From the NCBI RefSeq assembly GCF_964355755.1, contig NC_092672.1, positions 14,446,001 through 14,510,000 on the forward strand: a stretch of 64,000 bases of DNA. The letters are read 5' to 3'. The number at the start of each line of letters is the position of its first letter. Within the stretch, counting starts at the first letter, position 1. Source of the DNA: Antedon mediterranea. Its lineage: Eukaryota > Animalia > Echinodermata. The notes under the pieces were generated by a model. The model was not told where the DNA came from. It ran no database searches and saw only the letters and a program-made list of their open reading frames with translations. A program made the translations under genes and the position numbers. This document shows, piece after piece, positions 1 to 64,000 of the stretch.

Positions 1-532
1 GACTTTCTGATAGATAACGTGAGTCTACTACACAAACATACCAATGTCAATTGTAGAATAAATACTAGGCTACAGCATAGGCCTATAACCATTTTAGATT
101 ATATATTTTTTAAATCATTTTATTTTCATAACTCTATTATGTAGTAGAGGCCTATCTAATTTACCTTTTTTAGATTCACCCACTTTTATTCACTTCTTTT
201 TTGCATGTTATAATGTTACATAATGTAACATTTATTTTTGGAAACTAAAGTATTTGGAATAAACAATTTGTGTATACCATGTATTGTATAAACAATGTTT
301 GTAATACATTTTCTTCATTTTAATAACATTTGATGATAGCTTAGATTGAGAGAAGTAGGCCTACCTAAATTACGTTACCTACCGGTATGCCAGTATTCGT
401 TGCTTGTATTTCTGTATTTGATTGTAGTTAACGTTTATTGCCTTCCTATTATTGCTATTTTTCCTACTTCAACATAACTTATTTATTTCATTACAGCACT
501 TTTTAATTGATGTACATTTGTTTGTATTAGAC

Positions 533-1291
533 TAGTCCAGATAGTCATATTTCCACTCTAATAAGATGCTGTAGGCATTTCGTGTTAAAAGCAAATAAAC
601 ATGTGTTTTAGGGTAATTTTGGGGTGCTGAATTCAAATCTGCCCAATTTTTAGATCTTCACCCTTAAAATGTGAAAAAAAAAACATGGCGGCTGAAATAG
701 AGTATTTAAAACTCTAATAACAATATATTATTGTTATAGAAACCATTTTAAACCTGATATTCATTTAAGTCAAGTCACAAGACAAAATACATAGGTATAG
801 ACACCATTTTAAACCTGCTATGTTACATCATTTAAGTCAAGTCACAAGACAAAATACATAGGTATAGACACCATTTTAAACCTGCTATGTTACATCATTT
901 AAGTCAAGTCACAAGACAAAATACATAGGTATAGACACCATTTTAAACCTGCTATGTTACATCATTTAAGTCAAGTCACAAGACAAAATACATAGGTATA
1001 GACACCATTTTAAACCTGCTATGTTACATCATTTAAGTCAAGTCACAAGACAAAATACATAGGTATAGACACCATTTTTAACTTGCTATGTTACATAAAA
1101 GTCGAGTTATAAGCCAAAATACGTTTAAAATGTGGCCATCTTGGATTTCAAATTTTAAGGGTAAAGATATGAAAATAAGGCCGGGTAAACAGCAGATTTA
1201 AATTCAGCACCCCGAAATTACCCTAAAACACATTTTTATTCGCTTTTACACGAAATGCCTACAGCATTTCATTTTTCTCAAATCTTGACTA
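533..1291. mobile_element. Non-autonomous TIR DNA transposon (TAGTC termini, Academ-like) containing a 67-bp minisatellite
   Basis: Ends TAGTCCAGAT (533) and ATCTTGACTA (1291). Long subterminal inverted match: GCTGTAGGCATTTCGTGT...TTTAGGGTAATTTTGGGGTGCTGAATT (~568-633) vs AATTCAGCACCCCGAAATTACCCTAAAA...ACACGAAATGCCTACAGC (~1201-1265). TSD ambiguous (gac/gtc, or TA if the ends are 530/1294). Confidence 0.65.
762..1096 (+). repeat. 67-bp tandem repeat, ~5 copies
   Basis: Unit CATTTAAGTCAAGTCACAAGACAAAATACATAGGTATAGACACCATTTTAAACCTGCTATGTTACAT recurs from 762, 829 and onward. Confidence 0.95.
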
Positions 1292-1568
1292 GTCTATATT
1301 TTTATAGTCCTAAAACATTTCGTATATTTTCCAGATTATCGTACCAAATGATACTGATACAACTTACTGGTTTTACCACATGCAACTTCCAAGGCTTGCA
1401 AACGAAAATCATATTATTCGGGTACGAACACTATTTTATGAAATCTATAAAGTTAATGAAATTAATAATAAACGTGTCTTCAGTATAAATAAATAACAAA
1501 ACATCATGTCATCGTTATTGAGGTTTATTAGTTGGAATTTCCTGATTATATATATTATTTCTTTTAAG

Positions 1569-4500
1569 ATTGATCCCGTAATACAACCAGGAAATGAGGG
1601 AATTGTTCACCATTTAATTGTAAAGGAGTGTCATGGACTTGGAAGGATTAATGGCACTGGAAGTCTTAATATAAAAAGTAAAGATATGTATATGTTTAAA
1701 TCCTGTTCCAAACAGATTTATGCATGGTCCGTTGGAGGAGGAGTAAGTCAAACAATAACTACATAAAATTGATTGTTTATACCATCTTTTTTACACACTT
1801 ATTTCATTCATATAAATCATTAATGTGTATCCATTGTCCTATGTTAAAATAATGCCGCGCGGTCTACATAGGCTACATAGAGCAGTCAATATTTATGAAT
1901 GAAACTATATTCAACGCATAAAAAACATTCATAATTTGTTTTATAATACACCTACTATGAATTATATCAACAAACTATGGGCCTAGTCACTCGGCCAGCA
2001 CTCTAGACATCAACTCCTTCAATCATCCACCAATCCATCCACCAACTCATTTAATCGTTCACCGTAATCCATCCATCAACTCCTTCAATCGTTCACCGTA
2101 ATCCATCCATCAACTTTTTCATTCGTCCATCCGTCCATTAACTTTGTCATTCGTCCAACAATCCATTCATTAACTTCGTCATTCGTTTACAAATCCTTTC
2201 ATCAACTTCGTCATTCGTCCATCAATCCATCCATCCATCAACTTCGTCATTCGTCCACCAATCCAATCATTAACTTCGTCATTCGTCCACCAATCCATCC
2301 ATCCATCAACTTCGTCATTCGTCCACCAATCAATCAATCCATCCATCAACTTCGTCATTCGTCCACGAATCCATCCATCCGTTCATCAACTTCGTCATTC
2401 GTCCACCAATCCATCCATCCATCAACTTCGTCATTCGTCCACAAATCCATCAAATTCGTCATTTGTCCACGAATCCATCCATCAACTTTGTCATTCGACC
2501 ACCAATCCATCCATTAACTTCGTCATTCGTCCACCAACTCTGTCATTCGTCCGCCAATCCATCCATCAATTTCGTTATTTGTTCACCAATCCGTTTACCA
2601 ACTTCGTCATTTGTCCACCAATCCATCCATCTACTTCGTCATTCGTATACCAATCCTTCCATCTACTTCGTCATTGGTCTACCAATTCATCCATCTACTT
2701 CGTCATTCGTCCATCAATCCCATCCATCAACTTCGTCATTCGTCCACCAATCCATCCACCAACTTCGTCATTCGTCCACTAATTCATCCATCTACTTCGT
2801 CATTCATTGTTCACCAATCAATCCATCAGTCATTCTTTCACTACTCCATCCATCAGCTCCGTCCTTTATTCACTACTCAACCCATCAGCTCTGTCCTTCG
2901 TTCACTAATCCATCCATCAGCTCCGTCGTCGTTCGTTCACTAAATCTATCTATCAGCTCCGTCCTTCATATACTCCATCCATAAGCTCCGTCCTTCGTTC
3001 ACTAATCTTTCCATCAGCTCCGTCGTTTGTTCACTAAATCTATTCATCAACTCATTCATTCGTAAATAAGTGAATACATCCATTCGTTAATCTATTTATA
3101 GATTATGGTTAATTCTGACATAGGCGAGCACAATGCAAAAAAAACGTTGGTACAAATCTCCGACTTGGATACCTACCTTATCTATCTGAGATGTACCGCG
3201 AAACGTAGATTTGATAACGTTAGTTTTCACATCGACGCTATTGTTCCATATTTCTATCTTAGGAAGATATTATAAAGAGTTTTTTAACAAAATTTATGAT
3301 TTCAACAGTAGATTTCAAACTCAATTTCAATTCTTCACGGGTCAAAGTAATTTCCGAGTTCACCTTGCAACAACCTGGTTTCAACTATTTTTCTCTCTTT
3401 TATACACAAAGGAGCAGTTAAAATAATAGATTTGACCCTAAAGGTGACTGGAAACAGGCACTTTCCATCAATCAATACAGTGTCCCTTTGGAAGAAGGAA
3501 GAAAAAACCGATAGTAGGACTGGAGCTTAGTTGCATAGCCATTTCAGTTTATTTGTTTATTTTAGGAACGGACCGCGCGTGTGTGAAGGTACAGTGGTTA
3601 AAAAATAAAAATTATACTGCAAATTAATAAAGATCAAATTAAATATAGGCCATAAAGAATCGGAATACATTGTGGGAAATAGTATTATAAAATTACATAG
3701 GGAGATTTGATGATAAGACATTTTGTTTAAAATCGAGTGAAATCCCGATAGTTGATTGAGTAAGCTGGAAGGAATAACTGTAGGCTATCTGTGTCCCGTT
3801 AGCGATTTTTTTTTTCGTACATAAGTTGGGGTCCCCCTCATGAAACGTCACAAAATAAACATGAATAATTCATCAGTTAAATATGTTGTTCCGTGTGCAC
3901 CCAAGCGTATAGCAACAAGAAGCGATTACACAACTGCGATACGATACTTTCTACAGTAGGCCTAGGATTCTAAGTCAATTCACGCGATTGCCTTTCGCGC
4001 ACTCTTCTTCACACAAAATGTGTCGAGTCGAGGCTAATCGACAGCTAGGCAAGACATTAAACCAGGGAAGAGTTAAATTACAGTTAAAATTTAACTCTTC
4101 CCTGATTAAACTAAGTAGTAATTCATTGTACATAGCCCAAAGAAAGCTTAGACCCACAAGAATAAAGAATGTGTATAATTTGTGTACTGTATTTTTTTTA
4201 ATTCTGCTATTTTATTATCAAACAATATGCAATGTACTCAAAGGAACTTTAAAAATGCGCGTATATGAACACATGAGATGGGAAGATTAGACCCACGAGA
4301 ATAAAAACTGTATTTTTGTGTAATGTTTATTGTTTAATTTTGCTGACTTATTACTCGGATTGTGTCATACCTATAACACACACACACACAGCTCTACTAG
4401 AATAGACATATGTTTAGAGACTAATAATTAGGCCTAGGCCTAATAGTATTAATAGAAACTATAATTTTAACACGTAATTCTTTAGTAATAAATTATATTA

Positions 4501-7500
4501 AAAACACTATTATAAACTAAAGGCTGATTATTTCGACAATCCACACAAAACGCCGCTATTCTTCTATGAAATCGCACGCCGCAACAACAGCGCGGAGATA
4601 GGCCTAGAATCGTACCGCACTTGTGTAATCACTTCTTGTTGCTATACGCTTGGGTGCACACGGAACAAGAACATTTAACTGATGAATTATTCATGTTTAT
4701 TTTGTGACGTTTCATGAGGGGGTCCCCAACTTATGTACGAAAAAAAAAATCGCGTCCCGTTAGGACCGAGATGTCTGCCCATGTTGCAAGCCGTAATGTC
4801 TTCTTTCTTGGGCCCACTCTATAACGGCAGTTAGTTTCAAAAGATGTTTAAATTAAATAATGTATTAATAATTATTAGGATGGTATTTATTTGAATAAAC
4901 GCCTCTCCAATAAAACATCACTTTGAATAATAATCATTATACTATTTGTAGTAGAATTCATCGCACTGTTATCTACAATTTACCAAGCATTTGTTATTCT
5001 TTTTTACCACTTTTCATATCTATTAGAGGATTTCATTTGATTATAAATGTTACCATAAAATTATTATTAAAACTAAAAAAATTAACATATATCCCTCGAA
5101 TAACCACACCCTCAAATAAACTCCGCCTCTCCAAAGGGCCCTACCAAACAATAAACACTATACTTTAAAATGTTATTAATCATCTAAAACACTGTGAAAC
5201 AGAGTAGTTTAGTTTTACGAATGTCAAGCATTTTCAATAATGGTAACCGACAGAAAACGTACAAGGAGAACATTTTTATCATTCCGAGAACCATCGTCTA
5301 CACTTCCTAGAGGGGGAGCGAGCGAAGTTTAGTGCTAATTACAGTTAGTGCTCAGTCGATATCATCCATTGACTAGTTATATTTTAGCGTGGTTCTTACA
5401 TATTACTATATTTATGCATTTATACATGGTGTCTGCCTTTCTGTTTAAAAGTCTAAAATACCAATCTTGTGTATAGGCATTGACGTTTCCAGAGCATGTG
5501 GGGTATCGGATAGGCGGTGAAAATGAGATAAAGTATTTGCAGTTAAACATACACTACGATAATCCTCAGTTTCTTACAGGTAAGTAGTAAATAAGGTACT
5601 TTAGCCCAAAGTTAACCTTGAGGTATTTCCTGATTACGTAATATCCGCCAGGTGTTTCTAATGAAGGTCGTTCATTTCCTGTTATTGTATTAGTTATGTA
5701 ACTTCCGCCAGGTGTTTCTAAAGAAGGTCGTTTCCGCCAGGTGTTTCTAATGAAGGTCGTTCATTTCCTGTTATTGTATTAGTTATGTAACTTCCGCCAG
5801 GTGTTTCTAATGAAGGTCGTTCTTTTCCTGGTTTCGTACTAGTTATGTAATTTCCGCCAGGTGTTTCTTTGTCTCTTTTTTATTAATTTTTCGGCGTGAG
5901 GTTCTGGTACGTGGTGAGTGACGTCATTACTTTATTTACGATTTAAGACGGTAAAACAAAGTGAAGCGGTTATTGTTGTACTATTCTCCAGTTGTTTTGT
6001 CTATTTTTACGTAGAGTATCTCTTTACAGTATTTCATTATGTCTGGAAGTATATATTTTTCGCAAGGGAGTTGTGTAGATACTGTTATAATAATTAGCGA
6101 TGATGAGGATACTGTTGTTGTTCCAGGCAGTGATATAGATGATTGTTACACGGCGGCCGAAGAGGTTATCCCCGTCGGTATAGAAGAAGGAGTCGAGAGG
6201 AGTAACAGGCCTACAAGTTGTATATTCACGTACGTGGACGAGGTGGAGAGAGAATTTTTGTTGAAAATGGAGCGTTTGGTTAAACAATTGTTTGCTGCTC
6301 AAGTGTTAGCCAAGTGTTGGGTTTTAAGTAAAGCGGCTTGTTATGGTTGTGAATTTGACAGGAGCAGTCAAAAAGATCATGATTTCTGTTGTATGAAGTC
6401 TCTAGAAGAACAGATTGACTATTTTTATCGGGAGGTTCTAGATAAGAAGTATGTTTCAGTCGATACCGTTTACAACGAACTAAATATGCAAGGAGAATAT
6501 TCATTGCCTCGGTATAGACATTTCGTTTATTTTCTTGTCAATACCCTGATTAATTCAGAGGCTATTTTTAAGCTGTTGTGCGAGGATATTTAAATTGTGT
6601 TTCGCACGTGTCACGGAAACGATTGACCGGAAATAGCAATCATTATCTTTTTAATTACTGAACTGGGCTACTTTCCTACTAAGCTGCATATATATCCTGA
6701 TTCAAGCGTAATCGTTCGTTTCACTCTCTGTAACTCTCTACAGTCTATAAACATGAGTTTCAACTGTTTACCTACTCCGAAATTAGCAATTGGTGAGAAA
6801 GCCCGTAGGACTATGAAAAGAGTTATGGGGAGTTCTAATGGTCAAGCTGACGAGTGTAGCAGTTTAAAATTACCAACGGTGGCTTCTACATCAGCGAATA
6901 TAATGGATTCTATAAAATCTTTTAACGGTCAAACTGACGACTGTAAAGGTTTTAAAAAACCAATGATGCCGTCTACTCACCCAAAGATTACCGTAACATC
7001 AACGAATCGGATTTTCTTGTCTGAAAAACGTCATGTGGTGGCTCAGCGATGGGGTGAAGTTGTTTCTGTTTGCCTCAGAGAGTATTACCAGACGGAAGAA
7101 AATGGTGTCTACAAACCTGGTCCTCTAGGTATTAATTTACCCGTTCTGCTGTGGCAAAAACTTTTCAACAATATTGATTTAATTATTCAGGCACTGGAAG
7201 ACTTACAAAGAGACATTAACATGGTGGAGGCAGTAAGAATCCCCATTTCGGACATAATTCATGTGGTAGTTAGTAACTGGAAAGAAGAACAATTTGTGTG
7301 TATTCGCCGCTATTACCAGTCTGAAGAAGGAGGCAAGTTTAAACCCGGTAAAAAAGGTGTAAACCTTCCAAAGAGTCAGTGGTTCAAGATAATTGAAAAA
7401 CACGGTGAAATACAAAAGATGATTGAGGAGGTTGGTAATGATAATGCGGCTACTGTTGACAAAAGCGATAATGGAGGACGTTTATTCAATTCAGAACATC

Positions 7501-10500
7501 AATTGCTACCCCCTGATAAGTTATCGGTGCAAAAGATAATAGGGGAAAATTTAGACTGTGATTACCTTCAACTTCTTGATAAAGGAGCAGCCGATACATT
7601 GTTTAAAAAATGTGAGGAAGAGATTGACTATTTTACCGGAGATCTTGCAAAGGTTAAAGTGTACGGAAAGTGGTTTAATATTCCTAGAAAACAGGTTAGT
7701 TCCATTATGTTTTTATCCGTGGTTTTGTATTAATGACTTGTTAATTACTTGTATATCGTTTCCTTTGTTTTTTCCATAATTTACCGCTGTGTAGCTATAG
7801 GTGTTACTTACTCTTTTTCTGTAAATTATTTTATTTGGGCGTGTTCATTTACGTCTCGTCAAATAATAAATGACTTTCTTTGTATGGTTTCCCCCTCTGC
7901 AGGTTTCGTTCGGCGATTCGGGCTTAACTTACAAATATTCAGGCAATACAGTACCAGCTTTACCGTGGCCACCATTCCTGAAAGATCTCCGCGACCTTTT
8001 AAAATCGGTTACAGGACATTACTTCAATTTTGTTTTGGTCAACCGGTAAATATTCTTGTTTATTATTTTATTCATTTATTTTATTTATTGATTAAAAGGG
8101 TCCATAGTTTACCTCTAAAACGATTGAACACTATCAGTATGATTTCTGCAATTTGTTAGATAAGATTGTTTTAATGGATAATTGGGGTTTTTTTAGTCTC
8201 ATCTTAAAATATTTTATTTTCTATTGTATTTTGTCGTTACTCTATAGATATGCTACTGGAAGTGATTACATTGGCGAACACAAAGATGATGAGAAAGACA
8301 TGAATCACTTTAGTCCAATCGCCTCTGTATCATTGGGGCAGACACGTATGTTTAGATTTCGACATGGTGATGCGCGAGGTAAGAGTCCCAAAAGAATAAT
8401 TGAGCCAGTAACTGTTGATCTTAAACACGGTACATTATTAATGATGAATTATCCCACTAATGAGTACTGGTACCATTCACTGCCTAAAAATCAATCCATC
8501 AAGCTACCAAGAATAAATCTCACGTTTAGAGATATTAAAAGATGAGAGAAATGTTACGCAAACACTACAGTCTTTAATAGTGATTGCAGATCTCAAGAAT
8601 ATCAACTGTTCATGATCTGTTCTCATTTAGTATAGTAGTACCAGTTGAATTATTTTTGTGATGATATTCCTAAAAATGGTTGTATTATTGTATTGATGTT
8701 AATTCACTTAGATCTAGGCCTAATTCCATTGATCGTTAATAATCATGTGATTGTTTGTCATTGCGTGGATAATGATTAACTTTACGAATAATTTCTTAAA
8801 AGTAACTTGTAATGTATTTCTAATTGTTAAATACAATTTTTTATGTTTTTAATAAGTGTGTAAGTTTTTCTTTAAAGCGTTTTAATCGTAATTTCAAGAG
8901 TAATAGGTACTTGTAACGTTTGAAACGGACTGGTAGATTAAACAGAACAAAAACAAAAAAAAAAACCCCGTTATAATAACACTAATAATAGCACATATTT
9001 TCGTACATGTATCAATGATTTATCTACATATGTGTGATTAATATTATTACAATAAAGACCATGTAGATCTACGATATTTTTACTGTAAGTGGTATTGTAA
9101 ATAAAAATTATGAATTCAATCGTGAGAAATGACCGATATCTGTGTATTATTTTATATTACTTTTATCATAATTGCAACAACATAAAAAAACTCAGAAATC
9201 ATAATTATCGAATACAGAAAGACGTTTTGGTTACCAATTGTATTTCTTGACACTTAACAGATTTTAACAGAAAACAAGACCTTCAACCGGAGCCAAAAAT
9301 GGAAATTTGTTTACGTGCAGGTTATTGCCATTAGATATTCTTAGAACTACTTTGGTTTTTATAAATATTGTCACTTTTTTTCTACACGTTTATCTACCGA
9401 GATTTTGTTTTTCTTTTTATGAATCTTCCGTTGTTCATAAGCATTATTAATTTGTACAGGCCTTGTTCTTCGCTTTGCAGGCTAAATCTTATAACGGCAT
9501 AGGCCTACATTTTAACGGTTCTTTGTAAATATCCTCTTATTGATTGTTACCTATAGTTCTCTGAATGTTTTAATTTACCGTAGATGATGAAAAAATCCCT
9601 TAATCTAGCACCATTTAAAAAAAAAAAAAAAAAAAAGGTTCCGCAGTAAATGGTTTATTTTTTATGGTATTGATGGAATCATCGAGGCACAATATTAGGC
9701 TGAAAAACATGACGTCACTATTTTAAACTGTTTATCATACAAGAACAATTAACCAATCACAAAACTGAGCTACTGATTTGCGTAGAAGTTTCTGGAAATG
9801 ACAAATTAAGGAAACACGTACACATTAATAAATATATATTAATTTTTATATAAATAATAGACAAAACAAAAGGAAATACACCAAACAAATCATTTTCGTT
9901 ATGAATTTATAATAACTTTAAATTTTGTCCATCACAGGAGACGCGTTTAGCGTTTTCCAATTGTAAAACAGTTTCGCATTGCGTCGCAACACATGCACAT
10001 ACTGCAAGTACTGTACCGTACTGTAACAAGTCTACTGATATGTATTTTGTTGGTCACTCATCATTTTAGCCAACACATTATTTAACTCATCAGGTGTAAT
10101 ATCTTTTCACAAAACCTTTATATCTTTACTTTTTCTTGACAACTCATAACAAACAAGAATAGTACTCTGAATGAGTGTGGGAGAGGTGTGTGGGAGTCCC
10201 ATTCAACTAAACCTTGCCAATTTGTACTCGACCTACGATAAAACCATTTTTTAAAAGTCAACATAGCGACGCGAGAAAAAATTGATAATAGGGATAAAAA
10301 GTTTTTCATGCATTGTTATACAGTAATCTATGTTTTTCGGTGTTTACACCATCTCATTGTTTATAATTACGTTTGTTAATATCGATAGTGTTTCTCTAGC
10401 AGAGTTATATTACTTGTTTATACTCGTATAGTTTGAAGTCCTCCATGTTGTTCGTATATTTTGTAAAAAGTGTACTTATGATTACTTTTAAAAACCAACT

Positions 10501-13500
10501 CATTTTATTTGCATTTTATCTACACCTCATGGTTAAAATGTGTTGTTTTTCATAGAGTGTGATGATGCTTAAAACGTTATACTAGTATAACCACCAAAAC
10601 GGTTTATTATCTGTAGGAAATCATCAATTGTAACATGCGGTAAACAATACAAATTAGTTTCACAAATTATTAAAAAATAGCACAATTGTTACAAATGCAT
10701 TTAAGAAAATAAAGGTGTACAGATTTTATTTCGAAAAAGTGTAGGCCTAGACCTACAAAGATAATTTTACATAAAGTGTACAGAATAAATTAACAAAAAA
10801 AAAAAAGGTCACACATACATTAAACTAATTCTTATAAAAGTGTACAGTGTACTTTGGTTATCAGGTATATCAACTTTAATATTTTAAGTATAGGGCCTAT
10901 TTGTGGCCAACACACGGTCCCTTTTAATTGGGGGTAGAGGTCTTTTGCCGTTCGTAATTCAAACTGTTCGTAAAATTGAAGTTAATATTCTGAGATTAGG
11001 CCTATAGCCTATGATTGCAGCTTATACTAGTCAACGGTCTAAAAGAGCTGTAGTGCAGGAGGCGAAACATAAAAGTTCATTAATAAACAGTATATTATAT
11101 TATAACGATAAAGAAACGAATGTACGATACACCAATATAGCAATACAATAACTGATTAACTGAAAACTTGAAGTCTACTGTATTCCTACAATCATTCAAG
11201 TAGACATTGTTTGCTGAGTGTATGGTACTTTCTCCAAAGAGAATTCGAACGATGTGCTTTCGGACGTGTTTCTACGATTATCAGAACGGGTCGATAATGA
11301 AAAAAAAAAAAACCCAAAACAAACAAACTGTCTACTAACTCCCAAAAAAAAAAATCAATACCTATTAAATAAACTGAACCTACCCCACTAAATAATCTCT
11401 TCCATACATCAAAATCGACCGAAAATGATCTGGACATTGAAAAGTGGACACGGTCGTCTGTTCTTCTTTTCTGTTTCCACGGCTTGGGACGACATCCCTG
11501 TTAGTGATGTACGGTAGCCATGCGGTCTACACACTTATGATGACCACATCGCATAACATGTTCAGGGAACTTATTTTTCAACTCTCTGATACAATGTTTA
11601 AATACAAGTAGACTGGAAACCATTTAGGAACAGGGGGTTTCTAATAATAAAAGTTGTTTAAAACTTTAGTTATTGTCAAGGGGAATTGTTCAAGACTTGG
11701 AGTAAAAATGGTCAAGACCGGGGGAAAATGGTCAAGACAGGAAGAAAATTAAATTTCACCATTTTATAAGTTTATAGTCATTTATTGTGTTAAAATTCAT
11801 TTATTATTAGACCTGTATACGTATTCAATAACAAAAAATAACCTTGTTACATTAATAACATATCTTTAGTGGTTAAGGTAATATATTATTTCTCTGTATA
11901 CTGACGTCACAAATATAGATAAAGAGAGACTGTAACTAAATGTTTATTACTTATTAGGGTTACAGGGAGAGTTCCATGCAACATTAAAAGGTCAATTAAT
12001 GAGCCACCCAACTTAATTAAGTACCGTTACTTAACAAATGTGCTCAAACTCAATAAGGGTTACAAATCTACAAGAGACTGTAACTAAATGTTTATTACTT
12101 ATTAGGGTTACAGGGAGAGTTCCATGCAACATTAAAAGGTCAATTAATGAGCCACCCAACTTAATTAAGTACCGTTACTTAACAAATGTGCTCAAACTCA
12201 ATAAGGGTTACAAATCTACAAAAGAGGACATTTTATTTTTATACCAGGGTTAAACATTAAAAGGTCAATTACTTGAACTCTGAACATGGAAAAAATACTT
12301 GCGTCAATTGACACTTGAACTTGACCTCTACACAAGGACGAATAGACTGTGTCAATTAACCATGACCTCTGGTCCCAAAAGCATGGGGGTTTCAGTTTTC
12401 GACTTCGTCGAAATTTGAGAGCCCCCCAATAAAACGGCTGACCAGAGGTCATGGTTAATTGACACAGTCTATTCGTCCTTGTGTAGAGGTCAAGTTCAAG
12501 TGTCAATTGACGCAAGTATTTTTTCCATGTTCAGAGTTCAAGTAATTGACCTTTTAATGTTTAACCCTGGTATAAAAATAAAATGTCCTCTTTTGTAGAT
12601 TTGTAACCCTTATTGAGTTTGAGCACATTTGTTAAGTAACGGTACTTAATTAAGTTGGGTGGCTCATTAATTGACCTTTTAATGTTGCATGGAACTCTCC
12701 CTGTAACCCTAATAAGTAATAAACATTTAGTTACAGTCTCTTGTAGATTTGTAACCCTTATTGAGTTTGAGCACATTTGTTAAGTAACGGTACTTAATTA
12801 AGTTGGGTGGCTCATTAATTGACCTTTTAATGTTGCATGGAACTCTCCCTGTAACCCTAATAAGTAATAAACATTTAGTTACAGTCTCTCTTTATCTATA
12901 TTTGTGACGTCAGTATACAGAGAAATAATATATTACCTTAACCACTAAAGATATGTTATTAATGTAACAAGGTTATTTTTTGTTATTGAATACGTATACA
13001 GGTCTAATAATAAATGAATTTTAACACAATAAATGACTATAAACTTATAAAATGGTGAAATTTAATTTTCTTCCTGTCTTGACCATTTTCCCCCGGTCTT
13101 GACCATTTTTACTCCAAGTCTTGAACAATTCCCCTTGACAATAACTAAAGTTTTAAACAACTTTTATTATTAGAAACCCCCTGTTCCTAAATGGTTTCCA
13201 GTCTACTTGTATTTAAACATTGTATCAGAGAGTTGAAAAATAAGTTCCCTGAACATGTTATGCGATGTGGTCATCATAAGTGTGTAGACCGCATGGCTAC
13301 CGTACATCACTAACAGGGATGTCGTCCCAAGCCGTGGAAACAGAAAAGAAGAACAGACGACCGTGTCCACTTTTCAATGTCCAGATCATTTTCGGTCGAT
13401 TTTGATGTATGGAAGAGATTATTTAGTGGGGTAGGTTCAGTTTATTTAATAGGTATTGATTTTTTTTTTTGGGAGTTAGTAGACAGTTTGTTTGTTTTGG

Positions 13501-16500
13501 GTTTTTTTTTTTTTCATTATCGACCCGTTCTGATAATCGTAGAAACACGTCCGAAAGCACATCGTTCGAATTCTCTTTGGAGAAAGTACCATACACTCAG
13601 CAAACAATGTCTACTTGAATGATTGTAGGAATACAGTAGACTTCAAGTTTTCAGTTAATCAGTTATTGTATTGCTATATTGGTGTATCGTACATTCGTTT
13701 CTTTATCGTTATAATATAATATACTGTTTATTAATGAACTTTTATGTTTCGCCTCCTGCACTACAGCTCTTTTAGACCGTTGACTAGTATAAGCTGCAAT
13801 CATAGGCTATAGGCCTAATCTCAGAATATTAACTTCAATTTTACGAACAGTTTGAATTACGAACGGCAAAAGACCTCTACCCCCAATTAAAAGGGACCGT
13901 GTGTTGGCCACAAATAGGCCCTATACTTAAAATATTAAAGTTGATATACCTGATAACCAAAGTACACTGTACACTTTTATAAGAATTAGTTTAATGTATG
14001 TGTGACCTTTTTTTTTTTTGTTAATTTATTCTGTACACTTTATGTAAAATTATCTTTGTAGGTCTAGGCCTACACTTTTTCGAAATAAAATCTGTACACC
14101 TTTATTTTCTTAAATGCATTTGTAACAATTGTGCTATTTTTTAATAATTTGTGAAACTAATTTGTATTGTTTACCGCATGTTACAATTGATGATTTCCTA
14201 CAGATAATAAACCGTTTTGGTGGTTATACTAGTATAACGTTTTAAGCATCATCACACTCTATGAAAAACAACACATTTTAACCATGAGGTGTAGATAAAA
14301 TGCAAATAAAATGAGTTGGTTTTTAAAAGTAATCATAAGTACACTTTTTACAAAATATACGAACAACATGGAGGACTTCAAACTATACGAGTATAAACAA
14401 GTAATATAACTCTGCTAGAGAAACACTATCGATATTAACAAACGTAATTATAAACAATGAGATGGTGTAAACACCGAAAAACATAGATTACTGTATAACA
14501 ATGCATGAAAAACTTTTTATCCCTATTATCAATTTTTTCTCGCGTCGCTATGTTGACTTTTAAAAAATGGTTTTATCGTAGGTCGAGTACAAATTGGCAA
14601 GGTTTAGTTGAATGGGACTCCCACACACCTCTCCCACACTCATTCAGAGTACTATTCTTGTTTGTTATGAGTTGTCAAGAAAAAGTAAAGATATAAAGGT
14701 TTTGTGAAAAGATATTACACCTGATGAGTTAAATAATGTGTTGGCTAAAATGATGAGTGACCAACAAAATACATATCAGTAGACTTGTTACAGTACGGTA
14801 CAGTACTTGCAGTATGTGCATGTGTTGCGACGCAATGCGAAACTGTTTTACAATTGGAAAACGCTAAACGCGTCTCCTGTGATGGACAAAATTTAAAGTT
14901 ATTATAAATTCATAACGAAAATGATTTGTTTGGTGTATTTCCTTTTGTTTTGTCTATTATTTATATAAAAATTAATATATATTTATTAATGTGTACGTGT
15001 TTCCTTAATTTGTCATTTCCAGAAACTTCTACGCAAATCAGTAGCTCAGTTTTGTGATTGGTTAATTGTTCTTGTATGATAAACAGTTTAAAATAGTGAC
15101 GTCATGTTTTTCAGCCTAATATTGTGCCTCGATGATTCCATCAATACCATAAAAAATAAACCATTTACTGCGGAACCTTTTTTTTTTTTTTTTTTTTAAA
15201 TGGTGCTAGATTAAGGGATTTTTTCATCATCTACGGTAAATTAAAACATTCAGAGAACTATAGGTAACAATCAATAAGAGGATATTTACAAAGAACCGTT
15301 AAAATGTAGGCCTATGCCGTTATAAGATTTAGCCTGCAAAGCGAAGAACAAGGCCTGTACAAATTAATAATGCTTATGAACAACGGAAGATTCATAAAAA
15401 GAAAAACAAAATCTCGGTAGATAAACGTGTAGAAAAAAAGTGACAATATTTATAAAAACCAAAGTAGTTCTAAGAATATCTAATGGCAATAACCTGCACG
15501 TAAACAAATTTCCATTTTTGGCTCCGGTTGAAGGTCTTGTTTTCTGTTAAAATCTGTTAAGTGTCAAGAAATACAATTGGTAACCAAAACGTCTTTCTGT
15601 ATTCGATAATTATGATTTCTGAGTTTTTTTATGTTGTTGCAATTATGATAAAAGTAATATAAAATAATACACAGATATCGGTCATTTCTCACGATTGAAT
15701 TCATAATTTTTATTTACAATACCACTTACAGTAAAAATATCGTAGATCTACATGGTCTTTATTGTAATAATATTAATCACACATATGTAGATAAATCATT
15801 GATACATGTACGAAAATATGTGCTATTATTAGTGTTATTATAACGGGGTTTTTTTTTTTGTTTTTGTTCTGTTTAATCTACCAGTCCGTTTCAAACGTTA
15901 CAAGTACCTATTACTCTTGAAATTACGATTAAAACGCTTTAAAGAAAAACTTACACACTTATTAAAAACATAAAAAATTGTATTTAACAATTAGAAATAC
16001 ATTACAAGTTACTTTTAAGAAATTATTCGTAAAGTTAATCATTATCCACGCAATGACAAACAATCACATGATTATTAACGATCAATGGAATTAGGCCTAG
16101 ATCTAAGTGAATTAACATCAATACAATAATACAACCATTTTTAGGAATATCATCACAAAAATAATTCAACTGGTACTACTATACTAAATGAGAACAGATC
16201 ATGAACAGTTGATATTCTTGAGATCTGCAATCACTATTAAAGACTGTAGTGTTTGCGTAACATTTCTCTCATCTTTTAATATCTCTAAACGTGAGATTTA
16301 TTCTTGGTAGCTTGATGGATTGATTTTTAGGCAGTGAATGGTACCAGTACTCATTAGTGGGATAATTCATCATTAATAATGTACCGTGTTTAAGATCAAC
16401 AGTTACTGGCTCAATTATTCTTTTGGGACTCTTACCTCGCGCATCACCATGTCGAAATCTAAACATACGTGTCTGCCCCAATGATACAGAGGCGATTGGA

Positions 16501-19500
16501 CTAAAGTGATTCATGTCTTTCTCATCATCTTTGTGTTCGCCAATGTAATCACTTCCAGTAGCATATCTATAGAGTAACGACAAAATACAATAGAAAATAA
16601 AATATTTTAAGATGAGACTAAAAAAACCCCAATTATCCATTAAAACAATCTTATCTAACAAATTGCAGAAATCATACTGATAGTGTTCAATCGTTTTAGA
16701 GGTAAACTATGGACCCTTTTAATCAATAAATAAAATAAATGAATAAAATAATAAACAAGAATATTTACCGGTTGACCAAAACAAAATTGAAGTAATGTCC
16801 TGTAACCGATTTTAAAAGGTCGCGGAGATCTTTCAGGAATGGTGGCCACGGTAAAGCTGGTACTGTATTGCCTGAATATTTGTAAGTTAAGCCCGAATCG
16901 CCGAACGAAACCTGCAGAGGGGGAAACCATACAAAGAAAGTCATTTATTATTTGACGAGACGTAAATGAACACGCCCAAATAAAATAATTTACAGAAAAA
17001 GAGTAAGTAACACCTATAGCTACACAGCGGTAAATTATGGAAAAAACAAAGGAAACGATATACAAGTAATTAACAAGTCATTAATACAAAACCACGGATA
17101 AAAACATAATGGAACTAACCTGTTTTCTAGGAATATTAAACCACTTTCCGTACACTTTAACCTTTGCAAGATCTCCGGTAAAATAGTCAATCTCTTCCTC
17201 ACATTTTTTAAACAATGTATCGGCTGCTCCTTTATCAAGAAGTTGAAGGTAATCACAGTCTAAATTTTCCCCTATTATCTTTTGCACCGATAACTTATCA
17301 GGGGGTAGCAATTGATGTTCTGAATTGAATAAACGTCCTCCATTATCGCTTTTGTCAACAGTAGCCGCATTATCATTACCAACCTCCTCAATCATCTTTT
17401 GTATTTCACCGTGTTTTTCAATTATCTTGAACCACTGACTCTTTGGAAGGTTTACACCTTTTTTACCGGGTTTAAACTTGCCTCCTTCTTCAGACTGGTA
17501 ATAGCGGCGAATACACACAAATTGTTCTTCTTTCCAGTTACTAACTACCACATGAATTATGTCCGAAATGGGGATTCTTACTGCCTCCACCATGTTAATG
17601 TCTCTTTGTAAGTCTTCCAGTGCCTGAATAATTAAATCAATATTGTTGAAAAGTTTTTGCCACAGCAGAACGGGTAAATTAATACCTAGAGGACCAGGTT
17701 TGTAGACACCATTTTCTTCCGTCTGGTAATACTCTCTGAGGCAAACAGAAACAACTTCACCCCATCGCTGAGCCACCACATGACGTTTTTCAGACAAGAA
17801 AATCCGATTCGTTGATGTTACGGTAATCTTTGGGTGAGTAGACGGCATCATTGGTTTTTTAAAACCTTTACAGTCGTCAGTTTGACCGTTAAAAGATTTT
17901 ATAGAATCCATTATATTCGCTGATGTAGAAGCCACCGTTGGTAATTTTAAACTGCTACACTCGTCAGCTTGACCATTAGAACTCCCCATAACTCTTTTCA
18001 TAGTCCTACGGGCTTTCTCACCAATTGCTAATTTCGGAGTAGGTAAACAGTTGAAACTCATGTTTATAGACTGTAGAGAGTTACAGAGAGTGAAACGAAC
18101 GATTACGCTTGAATCAGGATATATATGCAGCTTAGTAGGAAAGTAGCCCAGTTCAGTAATTAAAAAGATAATGATTGCTATTTCCGGTCAATCGTTTCCG
18201 TGACACGTGCGAAACACAATTTAAATATCCTCGCACAATTAACAGCTTAAAAATAGCCTCTGAATTAATCAGGGTATTGACAAGAAAATAAACGAAATGT
18301 CTATACCGAGGCAATGAATATTCTCCTTGCATATTTAGTTCGTTGTAAACGGTATCGACTGAAACATACTTCTTATCTAGAACCTCCCGATAAAAATAGT
18401 CAATCTGTTCTTCTAGAGACTTCATACAACAGAAATCATGATCTTTTTGACTGCTCCTGTCAAATTCACAACCATAACAAGCCGCTTTACTTAAAACCCA
18501 ACACTTGGCTAACACTTGAGCAGCAAACAATTGTTTAACCAAACGCTCCATTTTCAACAAAAATTCTCTCTCCACCTCGTCCACGTACGTGAATATACAA
18601 CTTGTAGGCCTGTTACTCCTCTCGACTCCTTCTTCTATACCGACGGGGATAACCTCTTCGGCCGCCGTGTAACAATCATCTATATCACTGCCTGGAACAA
18701 CAACAGTATCCTCATCATCGCTAATTATTATAACAGTATCTACACAACTCCCTTGCGAAAAATATATACTTCCAGACATAATGAAATACTGTAAAGAGAT
18801 ACTCTACGTAAAAATAGACAAAACAACTGGAGAATAGTACAACAATAACCGCTTCACTTTGTTTTACCGTCTTAAATCGTAAATAAAGTAATGACGTCAC
18901 TCACCACGTACCAGAACCTCACGCCGAAAAATTAATAAAAAAGAGACAAAGAAACACCTGGCGGAAATTACATAACTAGTACGAAACCAGGAAAAGAACG
19001 ACCTTCATTAGAAACACCTGGCGGAAGTTACATAACTAATACAATAACAGGAAATGAACGACCTTCATTAGAAACACCTGGCGGAAACGACCTTCTTTAG
19101 AAACACCTGGCGGAAGTTACATAACTAATACAATAACAGGAAATGAACGACCTTCATTAGAAACACCTGGCGGATATTACGTAATCAGGAAATACCTCAA
19201 GGTTAACTTTGGGCTAAAGTACCTTATTTACTACTCAGGTAGGCTAACTAAATGTTTCCTTAATCAAAAGTGTAGTTTATGAGTGGTATACAGCGAATAA
19301 GCTACCGAATATCACAAGCTGCAGTATATATATATCTATATTATAAGTGAGAGAGTTTGTACGTCTGTTTGTCTGTTTGTTTGTTTGTTCGTTATACAAA
19401 TTTTTGTTACTGCATGTAACCTTACATATGGGGTACCAAAATGACCGTAATTGTACCGGGAAGGTTCTAAACTAGGGACCAAGTTGGTCCAAGTTAGGGA

Positions 19501-22500
19501 CCAAATGTTTTGTTGTTGTTAACGTTTTCCGCCCGTTTTCCGTCTTCCGACATTACGCTTTCCACAATTTGTTTCCATTTTTTCTGTTTATGGCAGGATG
19601 GTTTGTTATTGTGTTAGTGTCTACTAGTCCTTGTAAGTCTTTCTTTATTTGATTCATCCAGTTATTTCTTGGTCTTCCTACGGGTCGTTTTACTTTCCAT
19701 ATAGTTTCCTTCATTGTTTGTTTGATTGGGGTATCATCCGGTAATCTAATTATGTGTCCATACTATTTTTAGTCTCCTTCGTTTAATTCTTTTACTCCAT
19801 TCTTCTTGTTTTGTTATCTCGTATATTTTCGTGTTACACACTCTATCTGTTAATTTAATATCTATCATCTTTCGCAACATTTTAGTGAGTGAGTGAGTGG
19901 CCGAGCGGTTAAGACAGTGGAACCGTAATCATGTACTAGCCATAACATCGGCAGGGGTTCGAGGCTCACTCACTCCATGGTTCTGGTGGTAGAACGAGTC
20001 TTCTCGGATAAGGACTATAAACCGTAGGTCCAGTGTACACAACTTGCTCGTGTGCACTTTAAAGAACCTAGTACATCTTTCGAGACGAGTAGGGGGTTAC
20101 CCCGGTGTATTAGTACATCACAGCCACTGATCACCAACTGGGCCCTCTGGGAGATCAGTCTTTGACTGAAGAGGTCACCCAGTATAAAGATAAAGATTTA
20201 AAAAAACAACATGACCAAAATGTGGTCAAAATGGCCCACTTTCGATGTTTGTTCGTTATACAAATTTCTGTTTCTGCACGTAACCATACATATAGGGTAT
20301 CAAAATGATCGCAATTGTACCCGGAAGGTTCTAAACTACATTTCAAAAATTCTCCTGGAAAAATTCTTTTTGGTTTGTGATGTCATTTTTGCTTGGGCTC
20401 GGGGTTGTAGGCTATCGAAATGTAAAATTATACTACAAAAGTTTTACAGTATTTGAATTATCCTCAGGAAGGCCTTTGGGGAAATATAGATTTAGATATA
20501 CATATTTTAACCATTAACCAATATGACACCTATTCATTTACACATTTAGCAAAGTACTTTACCCATATCCAGCTATGTACCGTTACTGTGTTCAACTACA
20601 TCACCATGCCTCCAAGGAAAAACGCCCATTGTGGGAGAGGGGGGTTGGGAGATAGGTTTTGGTTGTTTGGGTTCAGGGGATTTTACTTAGGCTAGGAGTG
20701 GCTAACATAATTCGTACTTGAACCGTCTTAAAAACATCACCCAGTATCTGGGTATGTTGGGAGGAGAAGCGAAAATACTGGCGTAAGAAGAGAAAGAAGG
20801 CTGGGGGGCCGCAGTATAAAAATTATATATTTTAATTATCAGCCAATATGACACCTATTCATTTACACAGTTTAATTGAATCTGTCTTTCACTGGAAAGA
20901 GTGTGGGGTGTTATTAAGGGGTGCAGGTTGTAATATAATAGTTCTGTGATATTAAATTACAGGGGGGTTTTTAGGTAAATATTATATATTTTAATTGGAT
21001 CTACCAATTAGGTCAGCTGCTGTTGATTCCTTGTTTTAATGTACGCAGCTCTCACAACATACAGAAATTAAAAGAGTAAAATTAATGTTTAAAGTACTTC
21101 CTTTAATATGCACCATCCACAATAATGTCAACATTTGCAAAGTAATTCCAAAACAAATAAAATCCCAGAGATATCCAATAGTAATAAAGTGTAAATAATA
21201 AACTGTAGAGCTAGAGCTGGTAAAAGAAAAATAATGGCTGCTGTGCACTTGCACAGACCTGTACCCTTGCACAGGCAAACAACAACTGAACAGAACAAAA
21301 GAAAATTAGGACAAAGGAAAACAAAGGAGAAACAGCACACTGTGCACACTTGGAAAATAATATGTAAATGAGAATGCAAATAAGAAAGTAACAGAATAAA
21401 TGAATATTCATAGGGCAGAAACTTCTATAATAATAGGAAATAAAGTAATATAAAATAAATACATGCACTCTGCAGTAACATATATCTTTTACATTCAATT
21501 ATTGATCAAAGTGGATTATTATGTATATCTTTAATTCTCATTACCTTATTTTGATTATTTGTAAACCCATTCTTTACCATTATTTACTTAAAATTAGACT
21601 GTATTTTAATTATGTTAGGTATTCGTGACAGCTCGGGAGTTCGTATTTATTATACACCAACCCTTCGTCAATATGATTCAAGTATGATGATGATTGGTTT
21701 CCCTGGATCATCTTTGTTTATAATTCCCCCTAGAGAAGAAGCCTTTCGGGTATATGGTTCCTGTAGTGCCACATGTACAAAGCAGGTATTATTTTCAGTT
21801 TTATTCTTTTAAGCCTCAAAACAAGAAAAAAAAAACAATTTTGACAAATGAATACAGTAATGAAAATGAAATACCAGAGAAAGTAGGCCTACCATTATTA
21901 TGATATCCAGTTTTGTATCAATAACGATATAATTATTTGGCATCTTTTGTTGTTTTTGTTGTGGTTAAATATTGTCCCCTTGATAGACGTGTCCCCTGAG
22001 GGATTTGCTGTAGTATCAATATTTCCCCTCAGTGTCCCCTAAATCGGGGTTTCCCAAAAAGGGGTTCTACTGTACATATGTGGTGGTTTAACCGCAGGAA
22101 TAAACTATATTCATCGGTTGTGCAATTTAATATTTAATGTTTTTACATCACAATTAGGTCCAACCCCACGGGCTTTCATATTATAGATTATATTATGTAT
22201 ATTTGTTTGTGCTAAAATTAGTTTGTTTTAAATGCTCCACCATTTTGTCACTATAACCCAGTAGGTTGGAGAGCTGGATTAGGCCCTAAGCAATTAAAAC
22301 CAGGTTCAACACATAATAATGTAACAGTAAAGTATCAATTTATCTATTTATTTTATGATTTGAACATGATAATCCATCTCACAGATGTTGTCTGGGGAAG
22401 AAATGAAGATATTTGCCGTCAGTTTCCATGCACATTTAGCAGGTATGCTTAGAGAGAACGTTTGCTCATTAGTTATACAATGTTTGCTATTACACGCAGT

Positions 22501-25500
22501 TTCAAAATACAACACTATATAAATAAAAAATAATGAGATGAATCTAATAATGGACAACCGTAAGATATTAGTCAATACCTTCATTGGTAAAGGTTATTGG
22601 CGGCTCTATCGATTAACAATTTGATATTGTTATTAAACATGTTAATACATACGTTGTGCAAATACATTTAAATTGAAGACTGTCTTATTATTTCCTGTTA
22701 TCTCTCACAATATAATATATAGTTTATGTAGATGTTATAAGTTTATCAGCAAATTTGAATTACACGTTGTGAAAAAATAGTCAACATTTTGGTAACTTAT
22801 AGAGTGTAGGCCTAATATTTGTCTTTTTGATAGCCTGCTTTAAAATATTATTATATCATTTTTTGTAGTTTAAATAATATGAACTTATTGAGGGTTAGAT
22901 CATAGTTGAGCCTAAAGAAACACAATGAAAATATATATATATTAGATTAGCGTTAATTGTTAGGTTATTATTGATAATCAGGTTAGTTAGATCACGTCAT
23001 GGCTAAAATTAGATTCTCTATTTTTCTTAAACTACAATCTTATGAGAAATCAGATCTAAATTAACAACACTAAAATGATATTCACTTTTTACAGCAATTG
23101 CTATGCGCCTAACACACTATCGCAATGGAAAATATATCGGCGAAATTTCACGAGATAAAACATATGACTTTAATTTACAAGAATTTCGATACCTAAAAGA
23201 CGAGTGGATTGTCAAACCGGTAAGAATCACTTTATTTTAAATTCACATTTCAAAAATAAAGTTTAGTATTTATAGATTTTTTTCCGATAACATATTTTAA
23301 AAGTTATACTGTTTTATATTCATTTGTTTCAAAACATATTATAGGGAGATGATCTACTAGTTGAATGTGTATACAAGACGATGGATAGAGAAAAGGTTAC
23401 ATTTGTAAGTAGGCCTACTTATTATTAACAATATTCCTAATGGTGTAAATTATTTGTGTATATTAAACTAAAACGTTACTACGGCAACGGTAATATTTTG
23501 TTCGGAATGGAGGCTAGCGATAGTTTCTCAGAGCGCCGGAACGAATCCGGTCACGATGTGAAAGTTTGAACTTTATACATGCTATTCAGACCATTAAACC
23601 AAAGCTGTATTTTAAAGTAAAATTCAACACAAACATTTAAGTAAATAAAGTATTAATTATTATTACGAAGTAACGAATACAAATTGAAAACCACATACTT
23701 AAATCTTGATTAAGCTTAGTATATGTCACTTTTTTCCCTTCACTACTAACTCCGTAGCAACTGTATTGCAGTTTTGAAAATGTATTGCTCTGTTCGATAT
23801 TTTATTAAATTGTTTTTCAATATAATATTATTTTTCAAGGGAGGACTTTCGTCGAGAGATGAAATGTGCTCGGCGTTTATATTTTACTATCCTAAAGTAA
23901 ACGCTGGCAATTGCTACAGCGTTCCGCAACAAAAGAACCTTCATCTGAACCTTGATAATTCAAAGTAAGTTACGGTAAATTATTGGTTTTGTTGAGGTCC
24001 GGTATTCAATGTGGGTGTCGTGTAACTCCATTCCATGACGCTCATTCTGCTGTACCACTGTGGGGTTATATCAATAAAGCATAGGAATTTAGGACCAGGA
24101 ATTACAGTACCCTTTTCAACATTTTGTTTCGCTTTCCGTAATCATTTTATTGTTTATTATTTAATATTAATTCTATAATCATATAGAACTTCAACTCAGT
24201 TAAAACAACTTTTATGTATCTATCTTAAAATTGTACATTTATATTTTAATCACATTTAGTTCTAATGTCCCTAATTAAATATAGGCCCACTCTGAATCTC
24301 CTCTTAAATAGGAACTTATGCAGATTGAAAATGTCCTTGACAACACTGTCCCCAAATTATTGAATAGGTCGGAACCCTCTGGCAAATTATTGATAGATAT
24401 TGAATCGCAAAAGAGTCAGAACAACTGTCCATTACATTCTCCTCCGTGATAAGTGGGCACAGTAGCCTAAGATGCACGTAGAAGCACAAACTTCAGATAT
24501 AGGAACAAAGATAAATCTGATCTATAAAAATGTATAAATACATATAAGTATAGTGGTAATATAGCTTGGTTAATAGCTCAACAACATACAGCTTCTTACG
24601 TAAGGCGATGTTTGGAATTCGAAAAAGCTGATGCGGTCCTTACCTTCCACAATTGTATATGTAATCTACGGAACAATCTTGCCTATGGATGGCAATTTTT
24701 GTTTAAAATCTGGAATTTATAAAGGAACCGCACCTTCTTTCTTTGTCAACATATAGGCTACTCGTATGAATGGATGGAATATTTTATTTACAGTATAAAA
24801 ATGTCATTGGCCAAATAAACTAAAACGTCAGGTAAACCACCACCACTAGTAAGTAAGTGTAGGCCTATTATAATAATTACTCACAGCAGAATATTATGTA
24901 ATCTCTAATTTTTTTTACAATTATGTAGAGATGTACGTGAATCAATAGAAAGCATAGAATGGACAGATGAAAAAAGAAATGTTATCAGAAACTGGTGGTA
25001 TGATACACCCAGAATGTCACGGTGTACAAGCAATTTCCTTGAGGTAAGATATTATGGTATTACGATAATAGTGAATTTAAATAGGCTAAGTCGAAGTGAT
25101 ATGTTTAGTGAAAATTAATTCTTAATAAATTGTGCTGTGTTCTTTTGAAAGGGGAAATATAAAAACAATGTAGGCCTATATTGAAAGTTTTTTCGCCACT
25201 CTTAATAAACCCTTTTCTTTTGATACATTGAGTTCCATTTTTATCTCCAACTTGTATCTTTAATGTCAGTTAGGCCTATTAGGCCTACAAAAAAGAAATA
25301 TTGATTTAATAATGTATTTCTCTTTGATTTTAGGGATATAAAAATTATTATGAAGAAACAAGTTTGAAAGAGATCATTGCCTTACAAAATGGATCAGTTG
25401 AGGAGAGTAACAGTAATTGTTCAAGTTACGAAGACCGTTCAACAAGTCAGGGAAGAGTGAATCTCACTGTACCGAAATTAAATACAGTCAACTCTCCCAA

Positions 25501-25591
25501 TACCGGACACCCTTGGGCGGGCATATATTTTCCGGTTTTTCGAAAGTCCGGTTTCCTGAAAACATTTTTAAAGTCATCACGTTGTCACTGA
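1569..25591 (+). CDS. MOXD1: DBH-like monooxygenase (MOXD1-like copper type II monooxygenase), 3' part, 9 exons in window; last exon interrupted by a MITE
   Basis: GT-AG exons with consistent phases: 1569-1742 (IDPVIQPGNEGIVHHLIVKEC...YAWSVGGG), 5477-5579 (ALTFPEHVGYRIGGENEIKYLQLNIHYDNP), 21619-21785 (IRDSSGVRIYYTPTLRQYD...IPPREEAF), 22385-22442 (IFAVSFHAHLA), 23095-23219 (RNGKYIGEISRDKTYDFNLQE), 23345-23404 (GDDLLVECVYKT), 23840-23964 (GGLSSRDEMCSAFIFYYP), 24929-25043, 25334-25591 (current stop; ancestral stop 26829). CuH ligands (HH...H) and CuM ligands (HxH...M) are present. N-terminal exons lie upstream of the window. Confidence 0.9.
2005..3060 (+). repeat. Degenerate minisatellite/low-complexity array (~28-36-bp unit CCATCCATCAACTTCGTCATTCGTCCACCAAT)
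   Basis: Dozens of visible copies with variable numbers of (CCAT) units. It explains the spurious ORFs at 2463-2984, 2579-2782 and 2611-2943. Confidence 0.9.
3802..4753. mobile_element. Non-autonomous Mutator/MULE-like element, ~130-bp TIRs, 9-bp TSD
   Basis: TSD GTCCCGTTA at 3793-3801 and 4754-4762. TIR GCGATTTTTTTTTTCGTACATAAGTTGGGG...GCAACAAGAAG is mirrored at ~4632-4753. Confidence 0.88.
5644..5868 (+). repeat. Subterminal direct repeats of the palindromic element, left end (5 x TCCGCCAGGTGTTTCT, ~60-bp period)
   Basis: Core motif at 5644, 5704, 5733, 5793 and 5853. Confidence 0.92.
6039..6593 (+). CDS. Element-encoded 184-aa protein: acidic N-terminus with SIM-like VIIISDDED, and a CxxC-x5-SQ-x2-H-x2-C putative Zn-binding motif
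   Basis: ATG-initiated, intronless ORF with coding-like composition. The CYGCEFDRSSQKDHDFCC motif resembles, from my recollection, small accessory proteins of Polintons/adintoviruses. Mirrored at 18153-18779. Confidence 0.7.
   Translation: MSGSIYFSQGSCVDTVIIISDDEDTVVVPGSDIDDCYTAAEEVIPVGIEEGVERSNRPTSCIFTYVDEVEREFLLKMERLVKQLFAAQVLAKCWVLSKAACYGCEFDRSSQKDHDFCCMKSLEEQIDYFYREVLDKKYVSVDTVYNELNMQGEYSLPRYRHFVYFLVNTLINSEAIFKLLCEDI
6753..8545 (+). CDS. ALKBH2: Fusion of two tandem PC4 (ssDNA-binding) domains with an ALKBH2-like Fe(II)/2-oxoglutarate DNA dioxygenase, 3 exons, ~460 aa (left arm copy)
   Basis: Exons 6753-7694, 7903-8045 and 8248-8545 join in frame via GT-AG (CAG|GTTAGT..TGCAG; CCG|GTAAAT..TATAG). 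PC4 repeats: VSVCLREYYQTEENGVYKPGPLGINLPVLLWQKL and FVCIRRYYQSEEGGKFKPGKKGVNLPKSQWFKI. AlkB part: VYGKWFNIPRKQ|VSFGDSGLTYKYSG...FNFVLVNR|YATGSDYIGEHKDDE...IASVSLG...WYHSLP...RINLTFR, collinear with vertebrate ALKBH2, with HxD...H and RxxxxxR intact. Confidence 0.92.
11925..12220 (+). repeat. 148-bp tandem duplication next to the central hairpin (left arm)
   Basis: AGAGACTGTAACTAAATGTTTATTAC...GGGTTACAAATCTACA at 11925-12072 and 12073-12220. A partial third copy (ACATTAAAAGGTCAATTA) follows at ~12254. Confidence 0.92.
12375..12439. other. Central spacer of the giant palindrome: imperfect stem-loop
   Basis: Perfect arms stop at ...CATGACCTCTGGTC (12374) and resume at GACCAGAGGTCATG (12440). 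The spacer contains TTTCGAC-TTC-GTCGAAA (12397-12413), extended by GGGGGTTTCAG/TTGAGAGCCCCC pairing with G:T pairs and a bulge. Confidence 0.9.
12594..12889 (-). repeat. 148-bp tandem duplication (right arm mirror)
   Basis: Reverse complement of 11925-12220. Confidence 0.9.
16269..18061 (-). CDS. ALKBH2: Tandem PC4 - ALKBH2-like fusion, 3 exons (right arm copy)
   Basis: Mirror of 6753-8545. Exons 18061-17120, 16911-16769 and 16566-16269; ORF-track translations are identical to the left copy. Confidence 0.92.
18153..18779 (-). CDS. Right-arm copy of the acidic CxxC-H-C protein, 208 aa (C-terminus frameshifted by a 4-bp indel)
   Basis: Identical to 6039-6593 up to ...AIFKLL. Four extra bases at 18237-18240 (AATT) change the tail from CEDI* to IVRGYLNC...LFNY*. 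Confidence 0.68.
   Translation of the reverse strand: MSGSIYFSQGSCVDTVIIISDDEDTVVVPGSDIDDCYTAAEEVIPVGIEEGVERSNRPTSCIFTYVDEVEREFLLKMERLVKQLFAAQVLAKCWVLSKAACYGCEFDRSSQKDHDFCCMKSLEEQIDYFYREVLDKKYVSVDTVYNELNMQGEYSLPRYRHFVYFLVNTLINSEAIFKLLIVRGYLNCVSHVSRKRLTGNSNHYLFNY
18950..19174 (-). repeat. Subterminal direct repeats, right end (5 x AGAAACACCTGGCGGA)
   Basis: Mirror of 5644-5868. Confidence 0.92.
19550..19880 (-). mobile_element. RTE-clade LINE 3' fragment
   Basis: Minus-strand translation near 19640-19780 gives ...YGHIIRLPDDTPIKQ...KVKRPVGRPRNNWMNQIKKDL, typical of the C-terminus of RTE-type ORF2. Confidence 0.65.
19890..20199 (+). mobile_element. tRNA-derived SINE with a Deu/Nin-like central domain
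   Basis: A-box TGGCCGAGCGGTTAAG and B-box GGTTCGAGGC. Core CGGATAAGGACTATAAACCG...AAAGAACCTAGTACATCTTTCGAGACGAGTAGGGGGTTACCCCGGTGT resembles the Deu domain. Short repeat tail (TAAAGA). The 3' half recurs inverted at ~45510-45620. Confidence 0.75.
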
Positions 25592-26792
25592 AAATGCTTT
25601 GAATCACCGGTCCGAATGCTGCCCGGTACGATCTCCTAGCGTAGGGAAGGCCTAGGCTATGATTGTATCAATCTAGTTTTAATTAAATAAATACTGATAG
25701 GCCTAGGCCTACTTTATTAATATTAAGCTAATTCAATTTACCTTTTTTAAAAGTTACATTATTTACTGTACCAATAAAACATGTTACAATAGTAAATTAT
25801 TGTTTCTCAATGTGTTTTTAACGGCAAAAAGGCCTACGTACGTACGTACGTACGGTGAACATAATTTCGGTCTGTTTATTGTTTTTCGTGAGCTAGCTAG
25901 CAGCAGCAGCAGCATGGTGCAGTGTGGTGGGGGTGATAAGGGCTTTGATTGATGCGCATGTGCAGAGGTGTCATAACCAAATAAAAACGCCCACACCTAG
26001 ACCACATGTTTTTTAAGCTCCTTTATTTTGACGTAATTTGATAGCAATAAACGAGCCAAGCAATAATGACACAATAATTAATTGGTAACATTTCAAAGTT
26101 TATTAACACTAGTTAAGTCAAGTTCATTCCGTTTACGTTTTGCCATAATGATTTCCAAATTTATAATGATGCACATTTTTAGTGAAACATTCCTTTTTAA
26201 AGTCCTATTGCAATTGTGAATTTAACAATAATTTAAACAAAACAAAGACACAAAGTGGAATGTAACTTGAACTTTATTAAAAAACAATTCATATGCTAAA
26301 AAACAGGGAGTTGTTAACAACTCCCTGCTAAAAACAATAGATAGCGCTTCGATGTGAAAAAGCCCACCGGAGTTCGATACGCAACAAAGCAATTGCCGCC
26401 TCGTGGGTTAACAATGAACTGACCTGTCAATCACAGTGTAGTGCTCCATGGCAACATTATTTGATCGTACCGCGAAACGTCGTGCACTTCATGCATGGTG
26501 AGGGTATGGTTAAAAGCTTTTGTACATTGTGAATGTATTGAATCCGAGTCAGCGACGACGATGTTGCGTTGTTTTCGTAAATATTTGGAGTTTTTTAACT
26601 GTCAGTCCGGTTTTCAGACGCTAATTTTCGTGTTTTGTACTTCATAATTTGTCCGGATTCCGGAATTGGGTATTCCGGTTTTCATAATAAATTACAGTAC
26701 ATTTAGAATAGGGACAAATTGGGCCCTCCAAAAATGTCCGGTTTTTCGTGAATTCCGGTTTTGGGAGAGTCCGGTATTGGGAGAGTTGACTG
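25485..26792. mobile_element. 1308-bp non-autonomous Tc1/mariner-pogo (Tigger-like) element, copy 1, inserted in the last MOXD1 coding exon
   Basis: TIR CAGTCAACTCTCCCAATACCGGAC ... GTCCGGTATTGGGAGAGTTGACTG; TA duplication at 25483-25484 and 26793-26794. Confidence 0.93.
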
Positions 26793-27336
26793 TATAATAC
26801 TCTTTGCATTCCTTTTTCTTGTATTTTAAACATGTATTCCCTCCAATCAAAAGACTTTTTATGCTGTACCATGTTTATAATGTAAAGTGCCGCCGAAATG
26901 AGCGCTATAAGTGTTAATGTATGTTATGTTTTGCGGAAAATGAATCAAACTGGGCTTGATTTGATATTCTTGTTGTGTATAAAGGATATATACATTCTAT
27001 ACTGGAACATGATGTTGCTGTGTGGAACCCGTCATCTTGAAACCTTCAGGGATAGTTTTTTATACAAAGGATCGTCTTTGCTCAATGCATTACCTTTCGA
27101 AATCCAAAACTCAACATCATTTAATATTTTTAAAGTTACAACAAAAAAATATCTCACCCCTATTCCTTTTGAGGGGGGGGGGGGGGTGTTCTATTTTTCG
27201 TTTTTGTATCGTTCCCGTTTTTTCATGCATGTCAGCCTCGGCTGTTTTGATTCACCTTTATTAAACTAAGATTAATAAAAAAAATTAAAAACCTTTTACC
27301 GGTCTTAGACCAATGTCTGTTATCCCTTACTAAGGT

Positions 27337-27590
27337 TGTGTTTATGAACATGGATATGCCAGAGGTCTCTCCTGACAAGGCTAAATCAAAATTCTCCCTA
27401 CCGTTTACAGACATCTAGTTTTCCGGCTACTCATGGCCTTATTTTCAGCCTGATTTGCATGATTATCTCATAAAATACATTGTATTAGTATAGTATAGAC
27501 TAGAAGTCTGTAAACGGTAGGGAGAATTTTGATTTAGCCTTGTCAGGAGAGACCTCTGGCATATCCAGATACTTTAAATGTTCATAAACA
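27337..27590. repeat. Short foldback/MITE-like inverted repeat
   Basis: GGATATGCCAGAGGTCTCTCCTGACAAGGCTAAATCAAAATTCTCCCTACCGTTTACAGAC (~27352-27412) is inverted at ~27507-27566. Outer pair GTGTTTATGAACAT/ATGTTCATAAACAC. Confidence 0.8.
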
Positions 27591-29031
27591 CTGGGCCAAT
27601 ACCTATCCCAACCTCAGAAAACCATATAATTTTACAAAGGAATGCTACCGCGGTCTCATTCGTTTCCTTTGTTTGCTAAAGTTGAATGTTCGCAATATTT
27701 TTGATATTAATATTTTACAACAATACATTTTATACTTGTGTAAGCATCTGTGTAATCTGTTTATTTATAAATTTGCTCGTCATGCATATTCCACAAGAAA
27801 CCGATTTGATATTTATATTCCCACTCATTGCACTAATCATTAATTACAATATAACATCAGATTTTCTGGTTATTATTTATGGAATAATTTATCACCTCCT
27901 ATCGTCAATCTTCAAGAGAACATTTTCTTTTAAACTTAAAAAAAAGTATTTACCTTTATAATGTATTATCTTATTTAATTTTATGGATGTGAATTTCCAA
28001 TTCAAAAGATGAATTGATTGATAAGATTGACAATTTATTATCTTTAATTGTGGCATGGGATCGAAGCTCTTATTTTATTAATTGGCTAGAGCATTCTGAA
28101 ATCTTTCGTGATTTCCTCCCCTTGTCTAACATTCATAAATTCGATGTCCCTCTTTGTAACAAAAAAAGATACAGTCGCTCTGTCGTCCCTTTAATTACAA
28201 ATGAAATTAAATTGTTCTCGAATGAGGTCTTTTTTTCTGCAATCAATTAATTAGGTGATCATTTAGAATAAAATAATCACCTATTGTTTATTGTTTTCTT
28301 AAATTTTCTATTTATTAGCATATTTTTTATTATATTTTACGTCCTTAGGCACATGTAACCAAAGATTACCAATAGTTAATTAATCACTGTCCTATCAGAT
28401 AGGTGGTAATCCCCATATATTAATCACTGTCCTATCAGATAGGTGCTAATCCCCATATATATAGTTGTAATGATATTGTCTGATTTGTCTATTATTATAA
28501 CCAATGAAATTAATTATTTGTAATAATGCTTGATCCAAACATCATTTTAAAAATCGAGGGTATTTTCTTATTGTATAGTTATTTATAGTAGACAGTCTAT
28601 GTATCGGTACCAACTCCCAACGGGTAGCACTATAAACAAACGTTAACGTCGTTTAATTGTTTAACTATTTAAACTTCATATTTGTAAAAATTCAGACACA
28701 TGGAACCTTTGAAGTAGGCATACCAAAATAAATTAAGTAGCAATACAAACAATTCAACGTATGGTGTATGGCCTAGAATTCAACGTATGGTGTATGGCCT
28801 AAAATTTGAACGGCTTTGTATGAATTCGTCGAAACCTAACCACAGATCAAAGTCTGTTACGATAGCCTATGTGTTTCGAAGTCGACCTCAGCGTCCTGTT
28901 GCTGCCTTGCCTGTGACGTGTTATAGTATTTACTTGTAATAAATTACCATTCCTTAACCTATACACAGTAGCAAGCATATATAGGAACATTCTAGAATAT
29001 AAGGGCATGTTAAAAATTAAGAAACAATGTA

Positions 29032-30339
29032 CAGTCAACTCTCCCAATACCGGACACCCTTGGGCGGGCATATATTTTCCGGTTTTTCGAAAGTCCGGTT
29101 TCCTGAAAACATTTTTAAAGTCATCACGTTGTCACTGAAAATGCTTTGAATCACCGGTCCGAATGCTGCCCGGTACGATCTCCTAGCGTAGGGAAGGCCT
29201 AGGCTATGATTGTATCAATCTAGTTTTAATTAAATAAATACTGATAGGCCTAGGCCTACTTTATTAATATTAAGCTAATTCAATTTACCTTTTTTAAAAG
29301 TTACATTATTTACTGTACCAATAAAACATGTTACAATAGTAAATTATTGTTTCTCAATGTGTTTTTAACGGCAAAAAGGCCTACGTACGTACGTACGTAC
29401 GGTGAACATAATTTCGGTCTGTTTATTGTTTTTCGTGAGCTAGCTAGCAGCAGCAGCAGCATGGTGCAGTGTGGTGGGGGTGATAAGGGCTTTGATTGAT
29501 GCGCATGTGCAGAGGTGTCATAACCAAATAAAAACGCCCACACCTAGACCACATGTTTTTTAAGCTCCTTTATTTTGACGTAATTTGATAGCAATAAACG
29601 AGCCAAGCAATAATGACACAATAATTAATTGGTAACATTTCAAAGTTTATTAACACTAGTTAAGTCAAGTTCATTCCGTTTACGTTTTGCCATAATGATT
29701 TCCAAATTTATAATGATGCACATTTTTAGTGAAACATTCCTTTTTAAAGTCCTATTGCAATTGTGAATTTAACAATAATTTAAACAAAACAAAGACACAA
29801 AGTGGAATGTAACTTGAACTTTATTAAAAAACAATTCATATGCTAAAAAACAGGGAGTTGTTAACAACTCCCTGCTAAAAACAATAGATAGCGCTTCGAT
29901 GTGAAAAAGCCCACCGGAGTTCGATACGCAACAAAGCAATTGCCGCCTCGTGGGTTAACAATGAACTGACCTGTCAATCACAGTGTAGTGCTCCATGGCA
30001 ACATTATTTGATCGTACCGCGAAACGTCGTGCACTTCATGCATGGTGAGGGTATGGTTAAAAGCTTTTGTACATTGTGAATGTATTGAATCCGAGTCAGC
30101 GACGACGATGTTGCGTTGTTTTCGTAAATATTTGGAGTTTTTTAACTGTCAGTCCGGTTTTCAGACGCTAATTTTCGTGTTTTGTACTTCATAATTTGTC
30201 CGGATTCCGGAATTGGGTATTCCGGTTTTCATAATAAATTACAGTACATTTAGAATAGGGACAAATTGGGCCCTCCAAAAATGTCCGGTTTTTCGTGAAT
30301 TCCGGTTTTGGGAGAGTCCGGTATTGGGAGAGTTGACTG
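29032..30339. mobile_element. 1308-bp Tc1/mariner-pogo-like element, copy 2 (same orientation, apparently identical to copy 1)
   Basis: Same TIRs; TA at 29030-29031 and 30340-30341; constant offset of 3547 from copy 1; identical internal ORF translation. Confidence 0.93.
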
Positions 30340-32793
30340 TATAATAATATAAGAACAATTAGGAACATTCCAGAAGTATACTATTAATAGAATCTGTAAA
30401 CTAAATAGAATAAGAAGTATAAGGAATGATCTAGAAGGTTATGATCATATTGTATAAGGGGAAGTAGGACAATTGTAAGAAGGAAGAAGGATTTTTGATT
30501 GAAGAATATATTTTGAAGAAGGTTGTTGGATTTTGAATTATTGTGAAGCTGTTGTTTAAAGTGTATACTGGATTGTTGAAGTTTACAACTTTGTGGATTT
30601 TGTGTGTATACTTTTATGTCACTTTTATGTTCGGCTCATGAGCGATTTCTCGATTTATATGTAATTCTTGTGTTTTTTGTAATTTGCTATAGTTTTAACA
30701 ATTAAAAAAATAAAACAAATTGGTGATACAAGTCCTGTCTCTACTGTCCATGATAATAACTAGTAAATAAATAATACAATAAGTATAATAATAATTAAGA
30801 CCTAAAAAGAGCCGGAATATTTGCAAAATCTTTTTTTTTTAAATGCGAACTCTGCAAAATCCAACTCTTGAACAGTAGAAATATGAAAATACTTTTCAAT
30901 GCAAATATTATACTATTGGGTTTTCCACAAGATTTCTTTATTTTGAGAGAGGAAAATACTGCATATAATAAATGGAGAAATATACCAATTAAACTAAAAC
31001 ACTTAGTCGAAATAAAATATCTCTAAAATGGAATGGCACTTTTTACACACACAAAAATGATGAAATGAAAAAATTAAATATCGCACAGGATGGGTAGTTT
31101 TCTTTTTATATTATAAATAATATTGTTATGTTAGTTTATTGTTTTCATTAAATTTGTTAAAAAGAGATAGTGAAAAGTATTGCTACTGTAATATTAATAT
31201 TGGATGGGCGTTAAATCTTTAAGTATAGTCTTTCCCTCCCCTGATGGAGTATTGTTGTTTACAATTGTGATTAACAATTTCACCGACGGGTGGTCCTTGA
31301 GACATTCACCGACGGGTGGTCCTTGAGACATACACCGACGGGTGGTCGATCCTTGAGACTTATTTTGTTTCATATTTCGAAGTATAATAAGTCAATTTTC
31401 TGTGGATCTACTGTAACATCTCTATTTTTCAAAATGTTTTTTAGATCAGCCCCAATCGGGCTGGTTCTTGAGACTATAGCGTTTCATATTTTGAAGTAAA
31501 TGTCCAATTTCTGGAGACCCAAAAATGTTCTTAGCTCCATCCTAAACGTGGTAGGGCTAGTTTATTTCATATTTCGAAGTGTATAGTAAGATAAGTCAAA
31601 TTTCCGGGGACCTCAGCTCTATTTTTCAAAGTTTCATCAACCATAGTGCCGCCATAGTGGTCCTGTAGAGTCCTGTAGACTTAGTGTTTCATATTTCAAT
31701 GTATGATGTGCCACTTCTGTGGACCATATTCAGCTCTATTTTTCCAAGCAGAGTGGGGCTGAGCATGGAGGAAAAATTCATGGGCTGAGATACTGGAGAC
31801 TAGACTCTGTTTAATTTTTAAAATCAAGTGCCATTTCGGGAATCTAGAGCAGCCTATTTTTTCAAAATTATCTTAGCTCAGGCAACCATGGCCGGGCTGG
31901 TCCACGGAGACTATTATAATTTTGTTTCATATTTCGTGTAATAAGTTTTATATTTCAAATTAAGTGCCATATCCGAGGACCTAGCAGCTCTATTTTCTGA
32001 ATTTTTTTAGGTAAAACCAGCCAACGCTCCGAGATTCTAAAGTTAAAATTATACAATCATTCTTTGATCGTTAATCCACTTTCATTTAATATTATCTTGG
32101 ACCTTATTGATGACCTTTAGGACTATATATATTTGTATTATATATTTTCCATCTCTTTTTTGTTTAAATCTTCAACATTCTGATGGGATGGCCATAAGTA
32201 CAATACTAGAGGAAAATGTAAACTTCGACCTCCTCTTCGAAGACTAGTTTCTACAAGTCATAGTATCGCTGTTTCAGGTACTCGTGTCTGAAACAATAAA
32301 GATATAAAAAAATGCAATTTCAATTAATGTATTTTTATAAGTTTAATCTATTTAAAGTATTTCTGTCGATGCTATTGTAACTTTTCATTATTTCACTATT
32401 ATTATGTGTATTATTTTACTGTTTTATGGCTGATTAGTAAGTTTTTAGGTCATCAACCACATACAAGCTTTTGTTAGCCTTTTCATCTTTTATTGCATTT
32501 TACTCTATATTTTTAATACTATTTTTTATTTTCTCTTTGGATAAATTGAAATGAAATGTACAAATTTATGACTTTGAAACGTTTCTTCTGACGTCATTCA
32601 AATGTAATGCTGCTGCTATAGAGGGCGTCATTCCAACAATGGGGAAGAAGAAAGAAGTTAGTTTGCCAACCAACCAACAGTTACAGTGCTCAGCAACATT
32701 GACGAATTTCTAATTTTTTGATACAGTATTTGGGTCAACTATATTGGTGTTATTGTTATACTCTAACCTGTTTATAGGCCCAGGTAGTTTACG

Positions 32794-35700
32794 ATGTTCG
32801 GCTCAGGCTCACTTTTCAGAGATTTTGATGAGGATCCATTTTTCAGGTATTGAAATCTAGGAGGCCTAGCTAGCCTAGCTATAGCTAGGCTAGACTTATG
32901 CTAGGCTTAGCCTACCTGCCTAGTCTCTAGAGGGAGCCAGGGGATAGGCTTGGCTAGGCCTGGCCCTAGTAGACTGCCAATACACAAATATTTGTTTAGG
33001 CTAGGCTATAAGCATCTAGGTAGGTGGTCTACTAGAGGGCGTTACTGCAGTTTCGCACCACACCGTTATATCTTCGATTTCTCACCTAAAAACTTTCCTT
33101 TTTTACACTCGCAACATAATATTATGTAACATGTTTATACGATGATTGAAAATTTTCATCTGGTTTGTAGGTATAAGTATATTGGAAATATTCTTTTTTT
33201 CAAACCAATAATTAGTAAACTAACCTTGACAGTTTCGCTAGTTAGAGGTCAGTCTGTTTGATGATAGATCGTCATTATTTCTGAAGAAGCTGTCCGATCA
33301 GGACAGCGAAACTGTCAAGGTTAGTTTACTAATTATTGGTTTGAAAAAAAGAATATTTCCAATATGTTTATACGATTCGACCACTTAGGAAGTAATTTTT
33401 TTTAAATAACAGTAATTTTCAAAACATTTTAAACAATACTGAACTCGCTGTCAACACACTGCGAAATGTTCGCCATCTTATATTTATCACTTACATAATT
33501 GCCAGAATGTAGGCCTATGCTTCATTTTCCCCAAAAAATGTAGAAACTATAGAGGGCAGTGTTATAAAATCCGATTACACATAGGCCTATTTAGTTTTGA
33601 AAGGCAACCAAGAAATGTTTTCAGCTGGCGAAATAGAGGTTACATTAATATTTCATTATTATTAGTATTATTATTCATATTAATAGGTCCTATCAAAGTA
33701 AATTATCTCGGGTCACTAATCAATACATTCACTAAAACAAAAACAAATCATTTTCTATTTTTTAATACAGTGAGATAGCAATATTTGCTATGATCATGGG
33801 TTAATCCATGCTGTGTTTTACATATTGAAATTAAAATTGAAATATGGTTTATGATTTTTAAAACTGTGAATTGTTTAAAAAAAAATAAAATGTTTCATGT
33901 ACGGACTCATATCGTCGCCGTTTTGATATGTACAGCTGGTTCTTTATAAAAACCACTCTGCAGTTTAAAAATAAAAACAGAAAATAAAACATACATTGAT
34001 TTCTGGCAATTTTCTAATTCTAAAATGGCCACAGTTCGATCGAGTATTCGAGGAAAAGGAGCTGTTTTGAAAGGCATTTTTTATTGTGATAAAGGTAATA
34101 TAACGGTGGCTAAATCATAGGAACAACATGTTACATAATGGCCCAAAATTGTATGATGTGGGTGTGAGAAAAAAAAATTAGGTGAGAAATCGAAGATATA
34201 ACAGTGTGGTGCGAAACTGCAGTAGCGCCGTCTACTAGACCACCTACCTAAAAGATAGATCATATAGATGCTCTCTCTAAAACTTAAAGCCTAGAGGGGT
34301 AGGCGTAGGGCCTGTATAGGATGCATTGAATGGATGGATGAGGGTTTACATAATATAATAATAATACTTTAATAGTACCATGGATGGAGGTAAATTGTTG
34401 GCGTCAGATGAAATCGGTCGCGATAAAATCAACATCCGGTATTTTGTATGGAGTGCTCTACATACCCTTTTTATCATATTATATTAGTTACGTTCGATAT
34501 CGGTTGCGTTTTATTTTTTATACAGGTTTCAATGAATTGTAATGTGTTCTTTTAGAAAAATGTTTTTTGTTTTATTGTGCAAGTTTTTAAAAGATTGGCA
34601 TACGCACCTATTGCATATTTTTTAATCACAGTTAATTACGAAACTCGTTCTATGCAATAAAGATGATGCATGATGATTTTTGCATTCCGCCACTCTGACG
34701 TGAGTATGGTTTTAGGATAATAATAAAATATATAGATAAATATGCCGTTATAAATCAATCTACCGAGCCTACAGTAGGCCTATGATGTACAATGATAGAT
34801 GTGAGAATAATAATGGATGGATAATAAAGGTGACGGGACACGATTCTCAAAGAGGTATTAAATCTGCAATATTTAAACAAATAGATTTACGGCGTAGGCC
34901 TATGTATGTGAGAAAGACACTGAGTTGTACTTGCTTAATTATTTACATTAAATGATTATTATAAATGAAGAAATAAAAGATTTTCAAATTAAAAACTGTG
35001 GTATCGCCGATTGTTATATACATTGTTTCACAAAACACGTGCAGGAGGCCTATAGACGTTCCAGAATGTATGGTTATTAGTAATAAGAAGACATCATCTT
35101 TACCTGGCCATGGACAATGATCGTACATGTTTTGTCCATGATTTGACACACTAACAAGTACATGTTTGTTAAAAAGGGGTAACCCCATCAGAAAAATAAC
35201 GTACTGTTAGAGGAAACAGCTGCACGGTCATAGAAGGCGCAGCTCTGATATGGTTTATTCGGGGGTTTATTTCAGTAACTTGCCTTTTAACCATCCACAT
35301 GATCAATTTACTAAAAACTATTTTAAACATTAGAAATAAAAATATACACATGATTTGCCAAAAAAATAATTATTATACACTTAATAATATCCTACATAAC
35401 GGACATAAATAAAACAGAAATAAAAATAATTGAATAATATGCTGTTTAACGACATGGATATGATATATCTGCCACAGTAGTGTATGCATATCCATTTTTA
35501 TACTTATGCAATGCATAAGTATAAAAATGGATATGCTGGCTTTATAGGCTATACATTGTAAAAATTGTTTTTTATAAATTGTTCTCTTTTACGTAATTGT
35601 GTGCATAATAAAAGACACCGACGTATATTCTCTATATATAATATATTATTAATTACAGTACATATAAATAGAGTTAACATATTATATGCTATTATTGTTA

Positions 35701-38700
35701 TAATATTTAAACGTGTTTAGAAATGGCCATTTTGAAAGACACAGATCCTTCTCCGAGACCTGTAAAATAAAAAAAACCAAATTAATTATTGATAATAAAT
35801 ATTTATTAACCAAATAAAAAATATCCACATAAATAATTAATTAAATCTATATAAACGAAGACAATGTATATTCCGCTCGCATGCATCCCGCTCCATACAA
35901 AATAGCGTGACCGTTTTCAAACGTGACTGATTTCATCAAAAGTATTATAGCTCTAGTGGCGCGCTATACAAAATATGGGAAGTTGATTTCAAACGCGACC
36001 GATTTCATCATAAACCATATCTCCATGATATGCCTAGTACATGCAAGGTTAAAAATAAGACTCCTTTCTTTTAAATAATGGTTTTTTTTTTCTTAAAGAA
36101 GTAAAATAATAATTGGAAGATCATAAATTTTGTGTTAAACAATTTCCCTGCAATTTGTTATGTTTTGTAAAAATAATGCATACCCTAGGCCTATTTATCA
36201 CCAGATCATTCCTTGTGTTGTGGTTGCATCACAGAATCACTCTTCCACGCCCATTCAGGTAAATGCTAATCTTTGCCTGGTAGTAGGGCCCGGTATTGCC
36301 CAGTAGGGTTTTATGAGATGAAATGTTATCAAAAGTACACGCTAACATAATATTTAATTTTGTTACAATATTTAATTAATGTAATTGTACATTTTTTAAT
36401 ATAAAGAATTTTCTTTTTATGAACTGAAGACCAGCCTCTGTGATAAATGGTGTTTTGGTGTTGACATGTTACGAATTTAACAATATTTTAACTGATTTTA
36501 AGTAAAATTTACGACTATATAAGAATCTTAATAACATGTACTTGACATTATTTTATATAATAAAACGCTACCTTGCGATACCGGTATTTATATTTAAACT
36601 ATTACAATCAACATTTTTTTTACATTTTTAACCATTTAAAAGACAAACAAAATTATCACAATAGGTCCATTTATAGTATTTATTTTTACATAAAATGTAG
36701 TTTATGACCTTTAAAAAAAAGGGAAAGCATGGAGGTATAATACTCCATGGGTAAAGTGTCTTTAGGGCTATTCCACGTTAACTTGTGTTACATTTTATGG
36801 GTAGGAATTAGTGTTTGTGTTGTTATTTTCATATACAATAACCTTGAGGGTACTATAAATGTTTACTGTAAGTGTAAGGGTAGTTTAAAAGTGTATGAAC
36901 TATACTAGACAAGAAAAAACCCAAAATAATCATTTGTTAACTCTTGTTACAAAAAAAGGAACATGACCAAAAAAAGGGAACACGTTCATTGAAATTCTTA
37001 TACTAGTAGTAAGCTATGGTTAAAAAGTTATTGCAACAAAATAGCACCAATATGTACTGTCAAGAATACTTTATACTTACGTTGTCCTTAGCCGTTTGGG
37101 GGCTGTTAAGCACACTGTAGATGATGTAGCAACTCTCCTCCATGTGGCCCTGTCCTCTGCCATCCTCAGTGTCTTATTGTGAATCAGTTTGGTCCATTCT
37201 TTGATGTTGTCATTCCAGTGTGTCTTGGGTCTTCTCTTTTCCTCCCACCTTGCACAGCAGTGCCTTGCATGATTGTTTTGTAGTGTGGCCGTACCATATC
37301 ATCTTTCTGATTTTGACAATGAGGTAGAGATCATCATGTGTTCGGATGGCTTCTCATAGTCTTACTCTGTTTCAGATTCCTTCATTTGTTTTTCAGTCTT
37401 TGTTTGTGACACCCAGGATCTTCCTGTAAACATCTCATCTCAAATGCTTGTATTTTTCTCTAGTTTGGCTGTAAGGGTCCATATTCATAAATGTCCATCA
37501 TTAAATTTTAAATGGTATATACTGTATGTTGGTAACTCGCGTTATATTATGCCCAGGATATAATAAAGTCTAATTGTACTGTAGAAACAATTTGTTCACA
37601 AGATTAATTAAACTTTCTTAAACGTCAACTAAAAATGCAGTACTGTACTTTAGAAAACTATAAGTCTTTTCATTTCAACCAAAAAAATTAATTCATAGAG
37701 AAAAACTTTATGCTTTTGTAACTTGTGTTTACATACGTAATTCATATTTTCAGAAATATTAAAGATGTATTGTCCCTTTGACTAATTCCAAAAAAATAAA
37801 AAATAAAAGATTTTGAAAAAGGTGGGTCATTTTGAAGTATCCTAATAGTTATTAACTATCACCAAAAATTTTGTGAAAAAAAAAAAATTTAACTGAAATA
37901 CAGACGTTGTTTTGTTTTGTTTTTGACTTCCAGTCAAAGTTTTCAATCAAAACATATCCCATAATGAAACGCGCTTGTTTGGCTACTCTGTATGCATAAT
38001 CATAAAACTTCCTCATGATCTGTGTGAACATACATACACGTACATACAATAATGCGTACTCATGGTTTGAAATCTTTGTTTACTTTCGCTCGTGACGATT
38101 TTCCAGACGAATTGAAATGTAATCAAACTAATTTACCTGTTAATTACGTAAACTTGTTGTTTTTGGCTCAAATTTTCAACTTAAAGTGAATAACTTTAAT
38201 ATTACTTTGATATGGCCACTTTAAATTTAGAATATTTTGACCTTCATTTTTTTGTGTTTCAAGGGACAATACATCTTTAAAGAAAATACGATAATTTTTT
38301 TTTCTCATAGAAGTATAACTTATGTGTAATGCAGGAAAGGTATAGCATTTATGATATTTTGAGAATGACATTTTTAGGTCATGTACATTTCTTTAGTCAA
38401 ATAATACTCAAATTATAATCAGAAATAACTTTTAGAATCTTATGCCTAGCAAATGTACACCATGTATGATTACTTTATTTTTATGAATAAATTTCCAATA
38501 CTTTATACTGTGAAACACATACAATTTCTTTTCTAACATCAACCTTTAACTTTCTAACACACAGTGATTTCCATCGTCGGCATAGGCAGAATATGTCAAG
38601 TATGCTGGGTGACTTCGGAATGGGATTTGGTCCTCATGACCCATTCTTGGCCATAACAAATGGTCATCATTCTAATAGGGCATTCAATCACCAGTCAAGA

Positions 38701-41700
38701 TCAACTAGGCATCCACAACAACAGGTATTACATGTTCTCATACTTTATTCTTGCGAGGGAGGCTTAGTGAATGCAATGCAACGTGCAATACTTCCAATTT
38801 TTTAAAAATAATTATGAAAAATAGAATAAAAAAACATTAATTTTCTAATTATAGCTTCAAATGGCACCATTTGGTATGTTTGATATGTTCTCCAATATGA
38901 ACCGCATGATGGCTGATATGCATCGCAATTTTGTAAGTTTTTTTAGCTTATATAATGATTTATTAATGCTTTACATTCAATATAAATAATTTTTAATTAT
39001 TAAAAATTAACTTTTTTAAAATAAGCCTTTTTGTAGTAAAATATTGGGGCAATTCCACGGTGACGGAATTACACATTTTCCATAATTTTACATTTTAATT
39101 CCTTGTATCTTTTTAGTTTAAGGCAGATTTCAAAACAAGTTTAATAGTTTAATAGCTAGTGATTCTACTAATTATTTCCACAAAAAAAAATAATTAAAAA
39201 ACCAACCATATTTTTTTATAATATCATAAAACATATACCGTGACGGAATTTCGCCGAAAAACCACCTCATTTTTACCCCTAAACATTTCATTAAAACTCT
39301 GTGAATTGTACTGGAAATTAAAAAAATTTATACATTAAATTTAGCCATTATTTAATGTAGTATTGAACATAAGTTTTTATTTTTTTTAAATAGTTTCAGT
39401 TTTTGATATATAGTAATAATTTGACACATGGTCCGGTGACGGAATTACAGTGACGGAATTACCTCTGAAATTGAAATCTGCAGACCATCTTTAAATTTAT
39501 TTAATAAGGGTTTCTGAATAATTTTAAAGGCAAAATACAATATATTAAGAAAAAACAGTCTTACAAAATTGTTGCAATGTTAAAAAAAAACCATTATTTC
39601 ATTTGATCTAATGGTTCTAAAAACAGATATTAATATCACAAAAATATGAACTTATTTTGTTTTAATATATGGATTATATAGAGTATTTTGAATTAGAAAT
39701 ATTACTAAATATAATAATGAACACATACCAATATCTGATAAGAATAAAATTACATTTTCTATTATTGTATTGTGATATTTAGGTGAAATATGAATATGAT
39801 TACGGAATTATACAGTTGAATTAATGTTATTTACATGTTTAAGTTAACAGTGACTATTGACCGTATTCCAAAAAAACATTTTATCCCATAGCTCTGTGGA
39901 AGTGGTTCTTTAAAGTGATACCTTTCTTTAGAGTCCATCAATGGTGCTGGGAGTACAGATACAATTTGATCTCTATTAATTATCCCATAAGTCCCAACCA
40001 AGTCTTTAACAACAAAAATCTTCCCTTATCAAACTTATATAAATGAATAATGTTAAGTTCTGGTTTGTCTTTAGGAATGTCATCAACTATTGCAACATAG
40101 TTAAACATTTTCTTGCTTCTTTCTATGGTATATTTGATAAGAACAAAATCTCCTTTCTGTGCGTTTATAGGTTCATTTGTTTCATTTAAAAAGAATTGTT
40201 TATTCCGTACTATATGGGAGTTGTTCTTTCTGTACAATGGGAATTATTCTGAGAGTGCAAGTGAGTCACATGAATAAGTTTTAGTTATGAGAAAAGTCTG
40301 GAAGTTATGTAATAACTTGTTCTGTACATTGGACATTGTTCGCATTTCGCATTTAACTTAGAAATATTTGTCATGTTCATTTTATGCATCCTTCTCATCC
40401 ACTTTTTATTTCAACCCAAACATTAAATATTTTTGACCTTTATACGAAACACACTGCTATATTTATGTATCAATATAAACATAATCTATTACCTGAATCA
40501 TTTAATAACTTATTTAGTACATCTGCCTCATTCCATAATTACTCAACTAGAAACAGGTCAAACTACTGTCCACAACTAAAACGCACCAAAGTCGGACAGC
40601 AATGTATTTCCTACCAAGGAACACATATTTGGAACAATTTAACAAACTATATAAAACAATCCCCCACTTTAAGTTTGTTTAAACAGAGATTAAAGCAATA
40701 TTATAACAATAGAAATATTTAAGTTAAGTAAATCACATTATGTTATTTTGGTTTGTTCTTTTTGTTTGTACTAATTGTTTGATCTTTTTGTTAGGGTTAC
40801 ATGCTTAAAGCACTTGTGCTTATTTTGTATCCCATTCCATTATCTTATTATTTGTATTGTATTTGTATATGTTTTTATTTTGATTATGGAATAAAAATGT
40901 CGATGAATTGAATTAATGGCAGGTGTGATAAATAACAAAATAAATTATTAGAGTTCCTAGGCCTGAGAAAAAAATCGAACAAAAGAAGCCATAGATCCAT
41001 AATAATAAACAACCACATAAACTTTGTACACATTTTGCTGGTAGCTGTGTTCATGCTAAGAAAAAGTTGCTTAAAAAATGGTTTTGCATCAATACTATGT
41101 TAAATAATAGTGTTGTGGAATTACGTAATTCCGCAACCAATGATTTGTGACGGAATTTCAGTTTTAAAACTTCAATAACTTAAGAAATAATAAAAATTAA
41201 AAACAATAATTATCATAATATAATGTCTATACTCTTGCTTGATTTGCATTAGTCTTGATTTTTTACAGAAGTTATTATTTTATAAGAAATCCTAAAAAAA
41301 AAACCACTTTTTTGTGTCGGAATTACAAAATATGATACATTATTATTATTGGGCCAAAATTAATTAATGTAAAATCAGAAATAATTTTTTTTTTGTCTTG
41401 TGTCTAAAATGTTATGTACTAAACTGAAATAACATGGATTTTAACTTTTTACACCACTCTGATTATTTATTACTGAAGCTGAAAAAGGTCATACATTTCT
41501 CATTTTCATTACATTTTTAGGTATCAATTTTTGAATCAAATTTTCCATATCATATCAAGGCGCTAATTTTTTTTTTTTCATATAACCTAATTCTCTGTAA
41601 AATAATCTTTAATTTGATACCAAATATAGTTTGATTGGTTTAATTTGAAAAAATGGAAAAAAAATCCTCTTCACTATGGAATTGCCCATTGGTTTAATTA

Positions 41701-44700
41701 TAGTCATACATGGCTTAAATTATTTTCTCCCATCAACTTTTGTAAACACCAGTAGGTGTGTTATAAATAAAACAAAAATGTAAATTTTGATTAAGGGATA
41801 ATATTTCATTTGTTGAAGTCTGACTGTTCTATCATCAATGGGCTTTGCCTCATTGATATCATCAATGGGCTTTGCCCATTGATATCATCAATGGGCTTTG
41901 CCTCATTGATATCATCAATGGTCTTTGCCTCATTGATATCATCAATGGGCTTTGCCTCATTGATATCATCAATGGTCTTTGCCTCATTGATATCATCAAT
42001 GGGCTTTGCCTCATTGATATCATCAATGGGCTTTGCCTCATTGATATCATCAATGGGCTTTGCCTCATTGAATGATAGAATAAATATATGTTCTCACCAT
42101 TCTACTCTACTATAATCATTCATTATTGATATTTGTATTCAGTTTATGATTATTTTATTAGTGTTATTATTTCTTACTAAAGAATCTGATATCCTGCAAA
42201 GCATTGATTTACCTCCCTTATGTCTTCCACATAGTTGAATTATTTATACAGGTACTGTACTATGCAGTTAATAAAAAGGGTGTTTATTATTATCTTTGCC
42301 ATTAAAATTTGTTACAGAATTGAAACTATATTTTGATTATAAAAGCAGCAAACAAGTTTTAGGAAATATCCGTTTTAAAAATCACTAATATAACAATTTT
42401 CATGATTACAATTTACATTGGAAAACTAATGAATCAAATTGTTTTAACAACAGGATGGTGTTGCTAATACTCCGAGTCCTAATGGCCACGCGTTCAGTCA
42501 TTCGTCATTTACTAGTTACTCAAATACCGGTGATGGAGCACCAAAAGTTTACCAAGCCACATCAAGTACAAGGCAAGCACCTGGAGGTGTAAGTAACCCT
42601 TACTATATACCATTTAACAAATTTTAGGTTAATGTTCAATCAGTATTGAAAAATACATAAAAGGTAAACTACTGTAGTGAGAAGAACTAGCCACTGTTAG
42701 GATTTTTAAAATAATAATTCCATCAAGAATAGGATGCAGCGTGTTATTATCAACGGGAAATTATCAGATTGATCTAGTGTCCCTCAGGGTAATGTCCTAG
42801 GTCCAATTCTTTTTTTGATAACTCTTTACCTAAAATTTGAGAATCCTAAATTAAAATAAATAGATAAAATTGTTTTAGGTGTTCCTACTCTATACAGAAG
42901 GTTAAGGGCTGATATGATTCAGGTTTATAAAGTAATACATGGTATTGACAATTTAGATATTGATACTTTTTTCCCGTTTAAAGACTTTCTAAAATAAGAA
43001 ATAATTTTCAGCAATGTTTAGGCCCGTCAGAATTTTATAGTTTTTGTTGTACTAGTACAGTCTCTTAAAAACACAAATTTATTATTATTAATTTGTAAAA
43101 TGCATTAATTGAGCCGAATCGATCATCCCTAAGGCTGAATTGTTCAGCTACCGCTCTCCACATTCATAGAAGTACTGAGGAAGAAAATCAAGTTCAGACT
43201 GTACAATGGAGTCGACCAGAGAACATACGGTTGAATACTTTAGAGATATATATCAGTACATAAAGTTATTTTTTATTTTATACTCTATTTAGATTAAAGA
43301 AATTAGAAAGACTGTTCGTGATTCGGCGGCTGGCATTGAGAAAATGGCAGTTGGCCATCATATTAGTAAGTAAAAGATAACATAATTTATTGCTTTTAAA
43401 AATAATTTGTTTGTTTGTAACGACTGCCACACTTGTTCCTCCATATTGGCCATTAAAATTGTTTCCACTTTGTCAATTCAGCCAGACAATGTGCTAGTAA
43501 AATATCACATGGTGTATTAGACACAATTTGGGAGCAGCAGTCTATGAAAAGTGCTTCCCTTTCTTTCTGTGCAATTCGGGCAAATGTTACATTGAGTGTA
43601 TCAAACCATGAATACAGGACTTACAGTACCTTATATCACTCATACCTCAATTCTATATCTTTTTTTAGACGATCGCTCCCACACTATAAAAAAGTCTCGC
43701 AACACAAGGTCCAAGGATATGGAAGAAGAACAAGAGTTTATTAATCTTGATGAATGTAAGTTTTACTAATTTAGTTTCAGGTTTCATTGAATTAAGAAAT
43801 CTACTAATCTACTATGTTAAGTTACATTTTTATAGAAAAACAGACCATTTATTTACACAAATTATTATTAGTATTTATACAATGTATATATATCAATACT
43901 ATAGATGGTTGATGCCATCTCCTTTTTCATAAAATTACAAAACAATTTGTCATAGACAGTTTTTTTTTTTTTAAAAAAAAGGTAAACTGATTTCATGGAC
44001 ATTGGTGAAATCAAATCTAACATCTAATTGTTATTTTTCAAATTGTTTAAATCAGCTGATGCAAAAGCATTTGACGATGAATGGCAGACAAAGACCAGAC
44101 ATCATAGGCCAGCAGCTGTACAAGATCGCTCTCATAAGTCAAGACCTAGATACTCTCCAGCTATTACAGACGGAAGAATGTAGGTTTTCACTCTTTTTGG
44201 GATATAACCATTTAATCATAAAATAACAGCTGGAATTGCAAGTACCTTCACAGCCATGGTTTGGTTGCCATGCATTCTACCTGTGAACATCATTTAGGTA
44301 GAAGGAAGGCTCTCAGAAGGTGTGGGCCCTGAAAGTTTGTATTCTGTTGTGGCGACTATAAAAAGAGTAGGGCAAAAAGATGGTCATTGGGTGTCAAACT
44401 TGGCTCGCACCTCCATATTAACAATTAAAATTTGATTGGCCAGTTACGCATCACCAGTTACGAATGTCATTTGGAGTTAGCCCTATCTAACAAAAAAGTG
44501 CTTTCAGCTTTCTGTAAACATTCTTTCTCTAAACGACTGATCGTGTTGGGAAATCTTCTCAGCGCATCTAATGTTTGAGCATTTCCTAATGGCCTAGTTT
44601 TCCAGCCTAACATTGGTCAATAATTTCTGATGGATGACTTGAATAAAAGTCTCACTGTTTTGTATTCGTTGAATAGAGAGAATATTTTATTCAATGAAAA

Positions 44701-45087
44701 ATTGATGCAGCTTCGCCCTGTTAAAAATAGAGCAGTCACTTTTTCAACTCATGAAATATTTTCACCATCCAACTCATAAACATTCATTTTTGTAGACTGT
44801 ATATTTTTTTATTTTTTATGTCTTGTATTTTCATTTCAATCAATTTCCTTGCTGCAAAAGAACTCAATTTTAATTGGGTTCTTTTAAAATAGCAAGCTCT
44901 TGTATATGCCTCCATGCAGCTACATTAAACAAAACATATGTCATACGTATTGTAATCATGGTTCATTTCACTTTAATTATTTTCTAGTGATACACAACAA
45001 CCTGGTGAACAAAGGAGAAAGAGAACGCACAGAGAGTCAGAAAATGATCGTACCAGAGTTGGATTCAACTCACAGCCGAAATACTAA
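32794..45087 (+). CDS. MLF: Myeloid leukemia factor (MLF1/2 family), 8 coding exons
   Basis: Exons 32794-32846 ([17 protein letters not shown]), 38565-38724, 38855-38932 ([19 protein letters not shown]), 42454-42588 ([35 protein letters not shown]), 43293-43365 ([24 protein letters not shown]), 43669-43755 ([11 protein letters not shown]...[11 protein letters not shown]), 44056-44179 (DAKAFDDEW) and 44988-45087 (stop). All GT-AG with consistent phases. Confidence 0.92.
33037..34230. mobile_element. Non-autonomous TIR element (MULE-like, apparent 9-bp TSD TCTACTAGA)
   Basis: TIR GGGCGTTACTGCAGTTTCGCACCACACCGTTATATCTTCGATTTCTCACCTAA is mirrored at ~34178-34230. TCTACTAGA lies at 33028-33036 and 34231-34239. 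Internal ~60-bp inverted repeat at ~33178-33365. Confidence 0.78.
34379..36027. mobile_element. Degenerate TIR element with CATGGA... termini
   Basis: GATGAAATCGGTCGCGATAAAATCAAC...ATTTTGTAT (~34407-34449) is mirrored by ATACAAAAT...GTTGATTTCAAACGCGACCGATTTCATC (~35966-36009); right end CTCCATG. TSD not resolved. Confidence 0.55.
37075..37485 (-). mobile_element. RTE-clade LINE 3' fragment (decayed)
   Basis: Minus strand shows KTIMQG...[15 protein letters not shown]...AEDRATW-like remnants with frameshifts. Confidence 0.65.
39047..41687 (-). mobile_element. Decayed DNA transposon with GGGCAATTCCA TIRs and 4-bp TSD (Sola2-like), with a nested LINE fragment
   Basis: GGGCAATTCCACGGTGA (39047) and TCACTATGGAATTGCCC (41687); ATTG on both flanks; repeated subterminal GTGACGGAATT motifs; minus-strand coding remnant GDFVLIKY...YVAIVDD...IVSVLPAP...RYHF at ~39900-40240. 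Confidence 0.72.
40384..40915 (+). mobile_element. CR1/L2-group LINE 3' end
   Basis: ORF 40384-40722 (PLF...LNIFDLY...HNYSTR...[20 protein letters not shown]...FKQRLK) is the typical C-terminus of CR1/L2/Crack ORF2, followed by an AT-rich 3' UTR and a GAATT tail. Confidence 0.8.
41830..42070 (+). repeat. 27-bp minisatellite (ATCATCAATGGGCTTTGCCTCATTGAT), ~9 copies
   Basis: Directly visible; it generates the periodic spurious ORFs at 41810-42115, 41862-42068 and 41872-42075. Confidence 0.95.
42775..42965 (+). mobile_element. CR1-type LINE reverse transcriptase remnants
   Basis: Fragments translate as [12 protein letters not shown] and [21 protein letters not shown]. Confidence 0.6.
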
Positions 45088-45509
45088 GGAGTGTGCAACA
45101 GTGCAAAATAATTCTATTAAGTTTATTATCTGCTTGTGTTACTAATATTTATTCATAGCGAAGTTTACATCATGGTTTTCAAATATTATTACTGTGTATA
45201 TGAAAATAAAGTATATGATTATGATGTGGACTATTTGATGTATTGAAAGTGATGAGTATTGTATGTATTAGGGGTATTGTAGCCAGAAAGAGAACAAAGT
45301 AATTTCATATAGATACAAATGAATGTTTTAGTCTAGAAACTAAACCCATTGTTCAGAAAAGAAATCCATTGTCATTTACAAATATTACATTGTGAAAATA
45401 ATTTTATTTTACAATAACATAAATTGACATTTTTCAGTTTCAACCAATTTTGGGGAAAAATACAGTATCTTTAATTGAATTGAATTGAAATTGAATTTTG
45501 AATTGAAAT

Positions 45510-45620
45510 TTATATTTATATTTATACTGGGTAACCTCTTCAGTCAAAGACTGGTCTCCCAGAGGGCCCAGTTGGTGATCAGTGGCTGTGATGTACTAAT
45601 ACACCGGGGTAACCCCCTAC
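45510..45620 (-). mobile_element. 5'-truncated copy of the Deu-like SINE
   Basis: Reverse complement of ~20089-20190 (GTAGGGGGTTACCCCGGTGTATTAGTACATCACAGCC...CCCAGTATAAA). Confidence 0.8.
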
Positions 45621-46322
45621 ATTTAATTAATGTTTCTGTTGTGATGTTGCTAAATGCATTGCGTTAACAGGCTTAGGGTAGATCAGATGCTTTGATTATA
45701 TTTTGCAGGACTTTCTCTACATCTTTTGAATACTAATTTTTTAGGTATTTTCAGGACTGGCTTGAAAAAAAATAATGCTAAAAACATCTGTAGGTAATGT
45801 ATATAATTAACTGAATGAAATGTTGTAGTTTTGGTTTCAACAGACGCTATGTGCATCAGTACATTTGAGCACATCAATTTGTCGCAGGCACCCACAAAAT
45901 CTAGCTTACAGGTATATACTGTTGAATTTGCAATGTAGTCTATTTATGGTAATGAAGTGTACTGTAGCCCCAACTGCAAGTTTCTGATATTCATTCCGTA
46001 CATTTGATGTAAATGTCGAATCAGATAACTACATTACTGACAACAATATAAAAGTAAATTACAATGCTTTGATTACATTTTCATGTGCTACCTGCATGAG
46101 TATTAATACACTTTCCAATATATTAATGTTATCTTTATTTAAGATTAATGATTTATTTATATCTTTCTGCTGTCAATAGCATTAACCATTTTAAAGTGAT
46201 TAGTACTTAAATCTGTTACTAAAAAAATGCAGATGTTTTGTTTATTTAGAGTAAATTGTACATCAATAAAAGTGTTCCTTTCAATTTTCTGTGGTTTTTT
46301 TTAAACAATTTGTGCATTCAAA

Positions 46323-47122
46323 GGGTGCAGGTCAAGTCGGCCCCAAACCGTCTCGGTCAAGTCGGCCCCACGTCAAGTCGGCCCCAAGTCAACTCGGCCT
46401 CAAGTCAACTCGGCCTCAAGTCAACTCGGCCTCACGTCAACTCGGCCAAAAACTAATCGGTCAACTCGGCCACAATAAAGTATGGAACGCAAAAAGTGCT
46501 TAATATTACGATTCTTACTATCCACGTTTTAAAAAAAATGAAGAAATAAAAAATATAATATATAAAAAAATGAACTAATTGCCGATATGAATAGAAGTAC
46601 CCGCGTGTTACAAAAAAACACGTGCAGGTACCGTATTTTAGGAAATCGAAGACGGAGGCCTACGTTCCACCATTTGGCCATAGAAAAAATGATCGTACAT
46701 CGTTTTTGTGCATGATTTGCGTTTTTAAAAAAGGGGAATCCCCCGGTCAGCGAAAACACGTCGCAGTTGTAGATATCGAAAAAGCTGGCAAACGCGCAGG
46801 GAGGCTCAGCTACGAAATTTTATTAAACGTAAATAATTAAAGGAAAGTTGGTGAAATCATTCCTATTTTTTTTGCTAAATATATTATTGTCTAAATAATA
46901 TTATTCATTAAAAGTCAGAATTATTCATAGTTAAAAAAGAAGAAATATTATTTTATCAATCCCCTTCATTTACACTTTTTGCGTTCCATACTTTAACGGG
47001 GCCGAGTTGACCGATTATTTTTTGGCCGAGTTGACTTGGGGCCGACTTGACTTGGGCCGACTTGACTTGGGGCCGACTTGACTTTGGCCGAGACGGTTTA
47101 GGGCCGACTTGGATCGAAACCC
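46323..47122. mobile_element. Foldback-type non-autonomous element with subterminal 15-16-bp tandem repeats
   Basis: Left array of GTCAA(G/C)TCGGCC units (46331-46470), right inverted array of GGCCGA(C/G)TTGAC (47001-47110); flanking direct repeat (C)ATTCAAA. Confidence 0.82.
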
Positions 47123-47894
47123 ATTCAAATTATCATATTACCTAGCCAATTTTAAGATATTAATAGCAAAAAGCGGAAAAAACGAAAACTTTGAATATAT
47201 GAGACAATTCAGGAGGAAGGGAAAATGTAGGATGCTGTTGTGAATGGTACTGGATTGTTCATTTCCAAATTTTCATAGACTGTGATAAAATAACTTTGTG
47301 CAATGTTTCATTCTTTAGATTGAACAAAAAAAAAATATTTCAAACCAACAGTGAAAAAATATTCAATCATAAATCATAGAGATATTATAGTGAACTCTCT
47401 CTGGTTAAATTGGGAAAGGTTAAACGACAGGAACTTTACAACAAAGAAATTTCAACATGAAGTTTAACAGGGATTTTTACACGGAGAGTGCTATAACATA
47501 TAATATTAACAGTCTGTCAAAAGTAGATCTCAGTAGTTTTTTAGGTGGATGGATTTTTTCCTGTTTACAGCAAAGATTACAGAGACAATAAAAGTAGTAA
47601 ACAAGATTAAAATAACACAATTAGACATAATTATTTCTTCTTTATTATGCTGAATATTATTTAATTCAATTGAAACACTGTACTGTATCATTGGAAGACT
47701 AAAAGTACGCAAAGCAGCAAACCACCCTTTGTCTTTGGCCATTAGAGCATTGCAACTTATGAAAAATATTCTATCCATTACACAACATTCATTATTAGTA
47801 CTTAATCATCAATCAATATACAATATAGACGTATTAGTATTACTTTTTTTAGAAATGGCATATTTAAACATACAGTACTGTAGGTTTGATTTAA

Positions 47895-50800
47895 TTACTC
47901 AACAATAGCATATACTATGTCTCCAACTTTGATGTTTCCAACTTCAACAATGTTGAAATTGACACCAAACACAGGTGCCACACCTAATGCTTTTGCATCT
48001 GGATGAGAACTATCAACCATTCTAAACCTAAACAAAACAACAAAAAAGAAAGATCTATAGTGTACAGTTAAGAAATGCATCATAAGTATACTATTATAGC
48101 TCACAGAACTTTTCACACCAAGAAAATGGTCCTATACCCTGTGCCATCTAGAAATATTCTAATTCGCTATCAATATTCACGACCACGTTTCTCAAGGTAG
48201 TGTGATATAAAGATATACTTTTATATTTAAGAAATTGACCTTTGTATCGGAATTCAAATAGGTTCACAAACTTGACCCAGAAAGTCCAAAGGAGAGTTTG
48301 TCCAGATGTTTTAATGACCATTTAGTTTATAATAGAGTCCCTAAAGAAAACACTTAGCTTAATTTTGTGACTTTCCCATCGAGTGATCGACACTATTTAA
48401 GTACAGATTTGACAGTGTCATCCATCACAGAAATACCTTATTATACCGTTAATCACTCCCACTTAAACACCCCTGGATCAACTTAGGACCAATCGTTACC
48501 CTCACAGATGATGTAATGACATTATGCAAATGAACTGAGCCAATATACTCCCAAGTTTCAGAAGGGCCCAGACACACCTTACAACCACTTCTCCAGAAGC
48601 AGACCTACACACACCACACCTCACCGACAGCATCATTGATCCTCCGCGTTCCTTATCTATACTTATAGTTGTATATTGTACTGAAGTATTATACTGAATA
48701 AATAATATATGTGTTACGACAGTCAAGCGAGTTAGAGTCTTTCATTAGTACCTCAACAACCCAACATTATATTACATGGTGGAAGACCCAAATTTCATAA
48801 GGAACGGAGTGAGAAAACAAGAAATAAACACTTAACAAGACACGAAGACACGAAGACGAAGACAAAAATAACCATATTTGTTTGAAAGGAGAAAACCATA
48901 AATTTACTTTGACTCAAAAGACAAGCTGAAATTATATTTGAATGAGATCGAGACAAGCAGAAATTTGATCAAATTATTACCATTGGATGAAGACAAAAAA
49001 GATAATCGAGGAAGACACAAAAGACAAGCTGAAATTATATTTGAATGAAATCGAGACAAGCAGAAATTTTATGAAATTATAACCATTGGATAAAGACAAA
49101 GAAAATAATCGAGGAAGACCCAAGAAGAATCAAAACAGAAGCAAGCGGACAAGAACTGTTTCGTTTAGAGACTTTCAACTTCACGCCGTTTTTTTTTCGA
49201 TCGTTTTTTTAACATTTACCCTTTTTTGAACATTGATGAACACCTATCGCATTTTTTTAATTCGTTGTTTGAAAATTTGAACATTGATGAGCACCTTTAA
49301 CATTTCTTTAATTCGTTGTTTGAACATTTAGACATTTTTGAACACTTTTTGCATTCCTTTAATTCATTTTTAATTGGATCCGAAGCATTTGGGGTAAGTC
49401 AAAACCATTTTGATTTTTGATTTGTAACCTAGTTTGATTGAAAAGTGAGAGTTTACATATACACTAAATTGTTTTTGATATTTGATTAATAATTAATATT
49501 ATAAAGTATGGTCGACATTGTTGATAACGAAGTAATTTTAAATGAGCCCGTCAATCCTCACCCCGTGCCCCACCTAAGACAAACCGATTTCCTTCCCAAA
49601 AGATATGACGGTTCCATAACCGATCACGACCAATGTAGTGCACATTACTTATCGTTTACCGACTACCTTGAGGCCCACACGTTAGAAAACCCTGTAAACA
49701 ATGCCCAATTAATTAATGTAATAAGTATTTTTAAACGTAGCCTTCAGGGCCAAGCTAGACTCTGGATTGAGGGAAAGCAGTTCGATTCACTAGAATCCTT
49801 AAAAACCCAATTCATCAACAGGTTTAGTAAAAACAAATCAATCTATGCGCACATAAGAGAATACGATTCAATTACATACACCACTGGCGACAACGCCGAA
49901 AAGCACTTAACCAAAATCAAACAAGCCGCAGACAGAATTGGATACGCTGACCAGCAGATAAAGAATAAATTTATTTCGACCCTTCCACCAAAATGTAGAG
50001 CAGCTGTAGCCATGTCCACCCCAATCGATGCCACTATTGAAAATATTGTAAATAGCACACAAAATTACCTTGACCTTTCCGTAGATGATGCCACACGGGA
50101 AGTTTCATTCAATATCAATAAGGAAACAGATAGGCCTAATAGTCTCGAATCGCTCCAACATGAGATAAATTCTCTCAAGTTAGACATGGCCACAACAAAA
50201 CGATCCCTTAATGATGATACTCGACGCTCACGTTCCCCCACCCGAAATTATATCCCAAGACGAAACCGAAGCCCAAGCCCATACAAACCCCGATTCCAGA
50301 CCCCACCGACCCCAAGATATAGACAACCTCCCCCAACCTGTTATTACTGCGGGAAACCAGGCCACATAGCAAGGCACTGCCGACAACAAAACCGCTCTTA
50401 CGGAAACTATCCCCCGCCATACCCATACCAACAGTCAAACAATTACTACCCTAGCCACCAGCAGGATTTTTAAAAAGGGGACTAGATGCCGCCTATAATC
50501 TGGCCCCCCATACTAAATACGACAATTTTAAGGCAAAATACTTAGGAAATTCAGATAATATTGATTTGTTACTTAACGACAGAAATTACGTTAAAGGAAA
50601 TTTACCAGATGGTAGAAATGTTTTAACTTTATTTGACAGTGGTTCAACTAGAACTATAATCTCACAATCGTACGTTAATTCCTCACTTTATTTATCGCGT
50701 TTAAAGCCAGTTAAAGTGAACACAACCAAATTTCGATTAGGTAACGGTGACTTCTTATATGCCAACCACTTAGTGCAATTCGAATTAATTATCCAAGGAC

Positions 50801-53800
50801 ACAAATTTAAAATTTCAGCATTAATCGTTAAAAATTTGACAGGTATTGACCTGATACTTGGAACCGAAACATTGTCTGAACTCGACGGTACTTTAAATTT
50901 TAAGGAAAACACATTTCGCATTAGACCAAAGATTTTTAGCTTTCGTCCAGTACACAAGATTTTTCTTAAACCCGGTGATACTAAAACAGTTAAATTAAAA
51001 GGAAGGGTTCCCGCCTTCGTACGCAATTCTGATGTTGTTCTACATGCAACCACCCATATTTCAAAACTTTGTCCATCAGATATGTTAGTAAAATTACATA
51101 GAGGAGAAACCAACATTGATATCACTAACAACACAAACAGAAACGTATCTCTAAATACACATCAACCTATCGCGAGCCTTCACTTAACCAACCTTGTAAC
51201 AGTTACTAACGACCTACCAATTGATAGAATAAAGTTGACCAATGACAACGCAAACAAGTACCCACATTTAGAACGTACAGACCCATTGCTAACTTTAACC
51301 GAGGAAGAAATAATTAGAAAACAAGTTGATTTAACAGACAGCGTTTTAACACATAGAGAAAAAGAAGATTTGTATAAAACCTTACAACAAAACAGAAACG
51401 CATTTTCACTATACGGTGAACTATCTAGCTGCCCAAACTTCAAAGCTGACATACACCTCTCTAACGATGAACCATTTTTTATTCGCCCATACTTTGCGAC
51501 AGACAAAGACAAACATGTTATTGAGGCCGAATTGAACAAATTAGTCAAATTAGGAATCTTAGCAGTAGGACACCAATCGTATACTTCCCCTGTCCTTCTT
51601 GTTTCAAAGAAAAATTCAAAAGATAAAAGAGTTGTCACAGACTTTCGCTATCTAAATTCCAGGATAAAACGTATTAATCACCCATTCCCATTATTGGCCG
51701 AAACTTTGAAAACAATAGGTAACGCTAATGCACAGATTCTTAGCGTAATTGATTTGAAATCAGCGTTCCACTGTGTACCATTAGCCGAACATGCCCAACA
51801 ATATACAGGTATAGCTTCATATCATGGTGGAAAACATTATTATTATAAGAGATTAGCACAAGGATTAAACGTTTCACCAGGTATATTTCAAGCAAAGATT
51901 GACGAAATTTTAAATGAAATCCCAAATTCTAGAGAATTCTGTATCGCCCATCATGATGATATTATTTTATTTAGCCAAGACAAATTTGCTCATAAGCAGC
52001 ACCTTGTTTCCGTTTTACAAGCCCTACAATTAAATGGTTTTAGAATTTGCCCAAAGAAATGTAAGTTATTCAAGAATAAAGTGCAATATATGGGACACAC
52101 CATCCTGATTAATTCTTCAGGACACGCATGTATCACACCATTAGGCGACAGGTGTGCAGCTATCCGAAATTTGCCAGTCCCACGAACCCATAAAGAAACT
52201 AAACGATTTATTGGTGCAGTAAATTATGTATCCCATTTTTTCCCTCAAATACAATCAATTTTACGTCCGTTACACACACTCGCAAGCAAACGCCGAAAAT
52301 TTTGTTGGTCTACTGAACACCAGAAAGCATTTGACGAAATTAAACACTTAATGGTTAAACCACCAACTCTTCAAATGCCTAGAAAAGAAGGTAGATTTAC
52401 GCTATATAGCGACACTTCAAGAACCGCAACAGGTTCATATTTAACACAAACAGTAAACGGTAAAGAACACATAATAGGTTATTATTCCAAAATCTTACCA
52501 CAAGCCTGTCAACGATATAGCGTCACAGAACTAGAGTTATTTGGACTTTACATTAACGTTTCAGCATTTCGACACTTACTAAAGGGTTGCGAATTTGATG
52601 CATTCGTAGACCACTCAGCAATTGTACAAATTTGGAATTCAAAAGATCAGCCATGTACACCCCGTTTACAGAAACTAATATTACGATTGTCCGGATACAT
52701 TTTCCAAATTGGTTATAAGAAAGGAACTGAATTAGTTTTAGCAGATTTCCTCTCCCGAGCCCCTCGTGATGACGATTCCGAAATTGATCAAGTTGTACCC
52801 ATTGCATTTAATATTACAGAGACTGCATCTCTTAACCCGATTACAAACACATCTACTAGCAGACCAGTAACAAGGTCATACGCCAAGCAAATGGGAATAA
52901 ATATACCTGACCTACATAAACCCAAACCCAAACAAACGCCTGTCATTAATCAAAACCCAGTGACAACAAACACGCGACCTACACCTCAACCTTCCACTAC
53001 ACCACAGATAATCACGAGACAACAAACAAACGCACATCGATCACCGCCTATCATAACGCCACCTATCGCAACACCACCCCCAATACGTAATGTAAACATT
53101 CGACAACCTCCAGAGGAACGACTAGTAGACAAAAATAAACAAAGCAAAGACACTACACATCGAAATGTACCAGTTGAATTGTATACATCGCCCAAACCAC
53201 TAGTACCAAACATAACTGAATTTAAGTCAGCACACATCCCAAAACAACAAGACTTAGATAGATTAATGGATGTTATTCAAAGAAAGATAATTAGAGATTA
53301 TAACCTCCCAGTAGATGTTAAACAATTACGCGTTGAACAAGAAACTTCACCATTTTTTAAGCCAGTTTACGATTATTTAGTTCATGATATCCTTCCAGCT
53401 GATAAGAAAGCAGCTCGTGCAGTTCAGAATAAGTCAGAGCAGTACATATTGTGCAACGGTTTACTATTCCGTTTATTTTTCCAAGATAAAGGTGGAGAAT
53501 TTGTATTGCAATTAGCTGTTCCTGAAAACTTAGCAGAGACTGTTATTTCTCAGTATCACGACAATTTGTTAAGTAGCCACCAAGGTACGATGCGTACTTA
53601 CCTTACCATTAGGAAATTATTTTACATGCCCCTTATGTTCGAGAAAGTCAACAATTATACCCAAGCGTGTCTTAGATGTCAACAATTTCGTCCCAAAACC
53701 GATAAATTACGTCCTTTACACGATCGAGTACCAGCAACTTACCGTCCCTTTCATACACTCAGTCTAGATTTTAAGAGTATGCCAACTTCACCTTCAGGTT

Positions 53801-56800
53801 TTAAACATATTATGGTAGTATGTGATGAGATAACTAGATTTTTGATTTGTGTACCTTTGAAATCCATTGATGCCGAAACAATTTGTGAAGCACTAATTCA
53901 AAAGGTCATCAGTATTTTTGGACCCCCATCTCGTCTTATTTCAGATGCAGCAACCTCCCTTACAGGAAAATTATTAACACTATTATGTAACACCCTTAAT
54001 ATTGATAGGAAAATCATCAGCGTCCACAATCACGGTAGTTTACAAGTTGAACGTCATATCCGCACCGTATCGGACCTGTTAAAGGTCAACCTTAACCAAT
54101 TCGGAACAGATTGGGTTAGATTTGTATCAACAACATGTTATGCTTATAATTCGTTTTCATCCCCACATCTAGGAAACCACTCCCCTTACGAATTAGTTTT
54201 TGGCCGCCAACCTCCAAGTTTGACCTCATTAGCATTTAACCCTATTTCAGGATTGTCTCATTCCTATGAAGAATACTTTGAACATCTCAAGAAGAAATTT
54301 CAAAACATTTCACAGACAATGCTACAATTACAGCGAACACAACAAAACGTCCAAAACTCAAAGATTTCCCAACGCTTAGAAAAAAGTCCAATTTACTCAG
54401 TAGGACAACTCGTATATTTATACAAGCCAACATCATCATCACTAACGGCAAATTCAAAGAAAATCGCCGCAGAATGGGTCGGACCATTAGTAATTCATGA
54501 AGTACTAGACAGAACACACTACATCCTAGCGACGATTAAAGGAGAAATACTTCGCGACGTATTCAATTATAACAGACTGAAACCTTGTTTTATGAGAACA
54601 CCCAAAGAACGCAAAAATTTTACACATCTACAAAAACTTAAACAATTGTTGAATGAACCCATCGATGATAATAACGAGAAAATCCAAAACACCATTAATG
54701 TAGTAAATGACGAAAGCAATGTTGAATTTGTAGACGAACATGATAGGACACCCGCCCAATTGCAATCAGATACCCTTACACATCCAACTAAGATAGAACC
54801 CCTTAACTTGCAACCTTACATTGACTGTGTAGAGAATAACATGGGATTAGCAGCCCCATTCCAAATGAAAGAAGAACAAATTAAGGAACAAACTAATTTA
54901 ATTATGACAGCACCTAATGATTCCAACATGACATTAAACCGAGGTAGATTTAAAGCAGGACATTTCCAAGTTTTAGTTTCATATTCTAAACCGACTTCAG
55001 CCAAACGCAACACCGATAAAACAAAACACGAATCTAATGATCGCAAATTTTGGTGGAATATTGACAGATATAACGATACAGATAAATTGATTAAAGAGAT
55101 CATTAAAGATAAACAGATACCGATAAGTGGATCGCCAAAACGATTCATAAAACGTTTGTATAATGCAACAAGTTACTGATTTAATTTTTTTTGCAAGATT
55201 ATTTTTAAATTACGACATTTGCTAAATTAATGATAGCATAGTCTACGTATTTGATGAGATTTGTTAAATAATAATGTGATTTCAGTTAAAAGAGAATTGA
55301 ATTTATGTGTAAGTATTGATTTTGTAACGAGTTTGATAATGATTAATTTTGAATTTTGATGATCGATATATTGAGATATTGAAAAAGAACGACAATCATT
55401 TTGTAACAAATATTTTGTTGAACCTTTGAGTCGTTAATCTCAAGCATTAATTAATTGATATACAATAACAGGAGATTTTCTTAGTACTTTTAATCGTAAT
55501 TTTGTTGACATTGAGTACAAAAGTCGAATTTGTCGACCGATTGAAATCGTAATTACCTGTGAATATAAATGCTTAAATCGATAAAGTTGTGACGATAACG
55601 ATATATTGTGGATAAGTTTGTGTCAACGGGACACACACATTTGTTTCTTTTAAAGTTTTAAGTGATTAAGTTTGATATTTGATTTTAGGCTAATCAGCCA
55701 CAGTTTCTTGAGTTTTATGTTTTGATTTGATGATTTATGTTTGAAGGCCATTAGAATGCGATGAGTTGTCGCACGATTTGATGTATGTTCAATGTAACAT
55801 ACTATTTTTAAGTTTTGTATTTTTATTTTAACTGATTTATGTTTGATTTACGCGAATTTTTATACCAAATTCATTTTTAATTTTAATTTTTTTTAAGAGA
55901 GAGAAGAGAGAGAGTGAAAGTGATAAGGTTACACTTCAGAGTCAATGGTTTTGGCTAACTCAATTTTTGCATATATGTATAATAATGTTTTTTTCTTTTA
56001 TATAACTTTAATTTTGCATGCCACTATTATAACCATTTTTATATGTTAAATAGATTAGAAAAAAAAAAAAGGGAAACAGAGGGATGTGATATAAAGATAT
56101 ACTTTTATATTTAAGAAATTGACCTTTGTATCGGAATTCAAATAGGTTCACAAACTTGACCCAGAAAGTCCAAAGGAGAGTTTGTCCAGATGTTTTAATG
56201 ACCATTTAGTTTATAATAGAGTCCCTAAAGAAAACACTTAGCTTAATTTTGTGACTTTCCCATCGAGTGATCGACACTATTTAAGTACAGATTTGACAGT
56301 GTCATCCATCACAGAAATACCTTATTATACCGTTAATCACTCCCACTTAAACACCCCTGGATCAACTTAGGACCAATCGTTACCCTCACAGATGATGTAA
56401 TGACATTATGCAAATGAACTGAGCCAATATACTCCCAAGTTTCAGAAGGGCCCAGACACACCTTACAACCACTTCTCCAGAAGCAGACCTACACACACCA
56501 CACCTCACCGACAGCATCATTGATCCTCCGCGTTCCTTATCTATACTTATAGTTGTATATTGTACTGAAGTATTATACTGAATAAATAATATATGTGTTA
56601 CGACAGTCAAGCGAGTTAGAGTCTTTCATTAGTACCTCAACAACCCAACATTATATTACAGTAGCTTACTGTAGGTATCACACTAACTGTAAATAAGTCA
56701 CTGATTCCCACTCTCCAAATTCTCTCCTTTATAACATTGTCTTTATAGACATAACCACCACAATTCTGTACTTTTGTACAGTACCTTTCAACTTGGATGA

Positions 56801-59800
56801 ACATATGGAAAAAATGCACAACATAATCATTTAAGCTTACACAAATTGTAAAAATATTTGTTTTCAACATTTAAACGTTTCCATTATTCAATTGTTCAAT
56901 TGCTCCCATGTCAGAAACCTCACTAAAATTACCCACTTATCACACTATCACAACATAAACCGTTTACAACAAGTCAAATTGAGCTTTCTGTTAGACTTAG
57001 GAAAAGAAAAAGATTTGTTGAGCCCCTATGTAAAACAAATCGATACTATAATAGCCCTATGCTTTATCTTACACGCCTCCTTAATGAGATAGACTTTAAC
57101 TCAGTAAAACTAAAGAAATTTTGTGAAGATGTATAAATAATAATAATATAATAAATCACTTAATAACTCCACATTTTATAATTATATCAAATTCTATAAT
57201 ATTACCAATTTTCTTATTTTCCTTACTTATTTAATTGAATTTTTAAATTTGTAGATAAATTTTAGCTAAATTTGTATTTTTATGTATTTTTCTTGTGCAA
57301 TATGTTTGATTCCACTTTTATTTGTTCTTTGATTTGTACGTGCAATTTATATTCTGTTTTATGCCTGTTTTAAATGTTTTTATATTTGTAAGTATCATGT
57401 AATTCAGCCATTGGCTGCGATTTTGATATACAATAAAATTAAATGAAATGTGACAATCGTACATAATTAAATCATGGTGTACCATCACAACCACTGGATA
57501 CACCAACCTAAATAACAGTTCATGTGAAGTACGGTTCAACTATCACATCCCATCAGTATCAAAATAGTAATACAGTTAATTGATACATACTGTAAGTAGC
57601 AACAGTGATAGATTGATGTACTATTATTACCAATTACCATTATGACATTATAATATTTTCACTGTATAGGGTTTGAACTTTTTGAATACACCTGATGATA
57701 AGACCAGGTCAAAGGTCAAACTACCAGAAACTATAGTAGCGGCCAATTTTGGACAAAATTTTCTGTTAGAGCAAATAGGAATGTATATACTGTGAACTAT
57801 TTGACACCGAAACCATTACTCTATGACAAGCGGTTACAAAGTTATAGACTAATTAAAATGGCAGCCATTTTGGACGCCATCTTGGATTTCTCGGAGAGCA
57901 CAAGGAGGATTTTTCAGGACTTTTAGTATGATGTTCCAATCATAGTTCTGGACCTTTCCTGAAAAAATTAGCTTGTTACCAAAAATGTCCGGGTCTGCCT
58001 ATACTTATGAACTAATGCTCTTGGACTATAGAGGATTCTCAACATTTTCTCTCTCACTTCCTACCATTAAATCCTGCACTGCACACAGGTATAACATAAC
58101 AACTGTCAGTGTACTTACTTTCGTAGTGTTTTAAGAGGCTCATTTTGGGCCATTACGCCAGTTTCTGGGTCAACCAATGTCATACGACATCTACCAATGA
58201 TAAAATATTTGAAAAAATTACTGAAGAAAATATGCAAATAATGAATGTGGGGAATATTTCATGAGTCAGCCATCAGTAGGGTTGGTAAGGTTTCAACTTG
58301 ATCAATTTTTCAGTGAAATCTTTGACAACCATGTGGCTTTTTTTCCCCCACTGCACCACATTATTTTTTGTGGCTACGCAAATATAAATATAACAGTCAG
58401 GCTTTTAGTAAATTCAAAATGTTTGTCTGGTCAGTCAACAGCCATTATTTTACAAGTATATTGAAAATTATCTCATTTTGTTCCATTTTTTTGGTAACAT
58501 TTTTTTTTTTTTTTTTAAATAAAAAACATTCATTTTTGTCAAACCTACCATAAGTCATCTTATTAAGACAAACTAGATATAATTTTCACTATGACGAATT
58601 ATACTTATAGGTTATATGCACTGATTTAAATACAGATAATTGATTTTTTTTAAGATATATTGATTGATTGATATCAAAGCTTCTTTTAATTCAATTTTTA
58701 GGGTAGGAGTGTATTTGCAGAAGTTGAGAATTGTGAAACAAATTTTGAAAAGATTTTTGATATGAGTATAATCAGTATTTTACATATACAACCTCTAATT
58801 GTAACGTAAATTAAAAATGTCTTAGGGCAGGACATATAGTTAGGGTAGTTTTTAAAAGTTGTTTGAAAAAAATTCAAGCATATGTTACAAAAAAATTGTT
58901 ATTACCAAATTTTACCCCAAAAATGGTAAAAATTTGTATATTTTCCATATATTTCGTAAAATAATGACTCTGGTTTTCAGAGTGTCTCACACAAAAATCT
59001 TATTAAGACCAATAGTAAAAAAAAAAATCGACTCATCTCTCAGACTAATTCCTTTATTCATGTTTAAACTTTCATGCTCAACTGTTTTAGGATAGGTAAA
59101 GATAACATTTGTCATTTTCAATACATACCTTCCACACAAATGAGTTTGGTAAAGATGAGCACTACCAATTTTGATCTCTGACCAAGTATCCTGTAAAATG
59201 CAATGCAAGTGTGAGATTAATATACAAATAAAGTATTAAATGTATGTAAGTTAATGAATTGAATGAGGAGAATTGTTTAAAAACTATATTTCGATTTATT
59301 AATTTTTAAATAATCAACAATTTGGTGAAGCTCAGATTTTGGATGCATATATTTTATGGACTATAAGTTTATTTTGTTGCCACATTAGTACTGTCACTCA
59401 CATCAAGCTGACATTATTCCGATAGAATAGTAGCACAATTATGCACTTGTGGAAGAAAGCATGAGCATGAACATTTCCAGTGGTCCTAATTAACACTAAC
59501 AAAATAAGACCACCAATATCTTGTTTTATCAATATTTTTTATTTATGTGTTACGGATATTGGCTGAAATTGTAGCTTATATTTTGGCAGCCATTTATAAT
59601 TTCAATGGGAGGTCTATTTTTTTTATCCTTTGGTATTATAGAGCAGCTGTGTACAGTTTCATGCCATTCTTTTCTAAAATCTTACTCTTTTTATATACAT
59701 TTTTCAAGAAACAAACACATTTCCATCTTTTACCTAGCTTATGCTAACTGATCTAATGGAGACAACTAAGACAAGTATCAGCCATCCTTTAACTATTATT

Positions 59801-62800
59801 TAACTTCTCACAAAATGTTTAATAACTCTAATGAAATATAAAAGTCGATCCAATTCTGCTCTTACCTCAGCAAATGCACTACATCTATTAACAACAATGT
59901 TTGGTCTAAAGCGAGCCATAGTTACAGACTTGTCTAATCTGGTATTAAGGTCATCAAGTGATGCTTCACTTATTAGCAAGTACTGTGCCAGATCAGTAAA
60001 CAAAGCCTAAAATGTAAATAAATGCACAGCAATGTATACTTGTTTCAAAATGTCAAAAAAACAAGCAGAAACGTTGATGGAAAACTCTGAAAAGTGATTT
60101 AAACAAGAAATACAGTATCACAAATTTGGAACTAAATGGCATGCATTTGGTTTGTTGCAGTTGTTTATTATCATTTGGAGATTATAAATCATCAACAAAC
60201 ATTGCACATCTTCAATTGGGAGGGATCATTTCTGGTATCATGCTGTAAATAGAAGTGGCCGAATAGTCCAGTCCCTAAGGGGAGAAAAGGGGGTGGGATG
60301 TTACCAGACTGGATACAAATTTTTCAGTATAGCAGTTTGGTAGAGTATAGTGTGGAGGTGCCAAAACAAAGTTACTGGAAATCTGATTTGACCTCTGTGA
60401 CCTCTGACCTCAATTTTTATATTTTTCTATTATATAACTAAAAATCGCCATATCTTGACAACGCATGGACATTTTACATTTATTTTTTTTTCAAAATGCT
60501 TGGAAGATATATATTTATATTCGCTATAATGAAAAAAATTGTACAAAAATGGCCGCAAAGGCTTTATTTTTTAGTTTGACCTTTGACCTTGATTGCCTAA
60601 TATCTCAATAACACGCAATCTCAGAGATTTGAGAATGGGCTCAAAATGTTAAGAAAATAAATCTAATATTTAGTCTAATAGAAACTTTTTTAAAAAAACT
60701 ACCATAAATTAAGCTTTTTTGACCCTTGACCTCTAATGTTTGAATATGTCAATATCTCGGTAACTATTTGTCCTAAAACGTTCAGTTTGGTGTCAAATTG
60801 TTTAGAATATACACATTTATATTTGCTCTAACAAAATATTTTGTCAGAATTCAATTGGAAATGTCATTTTGAGCTATGACCCATCGTTTTGCATATATTT
60901 AGCAATTAATAATCTATAAAAAGAGATCGAGAGAGGGGAGGGGGTTGGGGTGGATGGAGAGACACATATTTTTGTTACATGTTACACAAATGTTAAACTC
61001 TGTCTACACTATAACATTTTTATTCGACAAAAAAATGTGATGTGCCCATATATATGGACACGATGAATGACATATCACTACCATATTTGGGCACACCACA
61101 CCTTTTTTGTTAAACTAAGTTATAGTGTAGACAAACGTGTAAAAAATATGTGTCTCTCTATCACCCCAACCACCTCCCCCTCTCTCGCTTTTCCAATGCT
61201 ACTGCATGCATCTATACACATCAAAATGGCCGGAATTGTACTGGAAAGTTTTTAGCTACATTTGAAAATAAGTTCCAGAGGATGGGTGTATTGTAATGTT
61301 ATCAGAATTATGGCAATTGTTTGTAATGGGAAAGTTTTAAAACTACATTTGAAATATTTGCTAATAATATCACATGCTATTAAAGATATACTTATTTTCC
61401 CCCTGACAAAAGTAATTTTGAAAACTATTTTTGTTGAATATGCAATTTTAATGTCACACATAATAGTTTCACCAAAAATTGGATTGAAAAAAAAATGATA
61501 TAGTGCATACCCAAAAAAAACTGTAATTCAAAGCAAAAAATAGGCTGGAAGTCAATGTGATTTTGGTTAAATTAACTGTTTATTTTGTCTTTAAAGTGAT
61601 ATTTACTCTATTTTTTAGATTAGCTCTTTGATTAAACACCTCTTCCAATGCAGTGAAGATCTTAAGTGTTGCCTTGTCTTACCAGGGAGTTGCTGGTCTT
61701 ACTAATCTTTCTTAACTTCTCTTTGAACGATTGTAATCAATATTTGTTGAGGTATAATATTTCCCTCTAATATGGTAATGCCTGTTTTATTGAGCCAAAT
61801 GCTTTCTGATAATCTCTAAATCAAAGATTTGGTGATATTCATTTCCTTTTTATTTTAGTTGATTGACAAACTGTATAAGATGGTCCTACTGTATAAAGCC
61901 TTATTGGTTTATTTACTTCTAGTCGGTCTCTGATTTTGTTTTTTGATTACTTTTGTAAATTATTTGTGTACATGTGATAATGTTCGTTTGGTCGGTAATG
62001 GTTGATGTCAGTTTTGTCATGTTTTTGTGGATTAAAGTATAATTATCATTGCTTCTCTTAATTTCTTCTGGTTTCAAAGATTTTGTTGTATAGTGTTATG
62101 AGCTGGATGTGTTATTGCCTCATCAAGCCAAGATGGTAATTTTGACTGCTCACTGGTTTGTTTTCCTTTTATATTCCACTACAGTATGTTCTTGAAAAGA
62201 AATCAGCTTTGTAATTAATTTGTCTTTGATCCTTTTCAGATTTCTAATATTTTAAAATATGTTTTTCTTTTCTTCGCTTTTTCCTCACTGTTTCAAACAT
62301 TTTATTTTTTCAGCATACTTCAAGCAATTAATTGATAATTAGGTCATATGTTTTATGAGTATCAAATCGCATTGGTTAATTCTTCTTTTCTTTCTTTAAG
62401 ATCCTGATTTTCTTTCTTTTTTTAAATGTTATTTAACTTTTAAGTTTATCTAATTTTTTGTTGATATTAAGTGTTGCTCTTACGGTGTAGGCCTACCATG
62501 CGATGGAATTATATATTGAAATTAAATTAAACATTAAGTTTTAAGAAAATTGTAAAAGGCTAAATAGGATATTGAATGTAGTTCTGGTCCATAAATCTAT
62601 ATTTTAGGTATATTATTATAAGTATGACACACGCACGCTTAACTGTATATCCTGGTCATACCTCAAACTGGCATTTTCAGTAAAAATATGATAACATCTT
62701 CTATTAGAGCTAATATAAATGTTTACATTTTGAACATTTTGACACCAAGTTGAACTTTTTATGACATTTGGTTACAGAGATACAGACATATTTAAACATT

Positions 62801-63786
62801 AAAGGTCAAAGGTCAGTAAATGACATTTCCTGTGGATTTGGAAGAACATGTTTAATTAGAGTATATATAAATATGTATGCTCTTAACAATTTGAAACAAA
62901 TTTCAAGAAATTTTGATCAGTAGTTATTGAGATATAGTAAGTCGAGGTCAAAGGTCAAAACATTGAGAAATTACATTTCCGGTCGTTTTTTTTGGAAAAA
63001 GTTCTATTAGAGCGAATATAAATATGTACCCTCTGATCTATTTGACACCAATATCATTTCAATTGTCAAACCCGTTGCGGAGATATGGCTGTTTAAGATA
63101 GAAATATAAAAATTGAGGTCAGAGGTCACAGAGGTCAAATCAGATTTCCAGTAACTTTGTTTTGGTATCTCCATATCATGTTCTATCAACATGCCAAAGG
63201 GCACACTTGTATCCACTATGGTAACATCATTTCCCCTTAGGGACTGGACTAGAAGGATTGAACCTTGTGTGGCACACCAATGCTAAAAGAATCAGTATTA
63301 CAACATTGAACTTGGAAAACAGCAAAACAAAAAGATCTTTTCTCTGTTGCACAAGAGGACACGCCATTGGACCCATAGCAATATGTCAAGGTCCCTTTAA
63401 ATCTATTATTTGCGATTTCTCATTTTTAACAGCCTAGTTTATCTCTGTTTAGTACAGTCTTTGTGTTGATGTAAGGCATGTTGAAAAGTATATAGCACAC
63501 ACAGTCTATGTCTATTGCACTACAGTATAACATATTTTCTAGACGGCCTTTGTTCAACTTTCAAACCGATATTAATGTTCATTTGTTCTCATGAAGTTAA
63601 CTAATCATACTGACTTCATCTTTATACAATGACTTGGACTTCCATTTTGGATCATCAGCTAGTTTACGTCCATTCAGATCATCATCATGAGCCAACAATT
63701 TGTAGCCTTGATATTTGAAGATTTTTGAAAGCCAAGCTTCTGCTGCCTTACCACACTCATAACCACAAATGTCGAGGCCAAATATA
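47895..63786 (-). CDS. MTARC: Mitochondrial amidoxime-reducing component (mARC, MOSC domain), 3' part, 5 exons in window
   Basis: Exons 63786-63615 ([20 protein letters not shown]), 60006-59866 ([22 protein letters not shown]...RFRPNIVV...AFAE), 59190-59129 (DTWSEIKIG...HLCGR), 58190-58119 ([11 protein letters not shown]...EPLKTLR) and 48027-47895 (PVFGVNF...GNIKVGD...stop). Phases are consistent and the CxRC motif with the Moco-ligating Cys is present. Confidence 0.9.
48201..48776 (+). repeat. 5' LTR
   Basis: TG...CA ends; direct repeat of 56085-56660. Confidence 0.96.
49508..50473 (+). CDS. gag: Gag (retrotransposon capsid-like domain plus CCHC zinc knuckle)
   Basis: 321-aa ORF; SLQGQARLW gag motif; [14 protein letters not shown] knuckle. 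Confidence 0.93.
   Translation: MVDIVDNEVILNEPVNPHPVPHLRQTDFLPKRYDGSITDHDQCSAHYLSFTDYLEAHTLENPVNNAQLINVISIFKRSLQGQARLWIEGKQFDSLESLKTQFINRFSKNKSIYAHIREYDSITYTTGDNAEKHLTKIKQAADRIGYADQQIKNKFISTLPPKCRAAVAMSTPIDATIENIVNSTQNYLDLSVDDATREVSFNINKETDRPNSLESLQHEINSLKLDMATTKRSLNDDTRRSRSPTRNYIPRRNRSPSPYKPRFQTPPTPRYRQPPPTCYYCGKPGHIARHCRQQNRSYGNYPPPYPYQQSNNYYPSHQQDF
50464..50509 (+). promoter_or_regulatory. Putative -1 ribosomal frameshift signal (G_GAT_TTT plus downstream stem-loop)
   Basis: pol is in the -1 frame relative to gag and is open from 50455. Heptamer GGATTTT (50464-50470) sits directly before the gag stop. GGGGACTAGAT...ATCTGGCCCC stem at 50477-50509. Confidence 0.7.
50566..55179 (+). CDS. pol: Pol polyprotein (protease-RT-RNase H-integrase), expressed as Gag-Pol; frame open from 50455
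   Basis: LFDSGS protease; RT motifs [22 protein letters not shown]; RNase H LYSDTS...ELE...VDH...ADFLSR; integrase H-x6-H...CLRC and D(LSLD)-D(ISD)-E(VER). Gypsy domain order. Confidence 0.95.
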   Translation: MLLNDRNYVKGNLPDGRNVLTLFDSGSTRTIISQSYVNSSLYLSRLKPVKVNTTKFRLGNGDFLYANHLVQFELIIQGHKFKISALIVKNLTGIDLILGTETLSELDGTLNFKENTFRIRPKIFSFRPVHKIFLKPGDTKTVKLKGRVPAFVRNSDVVLHATTHISKLCPSDMLVKLHRGETNIDITNNTNRNVSLNTHQPIASLHLTNLVTVTNDLPIDRIKLTNDNANKYPHLERTDPLLTLTEEEIIRKQVDLTDSVLTHREKEDLYKTLQQNRNAFSLYGELSSCPNFKADIHLSNDEPFFIRPYFATDKDKHVIEAELNKLVKLGILAVGHQSYTSPVLLVSKKNSKDKRVVTDFRYLNSRIKRINHPFPLLAETLKTIGNANAQILSVIDLKSAFHCVPLAEHAQQYTGIASYHGGKHYYYKRLAQGLNVSPGIFQAKIDEILNEIPNSREFCIAHHDDIILFSQDKFAHKQHLVSVLQALQLNGFRICPKKCKLFKNKVQYMGHTILINSSGHACITPLGDRCAAIRNLPVPRTHKETKRFIGAVNYVSHFFPQIQSILRPLHTLASKRRKFCWSTEHQKAFDEIKHLMVKPPTLQMPRKEGRFTLYSDTSRTATGSYLTQTVNGKEHIIGYYSKILPQACQRYSVTELELFGLYINVSAFRHLLKGCEFDAFVDHSAIVQIWNSKDQPCTPRLQKLILRLSGYIFQIGYKKGTELVLADFLSRAPRDDDSEIDQVVPIAFNITETASLNPITNTSTSRPVTRSYAKQMGINIPDLHKPKPKQTPVINQNPVTTNTRPTPQPSTTPQIITRQQTNAHRSPPIITPPIATPPPIRNVNIRQPPEERLVDKNKQSKDTTHRNVPVELYTSPKPLVPNITEFKSAHIPKQQDLDRLMDVIQRKIIRDYNLPVDVKQLRVEQETSPFFKPVYDYLVHDILPADKKAARAVQNKSEQYILCNGLLFRLFFQDKGGEFVLQLAVPENLAETVISQYHDNLLSSHQGTMRTYLTIRKLFYMPLMFEKVNNYTQACLRCQQFRPKTDKLRPLHDRVPATYRPFHTLSLDFKSMPTSPSGFKHIMVVCDEITRFLICVPLKSIDAETICEALIQKVISIFGPPSRLISDAATSLTGKLLTLLCNTLNIDRKIISVHNHGSLQVERHIRTVSDLLKVNLNQFGTDWVRFVSTTCYAYNSFSSPHLGNHSPYELVFGRQPPSLTSLAFNPISGLSHSYEEYFEHLKKKFQNISQTMLQLQRTQQNVQNSKISQRLEKSPIYSVGQLVYLYKPTSSSLTANSKKIAAEWVGPLVIHEVLDRTHYILATIKGEILRDVFNYNRLKPCFMRTPKERKNFTHLQKLKQLLNEPIDDNNEKIQNTINVVNDESNVEFVDEHDRTPAQLQSDTLTHPTKIEPLNLQPYIDCVENNMGLAAPFQMKEEQIKEQTNLIMTAPNDSNMTLNRGRFKAGHFQVLVSYSKPTSAKRNTDKTKHESNDRKFWWNIDRYNDTDKLIKEIIKDKQIPISGSPKRFIKRLYNATSY
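56085..56660 (+). repeat. 3' LTR
   Basis: Direct repeat of 48201-48776; preceded by the PPT and followed by TSD GTAG. Confidence 0.96.
60264..63251. mobile_element. Non-autonomous Academ-like DNA transposon (TAG termini, 3-bp TSD)
   Basis: TAGTCCAGTCCCTAAGGGGA (60264) and TCCCCTTAGGGACTGGACTA (63251); GAA on both flanks; long subterminal inverted match ~60361-60425 vs ~63102-63165. Confidence 0.82.
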
Positions 63787-64000
63787 CTAGAAAAAGTAAA
63801 TTAACATGAAATCAAGATAAAAATGTTTGCAACATACTAGAAACCAATACATACTTTGTAACATTTTTATTTGTAGCCTTTTTCTATATTTTGCTAGGAT
63901 GAAGGAAGCATTTTTCAAACAATGATATTTGTGAATAATGAGGATACAATTTCTCTACTCAAGATCATTAGTATCGTAATTCAGCACCCCTGAAAAATAA

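Follow-up and report, generated by a model that had tools for sequence, protein, structure and literature searches.

The 64-kb stretch of Antedon mediterranea DNA analysed here (the window) contains a 13.65-kb Maverick-type element, 99.5% of which is made up of two near-identical inverted arms. On balance, we favour the view that this element is a palindromic satellite of Mavericks that depends on a helper and replicates via hairpins.

Palindromic arms and insertion site

The sequence-only reading had described the whole element as one inverted repeat. This was borne out by the self-BLAST of the window, in which a single minus-strand match (99.7%) spans positions 5583-19235, and by the alignment of the arms, which differ by no substitutions and a single indel of 4 bp (~6575 in the left arm, 18239-18242 in the right). 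Apart from this indel, the arm-to-arm differences are confined to the spacer, and each of the five homopolymer runs (11-20 nt) is as long in one arm as in the other. The features of the locus are as follows:

5477..5579, + strand: host exon, copper type II monooxygenase, DBH/MOXD1-like
5577..5582: TSD, left copy, straddling the junction of host exon and intron
5583..12374, + strand: left arm, 6792 bp, starting with AGTAGT (self-BLAST and arm alignment)
5644..5868, + strand: subterminal direct repeats, 11-bp motif five times in 29/60/89-bp units; mirrored at 18950-19174
6039..6593, + strand: ORF1, left copy, 184 aa
6753..8545, + strand: PC4-PC4-ALKBH2 fusion, left copy, 460 aa, matching RefSeq XP_071943874.1 (P0013)
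8546..11900: inner arm without a recognised gene, AT-rich (30.6% GC)
11925..12225, + strand: tandem pair of 148-bp units next to the centre, with its mirror image at 12589-12889
12375..12439: non-palindromic spacer, 65 nt, imperfect stem-loop with a 3-nt loop
12440..19235, - strand: right arm, 6796 bp; its + strand ends with ACTACT
16269..18061, - strand: PC4-PC4-ALKBH2 fusion, right copy, identical to the left copy
18153..18779, - strand: ORF1, right copy, 208 aa; the 4-bp indel gives a different, longer C-terminus
19236..19241: right copy of the TSD, CAGGTA

The termini (AGT)2//(ACT)2, i.e., AGTAGT...ACTACT, the clean 6-bp TSD CAGGTA on both sides of the element, and the subterminal repeats were all found as had been proposed; a role of these repeats as an origin or in protein binding is putative. 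Long pieces of the inner arm are conserved in a second species, and one organism-B contig omits approximately one unit of the tandem pair beside the centre. This tandem pair, the nature of the cargo, and the host gene go beyond what the sequence-only reading had described. The arm has no Rfam match, no second internal terminus, and no similarity to the remaining window. As to the structured central hairpin that had been proposed, the fold is present (z = -2.65 and -2.47 for the two strands), but its support is modest rather than strong, as 3 of 200 shuffles equalled it. The spacer is a candidate for the closed end of the hairpin form.

The element sits in an intron of the host gene, at the splice donor, which now reads G|GTAAGT and is supplied in part by the first bases of the element. 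The next host exon begins at ~21619 in a phase matching that of exon 5477..5579. The unique, differing flanks continuing one host gene in order and phase, together with the exact TSD, support a true insertion. Since the host exons are in phase on both sides and the flanks are unique and collinear, a fold-back chimera was rejected. Two short elements lying head to head were rejected as well, the centre having neither an end motif nor a TSD, and a segmental inverted duplication of the host was rejected by the TSD and the Maverick ends and genes. The insertion restores a consensus splice donor and would place a 6.8-kb RNA hairpin in the host pre-mRNA.

Genes carried by the arms

The stop-to-stop frames of at least 35 aa in the left arm and spacer (n = 83) were scanned against Pfam. 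Matches were obtained in three of them (PC4 once, 2OG-FeII_Oxy_2 twice), and none of the 83 matched a polymerase, integrase, ATPase, or protease family, while the same Pfam library detects pPolB and rve integrase in related metagenome contigs. Apart from ORF1 and the fusion exons, no ATG-initiated ORF of at least 100 aa was found. It should be noted that Pfam is insensitive to capsid and protease here, having failed to recognise the frames of L009 that are candidates for these two proteins; the absence of a capsid gene is therefore concluded also from the fact that no other long ORF is present. The scan and the ORF list thus agree with the earlier observation that no pPolB, integrase, ATPase, protease, or capsid gene is recognisable, and the absence of core-family matches supports non-autonomy.

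The fusion gene consists of three exons (6753-7694, 7903-8045, and 8248-8545) separated by two GT-AG introns. In the phylogenetic tree, the 12 AlkB domains of the element type form one clade (98/96), which is sister to the host-like ALKBH2 of Antedon with moderate support (85/84) and lies inside the crinoids (98/98). This placement suggests that the ALKBH2 repair gene was likely captured from the host. PC4 is a single-stranded DNA binder and ALKBH2 is a 1meA/3meC demethylase. The fusion would plausibly hold an enzyme of alkylation repair on the single-stranded DNA that the proposed replication cycle exposes.

The predicted model of ORF1 (mean pLDDT 76.6) consists of an acidic low-confidence N-terminus and a helical domain with the invariant motif C-x-G-C-x6-Q-x2-H-x2-C, a predicted metal site. 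The family profile matches all 19 metagenome contigs that carry this motif (E <= 2.4e-18), as does ORF1 as a single query (E <= 1.1e-4, 539 frames); the set includes several near-duplicates, and the majority of the contigs do not extend far enough to reveal neighbours. A Pfam-level core gene is present on 6 of the 19, and the 30 neighbour frames scanned gave rve integrase on five contigs and pPolB, A32 ATPase, and PC4 on one contig each. Additionally, one frame of L009 matches the ASFV S273R protease (E 5.7e-5), neither Pfam nor PDB confirmed its candidate major capsid frame, and P0031 is a PC4 fused to the ORF1 domain. Judging by these neighbours, both ORF1 and PC4 are accessory genes of the kind that accompanies the Maverick core genes. 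In the available text of Barreat and Katzourakis 2021 (PMC8097293), (AGT)2//(ACT)2 with a 6-bp TSD is the commonest vertebrate Maverick signature, the end motifs also including (AG)3//(CT)3. Maverick/Polinton ancestry is supported by this end motif and TSD and by the ORF1/PC4 accessory-gene context.

A word-index search with ORF1 alone confirmed 0 of 56 candidates. There were no confirmed hits or motif matches in viral contigs, no matches in phages or PDB sequences, and no Foldseek match of the model at E <= 0.001 in BFVD or PDB. The best match in the ESM Atlas (0.85) is a lead only. Adintovirus 'Oncoid' proteins, as far as they are described in the available part of PMC8502044, carry an LXCXE or CR1 motif and a CK2 site beside paired CXXC; ORF1, read by eye, combines an acidic stretch with a Cys/His cluster and shows no LXCXE.

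Copies of the element and its proposed replication cycle

The element-type fusion protein occurs 17 times on seven A. mediterranea chromosomes, which supports a multi-copy family. Seven of the 17 form four same-chromosome pairs with 99.6-100% identity, while the best matches on different chromosomes are mostly 95-99% identical. One pair (P0013/P0019) probably represents the present locus and three more lie on other chromosomes; the remaining 10 proteins have no near-identical same-chromosome partner. The host-like ALKBH2 is likewise a same-chromosome pair (267/268 identical), and such pairs can therefore arise otherwise. That other copies of the family are palindromic is thus only suggested by the protein pairs.

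The arm is present in the second species, and the inner arm is covered to the last bin in all four runs from the two species. The depth of the element contigs relative to the unique flank contig, a rough measure, was ~8x in X1, which may be the source sample, and 1.6-2.2x in X6 and X7 (second species). The flank contig of X1 ends exactly at 5582, and those of X6 and X7 pass this position by 177 and 158 non-element letters, as an empty site would give. No helper sharing these termini was encountered, the terminal 22-mer having no matches in metagenome contigs. The spread over seven chromosomes, the raised contig depth, and the apparent empty site point to recent mobility and dispersed copies.

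As the element has no enzymes for copying itself, its spread likely depends on a helper element, with which it would travel as a passenger that forms hairpins. An autonomous Maverick helper would supply the protein-primed polymerase and the integrase. In the proposed scheme, a Maverick accessory arm (terminus, ORF1, PC4) would have taken up the host ALKBH2 as genomic DNA, introns included, and the captured gene would have been joined to a tandem PC4. The arm would then have been doubled at the 65-nt stem-loop, by template switching or fold-back, with loss of the core genes. Strand displacement from either end would free a strand that snaps back into a 6.8-kb rod with an intact open origin, and copying through the loop would restore the dimer and reset the arms to identity. 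Finally, the helper integrase would insert the two-ended dimer with a 6-bp TSD. Gene conversion, polishing, or one event of very recent date would also account for the identity of the arms. The packaging-size constraint that had been suggested carries little weight: 13.65 kb falls within the 12.7-24.6 kb given for intact vertebrate Mavericks in the available text of PMC8097293, but one length tests nothing.

Two alternatives appear about equally unlikely to us. The palindrome may be limited to one or few copies of a family of ordinary or long-TIR Mavericks with an accessory arm, having arisen by fold-back near integration. The 10 unpaired proteins and the near-identical arms, as after a fresh event, would fit this, and butterfly Polintons with ~2-kb gene-bearing TIRs have been described (10.1101/2025.02.07.637071, in the text available). 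It is opposed by the three additional pairs on other chromosomes, by the coverage of the inner arm in both species, and by the clean joins and TSD at both ends, according to which the palindrome itself was the integrated unit. Alternatively, a non-autonomous palindrome could be moved by the helper integrase only (cut-and-paste, foldback- or MITE-like) with gene conversion and no extrachromosomal hairpin. DNA transposons of palindromic or foldback type have precedents. Transposable elements flanked by foldbacks appear in the available text of PMC6431247, and free DNA is not in evidence here; against this stand 6.8 kb without a substitution, homopolymer lengths included, and the integrity, in two subfamilies, of the subterminal repeats and the two replication-type accessory genes. 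An assembly or library artefact (a fold-back read or a single arm used twice) would suit the near-perfect arm identity and a centre known from one assembly alone, but is highly improbable given the unlike flanks that continue one gene, the exact TSD (chance ~1 in 4096 per given site), the indel distinguishing the arms, and the flank contigs that stop at or continue past 5582.

The hairpin-satellite reading bears on Polinton replication, knowledge of which, according to the part of Jeong et al. 2023 (PMC10748475) available, comes largely from in silico inference. A family of near-total palindromes that have Maverick ends is a prediction of strand-displacement, protein-primed replication via hairpin intermediates, so the family would open a direct way to study this process, with free DNA of 6.8 kb (hairpin) and 13.6 kb (dimer) expected to be detectable. 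Arm identity across copies of differing age can discriminate replication from gene conversion. In PC4-PC4-ALKBH2, such an element would have captured a repair gene of its host and raised its number to more than a dozen copies. More speculatively, and with considerable doubt, integrated hairpin satellites of animal Polintons might form a self-maintaining class, in which the crinoid family has made a replication aid of its own by joining a captured host ALKBH2 to its tandem PC4 ssDNA-binding domains; the fusion would then repair alkylation damage on displaced strands for the satellite and its helper, so that the satellite adds a function and is more than a parasite.

Comparison with known systems

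The element resembles Maverick/Polintons (polintoviruses, adintoviruses) in its ends, 6-bp TSD, length range, and accessory ORFs adjoining the terminus. Intact vertebrate Mavericks have eight core ORFs and TIRs of 46-1,447 bp (available text of PMC8097293), whereas the crinoid element has none of the eight, an inverted repeat of 6.79 kb, and a unique part of 65 nt. The main text of that paper contains none of the words palindrom, non-autonomous, and nonautonomous. In the literature searched, neither all-palindrome Polintons nor PC4/AlkB cargo were found; Kapitonov and Jurka 2006, Pritham 2007, or Repbase reports may describe palindromic non-autonomous ones. A link between the C. elegans PALTTTAAA palindromes and Polintons was not confirmed in the literature searched.

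Butterfly Polintons, in the available text of 10.1101/2025.02.07.637071, have gene-bearing 2-kb TIRs and polB-less derivatives. The crinoid element shares with them the doubling of genes within long inverted repeats, polB being lost in some butterfly derivatives. However, the butterfly TIRs contain core genes and enclose a unique interior, while the crinoid arms carry accessory and host-derived genes only. Nematode Mavericks likewise carry intron-bearing host genes as cargo, placed between TIR and core (10.1101/2022.07.12.499685, available text). As described there, this cargo occupies a single region, with core genes present and no palindrome; the crinoid cargo is fused to an element gene.

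Among protein-primed replicons, a derivative in the form of a hairpin plasmid of yeast pGKL was reportedly described by Kikuchi et al. in 1985, and palindromic replicons of phi29 are said to have been obtained by Esteban et al. in 1997. Snap-back genomes of AAV are covered in the available text of PMC8235507. These derivatives and the crinoid element have one end mirrored, a half-length hairpin with a full-length dimer, and helper dependence in common, the hairpin and helper of the crinoid element being predicted. The pGKL, phi29, and AAV forms are extrachromosomal, laboratory-arising or packaged defectives, whereas the crinoid element is integrated with a TSD, occurs in two species, and has its own genes. 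Given these precedents, its proposed mechanism would represent a variation of a known behaviour rather than a new principle.

The palindrome and its insertion site

The self-comparison of the window revealed a single inverted repeat of 13,653 bp (5583-19235). This confirmed the sequence-only reading that the whole element is one inverted repeat, its 6.79-kb arms surrounding a non-repeated part of only 65 nt. The arm-to-arm alignment (5583-12374 vs 12440-19235) gave no substitutions and one 4-bp indel, and five homopolymer runs had the same length in either arm. The termini AGTAGT (left) and ACTACT (right), as well as CAGGTA at both borders as a 6-bp target site duplication (TSD), were found as previously described, together with the subterminal repeats. 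The proposed central hairpin found modest support: the spacer, known from the present assembly, folds as an imperfect stem-loop that, for either strand, outscores 197 of 200 shuffled sequences.

Features of the element (window coordinates, forward strand)
5583-12374, left arm
5644-5868, direct repeats, subterminal in the left arm
6039-6593, ORF1, 184-aa Cys/His protein, left arm
6753-8545, PC4-PC4-ALKBH2 fusion gene, 460 aa
11925-12225, tandem pair of 148-bp units, left arm near the centre
12375-12439, spacer
12440-19235, right arm

The left flank is a copper type II monooxygenase exon (Pfam PF01082, E 4e-9), and further host exons, which we take to bear DBH/MOXD-type motifs, follow in order on the right at about 21619, 22400, 23350 and 23850. 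The splice phase agrees on both sides of the element-bearing intron. The TSD spans the host exon/intron border, and the first bases of the element complete a consensus splice donor, G|GTAAGT in place of G|GTAGGC (5577-5588), which suggests that the host gene probably still splices despite the insertion at its donor. The host pre-mRNA would then include the entire palindrome. A fold-back chimera was rejected, as a mirrored flank would be expected and the flanks here are not mirrored. With the host exons collinear and in phase across it, the element is a real insertion.

Public sequencing runs were compared with window 4200-12480 (four of the 11 listed). In X1, possibly the source sample, the flank contig is 284 letters long and stops precisely at 5582, as would be expected of a branch between filled and empty alleles. 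Meanwhile, the flank contigs of runs X6 and X7, from a second species, extend beyond 5582 into non-element sequence, which fits an empty site.

The window also holds a young gypsy-type LTR retrotransposon (48201-56660) with identical 576-bp LTRs (TG...CA), a 4-bp TSD, and open gag (49505-50473) and pol (50455-55179) encoding protease, RT, RNase H and integrase. Two identical 1317-bp copies (25483-26799 and 29030-30346), 2.2 kb apart, are probably either two insertions of a small DNA transposon or the result of a local duplication; each copy is bounded by ~20-bp terminal inverted repeats of its own, which start with TA-CAGTC.

Gene content and Maverick ancestry

Pfam matches were obtained in three of the 83 frames, all from the fusion gene, and no core Polinton gene was found among them, in agreement with the earlier reading, in which no pPolB, integrase, ATPase, protease or capsid gene was recognisable. 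The three exons of the fusion gene, separated by GT-AG introns, code for tandem PC4 domains and an ALKBH2-type oxygenase; the iron- and 2-oxoglutarate-binding motifs of the latter appear to be intact. Exon 1 is identical to the A. mediterranea RefSeq protein XP_071943874.1 (314/314 residues), and exons 2 and 3 also match. A tree built from 19 AlkB domains places all 12 element copies in a single clade (98/96), whose sister is the host-like Antedon ALKBH2 (85/84); Anneissia branches next (98/98). This branching indicates that the AlkB part was likely captured from the crinoid host and, given the introns, we infer a capture as genomic DNA. Two host-like Antedon ALKBH2 proteins, P0006 and P0024, are near-identical (267/268) and lie on the same chromosome.

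A word search with ORF1 gave zero matches, and a full HMMER search gave 26 relatives with invariant C, G, C, Q, H and C, a crinoid (Anneissia) protein being within the top three. A motif scan of metagenome contigs yielded 19 loci, all matching both the family profile and ORF1 alone. For the neighbouring genes, 30 hand-picked frames were scanned with Pfam.

Genes beside ORF1-family genes on metagenome contigs
Integrase: L006, L007, L009, L012, L017
pPolB: L018
A32 ATPase: L006
PC4: L014
BIR (IAP), adjoining: L007 (also with integrase), L010

A Pfam-level Maverick core gene is thus present on six of the 19 contigs, several of which are near-duplicates. L011, L013 and L015 look like core-gene contigs by eye; the others (1-3.3 kb) have no visible core gene. 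On L009, one frame shows similarity to a viral cysteine protease. L009:1-8470 and L006:1-4702 combine an ORF1-family gene with a Maverick-type block (integrase with chromodomain, ATPase, protease and capsid-like frames), and L006 has an RPA-C-like frame too.

In protein P0031, PC4 is joined to the ORF1 domain. Together with the core genes near ORF1 relatives, this indicates that ORF1 and PC4 are, judging from sequence, Maverick accessory genes, a second and independent support for the ancestry indicated by the ends. PMC8097293 gives (AGT)2//(ACT)2 as the most frequent vertebrate Maverick end motif. The Polinton/Maverick ancestry proposed earlier is upheld on both counts.

Copies and the proposed replication cycle

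The fusion family comprises 17 element-type RefSeq proteins across seven chromosomes, as judged from the lengths of the contigs, and splits into two subfamilies. Seven of the 17 fall into four same-chromosome pairs (99.6-100% identity), one of which is probably the present locus. Several palindromes would give such pairs, seen here at the protein level, but the host-like ALKBH2 is also paired. The mean depth of element contigs relative to the flank contig (seven longest listed per run) was 8.0x in X1, 1.6x in X6 and 2.2x in X7, a rough sign of several copies. Non-coding stretches of the inner arm, 770-857 letters long, can be aligned with the second species at 12-19 differences, which marks the arm as a stable unit. 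The inner arm (11645-12231) differs among individuals and species: runs X5, X6 and X7 step back by 289 bp at 11933, and X6 skips 153 bp at 12077.

We favour, with some reserve, a palindromic Maverick satellite copied via hairpin intermediates and dependent on a helper, an autonomous Maverick supplying polymerase and integrase. Strand-displacement, protein-primed replication is established for adenovirus and phi29-type systems. The cycle, all steps of which are inferred, builds on such replication and on the Polinton model as summarised in 10.64898/2026.07.28.741278. Copying of the linear palindrome from a protein-primed end would free one strand, which would fold to a half-length rod with an open origin and the spacer loop as its closed end. 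Synthesis through the loop would restore a dimer with identical arms, and the helper integrase would insert it, giving the 6-bp TSD. The fusion protein could deliver alkylation repair to the single strands exposed, which would suit a cycle of this kind.

A local palindrome within a family of ordinary elements is an unlikely alternative to be weighed against the same-chromosome pairs; the other 10 of the 17 proteins are unpaired. Movement by integrase alone, with the arms equalised by gene conversion, would also end in matching arms and is similarly doubtful beside the satellite reading. An artefact is highly improbable for an element flanked by collinear host exons.

Comparison with known systems

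Autonomous Mavericks have core genes and short TIRs, whereas the element, when tested, had neither; by its sequence, it behaves as a non-autonomous Maverick derivative would. Protein-primed replicons reportedly offer neighbours in the yeast pGKL hairpin plasmid (Kikuchi et al. 1985) and the palindromic derivatives of phi29 (Esteban et al. 1997). Published neighbours are the butterfly Polintons with 2-kb gene-bearing TIRs (10.1101/2025.02.07.637071), the nematode Mavericks with intron-bearing cargo (10.1101/2022.07.12.499685) and the snap-back genomes of AAV, a terminal-repeat replicon (PMC8235507). No all-palindrome Polinton class was found in the literature searched, a scope outside which the founding Polinton papers and Repbase lie. 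The present example adds a centre of 65 nt and the fusion of an element gene to a repair gene that was probably captured from the host.

Follow-up and report, generated by a model that had tools for sequence, protein, structure and literature searches.

Maverick/Polinton elements are 12.7-24.6 kb in size, carry terminal inverted repeats (TIRs) of 46-1,447 bp, and end in (AGT)2//(ACT)2 or (AG)3//(CT)3 (Barreat and Katzourakis 2021; PMC8097293). In nematodes, Mavericks carry intron-bearing host cargo beside the TIR (bioRxiv 10.1101/2022.07.12.499685). Among demethylases of the AlkB family, human ABH2 (ALKBH2) shows roughly equal activity on single-stranded (ss) and double-stranded (ds) DNA (PMC2965238), though according to another paper it binds ssDNA poorly (PMC9370705). 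The locus described here lies in a window of 64,000 nt of the feather star Antedon mediterranea (GCF_964355755.1, NC_092672.1, 14,446,001-14,510,000, forward strand), and combines features of these systems in a near-perfect, mirror-symmetric palindrome of 13,653 bp (Table 1).

Table 1. Features of the palindromic element and its cargo (positions in the window)
Feature	Position	Strand	Remark
Palindromic element	5583..19235	.	13,653 bp; ends AGTAGT...ACTACT
Palindrome arms	5583-12374 and 12440-19235	.	one 4-nt indel is the sole arm difference
Left target-site duplication CAGGTA	5577..5582	+	matching hexamer at 19236-19241
Right target-site duplication CAGGTA	19236..19241	+	pairs with 5577-5582
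Subterminal direct repeats, 60/89 bp	5621..5868	+	mirror ~18937-19197
ORF1, 184 aa, Cys/His motif	6039..6593	+	
ORF1 mirror copy, 208 aa	18153..18779	-	4 additional bases near 18237
Exon 1	6753..7694	+	N-terminal region, both PC4 repeats, fusion junction, AlkB start
PC4 repeat a	about 6993-7205	+	exon 1
PC4 repeat b	about 7218-7433	+	exon 1
Fusion junction PC4/AlkB	about 7467-7481	+	inside exon 1
F1 hairpin	7650-7673	+	exon 1, AlkB domain start
Exon 2	7903..8045	+	ALKBH2 nucleotide-recognition lid
Exon 3	8248..8545	+	H373-K-D375, H438, R450/R456, stop
H373-K-D375	8279-8287	+	exon 3
R450/R456	8510-8530	+	exon 3
Second fusion-gene copy, identical	16269..18061	-	exons 17120-18061, 16769-16911, 16269-16566
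Non-coding arm segment	8546..11924	.	high depth in both organisms sampled; mirror segment covered
Two 148-bp tandem repeats	11925..12220	.	mirror 12589-12884
65-nt centre	12375..12439	.	predicted imperfect hairpin closing the palindrome; fold prediction without shuffle control

The termini show the motif most common among Mavericks. The 6-bp target-site duplication (TSD), which is of the Maverick length, would arise by chance with a probability of ~5e-4. Contigs of the single-copy flank from sequencing runs X1 and X6 match the element locus up to 5582, where the X6 contig continues with different sequence. The inverted arms, at 6.8 kb each, make up nearly the whole element and exceed the range of Maverick TIRs (tens to about 1,400 bp). 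Protein-primed polymerase (pPolB) and integrase genes are absent, with no frame longer than 102 aa between the fusion gene and the centre, as are capsid, ATPase and protease genes (six-frame ORF list, Pfam); lacking pPolB and integrase, the element is not an autonomous member of the group. In the non-coding arm segment the longest stop-free frame is 102 aa and none of the 11 frames tested (25 listed) matched Pfam; an Rfam search of 5400-12600 gave no match either. The mirror copy of ORF1 is longer because of its four extra bases, which are missing from an X1 contig of depth 769. ORF1 itself had no match in Pfam, none among 56 candidates and only Atlas matches below 0.9; it weakly resembles a WW-PC4-PC4 protein from a sea cucumber, in the tail of the latter. 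The element, whose ends are Maverick-type and which has no gene for a polymerase, integrase or capsid, is likely a fold-back, non-autonomous Maverick. The initial annotation, which was silent on the larger structure in which the gene is doubled, had envisaged protein-primed replication by the element; no protein-primed polymerase was found in the element or anywhere in the window (six-frame ORF list, Pfam), whose remaining large ORFs are Ty3/Gypsy gag-pol only.

The three-exon gene joining two PC4 repeats to ALKBH2 is real. All of its exon boundaries are GT-AG, and of the two GT-AG combinations near these sites only that in Table 1 stays in frame, giving an open frame of 460 aa that is identical at 460/460 positions to A. 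mediterranea RefSeq XP_071943874.1 (P0010). As first described, the ORF list breaks the gene into pieces of 326 and 123 aa. Exon 1 matches Pfam PC4 (PF02229) over two stretches (E 1.8e-22, 79 bits vs a cut-off of 25) and exon 3 matches 2OG-FeII_Oxy_2 (E 1.7e-19); exon 2 alone falls under the cut-off (E 0.012), and the full-length protein is above the cut-offs for both families. An Atlas search with the full protein retrieved AlkB clusters only, at 0.86. The 17 related RefSeq models, on contigs of seven different sizes, include identical protein pairs (P0010, P0014, P0015); all three domains are complete in 7/17 and incomplete in 10/17. The gene structure, the two PC4 domains and the complete ALKBH2 domain proposed in the initial annotation are thereby borne out, and its reading as mobile-element cargo agrees with the second minus-strand copy in the same palindromic element, the Maverick-type ends and TSD, and a viral structure match (see below). 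Among read contigs, junction 1 was found spliced in X9, where the loose end matches host ALKBH2, and in X5, where the contig is not assignable to element or host; spliced junction 2 was not seen. X5 covers introns and termini in a DNA-like manner. The spliced joint was rejected as proof of element expression, the upstream end of the X9 contig being host-type.

The tandem PC4 module is predicted with high confidence (pLDDT 95.8, pTM 0.89) to form the single-chain pseudo-dimer that had been proposed, its two repeats pairing within one chain; the modelling covered the single chain. The closest PDB match over the whole tandem is the type I intramolecular domain of Pur-alpha (Z 11.7, rmsd 3.4, 127 aligned). 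A model of the full-length protein from a 13-row alignment reached a pLDDT of 32. Three viral structures matched at E<=0.001, the best being MOSUB from a Branchiostoma lancelet adintovirus (A0A5H3CIS2; E 5e-7, TMq 0.78, 165 columns), a link that rests on the predicted fold, with 21% identity. The MOSUB label occurs once in the text of Fig. S2 in PMC8502044, beside 'ITR', and is not assignable to a contig. Tandem PC4 is widespread, also among cellular proteins (135/151 proteins retrieved by the tandem query). In the crinoid Anneissia, proteins of the cargo's PC4 subfamily, with tandem (P0023) or single PC4 (P0064 and P0076), lack AlkB. In the viral contigs and metagenomes scanned, no locus places the crinoid PC4 subfamily beside Maverick core genes, and neither a related locus nor an autonomous partner of the element was seen.

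In the AlkB domain, the iron ligands H373, D375 and H438, the motif RINLTFR and the two Arg of 2OG-FeII_Oxy_2 (R450, R456) are all present, and a PDB search places it with ALKBH2 (3rzg and others, E 6e-72) vs ALKBH3 (7e-23). Residues V301, V303, Y304 and G305 of the F1 hairpin correspond to human V99, V101, F102 and G103; the hairpin is hydrophobic and ALKBH2-type, and Tyr occupies the wedge position in 43/94 homologs. The RKK DNA-binding loop reads NQS. Three basic residues occur there in 93/127 sequences; since host crinoid ALKBH2 retain 0-1, the loss predates capture, and it was rejected as an adaptation of the cargo to ssDNA. The initial annotation suggested that PC4 retargets the enzyme to ssDNA; however, the catalytic domain is not retooled, its V-Y-G hairpin being without acidic residues. 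Because the activities reported for human ABH2 are about equal on ss and ds DNA (PMC2965238), retargeting is possibly unneeded.

Host Antedon ALKBH2 models carry no PC4, as anticipated, and the chimera is lineage-specific. A tree built from ALKBH2 rows alone (32 rows) groups the crinoids (100/100), and within them Antedon host and cargo sequences join (95/95), with Anneissia outside and the cargo united (100/98). The AlkB domain, which nests among the Antedon ALKBH2 paralogs, was likely captured from the feather-star host. The PC4 part has no introns, its subfamily motif E-N-D-N-G stops where host-like sequence starts, and contigs from two organisms (X5 and X6) bridge the junction. The proposed purifying selection is supported for the AlkB domain in a small sample: among the variants listed (40/324 and 40/171 rows), which may share a branch, 8/9 are synonymous in AlkB (expected 25%, P ~1e-4), whereas for PC4 the synonymous share (5/10) is not significant (P 0.08). 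Between subfamilies, PC4 varies far more than AlkB (23/145 vs 4/206, P 1.7e-6).

We consider it somewhat probable that the locus is a helper-copied, fold-back Maverick derivative in which a host-captured ALKBH2, fused to a PC4 pseudo-dimer, would be a demethylase held on unwound element DNA. The palindrome with Maverick ends and TSD, and the doubling of the fusion gene, are seen directly. The tree and the junction mapping suggest that DNA-level recombination joined a Maverick PC4 gene without introns to an ALKBH2 paralog of Antedon, and that this paralog retained its two introns but not the host N-terminus. The PC4 repeats are predicted to pair inside a single chain. A displaced element strand may fold onto itself as a 6.8-kb hairpin whose single open end would carry an origin and be usable by a helper polymerase and integrase. 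PC4 would putatively take the place of PCNA-based targeting, and the enzyme may repair both the element's genome and the helper's, in single- or double-stranded form, removing 1-meA and 3-meC. As a counterpoint, a palindromic strand would re-pair fast, leaving little ssDNA in this element itself. More tentatively, and in our view rather doubtfully, the locus may belong to a germline-integrated, snap-back (hairpin-closed) satellite Maverick family that spreads a doubled self-repair gene, its viral single-chain PC4 clamp steering the stolen ALKBH2 to the genomes of element and helper and erasing 3-meC that blocks replication or is made by methyltransferases.

The palindrome could be an assembly artefact, produced by fold-back chimeric reads from a shorter element with a real but single fusion gene. 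Its arms are identical across 6.8 kb bar 4 nt, no contig among those listed crosses the centre, and centre-bin depth alone is no proof of a multi-copy loop; yet those 4 nt do distinguish the arms, unlike unique flanks are joined by the TSD, identical protein pairs recur among the RefSeq models, and the whole arm up to and including the centre bin is covered (30/30 bins in X1 and in X6), which makes the artefact very improbable. It is more improbable still that another class of TIR transposon with 6-bp TSDs took up a cellular PC4 gene and ALKBH2. The element has no Maverick core gene, and the tree of PC4 repeats (375 rows, 68 columns; 218/370 inner branches open) is too weak for subfamily placement, but the (AGT)2//(ACT)2 ends, the intronless PC4 part and the top viral structure match to an adintovirus all argue for a Maverick.

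As for the cargo, PC4 may be a mere carrier, providing promoter, start codon or nuclear import, or the whole fusion a recent passenger, with AlkB constraint stemming from recent capture, homogenisation or host benefit from extra repair genes. The non-synonymous half of the listed PC4 variants and the incomplete RefSeq models fit such a history, as do copies with ~15% PC4 divergence that carry near-identical AlkB, the pattern that recombinational spread of AlkB would leave. We nevertheless regard it as unlikely, given the synonymous excess in AlkB, equal stem branches for cargo and host paralog (0.11 each), the presence of the fusion in two organisms and two PC4 repeats that pass Pfam and are predicted to fold confidently. 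Counter-defence, with the enzyme mainly removing the 3-meC by-product of silencing by host DNA methyltransferases (DNMTs), or another host-placed mark, seems distinctly unlikely. DNMTs reportedly make 3-meC and ALKB2 is said to co-occur with them, and the hairpin retained in the cargo AlkB is compatible with dsDNA. Moreover, in orchids a lineage of Gypsy elements has acquired an active m6A demethylase of the AlkB family, a capture interpreted by the authors as counter-surveillance (PMC9289625). Against this, ALKBH2 is described as an enzyme for damage (1-meA, 3-meC, etheno adducts), not 5mC, and the proposal overlaps chemically with the preferred one of repair on element DNA.

The locus offers an example, open to dating, of how a virus-like transposon assembles a new two-part protein from one of its accessory genes and a host gene for DNA repair; the junction can be seen, as can the donor paralogs and, in a second crinoid, an unfused relative. 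A fold-back replication intermediate is a long-standing proposal for Polintons; if the snap-back reading is true, that intermediate would be preserved, as if frozen, in the integrated palindrome. With intact ends and TSD, the giant palindrome is a test case for Polinton replication and for the origin of defective forms. An active fusion would enable this family of virus-like elements to reverse methyl damage in their DNA as it replicates. Should the enzyme function as proposed, alkylation damage would exert selection on Maverick replication, and the protein would be a natural, directly assayable hybrid of ssDNA binder and ALKBH2.

Compared with Maverick/Polinton elements, including adintoviruses (PMC8097293), the locus shares its ends, TSD length, size range and the position of accessory genes beside the termini, but it lacks pPolB, integrase, ATPase, protease and capsid, its arms far exceed their TIRs, and its gene bears introns. 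The snap-back form would resemble copy-back defective viral genomes, but would be germline-integrated. MOSUB has a similar predicted tandem PC4 fold; however, it differs at most aligned positions and, at 203 aa, has no room for an AlkB domain. The nematode cargo genes wasp and krma likewise bear introns and lie near the TIR (bioRxiv 10.1101/2022.07.12.499685), but they encode proteases and kinases on mostly complete elements, whereas Antedon carries a repair enzyme-PC4 fusion on a non-autonomous palindrome. With human ALKBH2 (PDB 3rzg), the cargo enzyme shares the iron and 2-oxoglutarate ligands, the F1 hairpin and the R198/G204/K205 loop; it differs in NQS for RKK (gone in all crinoid sequences examined), in Tyr for F102 and F124, and in a tandem PC4 for the N-terminus. 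AlkB-family demethylases also occur on other selfish elements, namely orchid Ty3/Gypsy (PMC9289625), plant RNA viruses (PMC2553587) and NCLDVs (PMC10598087), but these either demethylate RNA or are viral enzymes standing on their own, and no PC4 fusion is described in the accessible text of these sources. Compared with the type I PC4-like Pur-alpha repeats I-II, Whirly and MRP (PMC7549692), the Antedon repeats are sequence-level PC4/Sub1 homologs, joined to an enzyme. The PC4-ALKBH2 gene on a likely fold-back Maverick is a variant within already known kinds of element and enzyme.

The fusion gene, in which tandem PC4 repeats precede an ALKBH2-type (AlkB) domain, had initially been annotated as three exons split in the ORF list, and both statements are correct: all introns are GT-AG and the spliced frame is 460 aa long. 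Pfam profiles likewise recovered the expected domains, PC4 twice and 2OG-FeII_Oxy_2. Moreover, the product is identical at 460/460 residues to XP_071943874.1, a RefSeq protein labelled Antedon mediterranea (feather star), which is an independent gene model, though the same genome may underlie both. RefSeq clusters comprise 17 related models on contigs of seven different lengths; 7 are complete for the two PC4 repeats and for AlkB, the other 10 being partial models. Two identical entries stand behind each of the protein clusters P0010, P0014 and P0015, as two palindrome arms would yield. The model P0004 has both PC4 repeats and stops a few residues past the point of fusion, and so may represent either a damaged copy or a state that preceded the capture. 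In assembled sequencing runs, the fusion junction is bridged by contigs of X5 and X6 (7346-7617). Splice junction 1 is joined in contigs of X5, which also has host-gene contigs, and of X9, where the loose upstream end matches host ALKBH2; splice junction 2 is absent from the contigs listed.

The gene lies inside a 13,653-bp palindrome whose 6.8-kb arms differ by a single 4-nt indel and whose centre is a 65-nt imperfect hairpin. Each arm contains subterminal repeats, ORF1 (a 184-aa frame, 208 aa in the mirror copy), the fusion gene, a segment of ~3.4 kb and two 148-bp repeats; the ~3.4-kb segment has no frame longer than 102 aa, and none of its 11 frames tested (25 listed) matched Pfam. The element ends in AGTAGT and ACTACT, and the hexamer CAGGTA occurs on both flanks (chance about 5e-4). 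These ends and the 6-bp flanking repeat agree with Mavericks, for which Barreat and Katzourakis give (AGT)2//(ACT)2 as the commonest end motif, together with TSDs of 6 bp, TIRs between 46 and 1,447 bp long and element lengths between 12.7 and 24.6 kb (PMC8097293). As polymerase, integrase and capsid genes are all missing from the element, it probably works like a non-autonomous Maverick and is not an autonomous member.

Features of the window (window positions; forward strand unless marked)
Feature	Position	Details
Palindromic element	5583-19235	
ORF1	6039-6593	
Fusion gene, exons 1-3	6753-7694; 7903-8045; 8248-8545	
Fusion gene, second copy	16269-18061 (-)	
AATAAA sites	9051; 9100; 9827	
Ty3/Gypsy LTR retrotransposon	48201-56660	576-bp LTRs, 100% identical; TG...CA ends; 4-bp TSD GTAG
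Its gag, open	49508-50473	
Its pol, open	to 55179	
Direct duplication	25483-26799; 29030-30346	1,317 bp, 100% identical (BLAST)
Small inverted-repeat elements, some holding tandem arrays	586-1248; 3802-4753; 46315-47113; 60332-63194	
Tandem arrays	1999-3070; 41797-42098	about 32 bp; about 27 bp

The two gene copies converge on the palindrome centre, and read-through transcripts would form long dsRNA. A Cys/His motif of ORF1 recurs C-terminal to the tandem PC4 of a sea-cucumber WW-PC4-PC4 protein (P0149/P0292), a weak match found in 1 of 148 PC4 hits (E 0.001-0.01 within a 7-sequence set); the ORF1 module and tandem PC4 may travel together in echinoderm elements. Elsewhere in the window, the Ty3/Gypsy element is a recent insertion, and the direct duplication could be segmental in origin or consist of the two LTRs of some non-coding element.

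The AlkB half is close to host proteins. In a 32-row AlkB-domain tree, crinoids form a clade (100/100) in which Antedon host and element-borne (cargo) sequences group together with Anneissia outside (95/95); the eight cargo rows are a single clade (100/98), and their sister position to a 268-aa host pair (89/84) is not firm. Host ALKBH2 models lack PC4, in line with the initial annotation; at least three such Antedon models exist (P0006/P0021, P0179). PC4 was found on three AlkB hits, all from Antedon (best 120 of 336; lengths of 253-805 aa only), and AlkB on none of the 148 new hits to PC4, for which the top 150 of 213 were listed. Anneissia has the same PC4 subfamily without AlkB, as a tandem (P0023, on a 1-kb contig) and as single domains (P0064, P0076). 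Judged from sequence, the fusion junction is inside exon 1, since the subfamily's E-N-D-N-G motif stops at residue 241 of the fusion protein, where the host-like pre-catalytic segment starts. Two protein models hint that the introns may have been inherited from the host: one is a host isoform missing 12 residues, the last of which coincides with the acceptor of intron 1, and the other, from Mytilus, has a repeated block that begins at the acceptor of intron 2.

The tandem PC4 had been proposed to form a single-chain pseudo-dimer, and structure prediction agrees (pLDDT 95.8, pTM 0.89; 74-row alignment, 65 rows covering both repeats), the predicted fold matching the Pur-alpha intramolecular type. 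Among 48,161 PDB chains, the best whole-length match comes from repeats I-II of Pur-alpha (Z 11.7, rmsd 3.4, 127 aligned), described as an intramolecular type I PC4-like domain (PMC7549692). The best viral match is MOSUB of a Branchiostoma (lancelet) adintovirus (E 5e-7, TMq 0.78); this label occurs once, next to an ITR label, in the Fig. S2 text layer, and is absent from the main text (PMC8502044). Tandem PC4 is not new: at least two repeats occur in 135/151 proteins retrieved, and the top named ones beyond crinoids belong to green algae and one oomycete.

The cargo AlkB domain (E 6e-72 to human ALKBH2) retains the iron ligands, both arginines and the R198/G204/K205 loop. Its RKK loop reads NQS, and this loop is lost in crinoid host proteins and all crinoid ALKBH2 sequences examined. 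The PCNA motif of ABH2 is N-terminal, and protein-primed polymerases are not known to need PCNA. ABH2 is targeted to replication foci via PCNA. One paper reports similar ABH2 activity on ss and on ds DNA (PMC2965238), and another describes the enzyme as a poor ssDNA binder (PMC9370705). Specificity for ds or ss DNA depends on the F1 hairpin (PMC2965238); in the cargo domain this hairpin remains hydrophobic, so the enzyme has not become an ALKBH3-type one.

We lean towards a fold-back Maverick derivative that would be copied and inserted by a helper and would carry a repair enzyme that the PC4 pseudo-dimer holds on unwound DNA of the element. The standard Polinton model has a single-stranded racket-like intermediate (PMC4196379). 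A full-palindrome strand would pair along its entire length; the enzyme would therefore not have to act on single-stranded DNA, and part of the benefit may go to the helper. That PC4 is merely a carrier, or the fusion a passenger, appears unlikely. Among the coding variants listed (40 of 324 and 40 of 171 rows), 8/9 in AlkB are synonymous, where 25% would be expected (P about 1e-4), and 5/10 in PC4 (P 0.08); two subfamilies differ at 23/145 PC4 and 4/206 AlkB residues. This pattern could reflect purifying selection on AlkB or recombination that spread the domain, and is no evidence that the PC4 part is important. Counter-defence against methyltransferase-made damage, with the same enzyme, is rather doubtful.

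An assembly artefact would remove the palindrome itself and is very improbable: from the centre through the right arm and into the right flank, every bin (30/30) is covered in X1 and likewise in X6, a second coded organism. Among the contigs listed, none establishes the centre or shows an empty site beyond doubt. In X1, flank depth is 48, the flank contig stops at 5582 and element bins range from 192 to 9,261, depths that do not equal copy number. Membership of another transposon class, weighed against the Maverick-type ends, is the most remote of these readings.

The literature searched, mostly without subscription papers, describes neither a PC4-ALKBH2 fusion nor a Maverick that carries AlkB or is fully palindromic. 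Kapitonov and Jurka reportedly described, in 2006, non-autonomous Polintons of zebrafish whose inverted repeats are very long, and these may be a precedent for the palindrome. The combination is unreported in the literature searched, and each ingredient has a precedent: intron-containing Maverick cargo is known (bioRxiv 2022.07.12.499685), and AlkB has been captured by orchid Gypsy elements (PMC9289625), plant RNA viruses (PMC2553587) and NCLDVs (PMC10598087).

Follow-up and report, generated by a model that had tools for sequence, protein, structure and literature searches.

A near-perfect palindrome occupies positions 5583-19235 (13,653 bp) of the window, i.e. the whole 64,000-bp stretch of Antedon mediterranea DNA that was analysed, and separates two exons of a host gene; a 65-bp spacer lies at its centre. 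The features of the locus, in order along the window, are:

5477..5579, + strand: host exon adjoining the insertion on its left, from a DBH/MOXD1-like copper monooxygenase gene (PF01082, E 1e-8)
5577..5582, + strand: left target-site duplication, 6 bp, CAGGTA, straddling the host splice donor
5583..12374, + strand: left arm, 6792 bp, starting AGTAGT (flank-arm junction found in contigs of runs X1 and X3)
5621..5868, + strand: subterminal repeat units of 60-89 bp, mirrored at 18950-19197; the unit number differs among run contigs
6039..6593, + strand: ORF1, left copy, a small protein with a CxGC..SQxxHxxC motif and no Pfam family
6753..8545, + strand: three-exon gene (6753-7694, 7903-8045, 8248-8545) for a PC4-PC4-ALKBH2-like dioxygenase of 460 aa
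11925..12220, + strand: two tandem 148-bp units, mirrored at 12589-12889; tandem joint found in X3 and X5
12221..12374, + strand: centre-proximal arm with iterated short motifs, the motifs having been chosen after inspection
12375..12439, no strand: asymmetric centre, 65 bp, located by arm comparison and folding and also found in runs X3, X5, X6 and X9; it comprises a 7-bp stem (12397-12403/12407-12413), a 3-nt loop, a 3-bp stem, a G5/C6 clamp and unpaired flanks
12440..19235, - strand: right arm, 6796 bp, terminating in ACTACT
16269..18061, - strand: mirror copy of the PC4-PC4-ALKBH2 gene
18153..18779, - strand: ORF1, right copy, 208 aa from its ATG
19236..19241, + strand: right target-site duplication, 6 bp
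21619..21809, + strand: next exon of the same host gene (PF03712, E 0.002, which is below the curated cut-off; 3' boundary approximate)

The ends identify the element as a Polinton/Maverick derivative: it has terminal inverted repeats with (AGT)2//(ACT)2 ends and a perfect 6-bp target-site duplication (chance of a 6-mer match by composition, 1.6e-4), and it belongs to a dispersed multicopy family with insertion polymorphism. According to PMC8097293, this combination of ends and perfect 6-bp duplications is the commonest Maverick signature, with (AG)3//(CT)3 as an alternative end, and the size of the element is near the 15-25 kb given for autonomous Polintons in PMC6431247. Where it departs from a Polinton is in its symmetry: the terminal repeat makes up 99.5% of the element, and the genes are doubled in mirror image, one of them with introns. 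The arms, described in the earlier note as perfect outside the centre, differ from each other by 0 substitutions but also by one 4-nt indel (at 6576 / 18238-18241). Toward the centre the arm changes in character, with one 7-mer occurring 4 times in the 154 nt of 12221-12374 versus 0 times in 6025 nt, and with five of the six AGGTCA sites of the left arm falling within 11989-12368. In addition, a 30-40-nt stretch within 12256-12297 recurs in unrelated contexts in X3 and X5 contigs; this stretch could be part of a different repeat family, or of an element that differs in its interior.

The three-exon gene contains two PC4 domains (PF02229) and a 2OG-Fe(II) oxygenase domain (PF13532) by Pfam, and its best match among solved structures (PDB) is ALKBH2 (E 6e-72). 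Each of its exons matches the A. mediterranea protein XP_071943874.1 with 0 mismatches; all 5 matches and all 17 cluster members found as relatives of this cargo protein are likewise from A. mediterranea, on contigs of 7 different lengths, and one cargo sequence is present as two accessions on a single contig, as two arms would give. ORF1 found no match in a word search, and the 4-nt indel gives its left and right copies different ends; six of its residues (CxGC..Q..H..C) are invariant across 24 relatives. Among these 24 are a fusion of the Cys/His motif with a PC4 domain (P0023) and an annotated protein of the crinoid Anneissia japonica, so that ORF1 and PC4 may also occur together elsewhere. 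ESM Atlas matches to ORF1 at 0.85 were set aside for low recognition.

No further ORF of at least 150 codons is present in the element. None of its frames encodes a polymerase, integrase, capsid protein, resolvase or Rep, and a Pfam scan of five element ORFs gave no core-gene match; in contrast to an autonomous Polinton, the element thus has no gene for a protein-primed PolB, integrase, capsid, ATPase or protease. Searches further afield returned no locus related to the cargo protein or ORF1 alignments among viral contigs, no locus related to the one ORF1 relative queried against metagenomes, and no contig in either collection linking ORF1 or the cargo to Polinton core genes. Non-autonomous Polinton families do exist, in that the names Polinton-1N1_DR and Polinton-N1A_NV appear in PMC9341505 and PMC11296320. 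The element is best read as a palindromic, non-autonomous Polinton satellite of the fold-back kind, dependent on a helper.

The insertion lies 3 bp into an intron of the DBH/MOXD1-like gene. Since the first bases of the element complete a consensus GTAAGT donor (window 5577-5588), host splicing is probably preserved; a contig of run X5, a run taken as RNA by guess only, matches 5477-5582 only and then, by eye, the exon at 21619, so that the exons are joined across the element. Runs X1 and X3 represent one sample (S1), possibly the source of the assembly, and run contigs in general collapse the two arms, drop rare variants and give summed depths. In both X1 and X3 a flank contig stops at 5582 and a junction contig covering 5553-5612 shows 0 differences from the window. 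The depth of the junction is about half that of the flank (19.1 vs 45.7 in X1, 149.2 vs 281.3 in X3), and subtraction leaves a second allele at 18.1 (X1) and 145.0 (X3); the insert therefore looks heterozygous in S1. Other flanks adjoin 5583 in three X1 contigs. Variant forms of the element's ends and abundant copies of the subterminal repeats also occur in the run contigs. For a second organism, B (run X6), a genomic contig continues 177 letters beyond 5582 and depth is zero at 5591-5604, and we therefore take its site as empty. Upstream, 5283-5327 is the end of a very abundant short repeat, and many contigs of all four runs diverge at 5323-5328.

A palindrome of this kind could in principle be produced by the assembly or by long-read fold-back, and the 0 substitutions across 6.8 kb and the lack of a single run contig covering the whole element are what such an artefact would give. 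This explanation is largely refuted, and we regard it as highly improbable: the mirror ends exactly at the 6-bp duplication, beyond which the flanks are unrelated; the element is flanked by consecutive exons of one host gene, joined in the X5 contig; and short-read contigs contain both the left junction and the centre, the latter in a second organism too.

Several other repeats lie in the window. A young Gypsy-like LTR retrotransposon at 48201-56660 has 576-bp LTRs that are 100% identical, TG..CA ends and GTAG on both sides, and carries gag (zf-CCHC) and a 1574-codon pol frame. Two 1317-bp direct copies at 25483-26799 and 29030-30346 are 100% identical with differing flanks and no coding match examined, and are probably two recent insertions of a small element. 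A further small element (33017-34250) has 73-bp terminal inverted repeats and a nested 69-bp inverted repeat with a 65-nt spacer (33171-33373); no sequence link between it and the palindrome was found. What we take to be a tRNA-derived SINE-like sequence lies at about 19890-20150, with an inverted partial copy at 45512-45620, and minisatellite arrays occupy 1986-3070 (about 32-bp units) and 41797-42098 (about 27-bp units).

Complementarity between the arms ends at 12374 and resumes at 12440, leaving the 65 nt of the spacer between. The earlier note had proposed that this spacer still folds, and folding as single-stranded DNA bears this out on both strands, at -11.4 kcal/mol with z scores of -2.65 (+) and -2.47 (-). 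The 7-bp inner stem has pairing probabilities of 0.92-1.0 on both strands and the next 3 bp (12392-94/12416-18) of 0.8-0.94; the G/C clamp, described earlier as G5/C5 and actually G5/C6, forms with a slipping register, its single pairs reaching 0.17-0.52 on the + strand and up to 0.77 on the - strand. The fold beats chance, but modestly: 3 of 200 shuffles on each strand fold as well, as do 0 of 673 65-mers in the arm and 15 of 2004 elsewhere in the window, and a centred stem of at least 7 bp is present in 0.54% of 56,909 window 65-mers and in 26 of 20,000 shuffles. The axis of the inner stem (12405) is 2 nt off the axis of the arms (12407), and the two halves of the spacer align to each other as a degenerate inverted repeat. 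Spacer G+C is 48%, versus 34% in the arm, and only the spacer flanks are A-rich. There is no meaningful second copy of the spacer within the 64-kb window, a 24-nt pattern of the centre had 0 occurrences in metagenome contigs, and Rfam gave 0 matches over 5500-12500. The 17-nt inner hairpin matched 16 viral-contig loci; as each agrees at only 26-35 of the 65 spacer letters, these were dismissed as chance.

Copies of the centre at other sites were compared over 12073-12480 in four of the ten listed runs (X3, X5, X6 and X9); five others (X2, X4, X7, X8 and X10) lay outside the comparison. An X3 contig covering 12357-12425 has 0 differences and a depth of 1317, equivalent to about 9 haploid copies, and the summed X3 depth at 12381-12394 allows up to about 22, summed depths being crude. 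In organism B a single contig runs from arm through spacer to arm (12342-12472) with 4 differences, at about one haploid copy. X9 contributes a small share (0.11) in two contigs, each 151 nt long and of depth 6; these have letters in common with organism B, and X9 is not counted as a third host. The same centre is thus present at the same place in about nine or more haploid copies in X3 and in an organism without this insertion, and because it turns up both away from this locus and in another host, it is fixed and inherited and not a random junction. Random template switching, for which unrelated and unstructured centres at variable positions would be expected in other copies, does not describe what was found.

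The earlier note had proposed to look for conservation of the structure itself and for compensatory changes, and the variants listed show no clear sign of either. Organism B departs from the window at 1-3 of the 65 spacer letters and, in nearby arm contigs, at 7 of 213 and at 5 of 112 plus a gap. No excess of conservation over the arms is measurable for the spacer, so that these figures do not show selection on the fold, and common descent accounts for the conservation equally well. Among the variants listed, none is a two-sided compensatory change: the only spacer substitution, at 12414, is one-sided and would add an eighth pair to the stem in place of a T:T mismatch, and copies differ in the length of the C run, with longer runs among these variants. 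Some copies also have one-sided deletions beside the spacer, an X5 contig keeping the spacer and skipping about 530 bp of one adjoining arm and an X9 contig about 470 bp. These observations, together with the degenerate inverted repeat of the spacer halves and a fold of only z -2.6, would suit a neutral fossil, in which the centre dates from one old snap-back event and the family moves as any non-autonomous Polinton would, its two terminal repeats being very long. Its arms would be alike through youth and chromosomal gene conversion, its fold would be a decayed tip, and its asymmetry would merely stabilise the insert. We think this reading unlikely, because the iterated motifs cluster in the arm adjoining the centre and because of the way in which the arms share their letters.

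At five positions near the centre the window carries a minority letter in both arms. The letters at 12175 and 12242 are in no contig of the four runs, an absence explicable by the dropping of rare variants from contigs, and those at 12290, 12302 and 12331 account for 5-9% of summed X3 depth; the 12175 letter is present in all four 148-bp units. Within one copy the two arms thus resemble each other more than they resemble the rest of the family, and the mirroring of minority letters in both arms indicates that some process resets the arms, in line with the earlier proposal that they are kept alike, although assembly polishing could partly account for the zero substitutions. For the neutral fossil, five mirrored minority letters in a copy at half depth in S1, one of them in all four 148-bp units, amount to much conversion for a young insert. 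The reset appears to stop short of the tip: in organism B, a loop contig from 12342 and an arm contig to 12371 imply that position 12442, 3 bp into the arm, is altered on one side only, and hence that changes beside the tip escape it. A rare X3 variant with mirrored changes flanking the spacer, at 4-6% of single-copy depth and in separate contigs, is a hint only. Nor is symmetry always restored, as seen in the one-sided arm deletions of X5 and X9 and in the indel between the window arms.

How the reset might occur bears directly on the role of the centre. The suggestion that copying through the hairpin regenerates identical arms in each cycle does not hold as stated, since plain read-through copies each arm from itself and differences persist; an extra step is needed, whether fold-back repair, a template switch past the loop, or resolution. 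The last of these would be of the poxvirus type: the 13.65-kb dimer junction would extrude a cruciform, and cutting would release two 6.8-kb monomers with hairpin caps (flip and flop), either of which could rebuild a perfect palindrome from its one arm. This would account directly for the arm reset, and the fixed centre with iterated motifs on its flanks fits the geometry of the vaccinia concatemer junction as set out in PMC8956199. That source describes vaccinia resolution as involving a viral Holliday-junction resolvase, a conserved resolution sequence and an AT-rich hairpin. Here, in contrast, no ORF for a resolvase, Rep or protelomerase is found in the element, the spacer is more G+C-rich than the arm, and no monomer or nick was observed, and a host junction nuclease would have to be assumed; we consider resolution of this type quite improbable. 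The orientation of genomic copies, proposed as a test, is uninformative: where arms and ends are identical, reading an insert on the opposite strand already gives its flop form.

The likeness to a viral hairpin telomere is therefore partial. As in vaccinia (PMC8956199), a tip with incomplete pairing lies midway in a long palindrome and adjoins repeats and short motifs. However, the tip is G+C-rich relative to the arms and not AT-rich, no Holliday-junction resolvase gene is present, the other end is an open integrase substrate with Polinton termini, and the palindrome is the integrated unit and not a transient intermediate. A parvovirus also differs, in that the element has no HUH Rep/NS1 or capsid gene, its hairpin is central and its ends are open. 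The open ends are of the integrase type, and the element is derived from Polintons/Mavericks and not related to poxviruses, ASFV or parvoviruses. A further parallel is offered by snap-back defective interfering genomes, which are near-wholly self-complementary, have a terminal origin at both ends and depend on a helper (PMC6140465). Unlike these, the element is DNA, is chromosomally integrated and is inherited, in a family whose members share a single fixed centre and whose cargo genes are intact, where a defective interfering genome is a transient by-product. Of the further idea that the centre is the turn-around or resolution site of a replicon, what stands is that it is fixed and inherited within a mobile replicon; the resolution half lacks an encoded resolvase, and selection on the fold is unsupported. 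On our best reading the centre acts like the turn-around of a fold-back molecule and is not a demonstrated viral telomere.

Replication of Polintons/Mavericks in animals is largely a model, comprising excision, single-strand fold-back and protein-primed synthesis. Against this background we think it probable, on balance, that the spacer is the fixed, inherited mid-point of a Polinton-ended palindrome and the turn-around of a fold-back molecule that is copied and integrated by a helper Polinton. A freed single strand would snap back into a 6.8-kb hairpin, its open end a duplex Polinton origin and its closed end an imperfect loop. The protein-primed polymerase of the helper would start at the open end and displace through the arm, the loop and the second arm, and the product would be a 13.65-kb duplex with two origins. 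Off the chromosome, one arm could template the other, via repair of the fold-back heteroduplex or via a template switch just past the loop; such arm-to-arm correction would reset identity and miss the tip, so that asymmetry would be confined to the tip. The retrovirus-like integrase of the helper would then insert the duplex with a 6-bp duplication. With PC4 as a binder of melted DNA and AlkB enzymes able to undo 1-methylA and 3-methylC, the PC4-ALKBH2 cargo would be suited to a stage at which single strands are exposed. Neither a helper Polinton nor an extrachromosomal molecule is among the sequences examined. More tentatively still, the element may stand for a stable class of animal DNA satellites with a 6.8-kb 'clothes-peg' genome, protein-primed at one end as in a Polinton and closed at the other by a poxvirus-like imperfect hairpin, that would integrate as a replicative dimer and whose captured PC4-ALKBH2 would bind and repair the single-stranded stage; this extension is conceivable but doubtful.

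Kapitonov and Jurka in 2006 reportedly described zebrafish non-autonomous Polintons with very long terminal repeats, and novelty in print is therefore uncertain. Within the portions of the literature searched we found no paper on whole-palindrome Polinton derivatives or on PC4-AlkB cargo: palindromes are not mentioned in the main texts of PMC8097293, PMC6431247, PMC10748475 and PMC11296320, as far as these were available, and the available parts of PMC4028283, PMC5499653, PMC8502044 and PMC9341505 have nothing on either subject.

As a young and polymorphic derivative that is palindromic throughout and has a fixed loop, the element offers a direct test of the Polinton replication model, which predicts an off-chromosome 13.65-kb duplex, a 6.8-kb snap-back and a closed end that can be mapped. 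The element also shows that satellites of this kind are able to carry two mirror copies of a DNA-repair fusion gene that is intact and spliced, and that a palindrome with 6.8-kb arms and a 65-bp spacer persists inside a host intron.
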